Source: Sphaeroforma arctica JP610 (Eukaryota). From it: a DNA stretch of 58,313 nt. Under the pieces are notes generated by a model that saw only the letters and a list, made by a program, of their open reading frames with translations, was not told the DNA's origin and made no database searches. A program made the translations under genes and the position numbers. This document shows, in pieces, positions 1 through 58,313 of this stretch. Positions within the stretch are counted from its first letter, which is position 1, and every line of letters starts with the position of its first letter. Location: contig NW_014040356.1 in NCBI RefSeq assembly GCF_001186125.1, forward strand, positions 57,704 to 116,016. The letters are read 5' to 3'.

Positions 1-132
<132 letters not shown>

Positions 133-546
133 TATGGAGTAGGTGAAAGGTATATATATACACATATATATATGTATAATTTTTTGTTTATTAATAGTTT
201 ATTTTGACTCTCCTATTTACAATGTAATGTGAACTCGTCATTAGTCTCCCAGTGTCGTTGATGTCTGTGTTTACTGAGAAGGCAGTAGAGTTACGACGTG
301 TGTACGAGAGGGTGATGGCTGGTCCGGTCGAGTAACCTGACCGAGGGGAAGAATGCTGACGTCGAGGATTACAGCTTTTCCTGGTACGGTCTACGGCAGG
401 TGGAGCGGGACGTTCGATATATATATTTACATGTCCCTATGTCTATGGCGATTGGGATGAGTTAGTCTATTATATAAACTGACATCCGCTTTCGCAAACG
501 GCATATATGGAATAATGGATGAAAAAAGGTGGTGTGGGTGGGAGGA

Positions 547-740
547 GAAGGAATAATGGATGATGGACAGTACCTTGTCTATCGTCCTTTTATAGTCAAC
601 CTTGGTTGTCTATGAAAAGAACTGGGAGTAGGACAGATGATTGTTTAACTTCATCGGTGAGATCATAGATTAGAGTAATACTTTAATCTGTGATCACACG
701 ATGACGATAAAAATCATCTGGATCTACTTCATAGTTCATA
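547..740 (-). repeat. Direct repeat copy at the 3' end of the DIRS-like element
   Basis: gaaggaataa...gatgatggacagtacc...catagttcat matches 4321-4510 with a few substitutions and indels. Confidence 0.9.
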
Positions 741-1506
741 CTAATATCGTAGGCTGAACGCAATTTGCGCGAAACCTCGGCGAAACGCGTGCCGATGGAA
801 TATATTCGTCGGCCTAGGGTTCCGAGAGTGCGAATCGTTGACGTATCCATGCAATACCGACGGAATCGGTGCATGAATTCAGTTGAGTGCCGGGAGAGGT
901 GCAGCCGAAAAAGGCGTCCGGAAGATGTTTGACCAAGAATTTGTAGGTCTGAGGGTCCAGCGGTCGTCGAACGAGTGGGGAAACAGACGAGCGATTGCCC
1001 CGTTTATTCTTCCGAGTTTGATGAATATTGAAAGGGATTCGGGCACGAATGTGAATGAGGACTCGTCATAGGTGCGCGATGTGTGTCGACGAGTGCCCCA
1101 AAGCCAGTAGAGAGCGATCAGCGCTCGCCATCTCGGATCGGTTCCTGGGGCTCTAATGACCTGTACAACCCAGTCGACGAGGATCTTAGGTCGTGTGGAT
1201 TGTGTTCCCGGTTTGGTCTCCCAATATGTTGGAGTAGCCTTGAATTGCGTGCCGCCATTCGTCGGCAGCGATTACAGGAAGTCCCATAGCCCGTGCGTGA
1301 CTGTTAACTGCCGCCCGAAATAGTTAAACTTTATTCGGTTGGCAGCCTTCATAATAACAGAAGACTAAAAATTGGAGCAATTCAGCTCGGCTAGGGATGA
1401 CGTTGGTGATACTGTATTCGCTGGCGCAGTCGCGCCAGTACTTCATGGCACTTTCGTAGTTGCGCTGTGTGCCGGTCGCTAGTCCTCCGTTGGCGATTTG
1501 GTGCAA
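683..1506 (-). pseudogene. Tyrosine recombinase, disrupted
   Basis: N-terminal LATGTQRNYESAMKYW...LLQFL. Reading through the TAA gives LFRAAVNSHARAMGLP. Shifted frames give RWRALIALYWLWGTRR (Arg box) and MHRFRR (HxxR). Confidence 0.75.
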
Positions 1507-1599
1507 AACAATGTCGGTTTCTAGATACTCTGATTGATGTGACGAGGATCGTATAACACTGCTGCGTAAAGGCGCGTAGGGGCCGTGTCGCGGCCGAGT

Positions 1600-2638
1600 G
1601 CTTGGACGATATTAGACGGATAGTGCACGGCTCCCTGGTCGATAACTGTGAGATCCACGCTGTGCTGCACGATGTGGGACCAAGGATCATTCGCTGTAGT
1701 TGTAGATCTAGTTGCTGGTAGATTTGGCCTAGCATGGGTTCGGGTGGGGCTATGAGTTTGAGTGTTTGATCCCATTTCGAATGATATGGGTTCGCAAACT
1801 CCACATGAGCCTGGTGCCCCTTGTTCAGACAGTAGAATGCGGGATACGCCTGATCCTGTTTGTTGGGTTTGATGTGCCACCGGCGAAATAAGCTCAGCAC
1901 TGCTTCCGATGTGACGGTCCAGTGGTATTGGAGGAGGGAGCCCTGTCGGGAAAGCATGTCCGCTGCCAAGTTTAGTTTGCCTGGCATGTAATCTAGTGTT
2001 ACTGGCCACTGAGTCTGTTGTTTGTGACAGAACCAAACTAGGTGTCTGAGTTGAGCGTTCATCAGTTGTGACTGGCTGCACCGCTTTCGAAGAGCGTACA
2101 GCGCTGTCGTCGTGTCCGTCAGCCACAGCAGTGGGATTTGTCCGATGTCGTGGTGTTGGTGGAAATATTCGAAGGCGAGTACGAGTCCCTTGAGTTCGAG
2201 CACTAATATTGGCCAGTGTCGTTCTCTCGGTGTCCAATGTCCTGCAAATCTCAGCGTCTGTTGGTTCCAATATAAGGTGGCTCCGAAGCCTGACTTCGAG
2301 GCATCTGACGTCATCATCGCTTGATGATCTGGCATCCAGATCTGACGTGTTTCGAAAATTTCGATGAGCAGTGTTATCCGCTCGATTTTCTCGAACGCGG
2401 CCCCTGATAGGCGGATTTTGGCTGATCGATACCACAGGGTACTCCGCTGTAGATCGGCTATGAATGGCCGTAAGTTGAGTACGGAGAATGCTGCCCATTG
2501 GAGGCAGCCTAAGTGCGATTGCCAGAGACGCATCTGTACTTTCCTTTGGTTCTTTAACCCCATTGTGCGGTTCGCTGCTCCGAGTCGGAGGGGTTTTTCT
2601 TTGAACTCTGACGTCATTGAAATTTTGTTGTCCCGCAA
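1600..2638 (-). pseudogene. DIRS RNase H followed by a degenerate Dam-like methyltransferase remnant
   Basis: RNase H motifs TSDASKSGFGA, ILVLELKG, TDTTTAL and YMPGKLNLAADMLSR, then W..LF..W...KW...IAPPEP...P....W. Confidence 0.8.
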
Positions 2639-2639
2639 G

Positions 2640-3400
2640 TCGATGACTACACCTGTGCTGTAGGCAGGTCACTGGGTGGATCCAGTGGCCTTTGTCTTGT
2701 GCGAATTTTAGCCCTAGGCTGTGGAACAGTTGGTTGATTTGGCAGTGATGCCGGAGAGTTATCGCCTCCGATCGGCCCAGAAAAAGAAGGTCATCCACAT
2801 AGAGCATTATGCGGATTCCTTTGTTCCTGAGAATTTTCCTCACGACGTCCATGAGAAGGTTGAACCAAGCTGGAGAGAATGATGCTCCCATTGGAAGTGC
2901 CAGGAAGCACCAGAGCTGACCAGTGTGGTCCCGGAACTGCCAGAGGCCGGGATCTGCAACAGCTAATACATAGAATCCGTCCTTGATATCCGTGGACATA
3001 GCTACATCGCCCTTCCTGGCAACTTCGGCCAATCGCTCTAGGCCTTCTGCTCGAAACTTAATCTTTTCTGCGTGTTCGTTGATCGTCACTGAATTCAGAA
3101 TTAGACGACCTCGAACCCCATCGGATTTCAAAATCATAAATGCTGGATGTATGAGATGTGCCTCGGACTCCAGACATTGTCTGATGATTCCCTCGGACTC
3201 TAGTCGCAGTAATTCTGTTGTGATCATTTCCGTTGTCACCTCGGGAATATTTATCCACCTTCCCGTTGTTGATGGTGGTGGAGGTCCTAGTGGTCCCCAA
3301 GCCGGCCGTACGCCATAATTGATTGCCTCCAGAACCACCCGTTTCGCGCCGTGCTCCCTCCATGTTCTGATGTCACGTCTGACCTTTTCATGTAAGGAAG
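2640..3400 (-). pseudogene. DIRS-type reverse transcriptase, frameshifted into RNase H
   Basis: RLILNSVTIN, KFRAEGL, STDIKDGFY, ALPMGASFSP and LYVDDLL motifs in ORF 1521..3338. Confidence 0.9.
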
Positions 3401-3636
3401 TTTGCGCGCGCGAATTAGCCTTAATTTCCGTTTTTCACTTGATTTCCGGTCTTCGCCTCGTCTTGTTTGCCTTTTAGGGTTTTGGCGGTCCTCTCACGAG
3501 CTGCCTTGTCCCGAGCGGCTTTGTCTGCTTCCGTACCTTCCTTACCTGCGCGAGCTAAGTCGAGTTCGTGCTGGCGTTCTGTTGCTTGTTTTACGTATTT
3601 GGCAATAGCGGACTTGTTGTGATGTTGTGCGCGAAA

Positions 3637-4269
3637 TTAGCATTCAACCAGTGATGCGAAATCGGCTCCCTTTTGAACGCAAAGTTCCTTGAGTTCTACC
3701 ACTTGACCGAAATCGCAAATAAGAGCCAGGATGAGGCCGTTGTACGCTTCTTCGCGGTTATCGGCTGTCAGGCCTCCTAGATGGATTTGTCTTAATCCGT
3801 GGGCTAAAAAAAAATGCCCAGTTGAGTATGTTATCAAGTTCTTTGATGACGGCGGGGCGTTGTCCCTTGTACCAATCGGGTGTTCGGGTGGGGACGTCAC
3901 TGAGGCCTTCCTTGTACCGGATATTGCCTTGACACCAGAAATCCTAGTATTGGTTTCTAATGCCGTTCCCGTGCTCCAATCGCTTTCAGATAACGCTGGA
4001 TTCTGAAGTGTGTTATTAATGTGATCCGAGGCAGATACTCCTGGTATCTCCACTCGGAGTTTGAATAGGGATACACGACCAGGTCCGGGTACGGCGTATC
4101 CTCGCTGTTCGATCCCCAGTCGTATGGCTTCCGCCTCTGGCCGTGGATCAGGCTGGTTACGCTCGTCTCGTTGCTGATGTTCACGAAGTGCTTGCTCGCG
4201 TAGGTCTAGTTGTTGTAGTAGTGCTTTTAGTCGTTGCTGTGCAGCCTGTATATTCTGTTCGTTATTCAT
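3637..4269 (-). CDS. gag-like ORF1 of the DIRS-like element (probably truncated by a premature stop)
   Basis: 210-aa ORF with a coiled-coil N-terminus, just inside the 5' repeat and upstream of RT. Call is positional. Confidence 0.5.
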   Translation of the reverse strand: MNNEQNIQAAQQRLKALLQQLDLREQALREHQQRDERNQPDPRPEAEAIRLGIEQRGYAVPGPGRVSLFKLRVEIPGVSASDHINNTLQNPALSESDWSTGTALETNTRISGVKAISGTRKASVTSPPEHPIGTRDNAPPSSKNLITYSTGHFFLAHGLRQIHLGGLTADNREEAYNGLILALICDFGQVVELKELCVQKGADFASLVEC

Positions 4270-4320
4270 TGTGATACAATGGTGTACGTTTTGTGAAGGT
4301 GAGCCAACACTTCTAAAGTA

Positions 4321-4510
4321 GAAGGAATAATAGATGATGGACAGTACCCTGTCTATCGTCCTTTTATAGTCAACCTTGGTTGTCTATGAAACGAACTGGG
4401 AGTAGGACAGATGATTGTTTAAACTTCATCGGTGAGATCATAGACTAGAGTAGTACTCTAATCTGTGATCACACGATGACGATGAAAATCATCTGGATCT
4501 CCATAGTTCA
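4321..4510 (-). repeat. Direct repeat copy at the 5' end of the DIRS-like element
   Basis: Matches 547-740. Confidence 0.9.
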
Positions 4511-4541
4511 TCATAATATATGAATGTAAACATTCGAATAC

Positions 4542-4576
<35 letters not shown>

Positions 4577-5269
4577 NNNNNNNNNNNNNNNNNNNNNNNN
4601 NNNNNNNNNNNNNNNNNNNNNNNNNNNNNNNNNNNNNNNNNNNNNNNNNNNNNNNNNNNNNNNNNNNNNNNNNNNNNNNNNNNNNNNNNNNNNNNNNNNN
4701 NNNNNNNNNNNNNNNNNNNNNNNNNNNNNNNNNNNNNNNNNNNNNNNNNNNNNNNNNNNNNNNNNNNNNNNNNNNNNNNNNNNNNNNNNNNNNNNNNNNN
4801 NNNNNNNNNNNNNNNNNNNNNNNNNNNNNNNNNNNNNNNNNNNNNNNNNNNNNNNNNNNNNNNNNNNNNNNNNNNNNNNNNNNNNNNNNNNNNNNNNNNN
4901 NNNNNNNNNNNNNNNNNNNNNNNNNNNNNNNNNNNNNNNNNNNNNNNNNNNNNNNNNNNNNNNNNNNNNNNNNNNNNNNNNNNNNNNNNNNNNNNNNNNN
5001 NNNNNNNNNNNNNNNNNNNNNNNNNNNNNNNNNNNNNNNNNNNNNNNNNNNNNNNNNNNNNNNNNNNNNNNNNNNNNNNNNNNNNNNNNNNNNNNNNNNN
5101 NNNNNNNNNNNNNNNNNNNNNNNNNNNNNNNNNNNNNNNNNNNNNNNNNNNNNNNNNNNNNNNNNNNNNNNNNNNNNNNNNNNNNNNNNNNNNNNNNNNN
5201 NNNNNNNNNNNNNNNNNNNNNNNNNNNNNNNNNNNNNNNNNNNNNNNNNNNNNNNNNNNNNNNNNNNNN
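4577..5269. other. Assembly gap (N run) flanked by (TG)n and (TA)n
   Basis: Run of n characters. Confidence 1.
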
Positions 5270-5374
5270 ATATATATATAGTCGAGCGACGCAGATATAT
5301 CGCAAGATGGTTCTCGCACTTCTTCGTGACCATTGCGCACAAAAGTTTTACTCTTGGTGCAGATGACTCCGACG

Positions 5375-5804
5375 TGTAAGTGGAGCTGGAGCAAGGTTTG
5401 TTGGTAACACTTACTCTTGGGTTTGAGAGGAAATAAAATGGTCACCAAGCCGTGTTGACCTGTTAAAACTTGTAGAATCCTGTATAGTATGGAGAGTAGC
5501 TGAAAGGTACGAGACAATAGAATACAGTAGACCACTTCTCAATTATGGTTATCTCAGCTAGGAAAAGTCCTTAGTTTGAGAGAACCAAACAGAGTCTTTC
5601 TTTGTGTTTTCACTAGACTCAGGATTTACTCGAGTGTTTCTCTCATACGCGGGAGTCCCGGTATAGCTTACCAGTTCTACCGCTAGTATTTCTGATGACT
5701 AATATCAGAAATATTCCAATCCTAATTTCAAAACTCAGTATCTGATTATTCTGGGTTTTGGGATTTGAATTGTCTTTTTGATAACCTGGTCCCTAGATGC
5801 TACA
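5375..5804 (-). repeat. Putative 3' LTR of Gypsy A (PPT at ~5805-5816)
   Basis: On the minus strand a G-run (gggggga) directly precedes TGTA at 5804. A TGTA/TACA partner end at 5375 is plausible but less certain. Confidence 0.65.
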
Positions 5805-6259
5805 TCCCCCCCAACTTTATGCTTCTTAGCCTGCGTAGGAGTAGAAAGTGACATCTTATAGTACTAGATTATCTAGAGGTTGGTGTTTGTATACAGGGAA
5901 AAATTTGTCCCTTACGGGGCATAAGATGAAAAATCTGCCACCATTATCTATTACATATTACCGATTAATATAATTTATACTTTATCAGGAGTCCTCTACC
6001 ATGCTCATCGGGGTCAGTCTTGACCAGTGCTCTCGGTTGATCTCAACTTGGCTTAGGAAAACGCATCTCAACGGTGGCTCTACAGCTGAGTCTCTGGTCC
6101 TTGTCCCGCTGGTGTACGGGGGGAGCATGCTTCTAGGCGAGAAAAGTAGGAGTGTCCTGTGGTATCAGTGAGACTTGCTTAGATCCCCCGCCTCGTGCGC
6201 TGTCTGTGGCTCGCTGATCTTTCATCAGTGCTCTTGTCGCTGGCTTCTTTGGCCTTGAC

Positions 6260-6420
6260 TACCTTCTTTTACGTCTCCGGCGTTGACGATATGTTGTAAT
6301 GACATCAGCATCTGCGATGTCTGATTCGTGCGTCCAGGTACACTCACCATCTATCCATTGCAGTAGGTACTCCTGGGATCCATCACCTCGGATGGACGGT
6401 ATGTCGTCGACTATCGGGGA
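6260..6420 (-). pseudogene. Chromodomain of Gypsy A integrase
   Basis: Manual translation IRGDGSQEYLLQWIDGECTWTHESDIADADVITTYRQRRRRKRR. Confidence 0.7.
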
Positions 6421-6525
6421 GAGCTGAGTCTCTTCGTTTGGTTGTACGTGATTATTGGAAGTAAATGCTTCCGGAGCACTGGCCCCTTGTACGAGGCCAA
6501 GTAGCTCATCACTGATCGAGTCAGG

Positions 6526-7480
6526 TTATTCGGGGGCTCTAGTCCCATCAAGGTTACAGACAAAATACCCGTTGCCCTCCCTGGATACTATTTTGTATGG
6601 TCCACCATTTGGTGCTGTTAACTTGTTTATTTCACCTTGATAGCGGTCCATGACAAGGTCCCCTTCCTGCAAATTTATATACTTCTGCTGCTCGCATCTT
6701 CTCTTGATACTGTGCAACATTACTATCTAGTTGTGGCCTAATGGCTTCTTCTAGATTTTGCAGTCGCTCTTCCCAAGATACTGTTGTACTGGGTGCGGTC
6801 ACTGGCTCTTTGTAGTCCGTGAGTTGATTCTGTCTGCGACCAAAGTACACATTAAATCGCGGTGGTTTGTGTGTACGCAGATTATGGCCCATCTGTACGA
6901 ATGGAAGTCGTGAACACCAGTTACCTGGATTCTGTTCCGCAAATTTCCGTAGCAGTGGCATGAGGTCTCTATGTGATTGTTCGTTTGCACCTAAGACTTT
7001 AGGTTGATATGGCCGAGAAATTAGGAGTTGCATTGGCGCTTGCTTAGCAACTTTGAGAGTATGTTGTTAACATATTCAGTGCCTTGGTCCGTTTGTATGA
7101 TTTGTGGAAATCCATGTTCACACATATTTGGTACCAGTGTGCGTGCTATGGTAGCCGCCGATTTGTCCATCATTGGATGCAAAATGACGTACGATGAATA
7201 TACATCAAGCCATGCTAGCACGTATGTGTGTCCTCTATTGGAATTCAATAGTGGCCTTATGGTGTCCACTTGGACTCTGTCGCTTGGATATGCGGCTGTA
7301 ATTGATTGTAAGGGGTGAAATCCCTTTTTGAGTATTTTCTTTTTGAGACATGGTATACATCCATCAATGAACTTGTGTACATGTTGTTAGATATCAGCCC
7401 AATCATGCCCATCTGCTTGCAGCTTGTGTACTGTTTCCTCCAGAGTGTAATGTCCCAAGTTGTGGTATTGTTCGATGATA
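6526..7480 (-). pseudogene. Gypsy A integrase (frameshifted)
   Basis: WLDVYSSY, HGFPQIIQTDQGTEY, GANEQSH, EGDLVM and GPYKIV spread over consecutive ORFs. Confidence 0.88.
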
Positions 7481-7596
7481 TTGACATGTGTCTTATATTA
7501 CGTTGCCTGTGGTGCGTCTCCAGAGTGAACTGGTTCTGACGCTGCAACGTGTATAGCAGGTTGTTCCCGCGTCGAGTCAAAGTATGGAGACTTAGC

Positions 7597-7995
7597 TTCT
7601 ATCTTTGCGACTAATGGGACACCCCATGGTGTTTTTCCACAAGCCATCTTGCCCTCTTTGAGGAAAGTATTGTTTGTGTTTTCCACTAGCATCGGATCTT
7701 CTTCTAGTAAAGACAAGAACTTTGGAAACCACGAGGCATTGGGGTAGTATGGTACACATATCGTGACGCTGGTTGCCTCTTCAATGACTTTGTCAAGGAC
7801 ATCGGGTATGAGTTCCCATGGTGGGTTCGCCCATGCATTCACTTTCTGCGCCCACTTCTGTTGTAGCGCATTCTGTTCTTTGGTGTAGTATTTATCTGTG
7901 TGCGCATTGTGTGCCGATGCAAACAGATCTACTGTGAACTTCCCAAACCTTTGTTCCGCTTCTTGATAGAATCTGGGATGTAACATCCAGTCTAT
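7597..7995 (-). CDS. Dam-like amino-DNA methyltransferase domain in Gypsy A pol (open frame)
   Basis: DWMLHP...FGKFTVDLFASAHNA...W...AWANPPWELI...ICVPYYPNASWF, directly after the RNase H end DMLSR. Confidence 0.85.
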
Positions 7996-8437
7996 AGCCG
8001 ATATGGTTATGGGCATGTTCGTTTCCAAGGTGGTGTACTCTTGGCTATTATGTGTTGCCTCATTCGCCTTTTGTAATACTTTTGACTCTTTAGTACTAAA
8101 AGTATCTTCATGGAGACGTGACAACATGTCTCTCATCTGGTTGTCCTTGTCTGTGACATGTATGATGAAGAAATGGGGGTGGAACGTTTTTGCTATTCAT
8201 TTGGCTAGCATTGGGTGTAACGTCTGTTGACTGTTCAATTGCGCGAGCGCTTTGTGATCTGTCCACAGTGTTATGTCCCCCCCCCTTGATGTATTCGGAT
8301 AAATATTCCAGGCTTTATACCAGTGCTAGTAGCTCTTTGGTATTTATGTCATAGTGTTGTTGTGCTGGATTCAAGCCTTTTGAGAAGTAAAGAATGTCTC
8401 ATCTAACTCCATCGATGACTTGAAATAGACACCCTCT

Positions 8438-8730
8438 GCCGCACTACACGGCGCAGACCCGATCCGTACCACAGAGGTGGGTACTCTACTTAGTAGGTCA
8501 GCAAGCGAATATATGGAACATTCGATAGTAACAATGTTTTGTCAACATCGGCCCGAATTGACTCAGCGCATATCTTCCATTGTCGACTCACTTGGCCCAA
8601 GCTTCAAACGGGAATTTACTGACCACTTCTTCCCATCAGTCTTTCCTGAATCACTACAGCGACTATGAGAGCCATACCATATGTTCATACATTGTAGCAT
8701 ACATACTTGTCATTTTTGAAATAAATAATA
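8438..8730 (+). mobile_element. 3'-terminal fragment of a non-LTR retrotransposon inserted in Gypsy A RNase H
   Basis: Near-identical to 28160-28447, ends in gaaataaataata and splits the DASDDGIG|GCLFQ motif. Confidence 0.88.
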
Positions 8731-9421
8731 TTATCCCTATGCCATCGTCACTAGCATCGTTCATAATTTGAGACGGTACTCCATCAACAGGGTATGCTAG
8801 CGTTACTGAACAGGAGATGGCTTCTTTGAGTTCTTCCCACTTCTTTATTAGTTCCGGTGTTCATAACATGGATATGTTCTGGTTCATTTTTCCTTTCATT
8901 AGGTTCCGAAAGTGTTTCGTTGTGTGAGCAAAGTTAGGGACATGGTCTCGCATGTAATTTGCTAGTCCCACTGCTTTGTGCAGATCTTTGTTCAGGGTTT
9001 TTCTGTTTCTCAGGGTCTGCCTTGAGTCCCTGTGTGGTGACTTTCACCCCCAGAAGGTTGACCACTTTGACCGCGAAGGCACACTTGTTGTGATTGTGGA
9101 CATGATGACGGACCTTGGGTTATATATTGGCGGAATTCAGTCACCACTCGCACCCATCGACCCAACGGAACTAGATGGCCTCCTTACACCTATGGCTCGG
9201 CGTCAAACCCCCAACACCACCGAACCCGACGGAGTACGGACAAGGCTGGCCGCAGTGTTAGAAGCGAACGCCGACATTGCAGAAAATGCACGTTGCCGCT
9301 TAGAGGGGAGTGAAGTAGCGATACCGGTGACACGTGAGCAGGCTATGAGCATGAGACGATCGACACGCAACTTTGTATCCGAGAGGTGGTTACCGTATGT
9401 CGATGAACAGGCACAGAGTGG

Positions 9422-10625
9422 TTGAAGGACCTAGTGATTACGAAGTCTCCAACGACGGTTAATCTTCCCTTACTAGCAGTTATAACGTTCAGCGAGGGTA
9501 ATATGAAGAAGATACGCGTATGTCTAGACATGCGAGCGGTCAACGCACTGATTCCACGAGACCAGTTCCTGATACCGAAGGTGAATGAGATCATTTCACG
9601 ACTAAAGAGCAGGAAGTACTATACCACACTCGATATATCAGCAGCATATCATAAACTACCGATACACCTGGATTCTAGATGCCTATTTAGTTTCACACAC
9701 GATCGATACCAGTACTCATTTACATCGGCACCTTTCGGGTTGCACGTATTGACGCAACAACTCCAACAGACGCTCAGTACGATACTAGATGGACTACCAG
9801 TTCACCTCTACATTGACGATATTGTGATTGCAAGTGATGATTATGACGAGCACATCGCTATAGTGAAGGAGGTGATCAGAAGATTGACGTAGCACAGTTT
9901 CAAACTGAATCCAGCGAAATGTCACTTTGCAATTGCAGAGGTTATGATACTAGGCAAGAAGGTCTCAGCGGCAGGGATTGACGTCAACTTTGAGAAGCAA
10001 GCTAAACTCTTCGACTGGCCAACACCTCAGCGATACAAGGGCATTGCCTCCGCATTGGGTTTAGCTAACTTCTTGCACGAACGCCTACCCAATTTCGCAC
10101 ACGTAGTAGCACCTCTACGGGAGTTTTGCAAGCTGAAGCCGAATGAACTGATCGGAGATAGGTGGGAACAACGCCATTCAGACGCGTGGAAAGCCAGGAA
10201 GGACGCAATAACTAACGCGGTCGCTCTACACTTTTCGGTGGATGATGTCACCCTCAACCTCGAGACGGACGCGAGAGACTATGGACTGGGAGGGGCACTG
10301 TTCCAGTGGGTGGAGGGCAAGAAACACTACCTGATGTTTTTCAGCAAGACACTCAATCAGGCTCAACAGAGTTATGCGACACCCATGAAAGAACTACTAG
10401 CGTTAGTCTACGGGTTGACACACTTCCGCGACTACCTCGACGGCCAGCGCTTTGCGGTGTTTGCGGATCACAAAGCATTAGTATATATGAATACCCAACT
10501 GAAGCTTAATCCTATGCAACAGAGGTGGCACCACATCATAGCGCCCTTTAACTTCACCATTTCACATATTCCTGGGGAGAAGAATGTCCTGCCGAATATG
10601 TTGAGTCGCATACATGAAGGGACCG
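9422..10625 (+). pseudogene. Gypsy B reverse transcriptase and RNase H (in-frame stop at 9890)
   Basis: ORFs 9422..9892 and 9944..10768 with canonical Ty3 motifs. Confidence 0.92.
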
Positions 10626-10657
10626 CGGAAACAGACGTGCCAGAGATCCTGTATGCA

Positions 10658-11060
10658 GACTGTTGGCAATTATTTCCCAGCTACTTCGAACAAGCACAAC
10701 ATATCTTTGTACACAACAACATAGACGTGTTCGCAGCACCTCACAACGCGCAGCTTCCTAGGTTTTGAACAAAGAACGAACACGACGGTGCGTTTGATCA
10801 TAACTGGGCGATGGTCGACGGGTGGATGAACCCGCCGTGGAGGTTAATACACCGCATGCTTCGGAAGATCAAAGCGGACGGGACTACAGCGACGGTGTGC
10901 TTACCTTGGACTCCTCGCGCACCATGGTTTGACCTTTTCAAATCATTATTGCAAGCCGAGCCAGTGTTAGTACCCCGGACCCCGCATACATTTCTAAAGT
11001 ATGCGAAGTATGCCTGTGGGAAGATTCCGTAGGGGCACACGGTCGTTGCACGAGTGGGGC
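10658..11060 (+). pseudogene. Dam-like methyltransferase domain in Gypsy B pol
   Basis: CWQLFP...IDVFAAPHNAQLPRF*...NW...GWMNPPWRLI...VCLPWTPRAPWF. Two in-frame stops, at 10766 (TGA) and 11030 (TAG), the latter at a position that is Trp in elements A and C. Confidence 0.85.
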
Positions 11061-11249
11061 CGCCGTCAGGATTCCAGCTAGCCGAGAGCTTTACACAAAG
11101 ATTAGGCTATGCCGAACCTCGACACACACCATACCATCAGTGTTTGGATACGGCACGAGAGATTTCCGTGGCGTTAACTAATGAGGGGGCACAACCGGCA
11201 TTTGCGAATGCCACACCGATGGAACAACAACGACGTACGCAACTCACAC

Positions 11250-12929
11250 AGGCACAGCATGAGCAAGGCCACCACGGCGCTGCCGATACTGTCCAACAGT
11301 TACAACAGAACAGATACGTTTGGCCGGGGGCATCAGAACTGGCTACAGAAATTAAACGGCAGTGTGGACAGTGTTTGGGCCAGGATACCCTACGTAAAGG
11401 CTTCCATCCGATGATAAGCATGGACGCGAAGTACCCTTGGGATCACATTCAGGTGGACAATATTACAATGCTGGTAACGTCCACAAGACAGATTAAAGTT
11501 ATCCTCCATGTATTAGACGGGGCTTCCGGCTATTCGAACCTACGTGCTACGCCAGATAAGACTAAGGAAACCACCGCGTAGATGTTGTTGTCTATCTTTG
11601 GCGACCATGGCTTCCCTCGCAAGCTACAGACTGATATGGGTAATGAGTTTACGAACAACATGGTCGCCCTCATAGTCAAGGCAGTGGGTATACTTCACAA
11701 TGTATCGCCACCTAATAGACCACAGGTGTTGGGGGCAACGGAACGTCGGCACAAGGAGATAACATGTTCAATACGCATCGTCTATGAGGCAGTACCCCAA
11801 GCATGGGACGAACGCCTCCCTTATACAATGATGTACCAGAACTTGTTTTAGGCAAAAGCGCGCCGTTTAGTGTTTATTTCGGCCGTCGACACGTGCCGTT
11901 TGCGGATTTCACCGATGACGTCCCAGAGCAACAACCGGTTACTAATGACACGTGGGCACTACGGTTGGATCAGCTCCAGGATACAATTTTGTCTACACTG
12001 CATAAGATCACTACGACCTATACGGACAAATTGGCGAAGATGTTTGATCGGTTACACGCCCATGACTTAGTCCACTTTGATGAAGGCGACGTCGTGATGG
12101 TTGTTAGAGTGTAAGATGGTAGTCTTTGAATAAAGCGTAATTGTATATCTTTATTTACAACCTCACCTTTGGTTTTATACTCAAGGTGTTTGTGCTAGTG
12201 TTCAACCGCTTGGGTTGGCCAGGGTGAAAAATCAAATGGTCAGTATGAGAACCTTTTGCAGAACACTTTAACACTTAGATATTGTTCTATAGCATAATCT
12301 CTGCTACTCGCTCTTACGCCGATCAATTAATGTTGCGTGGCTTTCAGAGCAATTCTCTCCTAGGTATCGGCTTTCGGAGCAATGCTCTCATAGGAGCAAA
12401 TGTATTATTAACATGATGTGGTTAATAATTTGATCCGCTTTTCGGAGTGACGCAACTATTGTGATTTCATTCAAGAAAAAGAGTTTTCTTGCTATTGAAA
12501 CTTGCTTGAGATCTGTAGTCTCTCAATGGTGAAATCGGAGGGGCGAACTTCCAAAGCCATGCGCCCACTGTTTGGCCCATTTGTAGTTAAAGGCCGCAAC
12601 GGTCAAGGTTATGACCTTACACATAGAGATGGATCCACTCCCAGGAGCTTAAGGGGAAGTCGGTACGGGTTGAGTTACTACGGTTGGTCCACCGCAGTAC
12701 AGACCCACCGTTGAACGATGATCTTTGGGAAGAAGGCGGGCCAGCGTTCCGTCACATCATCAAACATAGGACAAATGATGTTACGGGTAAGCTCGAATAC
12801 CTGGTGCGTTGGCATGAGGGGGTGCCGACGTGGGAAACGGCCGAGGCCTTTGACGACACTAACGACATTGTGGCATATCACAAAGATACACAGACAAGAG
12901 CTCGGAAACGCCGGAGAGACCAGTTATAG
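11250..12929 (+). pseudogene. Gypsy B integrase with HHCC finger, GPF motif and chromodomain, interrupted by a solo LTR
   Basis: HEQGHHG...CGQC, LDGASGY, QTDMGNEF, GPFVV, EYLVRWHEGVPTWE. Confidence 0.9.
12102..12525. mobile_element. Solo LTR of another family nested in Gypsy B
   Basis: TG...CA termini with a 5-bp target-site duplication ATGGT (12097-12101 and 12526-12530). Removing it restores GDVVMVKSEGRTSK...GPF. Confidence 0.88.
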
Positions 12930-13140
12930 TTAGAAGATAATTTTGTAAGTTACGTGTACTTACCGTTTAGTCACCAGCTCGAGTGGTGAACAAATAGCCG
13001 AGCCCTCTAGCTCTCGGAGGTTAAATGCCAGCACAATGCTCTAGCTCTCTAAGGATAAATGCCAGCACGCAACCGCTTTCAGGGCATTCCTTCAATCTTT
13101 TAAGCTCGCACACTTGTGGTGTTTCAGCTTGGGGGGGGGT

Positions 13141-13551
13141 TGTAGTCAGGAAGTCCTGATAGGGTTTATTTAGGATTAGGGGTTATTTGATATTTGAGTT
13201 TTTATTAGAGACTACATTTGAATTGGGTTTATCCAATCAGGTTAAAACTGATTAACGGAAAGCACATGACCAAAATAATAGTCATAGGATTTCAGTTCAA
13301 GAAATGAACATCATCTCCCCTTGTACGAGGGGAGTACGTTGAGATACAGTTATCCCCGACTACTTACTACATTATTATGACGGTCCAGAATACAATTTAT
13401 ATACCACCGGTCCTGATGACTTGGAACTGTGCACCTGAGCCTAATATGTATTGGACAGGTTGAGGCCATGCCTGTGGCGCATACCACACATACAGTTAAC
13501 GCCACGGTGGAAACAAGGTTAACGACACGACAGTATCCGACAGTTTACGAC
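13141..13551 (+). repeat. Putative 3' LTR of Gypsy B
   Basis: Begins TGTAG right after a G-run PPT. The 3' end is not determined. Confidence 0.5.
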
Positions 13552-14199
13552 AGTATTCACCAGTCGGTTGCCTGTTGAACACTGTCACACCCTCATACCT
13601 AGCCAGCTGGATAGCGTTTCTGCTAAATTTACGATTGTCGTCGGAAGAAAACTGATTTTTGCTCACGACCCTAATCCAGAGGGCCGTGATTTGCTCTCAT
13701 TTTTTTTCTCAACTTGGGGTATAGTCAAATGTGATGCATATCATAGCCAACCGATTTTTTTGGAGGTTCTTCCGCTACGGAACCATAACTATGTTCAATA
13801 GCCCAAAATTTAGGTATGGAAGTTTGCCGTTAAAAATAATGGCTGTCTGTGAGGTTAATCAGATTATTCTCCCACCTGATTGGTGGAAAAAAAGTTCAGG
13901 CGAGGTACGTGTTGCAATATTACATTGAGTCAACCGGTGTACGAGTAAATGTCTGGTGTTTCGTATCAGTTTAATTATGGTATGCTTACAGACTTGTAAG
14001 GCGCAATGCAGTGGTCATAAGTGAAAGGTTCAGGGGTTGCTCACATGCACTCTGTGCTGGTGTGCTTGCCAGGGTTCTTGTCGTTAAGCGGCAGTGGCAC
14101 CAACGCTAGTCAGCAAGCGGCCGCGGCTGGCACCCAGGATACGTCACTGAACGAGAGACTTATCGACAATAGATTTATAGACGAGTGAAACGCATTCCA

Positions 14200-15720
14200 A
14201 TTTATTTTTGCGAAGATGCTTTTGGTAGCAAGGGAAGTTTGATGACTTCACAGCAGACAAACAAAATCGACTAGGGAAACTAATACGTTCATGTATGAAA
14301 GTTGCGAAAGTGTTATTCCCTGATAATTACAGCACTTTTATATTTAAGTGCGTCGTCAAACACGAGTCGATCTTAAAAAGAAGATTGCAGAGCTTCACGA
14401 AGCTTTGTCTATGGTTTCGAACGATGATACACGACGTGTTGATATGGCATTGCTGACACAGGTAGCCAAACCCACTAAAAAAAAACAAAGCGAACACCGG
14501 AGCGTCGTACCACCGAAGATATTGACGAGGATCCGGCAGAGGACGAACCTACATATCAGCGTGAGTTGAAAGATCGAAAAGTAACTATACCTAACTTCCG
14601 CCCTACAGAATACACACTCGAGAATAAGGACTTTAGTCTTCTCGTAGCAGAAGCAGAAACGAAGGATCAATTATAGACCATCAACAATGCACGATATACA
14701 TGATAAGGCTTACAAATGTGTTGAGTACATACTTGATGATAGTATCTGCGCTACAACAGCCTTCGGAAGAAAGAAAGTTTTCAACGGTGAAGTGATTGTT
14801 GATGCGCCCAAAGTGAATAGGCGTCTGCCAATAGCAAAGTTGTACTTAGCGTATCAGGCATACTGCCAGTCCAATGATAACATATTCATATGTAAGTCTA
14901 ACCTTTTCTGGATAGCTAGTGAGTTGACTAATAGAGAGAAGCAGACACTCAATGGTGTCGACCATGTTGCGCAATGATACTTCTACAATGTATTTGAGAA
15001 AGAAGCAGTGGTGAAGGGTATATACATCGAAACAAATGAAGATCAAGAAGTATACAAGACTATGAAGGCTAGGCTTGGCGTCCTATTCGATTTCATGATA
15101 GACGTTCACAATTAACACATACGTATTCTTAACTGTGCCGGTGCGGCAGCCCATTGCACTATGCGAGCGGTAATGGATGATGAGCACCCCGTACCGCATA
15201 ACCATGAGTGTGTCGAATGCTCTGGTGCTCAGAAGCCATCGAATATGCTATACTTTTGCAAGAAACAGACGAAGTATCATACGACAAATATATACGTGCT
15301 CTTGAGTATTGCACTAGAGGGTTTGTTCATGTTTGTCGAGGTGAACACCAACAGAGAGGGTTCGATGATAGTAGGAAGAAGCTGAAGGAGGACGAGCTAT
15401 ATATATATAATAAAGGACTTCCGTGTGAAATATCTCAGAAATCAGCAATACAGAGGAAAAAGGATAATCATATGGAAGCACATATATGAGCACACACACC
15501 ACAGCCGTATTGAACAGAATTATCAATATAGGAGACGATGATGAAGAGCGCGTCACAATGACATGTGAGTTTATTGATGTTATAACCAAAGATAGTACGA
15601 GTCAGAACTTGTTTCAGATTTTTTGTGATGTTGAAGCTGCGCTGTCGCCAATACGTTAAAACCCAAATACGACCACAAGCATAAATAGTATATCCAAAGT
15701 GACGGTGCAAGAAACTAAGT
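14200..15720 (+). pseudogene. Highly degraded ORF, possibly a DDE DNA transposase remnant
   Basis: Stop-riddled coding-like sequence with a Cys/His cluster (AHC...HNHECVEC), FIDVITKDSTSQN and YIQSDGARN* motifs. Confidence 0.3.
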
Positions 15721-18003
15721 CAGTGACATAACGACGATGTCGCTTCTTCGCTTGTGTTCCGAATATGTATTTGGGTTGTTAAAATACCTACACAACGAAA
15801 GATGATTGTGACCGGCATGCGTCACATTTGAAACGCATACGCGATCGGCACCTTGATGGGCTGTACAATTATCGGTTCCCGACCAGGTTACTCGTAAACA
15901 CACACTTCGTAGATGGGCATACATTCTCGTGATTCTTTTTCGGTGCCATATTATGCGAGTATGCTATTGAATATTGATCTAAGCTCTTCGTCAGAGTCGA
16001 GGCGACTCTAAATAACAGCTGATACAAAGCTCTGCCACCATCACAAGTTATCACAAGACCCCTGCCTTTAGCCCTCTTCACCGTTGTCTTCTTCTTCTTC
16101 TTCCCGCCGGCGATAATACCTCCGATCAATGCCAAAACAGCGCTCGTGTCTTTAATCTTGCCTACCGATACTTTGTACAGTTAACCCGGAGTGATAAGAT
16201 TGTACACACAGGTGTAAGCACACTAAGTGTCAATCGTTTGCAACAGGAGATAACCGCAGAAGCACATCAATCACTAGTAGTTGCCGCTGGTTTAATTCCA
16301 TGTGAGAAAGTGGCCGAATGTTTACATAGAAATGATTTTTTAGATGGACACGTATGTATAGACACCGACACACCAGTTACAGCTTCAACACAGTTAGTAG
16401 AGGTTGCACACCCAGATATGGGGATACGCCAAAGATGGTGATATGCATATGGGTGATGTGCGCTACGCATCACACACCGCATATGTATCAGGTATAAAGT
16501 GACATATATACGCCGACGCAAGTGAGAGATGACATATCAGATCATTAGCAATTACAAGCTCTCTTTGTTGGTCTAATGGTGTTAAAGATATGGAGGTGCT
16601 GCTGAGCCCTTATTGTGCACTAACTAAAGTGCGACTGCAAGAGCCATTAAGCGTCTTCATAAACACCGCCGGCACTAAGATTGATCTCATCAAGCGGCTC
16701 ATCAGATAGGGTGCCAATGAACTTTATTCGGCCGCCGATATTCCATAGTTTACACGCTGAGATTTTCCACGTTGCAGTAACGAGGAAAGTACAAACGCAA
16801 ATAATTTATAATTTTGTAATATTGAGCCGCATAGTTCACTGAGCAACTTCTAGCTATTACGACCAACAGAAAATCAACACAGAACTATAGCAGCTGAAAG
16901 TGGATGGAATATCTGTCCAACACCAACTATCTACGCGATCCTTCATTGCGACTTGGCTCTAGGAATATGTCTGTTATCGAGCTCGGTAAGAAGCGCAACA
17001 CAGAGACCCAGACTATGTATGTACACGCTTGCAATCCGCACATGCTCAGGGAAAGACCCTTCGGTACAGCGCATGACGCATACTGTTACAAGTTTGGCGA
17101 TGATGCAGGACTATAACTACAGAGTACAACTTCCCGATGATAAAACTAACACTAGAACCAACAACACACACACAAACAGGGAGAGTATCAGCTCTAGTGC
17201 AGGAGGCAATGTAGTACCAGGCAGAAACTTTGTAGACTACAAAACTATAGGCAAAAAAGCGAGCTCTTAGAACTAGTGCACAGTTGTATATGTGTATGGA
17301 GCCAGCTAAACGTATAGGTACAAGCGATCTGCGCGATCTGTTATTCGAAGCACAGTACACATCAATGGATGACGATAGTCATACAGCACTAGCAAGTCAA
17401 CATGGTTGGATATCTGGAGTCGCCACTTCTGCCAGACTCTACAATTCACTATGGACTAAGAGTTGTAAAGGTCGACCTCTTCCTATACGATACCAAAACG
17501 TTTACGTTACATAAGAAAATACGTTCAAGCGTTAAATGCAAAATGTTAAACAAGTTTAGCTTCAGGTCTCGGTTGTGAGCTAAAAGATTAGGGGAATTTA
17601 GACTGAGACTATTGTCTTTATGCTCCGATCAATTCACTCACTACGTCGGTCTAGATTTGTTTACATTTTAGTTAGTAAAATCAGAGACTATTCCATTTGA
17701 CGCATATATTTCACGCCTCGAGACAATCCTCCAATCGAATCAACTAATGAAATATTTCGAAGCCTAACTCAAGAAAATCAAAAATAAAATCAAAACACTA
17801 AACTGGTGCAGTATACATTTGCACCTAAACACCATCACTTATTATCTAGCTCCCTATTTCATTTAAGGCATAAACGGACACATCTAGTTTGCTCGCTAGG
17901 AGGAGTCAGGATCATGTTGTCCTAAATATTGACAATTGTGATCTTGTCCTATTTCTCAGTTGATTGTTTATCTTGCTCTGAGACTATATTGAATTATACT
18001 GAG

Positions 18004-18473
18004 AAACTATACTTAATTCAAATTCTGTCTGATATCCTCTGTTTTGGTACTCCCAGTATGTGGAGTTATCAGAAGTGTCACATTCAGGTTTCAGATTTTG
18101 TCTAAAGACCCAATTTAGATATAATTCCAACTTTAGTGGAAAACAAATAAGCATTGAAAAACCACTAATTGCCCACAGTAGAGTCCCTAGCTCTGATGTG
18201 GACTATCACATGTTCAGAATTTCAAACATCGAAGTTCTAAACTATACTTAAATCAAATTCTGTCTGATATCCTCTGCTTTGGTACACCCAATATATGGAG
18301 TTATCAGAAGTGTCACATTCAGGTTTCAGATTGTGTCTAAAGACCCATTTTAAATATAATTTCAACTTTAGTGGAAAACAAACAAGTATTGCAAAACCAC
18401 ACATTGTCCACAGTAGAGTCCCTAGCTCTAATCTGCACTATCACATGTTCAGAATTTCAAATATAGAAGTTCT
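18004..18473 (+). repeat. Tandem duplication, 2 x ~235 bp
   Basis: aaactatactta...ttctgtctgatatcctctg at 18004 and 18239. The two spurious ORFs MELSEVSHSGFR are paralogous. Confidence 0.92.
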
Positions 18474-18759
18474 TGTTCCTGCTAAATCCGTTTAAACATA
18501 GTCCAGGATTAAAGGTATAAAGGTTTAAACGTTGATACGGTTATAATATACGTTAACATATGCTTCTACTAGAAGGAACTCACTAGTTTTATATCATTTC
18601 GCAACTTTTGTCTCAAGACACTGGAGATGAAGGATGTCTTCAATAGTGGCACATCGGACAACGCCTCCAATGCAATATCTCCAATGAAGAAAACTACAGA
18701 TTACGTACCTGGATGTATGGCACATAAACTAAACCTAGTTCTGAAGCCTAATATACACC

Positions 18760-20240
18760 TATAAATGGTGAGCTTATCACGCCGATTCTTGCAGACGCCC
18801 CTTGAAACACATGTTACCTTCCCTAGAAGATGGCACCCATTCATGCCAAGCCTAAACTCTCCAGATACTTGGGGTTCCCACTCTTCCACATAATACCGGG
18901 GACCAACCTCGCCAGACATATGCAATCCCTGGTTGCAGCATTGTCCCTGGGTATTGCCTCTTTCCGCGCTTATGACTTCTATGGCTTCAGCTGGCGACAC
19001 CCCCGCAGCCGGCTGGTGCTGCTCAAAACATTCATCCTATCTACGGCTACATATGGCCTGAGCATTATTGCCTGGGATCCGCCTATAGGGAAGGATGCGC
19101 TGGACCCCCTGTTCGAGCGCTAAAACTCGGCACTCATCCAAGCAGCAGCCATCATCACGGGCATTCAATATCCTCGGTTTCCCAAACATTAAACAAACTT
19201 ACTCCACTTTTGTGGCCTGTTCCCCACGCGACCATTTGCGGATTACCTCGGAGGTTGCCTGTGACAACAACTCGACTCAATGGCCAGCACAAATCCACTC
19301 ACCCCTCTGACGCAACCCACCTGGGCCCACGACAAACCATCACTGTGCTTCCCGTACAATACCAATGCCCACCTGGAAACTGTATACAAAACCACAAGCA
19401 GGCGTACACCCGACCATGTAGCCCTCCCCCGACACTGTGACAACATTAAGATGAACTCAACGAAACGCTGGTCCAACACGGAGATCGCGGCAATGGCCCG
19501 GCGCTAATACTACTACCAACTGGTCATGGTCAAACCGCCAACCTCAAATCCGGACAAAGCCAGACACGACTATTCAACCGCTGCTTCGAGCCTACACCAA
19601 TCCGGCTCTGAATACGTACATGTTTGCATTGCTCGACTACCGCACCAACGGCTGTCTCTGCCCTGTCTGTCCTGTCTGCCCCAGTGGCCACAAATTTATC
19701 ACCAGCCACTTTGCCTGCATTCAACAACTGATCCGACGCATCCTGGTACCCGAAGCTGCCTCCCACTGGTCTCGACCTCCTCCAGAAATTACAGGAGCGC
19801 CACGACTTCCACGGTATCTGGCCCTCCACGAACACCTTGGATCTTTTCTCCAGTATGCAGAACAACCCCTGTACCCACACCCGTCTCTGATACATCAACA
19901 GATGTTCCTCATACCCCGGCTAATCACGCTATTGGAATAAGAATTCCAACTTCGGTCCAAACCAAGTCATTGCGCCTGTTGGTTCCGCCTATGATACTTT
20001 CGATCAAAGCCAATCAGCACACACTGAGTGCAACCAACCGAATTACGACGTATGACCTGGTCCTACTCGGCGTTTCGTACTCTGCACTAACCCATTCCAC
20101 GGCACTACACGGTGCAAACCCGATTCGTACCACAAAGGTGGGTACGCTACTTTGTAGGTCAGCAAGCGAATACGTGGCACACTCGATGATGTCAGGATTT
20201 TGGTAGCACCGGCCTTGAGAATTGACCCAGCGTATATCCT
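18760..20240 (+). mobile_element. Non-LTR retrotransposon fragment (RT C-terminus, Cys/His motif, C-terminal domain), degraded
   Basis: Collinear with 26768-28300; RYLGFPL; CLCPVCP...H. Confidence 0.85.
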
Positions 20241-20274
20241 CACGCATCATTATGGACAAAGTACATTAGATGGA

Positions 20275-20385
20275 GATTTAGGACCGGATCAGAGGACCGA
20301 ATCAACAAGAGGAATTTAGGACCGGACCAAGAGGACCGGACCTGAGAGGATTTAATTGAGGACCGGACCAGAGGACCGGACCGAA
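20275..20385 (+). repeat. Short tandem gaggaccgga repeats (possibly within the 5' LTR of Gypsy C)
   Basis: About six ggaccg[g/a]a units. Confidence 0.6.
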
Positions 20386-23300
20386 TAGAAGAATATATAA
20401 TTTAGTGATAGATAAAGATGACTCATCGGACGTCATTAATATTTAGTAACTAGGAGACAATAATCTTAGATACGGAGATATTCACAATCTGCCGTTGTTA
20501 GAGAAAATCTCGTCCCACATAGGAACGTGATTAACAAATACAGCAGACGCGCCGTTCACAGCGGCACATCTGACTGAGTTCACCTATTTCAGACTTAACA
20601 CTCTTTACTAAGCGCTACTCGGTTTTGACTACATTTTTTAGTGACCGAACTACTGTACTTATTATACTGCGTTCTTTAAAGGCTAAATCAACTAAGAAGC
20701 AACTTAGTTTAAATTTCTTTTTTTTAGCACAATGACGGGACCCAATACTACACAGTTACCCAAGGTGGGTAAGCAAGCTTGTGACCGGCTGCTGAAACGG
20801 TTGCTTGCAGCTCTTCACCGTTCGCCCTTAATATGCGCTAAGGTAGAGACAGCAGTTGCTAAGAAACCCGCGCTCGAAGACGAAAAGAAGTAGAAAAACA
20901 CGCTTCACTGACCCGTTTGATCTCGGAAGCCCAACACTCGATTTCTCTCTTGGGGGAAGCTTCGATAAGCGCCGGAGTGGATTTCTGATCAAGAGGGACA
21001 CTTGACCACGATGAGACATGTGCAGGAGGCCACGGAAGTTATTAAACTCATTTGTGAGTAACTTAGCCAACTTCGTGAACTTTCGATTGCGGATATTGAT
21101 ACGTATACGCCTCAGGACTCGGTCCAGACAACATCAGATGCCATTTTTTTTGCCGGATGCTATTTTTTTTTGCCCCAGGACTCGGTCCAGGCGCAGAAAT
21201 CGGTCCAGACAATATCGGATGCTGATTTTTCGCCTAAGATCTCGGGCCAGACACCATCGGATGCTGTTTCTTCTGAGCCTCAGGTCGCACCGACATGGAT
21301 AACTCCAACTGGCCAGCTACCTAACAACGTAGTTGACAATATGAAGCAAATCAGCCCGGTGAAACGTAAAACGCACGAAGCCTGTACCTCATGTGATTTT
21401 TTACAATAATATCCACATTACTCGTAGAGAGCGGATGTTGAAGAACGCTCAAAATCGAGCACAAACAATTCCGACCCCTGAAGAGATAACGGCTGACTTT
21501 TGTGATTCGAATCGAAATCAGGAATCGACAACTATGGTGAAATCGCTTGGTAGATTTTTATTTTTGGAACCAGCGGATTTTCACTTGGACATGGACACTC
21601 CGTGGAATCTATCGTCGCGGCAACAGATGAACCAGGGTCAAGTGGCAGCAAACTTATTTCGTGATAAGTTGCAACGTCATCGTCGCCCACGATCGCCAGA
21701 AGAGTTACAGGAGAACTGTCAGGATACTGCGAATGTACCTATTGATACGATTTCATATCGCAAATACTTTCCCGTTCATCACGACCGCTACTTAGAAGAC
21801 CCACAGAAGGTGAAACGCTAGAAACGTTCCGAACCTGCGGAGCCTAGCGACATCAGCCAAGATGAAGATGCAAGTTTTTCAACTGACTCATGGAATGATG
21901 CAGGGTTTAATTCGAGCTTCGAATGAGACTCTGAAAACGTACTCAGCAACGGTCGACAAACGAATACCGAACGAATGGCCGCCTCATCTACAGGGCTACT
22001 ATAATTTGGATAACCCGCAGAAGATAAAGTTGCATCTTAGACTGGCATAAGAATGCACAATTCCATAAGCTAGAACCGGTTCATATGCAAATGGGTTTAA
22101 ACCGAGCTCTACAGCAAGAAGGGGCTTCCAAGGCGCTATTGGATTTTATTGTAGAGAATGAACAAAAATTGCAGTCGATGACTTTTGAAGATGGCACTGC
22201 TTTTATTGTACGCACGCAAGAGCAAGACCTGGAGGATAATGCATACCGGCAGGTGTTAGCGTGCATGAAGCTGAAGCCATCGGTCCCGCTTGGTACTCAG
22301 ATTCATGATTTTGAACGCAAGGTTGAATTCATGGAAATGTGACAGTATGAGAACCCACTACAGGTATACCGCAACCATGGTGTACTTGATCTGGTACGTC
22401 AAGCTGCAGGTGGGCATACTATCGTGTTACTCTTCGAATGCATCCACATTGACGGGACTACTCATCTGAGAAAATGCGTGATGTATTCCGTGTGAACATT
22501 GACAACCCAGAAGAAAATCGTCAGGACAAGCCCTCGCGACCACAACGGATTCCGGGGAACTCGCGATCACATTCGTATTTACGTACGGATGCGAATACAC
22601 GCGCTAACCCGCATGCATCACCTACATCGAATCCTCGGATTCGCTGTCGCTCGTGTGAGCAGAACGTTCCGCCGGGACCAGGACATACAAGTCGATGTCC
22701 TAACCTACAACGACTACTGGTCCAGACCAACACAGGTAGCCATGCACAACATGGTTGGGCTACAGTTCAACGTACATCGGCCATGAACACATCGACACAC
22801 GGGACACACGGTTCGGGTACTAACTTCCGACCTCGTGTTGACTTAGTGGACGGTGATATCGTGCCTGATCAACCGCCAAATGGGACGGGGGAGACTGAAG
22901 TGATGCATATTCATGACTTGGTCGACGAGTCGTATGTACAGAGTGACGATGAGTTGATGGAAGAAAAGCAGACACCCGAAGGTTGGGAAGTTGGAACAGA
23001 TTCGGACTGAAAGACTGGAGTGCCTGATGTGAACATGTGCATGTCCTTTGGTCGTACGGCAACATGAATATTTGCAGTAAAAGATAAATTGTTTCCTACT
23101 GACAACCGTGTATATGTTACTTTACAGGTGAACGGACATGACATGCGCACCCTTATCGACACGGGAGCCAATCGTTCAGTCATCACTCAGTCATCACTCA
23201 GGCATCCGCAGCTAAGGCACAGCTATCTATTACACACCGGCTAAGGATAGTTACATATATTTGGTGGATAAAGCCTTCCGGATTCTATGGTTGGGTAAAA

Positions 23301-23880
23301 CACAAGCAACAAAGGTTAAGTACGGGTCAGCTACTAATGAGGGTTGCACGTTTGAACATATAAATCTACCGGATAACATTGATATAATACTGGGTATGGA
23401 TATTATGGGAGAGCTGGGATTAGGTTTAACCGGCTTAGTATCTTCATTCTCGGAGATTAATCGCAATGTTATGGATGAACTACTGGAACCGATCAATCTT
23501 CGAATAGCCCCAGACATGTCCGAGCCAGATGACATACGGCAACGTTTACGCCAATATCTGGATGCCAATGATACAGTGCTGGATGCGGCTCGCTGTACAC
23601 TACCAGGTAGTGAAGTGTCCCTCCCTATGCCTCGAGATAAACTGCTGGGCTTACGTCGGCAGACATGAAACCTAGTATCTGACAAGTACAACCCACATGT
23701 AACGAAGCAAGTGCACAAATGGGAAAACGAATTGATCACCAATCGTCGAACATCTGTGTCGATTGTTAACCTCTCATTGTTGGTGGTACCATCCTTCACA
23801 CCGTCGGGAGAACTTATCAAAGTGCGGGTATGCTTGGACCTCCGGCAGATTAACGCTCTTATTCCGGGCGATCAATTTAC

Positions 23881-24384
23881 GCTTCTGAAGGTTAACGAGA
23901 TCATCAGCAACTTGAAGGGCAAGCGCTAATATACCACGTTAGATTAACCGGCCGCATACCATCGTTTACCGGTGCACGTAGATTGGCAGCATATGTTTTC
24001 GTTGACATAGAATAGTCAGCAATACCTATTTACGTCGGCTCCCTTTGGGTTGACAACACTCACGTCACAATTTCAACGGACAATCAGTAATTTGATGGCG
24101 GGACTGTATATGCAGTGCTACGTCGATGATCTGCTTCTGAAGGTTAACGAGATCATCAGCAACTTGAAGGGCAAGCGCTAATATACCACGTTAGATTAAC
24201 CGGCCGCATACCATCGTTTACCGGTGCACGTAGATTGGCAGCATATGTTTTCGTTGACATAGAATAGTCAGCAATACCTATTTACGTCGGCTCCCTTTGG
24301 GTTGACAACACTCACGTCACAATTTCAACGGACAATCAGTAATTTGATGGCGGGACTGTATATGCAGTGCTACGTCGATGATCT
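23881..24384 (+). repeat. Exact 252-bp tandem duplication inside Gypsy C RT
   Basis: 23881-24132 equals 24133-24384, including the same stop codons. Confidence 0.93.
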
Positions 24385-25204
24385 GATAATTGCGTCGGAC
24401 GACTACGAGGAACACATCGCTACGGTTCAAGAGGTCATTCGACGCCTGACAGATAACTATTTCAAACTTAATCAGAAGAAATGTTACTTTACTGTGCGAG
24501 AGGTGATGGCCCTGGGAAGAAAGATATTTGCTAAAGACATTGACGTGGATCATGAGAAACAGCAACGATTAATTGACTGGCCAATTCCACGGTGTCAAAG
24601 GGATATTGCGTCTGCGTTAGGATTGGCAAACTTCCTACACGAGCATTTACCTAAGTTTGCACATAAGGTGGCTCCACTACGAATGTTTTCTAAGCTTAAG
24701 CCAAAGGAGCCCATTGGGGATCGTTGGAAACCAGAACATCAATTGGCATGGGATCAGATGAAGGAGGCTATCGTGTCGACAGTCCGGTTGAACTTTCCTG
24801 TTGATGGTATACCACTAAGCGATTATGGTATTGGTGGAGCATTGTTTCAACTGATTGACGGACGCAAACATTACCTGATGTTCTTCTCAAAGACTCTCAA
24901 CAAGGCACAACAGACATATGCAACCCCGATGAAAGAGATATTAGCACTTACCTACGCTCTGGTTCACTTTCATGACCATCTCATTGGGCAGCGGTTCACT
25001 GTGCACACAGATCATAAGTCTCTCATATACATGGACACTCAGCTGAAATTGAATGGTATGTTACAGCAGGGGCACCACATTATTACACAGTTCAATTCTA
25101 CCAATACTCGTGTACATGGAGAACTGAACATGTTACCCGACATGTGGAGTCGAGTTCATGAGGGCACGGCGGATATCAACTACCCCGCGGTGTTCTATAC
25201 GTCA

Positions 25205-25550
25205 TGTTGGAAGTTGGATTTCTTTGACAAGGTCCAGAAACATTTTGGGCCTAACAACGTCGACGCCTTTGCATCAANNNNNNNNNNNNNNNNNNNNGAA
25301 TACAATACATGGATGAATCCACCATGGCGCCTTATACATAAGGTATTGCGTAAGGTGTTGGATGACACGGCGTCCGCGACAATATGCTTACCGTTGAACA
25401 CACGTGCACCGTGGTTCCCGCTACTTCTGTTGATGATTCAAGCAGACCCGTTAGTTATCCCGCGCACAGCTCACACATTCTTAAAGCACGGCTCACAGGC
25501 TTGTGGTAAGTACCCATGGGAGCACACCATCATGGTACGTATTGGCCCTT
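25205..25550 (+). CDS. Dam-like methyltransferase domain in Gypsy C pol (spans a small N gap at 25278-25297)
   Basis: CWKLDFF...FGPNNVDAFAS...WMNPPWRLI...ICLPLNTRAPWF...CGKYPW. Confidence 0.85.
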
Positions 25551-26364
25551 CATCTGGATACAAAGTTAATCCATCGTTCTGGTGTGACCTAAGTATGGCG
25601 ATACCTGTATGTGAAGATGCCAGTACACGTTATCAAGAAGATTGGGCGCAGCCAATGAGGACTATACGGACGCGACAGATCGCCGCACAAGTTCCGGAAA
25701 TATGTGCGGGTGCTACAGTGATGAATCATCAGCTAACCGTCGTGTACAGTTGACATGGCAATTTCATGAACAAGGACATCTGGCGCCGGCAGTGACGGTC
25801 CCACAGATGCGAGATGACGGGCATAATTGGGACCAAATGCTTCCAATTACGGAAGAGGTCCGTAAATTATGTCGTACAGGCTTGGGTAACGATACGATGA
25901 AGAAGGGATTTCATCCTTGAATGAATATCACCGCTCGGTACCCATGAGATCACATACAAGTGGATCTCATTCCTATGGTAGTCACATCCACTAAAGGAAA
26001 CAAATTTATTCAACATGTGCTTGATGTGGCGTCGGGATACTCGATTCTGCGGACGATACCTGCGAAGGGTGTCAGTGTTTGGTGAGCATGGATTTTCTCG
26101 TAAGGTACAGAGTGACGAGGGCACCGAATTTGTGAACAATATCGTGAAATCTATCCATACCGCCCTCAGACATTGGGTGCGACAGAACGCCGACATAAAG
26201 AAATTCACAAATGTGTGCGCGCACTGTGTGTTTATTGTCCGAAGTTGTGGGATGACATTTACCGTTCACTATGCTATATCAAAACCTCAGAATATCACGG
26301 CGTCACAAGTCCGCACGTTTAGCGTGTATTTGATCGCCGACATGTTCCGTTTGCAAACATGACT

Positions 26365-28449
26365 AGCGTGACAGCTAAGGAATCCATGTAGATAATAAAG
26401 AGCTGGGGGCCGACGATTGAGCCTTGTAGGATGCCATTCGTTCTATGGAATAGAGACGAGAGCGTGCCGCGGTATGTCACTCGGGTAGGGACCCTCCCAA
26501 ACAGCGCGAGGAGGCAGTTGATCCAGTTTTCGGGCATTCCAGCGTGACGCAGAAGTACCCATAGGCGTGGGAGAGCGACCTTGTCGTATGCCTTGGTTAT
26601 GTCCAGACAGACGTCGTTCCACTCCTCTTCTGACTGTGTCTCAGATTCCATCTCCAGCCCTTCTTAGATGACATTGACGCGTGGGGACGCAAATCAGGCC
26701 TCGAACAGGGTGTCATTAAACCCCGAGTACGATCTACCAACTTGCGACACGCGGCGCCAACCCTCCGTATAAATGGTGAGCTTATCACGCCGACGCTTGC
26801 AGACGCACATTGGAACACACGTTACCTCCCCCTGAAGATGGCGCCCAGACATGCCAAACCGAAACACTCCAAATATCTGGGGTTCCCACTCTCTCACGGA
26901 GTACCAGGAATCAACCTCGCCAGACATATGGAATCTCTGGTTGCAGCATTGTCACTGGGTATCGCCTCTTTTCGCGCTTATGGCTTCCATGGCTTCAGCT
27001 GGCGATACCCCGCAACCGACTGGTGATGTTCGAAACATTCATCCTATCCACGGCTACATGTGGGGTGAACATTATTGCCTGGGCTCCGCCTATATGGAAA
27101 GATGCGTTGGACCCCCTGTTCGAGCGCTTTAACTCAGCACTCATCCAAGCAGCAGCCATCATCACGGGCACTAAATACCCTCGGTTTCCCAAACATCAAA
27201 CAAACTTACTTCACTTTTGCGGCCTGCTCCCCGCGCGACCATTTGCAGACTACTTCGGAGGTTGCCTGGGAATACAACTCGACTCAATGGTCAGCACCAA
27301 TCCACTTACTCCTCTGACGCAGCCCGTCTGAGCACACGACAAACCATCACTGCGCTTCCCGTACAGTATCTATGCTCACCTGAAAACTGTATACAAAACC
27401 ACGGGCGGGCGTACACCCGACCATGTAGCCCTCCGCCAACGCTGTGACGACATCAGGAAGAACTCAACAAAACGTTGGTTCAACAAAGAGATCGCGGCAA
27501 TGGCCCGGCGCCAATACTACTACCAACTGATTATGGGTAAACCGCCAACCTCAAACTAAGACACAGCCAGACACGACAGCTTCAATCGCTGTTTTGAGTC
27601 TGCACCCATCCGGCTCTGTGCTATGATTGTAACGAATACGTACATGTTCACATTGCTCAACTACCGCACCGACGGTTGTCTCTGCCCTGTCTGCCCCGGT
27701 AGCCACAAATTCACTACCAGCCACTTTATCTGTATCCAACAACTGATTCGACGCATCCTGGTAGGCCTGAAACTGCCGCCCATTGGCCTAGACCTCCTTC
27801 AGAAATTACAGGAGTGCCACGACTACCACGGTATCTGGACCCTCCACGAACACCTTGGATCTTTTCTCCAGCATGTTAAAGAACCACCGTACCCTCACCC
27901 GTCCCTGACACATCTACAGATGTTCCCCATACCCCGGCTAATCACGCTGTTGAAGTACTACTTCCAAATTTCGGTTCAAACCAAATCATCGCGCTTGTTG
28001 GTTCCGCCTGTGATACTTCTGATCCAGGCCAGCCAACACATACCGAATTCATCCGTGGTCTGGTGCGGCATTGGCTTACCCCCATCCTCGCTCCTCGACT
28101 GGATTATGACGGATAACCTGGTCCTTCTCGGTATTTCGTACTCTGCACTAACCCATTCCGCCGCACTACACGGCGCAGACCCGATCCGTACCACAGAGGT
28201 GGGTACTCTACTTAGTAGGTCAGCAAGCGAATATATGGAACATTCGATTCTAACAGTGTTTTGTCAGCACCGGCTCGAATTGACTCAGCGCATATCTTCT
28301 ATTGTCGACTCACTTGGCCCAAGCTTCAAACGGGAATTTACTGACCATTTCTTCCCATCAATCTTTCCTGAACCACTACAGCGACTATGAAAGCCATACC
28401 ATATGTTCATACATTGTAACATACATACTTGTCATTTTTGAAATAAAAC
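26365..28449 (+). mobile_element. Non-LTR retrotransposon copy with an inverted 5' segment, inserted in Gypsy C integrase
   Basis: 26365-26651 reads on the minus strand as LDITKAYDKV...GILQGSIVGPQLFIIYMD. 26652 onward reads on the plus strand with KYLG and CLCPVC. A-rich end gaaataaaa. Confidence 0.88.
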
Positions 28450-28725
28450 AAGAAGCTGTGATACCGTTGCTTGGTCCCTACGTGATTCACAGTCGAGAGA
28501 ATCAGAGTTTCCATCTGCGAGTAAAGGATGGCACTAAGCCGCCTGAGCTCAGGGACCGACCAGTTAATATTGAGATAGTTAGGCTGGTACATCGGACTAC
28601 GGAGCCACCATTGGATGAGTCTCTATGGAGAGAGGGTGGCTCGACATTTCGACACATCATCTTCTACCGACTTAATAAGGCGACTAAGCAATCGGAATAC
28701 TTTATACGTTGGTTGGAAGGATGTA
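28450..28725 (+). pseudogene. Gypsy C GPY motif and truncated chromodomain
   Basis: LLGPYVI...RLVHRTTEPPLDESLWREGG...EYFIRW matches element B at 12560-12830. Confidence 0.85.
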
Positions 28726-29293
28726 GCCGGATGTCGAAAGCGGATCCAAACGCGTGAGAGTCGACGACAACGACGTTTGGTACAAGGATAGAGCAGCCTG
28801 GGCCGATGGTATGTCTGGCCGGGGTTGCGTCTTTGCTGCATGCTTGGGTGATGAAAGCACACTCGTATACCCGATATCAGGCATTAAAGGATTAACATTG
28901 TTTCAATAAAATAATTATACATATATTAGACAATTAGTATTAACCTATGCAATATACACGAGTTGCACAGATCACTATTGAAAAACAAATCGAAAGTTAC
29001 TGATTTATTTACGTTATTTCCCACAATTCCCGTCCAAACGCCAAAACACTTTAAAATTTGTCCAAACGCGAACTCGCCTTCTTTTTTTACATTAACGTTA
29101 GTGTGGGATCAAAAGTCGATTCGAGTCCCACATAATTTCATTGTTTGCACAAAGACCGTCTTAATTTATATACACGCCCCCTAAATGTTACGACATTTAG
29201 CATTTTCCTGATTTGACACCCTGTTTTCTCACCCCACCCAAAGCCCGACCACGTCCCATTCCCATTTTTTTTTTGTAAATGTTACGACATTTT

Positions 29294-30086
29294 CTAAATC
29301 CCCTTAAAAAATTGCTCCAGCTGCTCCGAGTCCATGTTTTCCGAAAAATCGAATGGGGGGCTCTGGGACTCTGGGGCGTGATATTGATACTCCTCAATCA
29401 TCATCGAGACATGCGGCCTCTCACTGTACAGGTTAACGAAATCAACTTCATTTTTGGACCACTCGAAATGTTGTGTGTCCGCAGCCAGAACAAAGTCATG
29501 TGAATCGTTTTCGGGGCGCGACTCTCGTGCCTCAACGTGCTTCTCCAACAGTTCGTCGGAAAACTGGTATAAACACGCATCGCAAACCCTAGGTTGTCCT
29601 CATCGTGTTCGTAGTGAAATTTTGTTCCCCGGGGCACAATGACCTCGGTCAATTCCCGGAAGGTGGCGTCAACGAGAACTGGTGTGACCGCCGGAATTGT
29701 CAGAGACATTAAGCAACATTTTTTGTCGGCAAACATAGGAATAAAATTCGGGTTCTTGTTGAGCGTAAAGGACTTGGTCGATTTGGACGGCTGGCTGTCA
29801 TACACATCCTGTCGTCGTGTGAATCGGTAGACTGTCACATCTTCCCGCAGCGAGGGTGCACGATTCCACATGCGGTCCAGTGCGTTTGAAATCTTGGTCC
29901 GCGCTAGACATAACACGTCGTCATCAGACATATCATCGTCATTCAAATCCCCAAATAATTCCGGGCATCCCGAATATTATAACTGGAAAAAATATTGTGG
30001 CCTCCGAACGAACGCCAGTATAACATTGTTTCTTCCGTCCACACATGCCTGGACCTGATGGCGAGCCGCTCAGACGATGTCAACAT
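29294..30086 (-). pseudogene. VIP2/C3-like (R-S-E clade) ADP-ribosyltransferase, frameshifted
   Basis: ISNALD...APSLREDVTVYR...STKSFT...CCLMSLTIP...ELTEVIVPRGTKF. Upstream frame gives MLTSSERLAI. Confidence 0.7.
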
Positions 30087-30120
30087 TTCCTTTATGTATA
30101 GGATAAATAAAAATATATAT

Positions 30121-31019
30121 TTATTCCCATTCGTAGTCGGCTTGACCCAATTTCATGACCTGGTACATTTCTCGGAACAGATCGAGTACTGCGCCCTGAT
30201 TCTGACCATTCCAAGTACGCGTGAACCGTGTGGGTGTCCATTGTCGGATTACTGAGTCGTGCAAGAAACAAAACGAGCGTAAACAGGTTACAGTTTCCCG
30301 TCGGGTCTGTAAGCCGGTCACGGACAAAGAGGTCGAATGGTTTCATGTGGAAAAGCAATTCACTCCTTTGGACACATGAATCATTACACACCTCCCGTGT
30401 GGGTACAAATCGAAAAGATGTACCAAAATATTCATTGTATTTTTCCGTGAGCATCAAACCAAATTTATCGCGAAGTCTATTAAAAACGTTTACTGTTTCT
30501 CCTATGGAATCTATTGCTTCAATTGTCTCATTTTCAAAGTCTACAATCATAGGCATCACATGTCCGCTTGTCCTCGTGGACGGACCAGTTCTCAAAACGC
30601 GTCGTACATTTGGCTTTGTCAAGTTTCCGAATAACGGACGGATTTTCCTCTGCACAATCCTCTTCATCATAGATTTCTAAAAATACTACGATGATTGTAC
30701 AGACACTGGGAAAGTCACGAAACAGGATTAGAATGTAGTCGTCCATAAAATACATGGAAACCAGTCTATGGTAGAGGAACGGGTTGTCGAATACGGTCGC
30801 ATCGTCATCCATAAAATACTTTGGCATACATAGCGTCCCATGTTCCGGGATTGTGTATTGTTTCAGCTCCATCGTCCATTGTTTTTCAAGTCTATAGTCA
30901 TCATCACAGAGAAGACGATACTCGAGTAAGTCGAATGGTCGCCCCATGGTGAGTTTGACATTGTCCCTCAAACCCTCGAAATCGTTTGTATCAAAGCGTT
31001 TGCACGCATTGGTAGACAC
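30121..31019 (-). pseudogene. Putative His-Asp-Cys thiol protease (Ulp1/CE-clan-like, giant-virus-type), frameshifted
   Basis: GHVMPMIVDFENETIEAIDSIG...VQ...DPTGNCNLFTLVLFLARLSNP. Confidence 0.6.
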
Positions 31020-32257
31020 GTTGTAGTAGTGCGTGTCGTTTTGAATAGTGCGATTTCAGTAGCACAATTATTTGATGTATCCAAAATTTGGTTGTATTTT
31101 TCAACAAACGGACGATAGACCGTTTCCCACTGTGGACTACGTGATATTACCGAATTACGATCCATAAGCTGGTACTCGATAGTTGGTGTGGGTTTCCCCT
31201 CATCAACGCTACACGATTTCGTACACATGTAACGAGTCTCCAGCAGCACTTCTGGACGTCCACGTGTAGCCTCAATGTTTAACATGAATGTTTCGTCGTA
31301 CTTGCGTGACATTACGTTAATACATTTTCTATCGTGTATACTATATATGCAAGGGTCTTTCTTGAACACTCTTCTGAATTCTCGAGCCACCAATAATATG
31401 AACTTTCAAGTATCCGGTTCTATTCTATCAAAAAAAATAAATTTGTATCGTTTAAAGAATTTCTCGGTCTCGTCCTGTTCTCTCACCGACGGCTTTACCG
31501 ACCTGGGTGTGTCATCTACAACTCGCGGCACGGGGGGTTTACATGTGTAACTGGTATGGGTACACTGCTACTATCGCCCGTGCACTTGTTGCGAGTCGCC
31601 AGCAACTCTTCTGGTCGTCCGCGCGTATCCATGATGTTATTTTTTACTGCATTATGACAGTCTAATGTGTTGTTTTTGATGGATTTTTTGTCACGAATAC
31701 TATAGATGCAAATATCATTCGCGAACGCATTGGTGAATTTGTTACACACATCTACTGCAAACGACCGTAGTCTCGGTTTCCTTTGATCAATATCCCTATA
31801 TATTATCAGGAATTTCTTGATATTGTCCTTATCTTTGGCCGATGGCTTTACCGACCCGGGTGTGTCATCTGCAACTCGCGGCACGGGTGGGTTCACATCG
31901 TAGCTGGTACTACCACATGCTTGGGCTTGGAATGTACAAACCGCAGTGTAGGGGGGCTCACCTGCGGGTCACCCGTGCTCCTGTCGCGAGTCGCCAATAG
32001 ATCACCCGGATTACCGACAGTGTCTTGAATGTTGGCTTTAATTGTACTAAAGTACTCGTCTGCCGCACGTTCGATGTATTTTTTGTTACGAATACTATAG
32101 ACGTACGTGTCGTCCGTGAACGTGTCGGCGAAGAGGTCGAAAATACCGGAAACGTATTCACCCACACTCTCTGCCCTCATTTCGATTTCATGGTATTTTT
32201 CCACGAATATGTCGGTGTCCTTTACATATATTGACGGATTGACTAACCTGGACACCT
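30968..32257 (-). pseudogene. Three tandem paralogous ~125-aa units of unknown function
   Basis: YSI[HR][DN][RK]K.I...NI..T.G.P..LL.TR recurs in ORFs 30968..31393, 31516..31896 and 31893..32264. Confidence 0.7.
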
Positions 32258-32299
32258 CATACATATGTATTTATGTATGTGTATTTTATACTACACATC

Positions 32300-33042
32300 A
32301 GGGTTCTTATGGTCGCTGGATGACTTCTACCTAACCACGACTAGCCTGTTTGTGATGGAGACCACCAACAACAACTATAACAACGCACTGACACACACCA
32401 TCACCCACAAGTTCGTGACGTGTTAGATCAAAGGTACTGTGGCCAATCTCTTGGTTGAAGACCCTGAGGAGTGGTCTGAGATATTTGGTATGTGAGTGAG
32501 TGGTTGTATATATGTGTGTGTGAGTGATTGGTTATATATGTGTGTGAGAGAGTGAGTGGTTGTATATGTGTGTGAGAGAGTGAGTGGTTGTATATATATA
32601 TATGTGTGTGTGAGTGGTTGTATATATGTGTGCGAGAGTGAGTGCTTGTATATATGTATGTGTGAGTGAGTGTCTGTATATATGTATGTGTGAGTGAGTG
32701 TCTGTATGTTTTTATTTTCGGGTGAGTGTTTGTATACTTTCTATACGTTGTAGAGCCATGTGGGGTGTATAGTGGTGTTTGGTAGTTATCCTATTTTGGG
32801 CGGAACTACATAGTTGCATGCAGTCCGTTCGAACTCCGCCATACAACTAGTACATATGCAGGTATCTTTATTCGCCATTATACCTATTGAACACTCCAAC
32901 ACGCCCATATAACGACACTGTTTACACAATATGTCAGTACCTCACACGTGCTCTGTTTTCACGCACCTGCTACAGGAATCCACAACTCAGCCACGTACGA
33001 CAGTCAGTGGATGGTACTCGATCTCAACCAGTTCACTGCGGG
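32300..33042 (+). pseudogene. Duplicated fragment of the phospholipase B-like gene (exon 7, intron, part of exon 8)
   Basis: GFLWSLDDFYLT... copy with a frameshift and stop; matches the reverse complement of 50669-51920. Confidence 0.88.
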
Positions 33043-33043
33043 A

Positions 33044-33388
33044 TACCGGTCTCCCTGATACAAAGACCTTGTCCGCACACCCCCTCTGCGAAGCACGGAT
33101 TGCTATCTGTCTGTTTTTCAAAACAAGTATCCATGTACAGCTTTTTTACATTTTTCTCAATGGCTTCGATATGCTGTGAGATTGAAGCGCGACATGCAGT
33201 GCCGAAATATCTAGAACCGAAATTAATTCCGTACATGATGTCTAAACGGGAGTCAACATGGTCGCAGCAAAAATTGTGACCAATCTCGTGGGCCAGTAAC
33301 GACACTATACCATACGTGCTCTTTGTCAACGGTGATACGATAGCGGAGTTACTGGATTTTCTACACGCCCCTCCAAAATACGCACTTC
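33044..33388 (-). pseudogene. Duplicated fragment of the reprolysin gene carrying the zinc-binding motif
   Basis: LAHEIGHNFCCDHVDSRLDIM, near-identical to 46740-47084. Confidence 0.92.
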
Positions 33389-36261
33389 TCTACTTTTGTC
33401 AGTGCCGTGGAACTTACCTTGCAGAACGAATTTTGGACTTTTGAGGGCAGAAATCGACATACTCGCCCATTTCTAAGACTCGTGATGTCATCCGATTTTC
33501 GAAATTGGTTTCCCATCCTGTTGAAAAGTGTAAATAAGTGTGTGGAATAAATGATAAACACAAAATTACACCTCGTTGTCGCTTACATACACATCTCCTA
33601 GGCAGTGCAACACACGCAACCAAGCCGTCCCCATCAAAGAGAGCGCAACATCTGACTGGTGGCAGGGGTGAAAGGCACTCTTTACGCGGTCCAGATAATA
33701 GATTTACAACAGTAACAGAGGACCAAGATTATACACCAGAGAGTGAAATAGAATCTTGGCAGAATTCACCATATACATCTCACCGTCGGGTACCCAAGAA
33801 TATGTACGATATAGTTACATCTGAGATGTCTAGTAAAAGCTAAACTATTCACCGCCATACCCAATGTTTTGAATTAAAAAATTTAAAAAATGATTATCCC
33901 TATGTAGTAGTAGACTGAAATATTTTTGTAAAAAAAGTAAAATAATCTCACACTTCTGAAATCTGAAGTTCTGTCACGCAGAATTAATTATGTTTCCGTT
34001 TTTGTTCTTGTTTGTTTGTTTTTTTTAAACAAAACAATAACAATAGTTAGGTATAAAAGAACTTAAATATTTATTTACATACCTCCTCGCATAGCCTGAT
34101 GTGTTTTTCTATACCTTTTTCAATTACCAAAAAAAAAACTGTTTTTGTTTTTGACTTTATATGAGGTCCAGTCGGCAGTCGGCCACTGGTCACTCGCCAG
34201 TACCCACTGTCCCCAGTCCTCTCTACTAGAGAGAGTCCCCAACTCCCACCAGCCGGTAACTGCTATCGCCCATCATAAGCCATCAGGGCCATGCCACAGG
34301 CCATTTCACAGATTGAAAAAAATAATACTTGTAGCCTTTTAGGCATCAACATTCAACAATAAAATAGTTTTAAAAAACCGAGAGAAGGCTATTCAGCGGT
34401 GGCTGCTGTGCTGCAAATGGTACGCTCTAGAGTAAGGTATCTAGTAGATTCAGCTCCTTATTTAGGTTGTAGAGTCCTGTCGAGTCTCGAGTCGTTGAGA
34501 GTCGAGAGTACTCGAGTCTTCTTTTTATTAAACATAATTACGAAAAGTTGTGACTTTTCTTTTTAAAAATGAGAATAGCGCTGTCTAAGACTGCCGCGAA
34601 GGTAAGTGAGACGTGAGTATCTCAGGGAATGAATTCGAAAGTCGACATTTGAAACTTGAAAGTTTTGAAACAGCAAAACTCATTTTCAGAAGGCTAAACA
34701 CATCCAACTATTGAGAACTATTTATTTTAGAGTAGTTCAGCAAACAATACTTGAAAAAATAAATAGAATGTAGACTCAGGAGGAAATCTTGGAGGTCCAG
34801 ATTCCAGAGTCTGGAGTCCATACTTTAAGTGATGTATATATAATTATATATATATTTAAAATTATTTATATATATGTTATTTCTGTACACTCGAGTGTCT
34901 TAGACTTTAGAGTGGGCGAATCTACTAGAGTCAGAGTCAGAGAGTAGAGAATAGTAGCAGTGTAGCACGCATCTAATTAGTAATTATAGTTGCGCATTTA
35001 TTTGTTGATACATTTAATTCTTGTTTTGTTTTCAAAAAACCAAACCAATAAAACAGAACAAAGAAAACATCTTTTATATATATATATATATATATTATTT
35101 TTTTTTTTTACATATGTCTGTCGGAATTCTGAAATGTTTGTTGTGCATTTTTTATCAAATATTTAGCATTTTTTTTTTACATGACAGTCAAACATCGATT
35201 GTTGTCCAGCACCCGTTTTCAGCAACAATTTGGTCAATAATCGGAGTGGACCCAAGACCCATCAAGCACAGGCCTTAGGCTCTATTTCAGGGCAAAATAC
35301 TTACTCCATTCGACATGCATTTTAATTTCTTATTGTTCACTAATAAGCAGCAAAAATTCAAATTATATTTTATATTTAGTAGAATCTACTATAGCCAACA
35401 GGTTTCACTAGAATCTTCTATAGAAGTGTTTATAGCTTATTAGATTGATTGTTACAGTTGTTCAATTCTGCAATGGAGGTGGTGGCTTGCATGTTTGTTG
35501 TCTTGAAGCTTCACTGAAGCTCGAAACAAGAAGTGCAGTTATATTTACCAACTGTGAATATCGGTCTCAGGGATAATGAATAATATTGTCCCTAAGGTGG
35601 TGCTAAGGTCTTAGAGTAATTAGAGGCTTAAAAGTAGACTTTGAAGTTCAATGACATCAAAGTAAATTAAACAAAACTAGTACTTTATTAAAGTCAGGTA
35701 TACCTCGTGAAAACAGCATTACTCTGAGGGATTATGAGACGGAGACATTGCCTATGTAGAATCCTCTCCGTACTGTTTCCGCCGAAGGGATTTTATTTAA
35801 CTTTTCGTTGTTCGCTAGTCGAAACTATCATTCTGTCTCGTTCGAATCTGATAGACTCTTAAAATCTTACCATTCGATAGAGATAATCAGTGAGTGGATA
35901 TGCATTCACAACAAACCAATACAATTAATGACGATATCGAAGGTGGATAACTAACCATGATATCTCGCTTTTTCTGTTGGAGCAAGGATACCAATAAATT
36001 CGGCTGTACTTCCATCACAGCTAAACACTGTGACAGGGTTTTCTACCACTGTAGAAATACGATCTCCGGTCTAAGTCTTAAATATCAAAATCAAATAGGA
36101 TTTTAGTTACTGAGATTAGATACCATTTACGTTGGATGCATAATAATATATTTCACGCCTCGAAACACTTCTCCAATCAAACTAACCAACTTAATATATC
36201 TAAGTCCAACCTAAGAAAAATAAAAAGTAAAAGAAAAGAACCACAAGGCTGGTGCAGTTAA

Positions 36262-36460
36262 ATGTCTGTGTTGATTCCGCCTAAGATACTTCTAATACAG
36301 GCAAACCAGCACATACCGAGTGCATCCGTGGGGGGGGGTACCTTCGGTCTGTTCATGGACCCCATCCGAAACTCTGATCGTACCGACAACGTGCTGTACT
36401 ACGATGTTACCCTCAAAGGAATCGTGTACGGTGCACTACTCAACGAGACAACCGATGGAG
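36262..36460 (+). mobile_element. Diverged fragment related to the C-terminal domain of the local LINE family
   Basis: VLIPPKILLIQANQHIPSASV...DVTLKGIVYGAL resembles LLVPPVILLIQASQHIPNSSV...LVLLGISYSAL. Confidence 0.55.
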
Positions 36461-36650
36461 CCTCGTGTAGTTCGTGCATGCCGCTGGACGTTCTCAACAA
36501 CCAGTACGGTCACGGGGTGAGATTGTGCCTTCAGCCAAGGTCGCATGCATCGGCTGCAACTACGGAAACAGCGGATCGTCGTCATCGGATCTTTAAGCCT
36601 CGTACTTTTCTTCGGGCGCAGAGGTCGCCAAGTCAATCACGGTGTTCGGT

Positions 36651-37359
36651 GCAATTGCGTTGGTCCTTGTGATGGCCGCCATGGCCATGTTCTAGATTTG
36701 GTTTTGGACGAGCTAACTAGCTAAAGAGCAAAATCGAGGCCTTTTCGTTGAATAAAAGTCGATTTCAAAAAAAACAAAAAACAAGTGTTAAACATTTTGA
36801 ATAGAATAGAAACGATCTGGGTCATAGTTTTACTTTTCGTATCGCTCGCTGTTGGGATAATCATTACAGTAGTATTGTTGACTAGCAGTAACACTGTAGA
36901 CACGCACGTGCCACAAATGGAGGGTGGCTACTCTGACAATGATCCTATAGTAGACGATTTCGACGACTTTGTGCCGCCAAGTTCGGGGCCATGAAATTCG
37001 GTGGCGGCAATTGCGTTGGTCCTTGTGATGGCCGCCATGGCCATGTTCTAGATTTGGGTTTGGACGAGCTAGCTAGCTAAAGAGCAAAATCGAGGCCTTT
37101 TCGTTGAATAAAAGTCGATTTCAAAAAAAAACCAAAGTGTTAAACATTTTGAATAGAATAGAAACGATCTGGGTCATAGTTTTACTTTTCGTATCGCTCG
37201 CTGTTGGGATAATCATTACAGTAGTATTGTTGACTAGCAGTAACACTGTAGACATGCACGTGCCACAAATGGAGGGTGGCTACTCTGACAATGATCCTAT
37301 AGTAGACGATTTCGACGACTTTGTGTCGCCAAGTTCAGGGCCATGGAATTCGGTGGCGG
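36651..37359 (+). repeat. Tandem duplication, 2 x ~356 bp, covering the 5' end of the glycosidase-like gene
   Basis: gcaattgcgttggtcc... at 36651 and 37007; duplicated LNILNRIETIWVIV...DDFDDFV. Confidence 0.92.
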
Positions 37360-38377
37360 TGCAGAATCGTACGGTGACCGATACTATGCCCATGAGTGGA
37401 CTGACAAAGGGGGGCAGGCTGCACTACATTCGCCTGTACGCCGATAATTGCTACAATGGAACTGACGTGACGTTTGATAAGCTCGACAAGGACTTTGAAA
37501 ATCTGGAGCCGGGTGTGAATGCAATTGTGTGCCTATACTTTGTGGACGGTCCGGACCGGAACAAGACGTCCTCGTAGGCGACAACAGGGGATGAAAAGGG
37601 CACAAACGACTGGAGCGACCCCAACATGATGGAAATGGTGCCAGAACTGTTTGAAAATCTGACTACGCATTTGCGCGCCGAAAAGAGGTGGCTGCAGCTG
37701 GGGTTTGGGTTCTGGAGCAATTTCCACGTGTCTAGAATTACCATGAAGCCGGGCGTGAACTTTCCCACCGCGGAGCAGATCGACACGCTGTTTAGTATTG
37801 TCAAGGCCCACCGAGGTACGCTGCAGGTCGCGGTGAGTGTTGGGGTCGGGGATGACGAGTACCAACTGAACGACAGTTTCCGAGCGGACACAGGGGGTAC
37901 GATTCCGCGTACGAAACCAAGCTGTACAATGGGTGCAATTACGACGAGCGCGTGTATACGATGAAGGGCGGTGAGTTCTCAAACGGCGAGGGTACACTGG
38001 ACTCAATTATGGACATGACGAAACAGCTGATGAAGAAACGGGCGATGCACTACATTATGCCAAACGGGACTTCGGAAATCATGTCGTCTAGTAGTAGCAA
38101 GGTCCAAGAACTTTCGGCGTATATGGGCTACCGCCTTAAGGTCGCGTCCGTGGACACGATTAGCGATGGATACACGCGACTGATGGTTACGAATGTTGGG
38201 ATTGGGCCGACGCTGTACGACCTCAATGTTGTGCACGAGAATGTCACGTTTGAGCCGGCCCTAGTCCGACTAAATCCGGGGGCGAGCAGGTATGTGTATG
38301 GTAAGATTATTGTGGGTGACAATGCGTCGTTTGAGGCGGAGGGGTCAAGATATTTGGGAGGCGTCAAGCTCTTATAA
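37104..38377 (+). pseudogene. Membrane-anchored DUF4832-like (glycoside hydrolase-like) protein, disrupted
   Basis: N-terminal hydrophobic helix, then DWSDP, WLQLGFGFWSNFH, NFPT, GGEFS and MGYRLKV...VTNVGIGPTLY...LNPG. One stop at 37575 and one frameshift; no introns. Confidence 0.55.
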
Positions 38378-38475
38378 CCTCAATAATCGAACCATGCAGT
38401 AAATACTGTGGCTGAGCGATTACTGTTTTATCGTAAACGCGATTACTGTTTTATCGTAATGTAAACTTCGATGTA

Positions 38476-38838
38476 TGTAAACTTCGATGGAAATTACTAG
38501 GTTTCAAACTATATTAAACTAAAATACAATTTAGTTTGAAACCTAGTAATTTCCATCGAAGTTTACACATTTTTCAGTTAATGTATTAACGTGACTTACG
38601 TTATTATGTCTATCTACAAATTAGGCATGTGGTCATGAACACTTAGTACTTCTAGTGAAAATTATTCAACAAAGAACAGCTAGAGGTACGCCTTGTGTGA
38701 TTGAGGATATTTAGGCTCTTAACAAGAGGCAGTCCCGATCATTTTCTTACACAAGCTACCACTGCTAAATCCTAACTGACTAAATTGTATTTTAGTTTAA
38801 TATAGTTTGAAACCTAGTAATTTCCATCGAAGTTTACA
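38476..38838. repeat. Hairpin and inverted-repeat cluster
   Basis: 36-bp arms at 38476-38511 and 38532-38567. 38476-38535 is the exact reverse complement of 38779-38838. Confidence 0.9.
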
Positions 38839-38932
38839 GTAGGGGGACGTAGGGGGGATATTGTTTAGCAGGAAGTTACAAAAACAAAAAATCGAAAAGC
38901 GTTCGGGGTTACAGAAAGCCTTATTGTTTAAC

Positions 38933-39851
38933 ATGTCAACAACAATGGAGCACCCTACTACTGATGAATCTTGGTGCATCGTCGAGAACTGTCCAGCACA
39001 GATCGATACCGAGGCCAATGATATCATAGGGATTTCTTCAATCCACGTCGTTGGAGATCGGACAGTGGCAGGTACATTCTTGATAGGTGTTGCGAATACA
39101 CAGACGGTCTACAATTCTATTCCAAATGAATACCGGGTGAAAATCAATATCAACAGCACTGGTTTGTTTACATCGACACTACGGGAATCATGATGTATCT
39201 CATGTCCTCGACCACATATATCCAGTGGACCATGAACATTGGCACAGCCTACTCCACAAGTGACGTTGCGAAGATCCGGGATCTCGTAAAGCCGGTGCTT
39301 CAGGCGACTCTGGGGTCCAGAGGCATCTCAACGATTGATAGTGGCATCATGTCTACAAGTATGGCAACATCCACCGCCGAATGGTCGAACATAGTGTCTC
39401 ATTCAAAGATGCGGATCTTAAATATGCCGTGTACATTGTGTTACACATGACCAGTACAGCGGAGCGGGCAGTCTCCTCGCTGATCAGTAGTCACTCGGCA
39501 GCGACAAGGTTTGCGATGAACAAGTACCGTGAGATTTTCTCCGTACCTGCCGCTATGGCAAAGTCCCTGCTTGACGAGATTGTCCAAACCTGTCACCAGG
39601 TCTCGGCTGGTGGATTCGTGGAGGAGCAGCGGCTGGCGGCTGAGTTGGAAAGAATTAAAGAAGTATCATCGTGGACAACAAGTTGCATGAGAAGACGCGA
39701 GCCACGGTCGGCCCTACGTGCTTCAGAAGAAGCACGTAAGGCTGCGGAGGATGTACGCTTAGACCTGAGCCAGAGACTCGCATCGTCACAAGCGCAGCTC
39801 ATTGAGCTTGCCATGCTGGCCCCGGCTCGCAAGCGGGTTAAAAACTACTAA
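38933..39851 (+). pseudogene. Intronless hypothetical gene or genes with a C-terminal coiled coil and basic tail
   Basis: Overlapping consecutive ORFs 38861..39193, 39190..39450 and 39381..39851, ending LAPARKRVKNY. Confidence 0.4.
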
Positions 39852-39857
39852 AAGGGA

Positions 39858-40150
39858 TTTTTGAAACAATTTTTTGAAGTCAAATTTTGATCCTCAGTCT
39901 CTGGTCAAGTTTCCGGGGCTTAGAATTTGAAACAGGTTTTGAAACAGTTTTTGAAACAGTTTTTGAAGCAATATTTTGAAGTCAAATTTTGATCCTCAGT
40001 CTCTGGTCAAGCTTCCGGGGCTCAGAATTTGAAACAGTTTTTGAAACAGTTTTTGAAGCAATTTTTCAAAGTCAAATTTTGATCCTCAGTTCCCGGGGCT
40101 CAGAATTTGAAATATTTTTCGAAGAAATTTGTTTTGAAACAGTTTTTCAA
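39858..40150 (+). repeat. Nested tandem repeat (12-bp tttgaaacagtt within ~100-bp units)
   Basis: Three gtcaaattttgatcctcagt...ccggggct.agaatttgaaa units. Confidence 0.88.
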
Positions 40151-40480
40151 GAAAGTCTGCATAAAAATATGGTAGTTTCCAGTTTGGTAAAAAATATATG
40201 GCATTTTCGCGTTTGAAAAAAAGAAGGGGTTTTTTTACGTCAAAACAAGGCAGATCCGACCAAAGCATGCCGGATCACGATGAATCGTAGCAAAGTAACA
40301 GCCTCAATTTTGGCCTTCAAACCGACTAGTCTCTCCGAGTCTCGGTGTCACCGCTTTATACGTACACCATAATCCACACCACGATCAACAAGGTGCATGC
40401 CACTTCTCTTCACATAGCATGCACAATCTTGTTTCAGCTTTGGGTACGATAGTTGTTTTGCACTTGGTGCAACTAAAGTC

Positions 40481-40853
40481 TGGAAGTCGTGGCACTCCTG
40501 TAATTGCTGAAGGAGGTCAGGGCCAATGGGTGGCAGTTTCGGGCCTACCAGGATGTGTCGAATCAGTTGTTGGATGCAGGTAAAGTGGCTGGTAGTGAAC
40601 TTGTGGCTACCTGGGCAGACAGGGCAGAGACAGCCGTCGGTGCGGTAGTCGAGCATTCTGAACATGTACGTATTCGTTACAATCATAGCAAAGAGCCGGA
40701 TTGGTGTAGACTCGAAAGCGATTGAAGCTGTCGTGTCTGGCTGTGTCTCGGTTTGAGGTTGGCGGTTTACCCATAACAGTTGGTAGTAGTATTGGCGCCG
40801 GGCCATTGCCGCGATCTCCTTGTTGGACCAACGTTTTGTTGAGTTCTTCCTGA
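40481..40853 (-). mobile_element. Internal fragment of the same non-LTR family
   Basis: MARRQYYYQL...YRTDGCLCPVCPGSHKF matches 27455-27830. Confidence 0.88.
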
Positions 40854-43800
40854 CATAGTGAGATAGAAATTTACTAATAAAGGCCCATAACTTAATAAGT
40901 TAATCAACTATTTGAAATTGAAGAACTAAACTTTATTTAATATTTGCCTTGAAATGTATAATAAATTTTTGATGTGAAAAGTGAAAATATGGTTTGAGCG
41001 GATCCAAGATAATTTGTTGTCTACGATATGTAAAACCTAGCCTAGATTGTGAAAAACCCAGTTTGGCATATTCCATAGATGAGTCATGTTTAGGCAGGCT
41101 CAATACTACAGGCTACAGGCCTACAGCCCCTACTTCTTATTCTTCTTTCTCAGTGACCTAATTTTACAAATGTCGCTTTCACAGTCCCCGCGGCGTCCCA
41201 GCCGTATTTTATCAAAATATCCATCTGGGTAAAGCTCAAAATTCTTTTTCTATCTACGAAAAATAAGAAGAGCAAAAAGAAACAACAGGAAATTATAAAA
41301 TAAAAAAAGTTAAAACGAAAATGGAAAATCCAGCAACAAGAATGCAGATCGGGAGATCCAAGATCCATGTGTGGATATAAAATTCGGATCATCGAACACT
41401 GTTCTTTTTCAAAAGAATTGTTTAAAAAGATAAAAACATCCCACTAATACTATATATTGGTTTTGTTTTAAATTTAAATACATGTCGAATGGAGCCAGTA
41501 TTTTGCACTGAAATAGAGCCTAATGGCCGTGCATGTATGAATATTGGGTCTTGAGCCCTTTACTGTAACACATACCAGTTTTGTCCACTCCGATTATTGA
41601 TCAAATTGTTGCTGAAAACGGGTGCTGGACAATAATCGAGGTTGTTCCGTACATCTAAAAAAAGATGCTAAAAATTTAATAAAAATTTGCACGACAAGCA
41701 TTTTGGAATTCCGACAGACATAGGTATAAAATAATAATATAAAAAAGATGTTTTCTATGTAGTGTTTTATTGGTTTGTTTTTAGTGCTTTTAGAAAAAGA
41801 GTGAAGGCGGTGTGACCGTGTGTCATGTGACCCGTGCCACGTGCGACGGTGACTATGAGTGTGAGCCTGTGATGAGGCTTAAATAATTCAGACTTCCAAA
41901 GTTCCAAGGGCTATGCCGGGATTGCCCGCAAAGGTTTTAAAAAAAGTTCGAAAATGAAAAAAAAAATGCCGTACATATGTACAACGTATTTATTTAAATA
42001 TATTTGTTTTAAAAATACATAGAGCTGTCCGCTATAGAAATGAAAAGAATATAAGTATACAACTATAGCCTAATTAGGGAAGTTAATTTAAAAATAATAG
42101 CGCAACTATAATTAGTAATTAAATGCGTGCTACATTGATACTGTTACTCTCTAAATAGCTCTGACTCTACTAGTAGATTCGCCCAATGTAGTCTAAGCGA
42201 CTCCTCGAGACTTCGAGAGTACTACTGTTCATATAAAACCCTTAAGTTTTGGCTTTTGCATGGCCTTCTAGAGAAAAAAGAGTTTTGCTTTTTCAAAACT
42301 ATCAAGTTTCAAATGTCGACTTTCGAATTCATTCCCTGAGATGCTCAGATACTCGCGTCTCACCTCTCGCGGCAGTCTTAGACAGCGCTATTCTCATTTA
42401 TAAAAAAAAAAGATCTTTTCGTAATTTTGTTTGATAAAAAAGAAAAGAAAAAAGAAGATGTCTCGAGTTCTCGACTCTCCGCCTCTCCAGCTCTCCAGCC
42501 TCCGCTCTCGACGACTCCAGACTCGTCCGTCGCTACTCGACTTATCATAACTCTAGAAGAGGAAGAGAGCTAAATCTACTGAATACTTTATTCTAGAGAG
42601 TAGCATATGCTGACCACAGCCACCGCCGAAAAGCCTTCTCATTTATTATTATTGTTGAATGTTGGAGCCTAAAATCTAAAAAGGCTACCAGTATTTTTCA
42701 ATCTGTGAAATGGCCGATGGCACGGCCGATGGCATGGCCCAGGGCTCCTGAGCCTAATTAAGCTCAATGCGTTAAAAGCCGTAACTTTTATTTTGCCTCG
42801 CATAAACATTAAAGTTGTAACCTTTATTTCACAATAGTACACTCAAATATGTTAGGTGCATTTTCCAGGTCACTCAGGTGACAGTCGTCACAAATGAAAC
42901 GCGCAATCTCTTTTGATTGCCTATTATCAATTTCGTGACCTAAAATTTTCAACGATCGGACAGTTTATTGAGTGTAGTTTACAAAATAGCTTTGTAGTTG
43001 ATTTGTCCTAAATAGAAGTTATACCTTTTTTAAAAAAAATCAAAAAGTCAACATTAAAGTTGGACCTTTATATTTCGTACCCCTATAACTTATTGAGCTT
43101 AGCCTTGAGCCCCTGGGGGCTGAGGCCTGAATGACGGAGCCCTGAGGCTAACCTCATATCGTTATAAATAAGTTGCAACGCAAAGAAATGATCCGTTAAA
43201 CGTTAAAGATCAAACATTTACTTCCATTTCAGTGTCCCGTCTATAGCCGTAGGCCATATTTCAGGTCAGGCAATAGTCATATTATCAAATACACACCAGT
43301 ATAAATACGTTGCAACGTTAAAAAATAATCTGTTAAATGTTGAAAAGTCAACTTTTAAATATTTTTGCCGATGTGAGGTGAGGCCTGAGGCCTGAAGGCA
43401 TGGCCCTGATGGCTTATGATGGGCGATAGGCGATAGCGGCTGCCGGCTGGTGCTGGGGACAGTGAGGACTCGGGGAGTGGCGACTGGCGAGTGGCTGACT
43501 GCCGACTGGGCCTCATATTTAAGTGTAAAGTCAAAAACAAAAACAGTTATATTTTGGTAATTGAAAAAATTATAGAAAAACATATCAGGCTATGGAGCGT
43601 TAGCGAGACAGCGACTCAGCGGATTGTTTTATTTCATACATATGTAAATATGTACTAAATACATGCATATTGTTAAATATGTACTAAATACATACATATT
43701 GTTTTTTTTTGTAAACAAAACAAACCAACAAAAACAAAAACGACAACAAAATTAATTCTGCGCGACAGAACTTCAGATTTCAGAAGTGTGAGACTATTTT

Positions 43801-45754
43801 ACTTTTTTTATACAAAATAATTTCAGTCTACATACACTTGTGTAGGGATAATACTTATTTATTATTTATTTCAATACAATGGGTCTGGTGATGATATTTA
43901 CTGGAAAAGAACATTTTGTATGTGAATAAATCTTTAATCCAAAATCGGCTTTCATCACGGGATTTGGATTTGTGTGCAGAAGCCAAAACCGTCATATCAT
44001 TATCGGCCATTTTTGGAACCGGCCATAATCTGACTTGGACTCTAAAAGTGTGTGCAATACTGCAAATACATACGAAATATATGCTCAATACGCTTGTAAG
44101 TAAACTGGTGTTTATTGCAGTCTTCTTGAATCACCGTCGGGTACCCGACGGTGAGAAGTATGGTGAATTCTGCCAAGATTCTATTTCACTCTCTGGTGTA
44201 TAATCTTGGTCCTCTGTTACTGTTGTAAATCTATTATCTGGACCGCGTAGAGAGTGCCTTTCACCACTGCCACCAGTCAGATGTTGCGCTCTCTTTGATG
44301 GGGACGACTTGGTTGCGTGTGTTGCACTGCCTAGGAGATGTGTATGTAAGTGACAACGAGGTGTAATTTTGTGTTTATCATTTATTCCACACACTTATTT
44401 ACACTTTTCAACAGGATGGGAAAACAATTTCGAAAATCGGATGACATCACGAGTCTTAGAAATGGGCGAGTATGTCGATTTCTGCCCTCAAAAGTCCAAA
44501 ATTCGTTCTGCAAGGTAAGTTCCAGGGCACTGACAAAAGTAGATTTCGAAACAAGTACAAATCCAAAAATGTGTCTGGGTGATCTTCTAAATCAGGTCGT
44601 GAGTATTTTCCATAATTTAACGTCCGAATCGGGTCACTATTAGTGTGTGCTGTGCCTAGCTGAAAAGTAGGGGCTATAGTTTCCTGTAAATATCATCTTT
44701 AAAGAAAAAGCGACTGCAAAATAGCAAAATGGGAAAACTTTCCTCATATTTTATAAATACTTTCAAATGTCGTGGCATCTCGTGGAGTCGTGGAATCTCG
44801 TGGAGTCGTGAACTCGTGAGTCGTGAACTCGTGAGTCGTGGAACTGTGATAAATTGATAATCACTGATCCTGTGAGCGTGGTTTTATCTATTTAAAAAAA
44901 TAATAGAAGTAATATATATATTTTGTATGCAAAAAAAAGGTTTGTATGTAATACGTACTGTATGTATGTCAAAATGTACTTGTATCTAAAAAAACAAAAA
45001 CATAGTAGTTTCTCTTTTGGTTTTGTTTGTTATCTTAAAAAAATGGAAAAGAAGAAAATTGGTTTAAAGATTTTCTTAAAACAATAAGGAATTATAGAAA
45101 TATAAAATATGTATCAAAAGCCGAAGCGCTGTTCAATTTCAGAAGACTACTTATGGCTTTGCCTTTTCACATGGCCTTTCAAGGCTTTCAGTGTGATAAA
45201 TTTCTAATGTTCTATTTTATGTATTAAAAAACAAATATGTACAGTACATATGTGGTATCACGTGTCTAGCCTTTTGTAGTGCTTTATTTTGTTAACAAAA
45301 ATGAAAAGCCGCTCCATATCAAACACATATTTTATTAAAAAAATAACTATTTTGATTTTGCCTTCTAAAAAAGATTCTGTTTCATTCTGTTTATGTTGTT
45401 TGGTTTAAAAAAATAATTTCATAAATGATAAATATTTAGGCTTCTGCATCGCCTTCTCTTGATATTTAGACATTCTGTGTAAATACTTTATTTTTGGTTT
45501 TTGTAAAGAAAAAATCGTATAATATTTGTAAAGCACAAAAAGAGCTGTCGTTCTGCTGTATGACTTTTATGTTGCCAAAAAAACTTACAGCGCTTATAGC
45601 AGCAACTTTTATTGCTGTTGCCTGCAATCTGCATAGCCTTCTGAAAATTGAACACTGACATATTTTCATCACACTGACATATTTTCATTTATAAATGGAT
45701 GCATAGATACGCATCATCAGCACTATTCAGTATTCACACATTGTGAGCAAGAAA

Positions 45755-48484
45755 ATGTGGAAGACATTGATTATCAGTGCGTTGATCGCCCTCTGGTTAG
45801 AGCCCAGTTGCGCACAGAAGGATACGGACGAGATATCTCTGTATCAAAATCAACACAATCTTAAAAATCCACCAGTGAAGAAGTACTCTAAAGCTTTCAA
45901 GAGTGGCGACAACGTAGGTTTGTATGTTGACATAGAGGGTGAGCAAATACTTTTCCGGCTGGAGGAACAACCAATAGCCCCGCTAGACGGAAAAACCTTA
46001 CAATATACTTATAACTGTTATTCTGAGGCGCACGAAGATATTGATTGTAGTGCAGCGCTTACACGAGGGGGCGATGTGTGGAGCATGTTTGTGTTTTGGG
46101 GAAACGATACATGGATATTTGAAGGAGTTGGAGGAGGAATGTCGATGGTATATAAATCAACAGACATGGTGGAATCGGACTTCCAGGATCTTGTGGTAGG
46201 CATAGAGGATACTGTGGTAGGTCGATCAACATTAAATCGTCGAGAAGCAAACGGCGAAGTAAAAGGAGCCGGGATAGCGTGGAGTCAGGCACTGAACTTG
46301 GCACAGAACGAAGACGGAGGAGAACAGCTCGTTGACGGACCCAATTTTGGCTATTCATCGGTACAAGCTCATCATTCACGAGACCGCCGTAGCACTTTCA
46401 GAACAATGCATCTCCGAATCACATACGACAAAGCTTATTTGACTAAACTAGCCGAAAAACTAAACCTGGGTACACCAGAAGCCACTATCACACAAGCAGA
46501 TACGTACACGATGTTGTTGTTGAATCACGTCAACACTATCTTCGTCCCTCAGGTGGGTATCAAGTTCGAAGTATATTCAGAGTCTCGGGTGCCAAGCAGC
46601 AACTGGCCCGATGGAAATTACGGATCTGATGGCAGCACGGAGAGCAATGTGACGCTGAAAAGATTTAACGCAGATGTGAACGACAACACTGACGATCTCA
46701 ATGTCCTATTCTCAGGGTTGTCAATGGGCCTCACTATTGGAAGTGCGTATCTTGGAGGGGCGTGTAGAAAATCCAGTAACTCCGCTATCGTATCACCGTT
46801 GACGCAGAGCACGTATGGTATAGTGTCGTTACTGGCCCACGAGATTGGTCACAATTTTCGCTGCGACCATGTTGACTCCCGTTTAGACATCATGTACAGA
46901 ATTAATTTCGGTTCTAGATATTTCGGCACTGCATGTCGCGCTTCAATCTCACAGCATATCGAAGCCATTGAGAAAAATGTAAAAAAGCTGTATATGGATA
47001 CTTGTTTTGAAAAACAGACAGATAGCAATCCGTGCTTCGCAGAGGGGGTGTGCGGACAAGGTCTTTGTATCAGGGAGACCGGTACCGATGGCAAAGGGTA
47101 CAGGTGCAAATGTGAGGACTCTGGGTATGAGGGTGACGATTGTGACGAACTTATCGATAACTGTCACTCGAATAATTGCCCAAATGAAGCCACTTGCGTT
47201 AATTTGTTGAATAGTTACACGTGCGACTGCTCAACTGGATTTTCGGGATTCTATTGCCAGTTTGAGTTATGCGATGCTGTCGGCAGTCAGTGTCGTGAAG
47301 GAAAATGCACTGATGGAGAAGAGGGCTACACGTGTAACTGTGATGGAACAGGTTTCACAGGTAAAAACTGCGGGGATGACATCGATGAGTGTGATAAAAT
47401 CTCATGTGAAAATGGAAGGTGCATTAACCTTGCGGGCTCGTACAAGTGTGAATGTGATAGTGGTTACGAGATCTCGGGGGGTACTTGTAAAGACATTAAT
47501 GATTGCGCCGATGATCCGTGTGGTGCAGGAGAGACCGGAAAGTGCATCGATGAAGTGGGTGGTTATAGATGTGAATGTTATTCAGGTTACACAGGTAAAA
47601 ATTGCGATGTAGACATTGATGAGTGTAAGAATGTATCGTGTGGGAATGGAGTATGCAAAGATCGTGTTGGCTCGTACGAGTGCGAATGTGAAACGGGGTT
47701 CGGAGGAATTTTGTGCGATCAGTTTGACTTTTGTGCGGAATCGCCATGTTTAAACGGCGGCGACTGCACTTCAAACGACACAGGATACACGTGTAAGTGT
47801 GCAGACGGCTACACAGGTACAAGATGCGCCGTGGACATAAACGAATGTCATGATCCGACAACGTGCGTTAGAGAGAACTTAAAGACCTGTATCGATCAAG
47901 TCAATGGTGTTGAGTGTGTTTGTAAACCTGGCTGGGGTGGTGACAGATGTCAAGACAACACATGCGATTGTGGGGCTGGAGCATGTGACGAGGATCATTT
48001 TGGAGAACCTATATGCCGATGTCCTTCAGGATGGAGCGGTGTGAAATGCGAGGCCCCACCCACTATGGATGCCACAACAGGGCTTAATGTGTGTGCCGGA
48101 GAGCCATGCGGGTCCAATGGTAATTGTCGCACTGTTGATCAGGGAGATGGTAACACCGAGTTTGAGTGCTCGTGCTTCGGGGGATATACAGGCAAATATT
48201 GTGATCTTGCTACATATGATCCGTGTGCTAGTAATCCTTGCAACTTCGCAGGAGATTGCCGTGCATCCAGTTTCGGCACTTTCTCGTGTACTTGCGTGCC
48301 TGGTAGATATGGCGATCTCTGTGAATACGATGTCAACGAGTGTGACCCTGATCCTTGTGTGACAGGAACCTGCAGTAATAGGCACAATGGATTTGTGTGT
48401 ATATGTCCTCCAAATTTTACAGGCGAAACCTGTAATACGTTAGTGCATACATTACAAGAGGGTGGTGCTTCAGTCATCCCGTAG
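45755..48484 (+). CDS. Secreted reprolysin (M12B/ADAM-like) zinc metalloprotease with 12 EGF-like repeats
   Basis: Signal peptide MWKTLIISALIALW, prodomain ending RDRR, IGSAYLGGAC, HEIGHNFRCDH, Met-turn DIM, and 12 six-Cys EGF units, several with D[IV][DN][ED]C. Confidence 0.93.
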   Translation: MWKTLIISALIALWLEPSCAQKDTDEISLYQNQHNLKNPPVKKYSKAFKSGDNVGLYVDIEGEQILFRLEEQPIAPLDGKTLQYTYNCYSEAHEDIDCSAALTRGGDVWSMFVFWGNDTWIFEGVGGGMSMVYKSTDMVESDFQDLVVGIEDTVVGRSTLNRREANGEVKGAGIAWSQALNLAQNEDGGEQLVDGPNFGYSSVQAHHSRDRRSTFRTMHLRITYDKAYLTKLAEKLNLGTPEATITQADTYTMLLLNHVNTIFVPQVGIKFEVYSESRVPSSNWPDGNYGSDGSTESNVTLKRFNADVNDNTDDLNVLFSGLSMGLTIGSAYLGGACRKSSNSAIVSPLTQSTYGIVSLLAHEIGHNFRCDHVDSRLDIMYRINFGSRYFGTACRASISQHIEAIEKNVKKLYMDTCFEKQTDSNPCFAEGVCGQGLCIRETGTDGKGYRCKCEDSGYEGDDCDELIDNCHSNNCPNEATCVNLLNSYTCDCSTGFSGFYCQFELCDAVGSQCREGKCTDGEEGYTCNCDGTGFTGKNCGDDIDECDKISCENGRCINLAGSYKCECDSGYEISGGTCKDINDCADDPCGAGETGKCIDEVGGYRCECYSGYTGKNCDVDIDECKNVSCGNGVCKDRVGSYECECETGFGGILCDQFDFCAESPCLNGGDCTSNDTGYTCKCADGYTGTRCAVDINECHDPTTCVRENLKTCIDQVNGVECVCKPGWGGDRCQDNTCDCGAGACDEDHFGEPICRCPSGWSGVKCEAPPTMDATTGLNVCAGEPCGSNGNCRTVDQGDGNTEFECSCFGGYTGKYCDLATYDPCASNPCNFAGDCRASSFGTFSCTCVPGRYGDLCEYDVNECDPDPCVTGTCSNRHNGFVCICPPNFTGETCNTLVHTLQEGGASVIP

Positions 48485-48714
48485 TAGTCGCTAGTGGAAC
48501 ATCTGAGCAGCAAGTAATATGACAAAGAACTCGTGCTTTAGGAAGTAGAATAAAGGACATGAAACACGATGCAAGAATGCTAATTCCAACACGATCTATA
48601 ATTTCTTGTTGGCCGTACTTTGAGCCATTCAAGTGAATCGACATATTCCGAAGTTTATGTGTGAATATGAATATAGCCCAAAATGATTGGATATGCATCA
48701 TAATATATTATAGC

Positions 48715-48826
48715 CAGTATCGCACTCTAAGATAAATGAACCCAGTATCACTCTATAAGATATATGAACCCAGTATCACTCTAAGATATATATGAACCCA
48801 GTATCACTCTAAGATATATGAACCGA
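48715..48826 (+). repeat. Minisatellite, ~4 x 27-31 bp
   Basis: cagtatcactctaagatatatgaacc units. Confidence 0.85.
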
Positions 48827-49382
48827 TATGCATAATAATTTGTAATACCAAGAAATATATCAAAAACAGCTACTTGAGACTGTACTCTCCTCCAGTACCA
48901 CTTGACCAACAAATTGAAATTCGATACACAGCTGATATGTGTGGAGGTCAGGTCGTATAGTTTCACTATTTTATTGGCTTTTGCATACATTCTAATTCAG
49001 ATAGATTTACCTACGTGACTGGAGTGTGCACACTGTATTCACACGGATGCTCATGCGGACATGTGTATGTCTGCATGCATCATTGTGCGTATATATATAT
49101 ATATATATATACAACTACACGCACCATAGCATGTACATGCTCTAAATTACTCGTGCCTTGCTCATACTATGGACAGCGCAAGCATTCCATTAGTAGACAA
49201 ATACAGGTGAGGCGAAACAATACACCTTACATCTGCACCTTATCTAATTTCCACCTCATTTTCTTCTGTTCGATATATATATATATATACATACATAAAT
49301 ATATGAATTTATACTCATATATACGTTAGCTTCAATATATATATGCTAGCTAAAGTAACTTCCCACTTTACTCCGCTCCCTG

Positions 49383-52300
49383 CTACGGAAACGGCTGGAA
49401 CTCAACCCAGTCGAAATCGAAGACATCTGGTTGACCCATGTGTGTGATATTCTCATAGGCTTTCCATGTAAACACGGGCTGTTGGTCGCTTGTAGGTCCG
49501 TTGACAGCCCAGAATTTCATATCCCGTCCCATGGCGATGTTCGTGACCTTCGCGTCGATTGCTCCGTCGAGTTGAAACTTTTCCCCTTTGGCCAAATCCC
49601 AACGCCCGGCGACAGCATTGCCTGTTTACATAATCAGGGTTATAGATATTTCCTTAATCAGGGTTATGGATATGATGAGCTACGGGGGCAGTGGAGAGGC
49701 AGCAGGATATTGAGCGAGCTTCCCTTCCGACTCAGTTGTGTCGTTGAGTGTTGTCAATGCAATGCCTCGTGCATTCGTAGCGTAAGTATGCAAAAACCTA
49801 CAAACCCTAAAACAGTGTAACACCCATGCTACAAGACAAACCAATGCAACACCCACCCATGTTACATGACAAACCAATGCAACACCCATATTACAAGACA
49901 ATAAATCGGCACGTCCCTACCTGGTTGGCCCAGTGACAGCGGATCGTTCTCGTAGTCGTTGTACCGCAGCATGCGCTTCATCGAGTCCATATCCGTCACC
50001 GACGACTGCTGCTGTCTGAAGATGTTTGCGCGTGGGCACTTCTCGTGTGACCACTCGTCGCCCCCTTTCTCGTACTTGTCGCTCCATCCGCTCTTTTCGT
50101 AGATCTCGGGGAAGTACGGTACATTGTATGAGGCCCAGTAGCCATCTTCGTTGAGTTGCTGTGATACAAAGACCAGACAGACCCTTTCAGTGAGACGACA
50201 GGCTTCTTGCAATAGGCTGGGTAAATGTGTTTGTGTGGTGTGTCGTGCAACAGATGGGGTGTGAAAGAGTTGACCAGTGGAGGGGTTGCTATAGAAACAC
50301 AACACCGACATCTGGGCGAACAAATGCACAGCGCTGATGCAATACGTTCACGGGAGAAGACGCACACAAGTACAACCCCACATATCCACAATATTATAAT
50401 ACAAGGATATGTGCATATATATATATATATATATGTATTCGCGTACATACCATAGTGGCATGACGCATATCAAATTCCTTGTAGACCATGATAACGAGCG
50501 CAGAAAAAAAAAGTGTGGCGTCTGTGTCCAAGTATCCATATACCAAACCACGCACATATGCTCATCCATTCGCGTTCCTATACCCAACACACCTGGGTCA
50601 TATCTTGGTATCGGATGATGCCTGGCAACTGCTCGAGGACATAGAATGACTTAGGCGGCAGGTCCTGGCCCGCAGTGAACTGATTGAGATCGAGTACCAT
50701 CCACTGACTGTCGTACGTGCCTGAGTTGTGGATTCCTGCAGCAAGTGCGTGAAAACAAAGCACGTGTGAGGTACTGACATGTTGTGTAAACAGTGTCGTT
50801 ATATGGGGGTGTTGGAGTGTTCTATAGGTATAATGGCGAGTACAGATACCTGCATATGTACTAGTTGTATATGTATAAGTTTGTGTGCGCTTTACGATGG
50901 CATAACAGAAAGTTGCACGGCGGAGTTATAAGATAAACTACGAAACACCACTGTACACCCCACATGGCACTACAACTTATAGAAAGTACACAAACACTCA
51001 CTCAAAAATAAATATATACAGAGACTCACTCACACATACATGTATACAGACACTCACACTTACACACATATATATAACCACTCACTCTCGCACAAACATA
51101 TACAACCACTCACTCACACACACAAATTTACAACCACTCACTCACACACACACATATACAACCACACACTCACACACACAAGTATACAACCTTTCACATT
51201 CACACACAAGTATACAACCACACACACATACACACATACAACCACTCACTCACACACACACATATACAACCACACACACACACAAGTATACAACCACTCA
51301 CTCACTCACATTTACAACCATTCACTCACACACATATACAACCGCTCACCCACACACACATATATACAACCACTCACATACACATATATACAACCACTCA
51401 CATACACAAGTATACAACCACTCACTCACACACACATTTACAACCACTCACACACACATATATACAACCACTCACATACACAAGTATACAACCACTCACT
51501 CACACACACATTTACAACCACTCACACACACACATATATACAACCACTCACTCACGCACACACATATACACAACCGCTCACTCACACACACACATATACA
51601 ACCACTCACTCACACATATACAACCACTCTCTCACACACACAAGTATACAACCACTCACTCACACACACATTTACAGCCACTCACTCTCGCACAAACATA
51701 TACAACCACTCACTCTCTCACACACACACATACCAAAGATCTCAGACCACTCCTCAGGGTCTTCAGCCAAGAGATTGGCCACAGTACCTCTGATCCAACA
51801 CGGGACGGACTTGTGGGTGATGGTGTGTGTCAGTGCGTCATTGTAGTTGTTGTTGGTTGTCTCCATCACAAGCAGGCCCGCCGTGGTTAGGTAGAAGTCA
51901 TCCAGCGACCACAAGAACCCTGATGTGTAGTATAAAATACACATAAATATACATACACACACATATATATATGTATATATATACATACACACATACATAC
52001 ATATGTATGTGTATCACAAGTACCGGGACGCTAGACGACTGTCAGTTGTCTGTGTACAGGTCGACTGTCCTATCAGGAGGACGCCCCCATGAAACCAGCG
52101 ATGACACGCATCTCATAGCAACAGGTGACTGTGTTGTTAGTGATGCATATACGTGCCAATTCTATATACACTGATTGTAGCTTACAAATGCCTCGTCTAC
52201 GCCTCAACCAGCTATGGAGTCAGACCTTACCAGCTGTACAATATATAAATAAGCTGCAACATGTATGACTAAGGTGTAACATGCATACGTATAATTAAGC

Positions 52301-54692
52301 TGTAACATGCATAATTAAGCTGCCATGTATAACTAAGGTGTAACATGTATAATTAAGCTGTGTCATGAATAATTAAGCTGTAACCTATTTAATTCAATTG
52401 TACTATATACAGCCAAGCCAGAACACATACGATCAAACTGATATGGAAGTGGTGCATACAACTATAAAATAGTAGTGGTTGATACCCTGACAGTAGACCA
52501 TATAACTACAGTGACTTACCGGGCGTAGAGCTGAACGAGATGGCATTGCGTTGCACCTCACACTCGCCTCTGGCTATCGACTCAGGACTGCACTGTAACC
52601 GGAAGTCGTACGTTTTCAATTGCCGTACCATCAGCTGGTAATGGTCCCAGGTTGCGTGGCCCATGAATATATCCGACTGTGTGTAGGGGCGTTGTTGTAC
52701 TGGGTTAGCTATTGTAGGATTGCGTTTCATGTGTAATGAGTTGTCGGTTTGAAAACGTAATTGGTTTCAAACACAATTAGAACACTGATACTTTCAATGC
52801 GATGTGGTAATTACACAGTGTAGAGATGAGGGTTTTAGGGTTGAGTCTATAGAAAAGTCTACATATTCATAACGAAACAACATTCTAGTACTATAACCCG
52901 CACAAGAAGAAGAGTTCCAACCGAAACACTACATACAATCACAAACCGTCCTCCGATAGCATATATATATACACACACACACATATATATATCTATACAT
53001 AAAGCATATCTCCAACACAGTACACAATCACCCACCTTGTCTGGAAGCACCTTGAACAGTGCACTACATCGATCGTTCTTGCGCTGCTCCTCCTGTCCGC
53101 TCTCCCATTCGTTCTGTTCCTGCTCAGCCTTCTCCTTCCTGCTTTCTTCGGTGTACATGGGCACCAAAGTCTCTAGATCACCGTCGGCGCTCAGCATGTA
53201 GATATCCACCTTGCTATTACGGGCATATAGGACGAGGAGAAAGTTAAGCTAAGAACATACAAGGATATCGTTGTATGTGAACTATAGCACCACTTGTATG
53301 CTTATATGTGTGTGTATGTATGTAACAGCGCAGTAAAAGGTCAAGCTAAGAACATACCGGAATAACATTTGTATGTGGACTATGGTATCACTTGTATGCG
53401 TATATGTGTGAGTGTGTATGTAACAGCGCAGTAAATTGTGCATTTTCCTAGACATGCGTATGCTCATGTATAACATATATATATATATATTATTATTTTT
53501 CCATATATAAATATTCATAGCCATGTGTATACTCACCTACAACACACTCTCTCCCACACACACTCAGGCTATGACTCACGTTAGTTCCCTTGCGGCATCT
53601 GCATGGTCTTGATAGCCCATGACCAAGCCATCTAGCTGATCGATGGTGTTGTTGACACCAGCCCAGAAAGCTCGTTCTCGCTGTGTCCAGTGATCGAGGT
53701 CGTGTTCCGCATTGTAGCCTTAAGTGGACAAGGCATCAGAGTGCATGAGTGTTGTGTCGGGTGTTATAACTGAGTGTATATGCATGTATGTCATCGGAAC
53801 CAACCGAAGTTTTATGGAGAACATATCACACGGGTATACTACTGCCAGTAATAGTGACATTTGAACACGTGCAGTGTGCACTTTCGCTGTACACACTCTG
53901 ATACTAAACCATTTGTAGCTACTTGAACCATAACTGCGCACAGGAAGTCGAAGCAAACTAATTCACCACAGTGTGACTAATACCCGACTTTGATATATTA
54001 ATTACCTCAATAAATATACACCTGCCCCCACACAAAATAAAACAAGTTTACAGCTGTATCCCAGAACTTACGGGTCCATTCGATGTTGTCGGCGATCCAC
54101 TCTTGCAGGCCAATGGGGATAAGCCCTCCATCGAACCAATCAGCACGCATGTTTACCCATGACGAGTATATGCTCTGCCACGTTAACATACCCTCGAGAT
54201 AGCCTGCGATGAAAACAGGCGAATGTATATATAACACGATGAGAAACGAAGAGTATTGACTAAAGTTTGTAGTTTGTTTGGATGTGAACATGTCGAGGTC
54301 TTGCAGATACGGTCGCATCGCTCGACGGGGCGAGGGCATGACACACACACCTTTATCACAAGTAGCTGTGTATGCTGTAGGGTAGAACATAAAATATAGC
54401 TGACACGCGGTGTACAAACACCCATTGCAGCCACTGAAATGCGCGCGCGCACTTCATACTAAGGCGGCAACAGTAGATACATTTTTTCATGTATATGTAT
54501 ATATATGTATTTTGTTTGGGTCATGTGGTTGAGTACATGGATATTACACTGTGAATTGTAGTGTTGTTATGTGCGGCACTCCCACCCATTCGCAGATGAT
54601 TGCTGTCGAGACATCGGCACATACACCTGACCACATCACAAAACAGCTGGCCAATGGTCCCAGATACTATCCAACGTTGTTTGGTTTGATAC

Positions 54693-54725
<33 letters not shown>

Positions 54726-56202
54726 TCCATTCGCACATAGAAGCTGTTGTGACAACGGCGCATACCACTGATCACATCATAGAAAATGGTCCCAAATACT
54801 TTTTAACGTTGTTTTGAATACACACACACATACACATATATGCATATATATATATATCAATCCCACCCATTCGAACATAGATGCTGTTGAGACATCCGCA
54901 CACACCACTAAATACATGAAACAATTAGACAATGGTACCAGATACTATCCAACGTTGTTTGAGAGAATTCGTGTCCTATCAATGTACGACCGGCACTATG
55001 CCACACTCACATGATACAGAAACGTAGGTGGTGAATTACACCCTACCGTAACCATGCAGGCATACATCTCACACATACGCACACACACAACTTGATAAAG
55101 TGGCAACATACCTGCGGCGAACAGAGCGCTCTCCACATTCTCCTTCTCTGACGTGGTGACCCATAATTTGTCCCATCCCGTTGTGTTGTACTCATTTTTG
55201 AACGACGCTGCTGCCGCTGCGCCCTTGTCCGTCTGAACAAACCAAAATGAAACACGGTCAACGTCAATGCATTAATAGAGTATCGATCTTATTCGCATCA
55301 CGTAATACATGCGGAAGACAAACGCTTCGTTGGCATAAAATATGTTATAGTGTCACTTAACAGTGACACAGACGAGTGCAGAATGTCATGGATTGTACAC
55401 TATATGAAGGGATTGGTAACTATGAGTTGCGGTATCGTCTCTGTAGGTTGCAGATTTTTTTCTTCTTCAGATGTGTTTACATGCATCAGATTTCAGTACG
55501 ATAGTTTTGGTTGGCGAGAAATAGTAGAGTGGTACATGCCTGGATACAATAAAATCTCAAGCAGCAAACATATTATTCGAATTCAATCCGGGCACCTCTG
55601 ATACATGTTCCCGTACTGGACAAGGCTATACCAATCTTAAGATCACCATATCATACAAAGATGATGTGAAGCCAATACACCGACGTTACACGGACGATAC
55701 ACAGACTATGTGCAGGTCGGAATCGACCACCACTAGGTATGGGAAGTTTGGGGTTCTCATCGGAAGGACACTAGCTGATGGTACCGCGTGCTGAAAGTAT
55801 GATTCAGTATATATTACACGTACTACATATCAATAACTGAACATCCAGTGAACCTGGTATGAAACTTAAGACAGCCACAATACATCCTCCCTTTGCGCGA
55901 CACGAATAAGCAACAGATTCACATGAACAGAACCACTCACAAACAGTAATTGACATACACACACGCTAGCTGAACTGAACACCTACCAAGGCTTCCTGGG
56001 CGGTGGCGTGTACGAACACCTTCGGCGATTCGTTTTTCGAGGTCACATGCGCAGATAAGTGTGTCAGACTGTCTTGTGGGAGGATATTAATATCGGAGTG
56101 CTCGTCTATAGCCATGTGTGTGAGCTTGACGGGGTTTGCACCGACTAGATGGAGGCCACCACAGGCCGAGAGCCAAACGGCAGTTTTAAGTACACTATGC
56201 AT
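49383..56202 (-). CDS. Phospholipase B-like (PLBD/PLBL2-type Ntn-hydrolase), 10 exons: 56202-55987, 55232-55112, 54203-54072, 53718-53580, 53213-53036, 52676-52520, 51919-51734, 50735-50593, 50158-49921, 49621-49383
   Basis: GT-AG-bounded exons give a signal peptide, TGWDKL, AGYLEG, RCSALFK (catalytic Cys), GHATW, FSSTPG, SLDDFY, VMETT, HNSGTYDSQW, LEQLPG, YWASYNVPYF, RYND, GAIDAK, GPT and HMGQPDVFDFDW. Confidence 0.92.
51020..51730. repeat. Intronic minisatellite (cacacatatatacaaccactcact)n
   Basis: Degenerate 20-26-bp units filling the intron between exons 7 and 8. Confidence 0.92.
54581..54960 (+). repeat. Intronic tandem repeat, 3 x ~140 bp
   Basis: ccattcg.a.at...gctgt...aatggt.cca.atact...aacgttgttt at ~54581, ~54723 and ~54862. 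Confidence 0.8.
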
Positions 56203-58228
56203 AATGTATATACGATTATATCTATATGTTCGTGTGTGTGTGTGTGTGTGTGTGTGTGAGTGAGTGAGAAAGATCAAATAAATTTATTATTTACTATTGA
56301 AAAGAGGGGTGCATGGAACTAGTCGCTAGCGTTCATATAGTTTTAGTAATTCTGAGATTGGTTCACAATATATAAAAAATAAGGAATATATTTTAGAATC
56401 GACCGTGTTCAAAGGAGGCAATGTATAAAATTAAAGTGTCAACTGATGACATCATATATAGTGACATGTGTACCTCATGATTCTTGACATCATGACATGT
56501 CTGTATTAGAGTAGTCAATGGTGCTTGGAAAATCTGAACGTATTTATCTGATCAGTTGACCCGTTAACCAATAAAATGCCGTTTCCGAGACCCCAATCCA
56601 TATATAATCCCGTTGTCACATTCCCCAGTCCCCACTCATCAGAGACAGACAGCTCATCAGCCTCAGTGAGGCTCAGAACCTCAGATGCTCAGGCCGGCTC
56701 ATTCAGGCTCGTAGAGTCACAGCTGATTCCACCGCTGTAGAAACTGGAGAGTGTGGGAGTGTGGGGCGGACGGGTGGCTGTGTTGTTTGGGACTTCGGGC
56801 TCCCAAGTCCCAGCTCTGTGAGTGAAGAGTCGTATGAGAGGCTGGGGTGCTGGGCTGGTCAAGCACCAAGGCCCCAGTAGGCCAGTACGGCAGTACCCAG
56901 CCTCCCGACCCAGGGGCCAGGGCCCAACCAAAGTGCGGCGGGAGTGGGGGGCTATTGTAGGTGCCTGGCTGCCTGCAATTTGTTTGGGAAAAGTAGGAGC
57001 CGAGAGGAATTTTATAAAACTGATATTTTAATACGTATAACGTAAACATGCTTTCAGGGTCTTGGTTTCGTCGCTAAGGCATATATTATACTATAACTTG
57101 AAAACGTAATAACTCTTCAAAATAATTGCGTTGAAAAACGTAAAACGTGATAGAGGCCGTCACACGCAGCTTGGGAATCATTGTGATTCCATTCCTATCT
57201 ATGTGTGCCCTCGTTCCATTCCTAAATATTTTAATAAAATACGTCAGAATCCTCCATTCCATTCCTAAATATTTACGTCAGAATCCTCCATTCCTCCTTT
57301 CCATACCTAAATAAATATTTACGAGCATTCAACAGTTTGTTTTATTAGTTTGTCTGTTTAAAAAAAAAAAAGGCCTTTTTAGGGAGGCTATTGCACAAAC
57401 ACCCAAAAAACATCATGAAATCATGTTTTTTTAATTTACCCTCTGGAATCGAGTCTCTCGAAAAATAGGATGAAGGTATTCGACGGGGACTCATTCCAGA
57501 CTCCCAGTCCCTGAGAGCCATGGCCCTTGACATAGCCTCCATATTTGTTTCAAAACAAAAAAAAACAAATATGGCCAAGATAGGTTTTTTTAGCTATCAA
57601 ATCTTCAACTTTTCAAGAGCCTCTCAAACAAATTATTTTTTTGGGGGGTTTTAGGGCTAAATCTAATTCACTTTTTAACGCATAGAAACGGTTCCCATCC
57701 TATGTATGACTGCTTCGTTTGTACGTTTAACGCTTTCAGATCCCTCTGTCGCTTGCGACAGGTTCATTGTACATCCGTCTTTTTACATACTCATTTATGA
57801 ATAATATGTTTACTTTCGTGTCACTAGTAAAAGTAACTAATTATACATTCACTCGTGTATTTATAATTTCGTGTCACATGTGCTATGCATGTGTATATAC
57901 ATATATATATATATATACATTTCTGTCGTTTAGGTGTAAAGTACGTGACTGCTTGCAACTATCGCGCATATAGTACTCCTAGTTGCTGTATTCAGATACT
58001 AGTACTACACATGTACACTTACCTTTCAATTTTTGTGTGCACCTACGTTCATTATACCCGCGATCTGTCACTTTCCTCAGTACTAGCGTATATGCGTGCA
58101 TCTCGATACATACAGCCATGATTACTCCAGTTTCATCTGCAGCAGATGCCCAAGCATCGGGCGCAACTGATGGACAACCTAACGACACGCATCACGAGGT
58201 GGCCAAGACGTGAAATGTTCTTGCATTC

Positions 58229-58256
58229 GATATATATATATACATACACACACACA

Positions 58257-58293
<37 letters not shown>

Positions 58294-58313
58294 GTATTAT
58301 ATATATATATATA
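58229..58313. repeat. (AT)n/(AC)n microsatellite
   Basis: Dinucleotide runs at the window end. Confidence 0.9.

What the first reader, a model, noticed from the sequence alone, without database searches (positions are those of the whole stretch)
7597..25550. Ty3/Gypsy chromoviruses carrying a Dam-like DNA amino-methyltransferase between RNase H and integrase, in three separate elements
Seen in sequence: three distinct Gypsy elements (7597-7995 minus, 10658-11060 plus, 25205-25550 plus) each have a ~130-aa domain in frame after the RNase H end (MLSR/MWSR) and before the HHCC/DDE integrase. The conserved pattern is W.L...F...D[LVA]FA...N...W..NPPW.LI...L.K...T[IV]C[LV]P....WF...P.....TFLK....CGK.P. 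Established knowledge: [DN]PP[YFW] is catalytic motif IV of N6-adenine/N4-cytosine MTases, and this DLFA...NPP Dam-like domain is a known cargo of DIRS tyrosine-recombinase elements. It is not part of the standard Gypsy PR-RT-RH-IN-chromo pol. Inference: this is a lineage of DDE-integrase LTR retrotransposons that pairs a DNA-methyl writer with a chromatin-reading chromodomain in one polyprotein, perhaps marking its cDNA or integration site. Motif conservation across diverged families, while the linkers differ, suggests selection. I am not aware of this architecture being described for Gypsy, but cannot check.
Basis: partly seen in the sequence, partly recalled or inferred. Interest (0 to 1): 0.92.

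Follow-up and report, generated by a model that had tools for sequence, protein, structure and literature searches.

The report
Gypsy retrotransposons carrying Dam-like methyltransferase
Three broken copies of Gypsy-type jumping genes really do carry an adenine-methyltransferase-like domain that likely marks their own copies during replication, but a 2026 preprint already describes this kind of element, so this is a good example with one small correction, not a first.

Summary
Three decayed Ty3/Gypsy copies carry a Dam-like domain (Pfam PF05869; DxFA..HN and NPPW motifs) in frame between RNase H and integrase. Intact 1288-aa relatives have the same order in one ORF. The architecture is not new. 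Fernandez-Moreno et al. (bioRxiv 10.64898/2026.05.21.726589) describe 'DAM-LTRs', with and without chromodomains, including an ichthyosporean lineage. The nearest named relatives here are Sphaeroforma arctica (77-80%) and Abeoforma whisleri proteins, and both RT and Dam trees group the copies with them. This scan also noted the architecture before on other DNA. Two refinements. (1) The preprint says this lineage lacks chromodomains, yet a divergent one is present below Pfam's cut-off. It keeps only one of three aromatic-cage residues, so methyl-lysine reading is doubtful. (2) The predicted fold is closest to PCIF1/CAPAM, which favours a single-stranded or RNA:DNA substrate and would fit the preprint's negative E. 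coli assay. 'Chromovirus' in the phylogenetic sense is not supported. Activity is untested. In passing: Copia polyproteins with the same intact domain, which I did not find described.

The parts
7597..7995 (-). Element A Dam-like N6-adenine methyltransferase domain, 133 aa, no stop; DLFAS..HN and NPPW (N codon at 7827)
   Evidence: Pfam PF05869 E 1e-16; AlphaFold2 pLDDT 95.7; fold matches class I SAM methyltransferases, best PCIF1 Z 10.6
8000..9095 (-). Element A end of RT, thumb and RNase H; 5'-truncated, frameshifted, with an unrelated insert at about 8435-8722
   Evidence: tblastn with intact relative P0003, 54-84% identity; insert is 96% like 28157-28447 and skipped by contigs
6420..7497 (-). 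Element A integrase: H2C2 zinc finger, DDE core, C-terminal part; stops and frameshifts
   Evidence: Pfam Integrase_H2C2 E 1e-5, rve E 5e-11
6280..6420 (-). Element A divergent chromodomain
   Evidence: Pfam Chromo 16.9 bits, below the 25.1 cut-off; aligns with chromodomains
5801..5812 (-). Element A G-rich polypurine tract followed by TG (likely start of 3' LTR)
   Evidence: sequence; LTR role inferred, no second LTR in window
9069..10606 (+). Element B post-protease linker, RT and RNase H; 5'-truncated
   Evidence: Pfam RVT_1 E 1e-14, RT_RNaseH E 3e-27
10658..11062 (+). Element B Dam-like domain, 135 codons, 2 in-frame stops; DVFAAPHN and NPPW (10829)
   Evidence: Pfam PF05869 E 3e-7
11225..12660 (+). 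Element B integrase, with a 429-bp insert at 12097-12525
   Evidence: Integrase_H2C2 E 2e-6, rve E 2e-8; contigs of 4 of 4 runs skip the insert
12747..12890 (+). Element B divergent chromodomain
   Evidence: Pfam Chromo 19 bits; 23 of 24 PDB sequence hits are chromodomain proteins; model pLDDT about 90 over this part; 40 of 40 Foldseek rows shown are chromo or chromo-shadow domains
13131..13144 (+). Element B G-rich polypurine tract followed by TG (likely start of 3' LTR)
   Evidence: sequence; LTR role inferred
23101..25159 (+). Element C protease, RT and RNase H; stops, frameshifts and an exact 252-bp tandem duplication
   Evidence: gag-asp_proteas E 1.5e-5; RVT_1 and RT_RNaseH
25205..25552 (+). 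Element C Dam-like domain with a 20-N gap; DAFAS and NPPW (25316)
   Evidence: own profile 89 bits; 55% identical to B; no Pfam hit
25741..26321 (+). Element C integrase, degraded
   Evidence: tblastn E 5e-18
28464..28760 (+). Element C integrase C-terminal part and degraded chromodomain, displaced by a LINE-like insert
   Evidence: tblastn E 5e-5; alignment with B; no Pfam hit

Best explanation
These are three decayed copies of Ty3/Gypsy retrotransposons of the described ichthyosporean DAM-LTR lineage, whose polyprotein carries a conserved Dam-like domain that likely methylates adenines on the element's own replication intermediate (RNA:DNA hybrid or single-stranded cDNA) inside the particle. 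Shown here: domain order PR-RT-RH-Dam-IN-chromo in one ORF, methyltransferase fold, intact motifs, conservation, and co-inheritance of Dam with RT. Inferred: catalytic activity and packaging with Pol. Also inferred, following the preprint's model: the new insertion arrives with 6mA, which host AMT1 then maintains, keeping it transcribed. The chromodomain is likely an inherited integrase-targeting module that has lost its methyl-lysine cage and is not coupled to the methyltransferase. Identity and placement about 0.95; the mechanism about 0.5.
For: Intact single ORFs P0003/P0004 (1288 aa, 72-74% identical to A) have PR, RT, RH, Dam, H2C2, rve. 12 of 28 homologues scanned have RT-RH-Dam-integrase in this order. 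Nearest named relatives are S. arctica JP610 (P0124 77%, P0128 80%) and A. whisleri (P0129 44%, P0130 42%). RT-RH tree: B, C and the A family sit with A. whisleri in an all-Dam clade (14 of 102 rows, SH-aLRT 95; 11 of 52 rows, 98). Dam tree: A, B, C, P0124, P0129, P0130 sit in a clade of 31 of 115 rows, 99. Between P0003 and six distant relatives the Dam domain is 34-46% identical, against RT 41-46, RNase H 31-39, integrase core 29-37 and flanking linkers 5-25. Between window copies pN is 0.28-0.37 and pS 0.73-0.87. NPPW or NPPF is kept in 42 of 46 Gypsy-labelled rows. Model pLDDT 95.7; best structural match PCIF1 (Z 10.6, rmsd 2.5, 125 aligned), ahead of T4 Dam (8.4) and E. coli Dam (8.1). 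[quoted passage not shown] The preprint reports more 6mA and expression on DAM-LTRs than on other LTRs in S. arctica and A. whisleri.
Against: No activity is shown for any retrotransposon Dam; expression in dam- E. coli gave no rise in 6mA (preprint). Iyer et al. (PMC4738411, passage) judged DIRS copies likely inactive. In the closest pair the domain is less conserved (80%) than RT, RNase H or integrase core (92-95%). Synonymous sites are saturated, so no dN/dS could be estimated. The motif census is biased, since rows were found by likeness to an NPPW query. By sequence the domain is closer to phage-type Dam (76 of 84 alignment members hit PF05869, 6 of 84 hit the PCIF1 family), and no PDB sequence matches it, so the PCIF1 hit may only be the nearest solved relative. 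The 6mA enrichment in the preprint is a correlation and could come from host AMT1 acting on transcribed copies. No ApT or GATC bias marks these copies.
Confidence: 0.5

Rival explanations
1. The domain is an RNA methyltransferase like PCIF1: it puts m6A or m6Am on the element's genomic RNA to aid stability, packaging or escape from RNA silencing.
For: Top Foldseek rows are PCIF1, then KsgA/Dim1/Erm RNA adenine methyltransferases; no DNA methyltransferase among the rows shown. VIA-align agrees on PCIF1 first. Iyer et al. place DIRS methyltransferases in the PCIF1 clade. The Pfam match covers only positions 17-106 of 169 of the phage Dam profile. The E. coli DNA assay was negative.
Against: Best sequence family is a DNA Dam family. 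T4 and E. coli Dam also match (Z 8.4, 8.1). Only the catalytic part of PCIF1 (residues 494-650 of the chain) is matched. The preprint finds DNA 6mA enriched on these elements.
Confidence: 0.2
2. The domain is a non-catalytic nucleic-acid- or SAM-binding module, or a spacer between RNase H and integrase, kept for structure.
For: Negative heterologous assay; Iyer et al.'s reading of DIRS copies; 133 aa with only part of the phage profile matched; the DIRS-like element in this window has a degenerate motif, APPE.
Against: The catalytic asparagine is kept far more often in Gypsy-labelled rows (42 of 46 NPP[WF]) than in DIRS-like rows (46 of 66) (biased sample). The DxFA..HN motif is also kept.
Confidence: 0.2
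3. One reading: the chromodomain reads a histone mark and brings a dsDNA-methylating Dam to the integration site, as a coupled reader-writer.
For: Both domains are in one polyprotein. The chromodomain fold is real and well conserved in the closest pair (91%). Sister elements P0187 and P0172 keep a canonical chromodomain.
Against: In A, B, C and P0003-P0008 the first cage aromatic is replaced and the loop with the third is deleted, as in type II chromodomains with no known ligand (PMC6317226, passage). Pol polyproteins are normally cleaved, which may part Dam from integrase (established knowledge; cut sites not tested).
Confidence: 0.08
4. Artefact: chance motif, or a DIRS piece nested into dead Gypsy copies.
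For: All three copies are degraded and lie among nested insertions, with a DIRS-like element nearby.
Against: Same position in three families only 43-55% identical; intact single ORFs from Logan, NCBI and ENA; congruent RT and Dam clades; the window's DIRS domain is far off (10.8 bits).
Confidence: 0.01

Closest known systems
Ichthyosporean DAM-LTR lineage (Fernandez-Moreno et al., bioRxiv 10.64898/2026.05.21.726589, May 2026; whole held text read, figures, supplement and reference list not seen)
   Same: Ty3/Gypsy-like Pol with a Dam domain; nearest named relatives are from S. arctica and A. whisleri, two of the three species the preprint names; Asn-Pro-Pro triplet kept.
   Different: The preprint says this lineage lacks chromodomains; here a sub-threshold chromodomain is found in A, B, C, intact relatives and A. 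whisleri P0130. Its screen used hmmsearch at E 1e-5, which would miss scores of 15-19 bits. The held text does not mention PCIF1, CAPAM or Copia.
Chlorophyta DAM-chromovirus-like clade and EpiLTRs (same preprint)
   Same: Dam and chromodomain in one Gypsy polyprotein.
   Different: Other hosts; described as typical chromovirus-like; EpiLTRs add a cytosine methyltransferase, absent from P0003-P0005.
DIRS1-type methyltransferase domain, PCIF1 clade (Iyer et al., PMC4738411, passages read)
   Same: Same domain family, directly after RNase H; fold nearest PCIF1.
   Different: DIRS integrates by tyrosine recombinase and many copies have lost the catalytic residue; here a DDE integrase and intact NPPW.
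Phage-type Dam, Pfam PF05869
   Same: Best sequence family, above the curated cut-off for A and B.
   Different: Only profile positions 17-106 of 169 match; the C-terminal part differs, so the target is not predictable.
Type II chromodomains of plant chromoviruses (PMC6317226, passages read)
   Same: Lack of the first and last cage residues.
   Different: Here a 3-residue loop deletion, in an RT lineage that falls apart from the plant elements.

Membership tests
Ty3/Gypsy LTR retrotransposon | Pol order protease-RT-RNase H-integrase | tested here: met
   C and intact P0003/P0004
Ty3/Gypsy LTR retrotransposon | H2C2 zinc finger and DDE (rve) integrase; RVT_1-type RT and Gypsy-type RNase H | tested here: met
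Ty3/Gypsy LTR retrotransposon | Two direct LTRs, primer site and polypurine tract | tested here: inconclusive
   G-tract plus TG after A and B; no LTR pair, copies truncated; the one metagenome locus was too short
DAM-LTR, ichthyosporean lineage | Dam domain in a Gypsy Pol with Asn-Pro-Pro triplet | tested here: met
DAM-LTR, ichthyosporean lineage | Dam and RT group with S. arctica and A. whisleri elements | tested here: met
DAM-LTR, ichthyosporean lineage | No chromodomain (descriptive statement in the preprint; the lineage is defined by the Dam tree) | tested here: not met
   divergent chromodomain present, also in A. whisleri P0130; read as a detection miss in the preprint, not as a different lineage
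DAM-LTR, ichthyosporean lineage | Raised 6mA on insertions | not testable with these tools
   needs modified-base reads
Chromovirus | Chromodomain at the integrase C-terminus | tested here: met
   below Pfam cut-off
Chromovirus | RT falls in the chromovirus clade | tested here: inconclusive
   falls outside the clade with plant and fish chromovirus-like rows; p-AU 0.044, group named after seeing the first tree, no curated references
Methyl-lysine-reading (type I) chromodomain | Three-residue aromatic cage | tested here: not met
   only the middle Trp kept in 7 of 7 rows from A, B, C, P0003, P0004, P0005, P0008
N6-adenine methyltransferase | Class I SAM-dependent fold with [DN]PP[YFW] | tested here: met
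N6-adenine methyltransferase | Methyl transfer to DNA adenine | not testable with these tools
   preprint's E. coli assay negative
DIRS | Tyrosine recombinase instead of DDE integrase | tested here: not met
   rve integrase follows the domain

The most novel reading that the evidence does not exclude
The retrotransposon 'Dam' is a minimal PCIF1-like enzyme that methylates the element's RNA or RNA:DNA intermediate inside the particle, not double-stranded DNA. It entered a Gypsy ancestor that already had a canonical chromodomain, which lost its cage in ichthyosporeans, and it has also spread into Ty1/Copia elements at two different positions.
Probability: 0.3. Interest if true: 0.65.

Novelty: already known. 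Interest (0 to 1): 0.3.

Why it matters
Retrotransposons that write their own activating mark would be exploiting host 6mA chromatin in close relatives of animals. That idea is already in the 2026 preprint. What this window adds is practical. The intact relatives P0003/P0004 give testable enzymes. The PCIF1-like fold says which substrates to try after the negative E. coli result. The missed chromodomain corrects the description of the lineage.

Tried and rejected
No whole genome is held, so there is no genome-wide count of copies and no dN/dS across copies. Pairwise codon analysis of A, B, C was saturated at synonymous sites. A codon-level look at variation among copies of B's domain was not obtained, so selection on recent copies stays open. 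Several frames were off and were redone. phmmer of the Dam domain against PDB sequences: 0 hits. The profile of alignment A1 found only RNase H neighbours. The first RT tree timed out; later trees are quick IQ-TREE runs without bootstrap. For one search I left out 33 redundant rows and all rows covering under 270 residues; one search used a hand-picked 52; one search left out short and most unlabelled rows. The metagenome scan gave 1 locus of 1457 bases, with no LTR information. Expression: no RNA holder listed on record. One run guessed to be RNA has a deep 1853-letter contig over 10112-11974, which does not show transcription. No ApT, CpG or GATC bias sets these elements apart. A profile from 19 canonical chromodomains scored B at 18.8 bits but P0003-P0008 at only 7-8, A at 2.3 and C at 4.9 (best shuffle 1.7), so the case rests on B, the PDB hits and the model. 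The chromodomain Foldseek search had no hit at E 0.001 or better (best 3.7e-3). Literature searches for Copia plus Dam gave one Bari review (listing only) and nothing; the search for phage HP1/T1 Dam papers gave nothing. No complex was predicted.
Full report
Observation. A six-frame scan gave 11 [NDS]PP[WYF] matches. The 3 NPPW matches lie at 7827 (-), 10829 (+) and 25316 (+), in the stretches named. Copy A scores Pfam Dam PF05869 at E 1e-16 and B, read with X at its 2 stops, at E 3e-7. C has a 20-N gap and no Pfam hit, but scores 89 bits on a profile of homologues. In each copy the domain follows a Gypsy-type RNase H in frame and precedes an H2C2/DDE integrase. The three domains are only 43-55% identical, so they are three families.

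State of the copies. All are dead. A runs 9095 to about 6280 on the minus strand and lacks most of RT. B begins at about 9069 on the plus strand, head to head with A. C runs from about 23100 to 26320 and resumes at 28464 after a LINE-like insert. A carries a 300-bp insert and B a 429-bp insert, both skipped by public contigs. A G-tract followed by TG lies behind A and B, but no LTR pair is in the window. Thousands of short contigs of 85-100% likeness lay on A and B (10,523 in run X1), as expected for multi-copy families, though this is no copy number.

Intact relatives. P0003 and P0004 (1288 aa, 72-74% identical to A) and P0005 are single ORFs with RT, RNase H, Dam and integrase; the first two also have the protease. 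A full HMMER search found 2670 representatives at E 0.001 or better. Of 28 that I scanned, chosen mainly as top or long hits, 12 have RT-RH-Dam-integrase in that order, and 4 of these have a chromodomain above Pfam's cut-off. Of the 10 top clusters looked up, 4 carried species names: two Sphaeroforma arctica JP610 proteins (77% and 80%) and two Abeoforma whisleri proteins (44% and 42%). The host is therefore likely an ichthyosporean; no host gene was tested.

Phylogeny. In an RT-RNase H tree of 102 rows, B, C and the A family join the A. whisleri elements in a 14-row clade that is all Dam-bearing (SH-aLRT 95). In a 52-row tree this clade has support 98 and groups (99) with three other Dam-bearing Gypsy elements, two of them with canonical chromodomains. 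It lies apart from the clade with plant and fish chromovirus-like rows; forcing the two together costs 53 log-likelihood units, p-AU 0.044. That is marginal, the group was named after seeing a tree, and no curated references were used. The Dam tree (115 rows, 146 columns) gives a matching 31-row clade at 99. One acquisition followed by co-inheritance is the simple reading.

Selection. Against six distant relatives the Dam domain keeps 34-46% identity, like RT (41-46) and at or above RNase H (31-39) and integrase core (29-37), while its flanking linkers keep 5-25%. Between window copies pN is 0.28-0.37 and pS 0.73-0.87; dS is saturated. Against this, the closest pair differs more in Dam (80%) than in the core enzymes (92-95%).

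Fold. The model of A's domain has pLDDT 95.7. Foldseek ranks PCIF1/CAPAM first (E 3e-5), then KsgA/Dim1. VIA-align gives PCIF1 Z 10.6, DIMT1 9.2, ErmE 8.9, T4 Dam 8.4, E. coli Dam 8.1, M.TaqI 7.6. This agrees with Iyer et al., who put DIRS methyltransferases in the PCIF1 clade (PMC4738411, passages). By sequence the family is nearer phage-type Dam (76 of 84 members against 6 of 84 for the PCIF1 family), and no PDB sequence matches. The fold thus proves an amino-methyltransferase scaffold but only hints at the substrate. PCIF1 prefers ssRNA, then hybrid, ssDNA, dsDNA (PMC9178792, abstract).

Chromodomain. Pfam scores are 15-19 bits against a cut-off of 25.1. For B, 23 of 24 weak PDB sequence hits are chromodomain proteins, the model is confident over that part, and all 40 Foldseek rows shown are chromo or chromo-shadow domains (best E 3.7e-3). 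A. whisleri P0130 has the same divergent form. The first cage aromatic is replaced and the loop with the third is deleted in A, B, C and P0003-P0008; P0130 appears to keep an aromatic at the first site. Type II chromodomains lacking these residues have no known ligand (PMC6317226, passage).

What is known. Fernandez-Moreno et al. (bioRxiv 10.64898/2026.05.21.726589; whole held text read; figures, supplement and references not seen) report DAM-LTRs as the first non-DIRS LTR elements with this domain. Chromodomain-bearing ones make up 30.9% of DAM-TEs. They name five lineages, one ichthyosporean (Pirum, Abeoforma, S. arctica), said to lack chromodomains. They find more 6mA and expression on DAM-LTRs, and no activity in dam- E. 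coli. De Mendoza et al. 2018 (PMC5890265, passages) cover cytosine methyltransferases in Gypsy and note Dam only in DIRS. A 2019 opinion piece (PMC6338049, passages) has one loose sentence that lumps Dam- and Dcm-bearing Gypsy and DIRS elements. Earlier notes of this scan reached the same preprint for other genomes; they are leads, not support.

Mechanism. Most likely the domain is made as part of Pol, is packaged, and methylates adenines on the reverse-transcription intermediate, so that new copies start with 6mA that host AMT1 keeps up (about 0.5; every step after the fold is inferred). RNA-only activity (0.2) and a non-catalytic role (0.2) remain open. A coupled chromodomain reader and DNA writer is the least supported of the real options (0.08).

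Verdict. Real, well supported, already described. The value lies in two refinements to the preprint, the overlooked cage-less chromodomain and the PCIF1-like fold, and in a side lead: Copia polyproteins with the same intact domain, not found in the preprint's held text or in two searches. Interest 0.3.

Noticed in passing
homologues P0224, P0247/P0289, P0301 (not in the window): Ty1/Copia polyproteins (RVT_2) with a Dam-like domain: before the protease in P0224, after it in P0247; NPPW intact in the 3 rows checked. They cluster with Gypsy-borne Dams (support 95). 'copia' does not occur in the preprint's held text, and searches found no description. Hosts unknown.
   Followed up: partly
window 600-4500 (-): DIRS-like element: RT and RNase H hits, a degenerate methyltransferase remnant with APPE (10.8 bits), a recombinase-like frame with no Pfam hit, and direct repeats 543-747 / 4317-4519. 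Too distant to be the donor.
   Followed up: partly
homologues P0151, P0154: Polyproteins with protease, an endonuclease/exonuclease/phosphatase domain, Dam, then RT, RNase H and integrase: Dam upstream of RT in a third arrangement.
   Followed up: no
homologue P0251: RT-RH-Dam-IN polyprotein with a spumavirus-like protease hit; its Dam falls among DIRS-like rows, so likely a separate capture.
   Followed up: no
window 18760-20240, 26768-28447 and 8435-8725: Copies of a LINE-like element (85% alike); its 3' end is inserted into A's RNase H and a longer copy splits C.
   Followed up: partly
window 23881-24384: Exact 252-bp tandem duplication inside C's RT, 100% identical in an otherwise decayed copy; may be an assembly artefact.
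   Followed up: no
window 45707-48484 (+): 925-aa open frame with a reprolysin (M12B) metalloprotease and at least 8 EGF repeats.
   Followed up: no
window 32266-35328 against 41470-51957: A nested series of inverted matches (76-98%), so the first stretch is an inverted, internally deleted copy of the second, including part of the metalloprotease frame.
   Followed up: no
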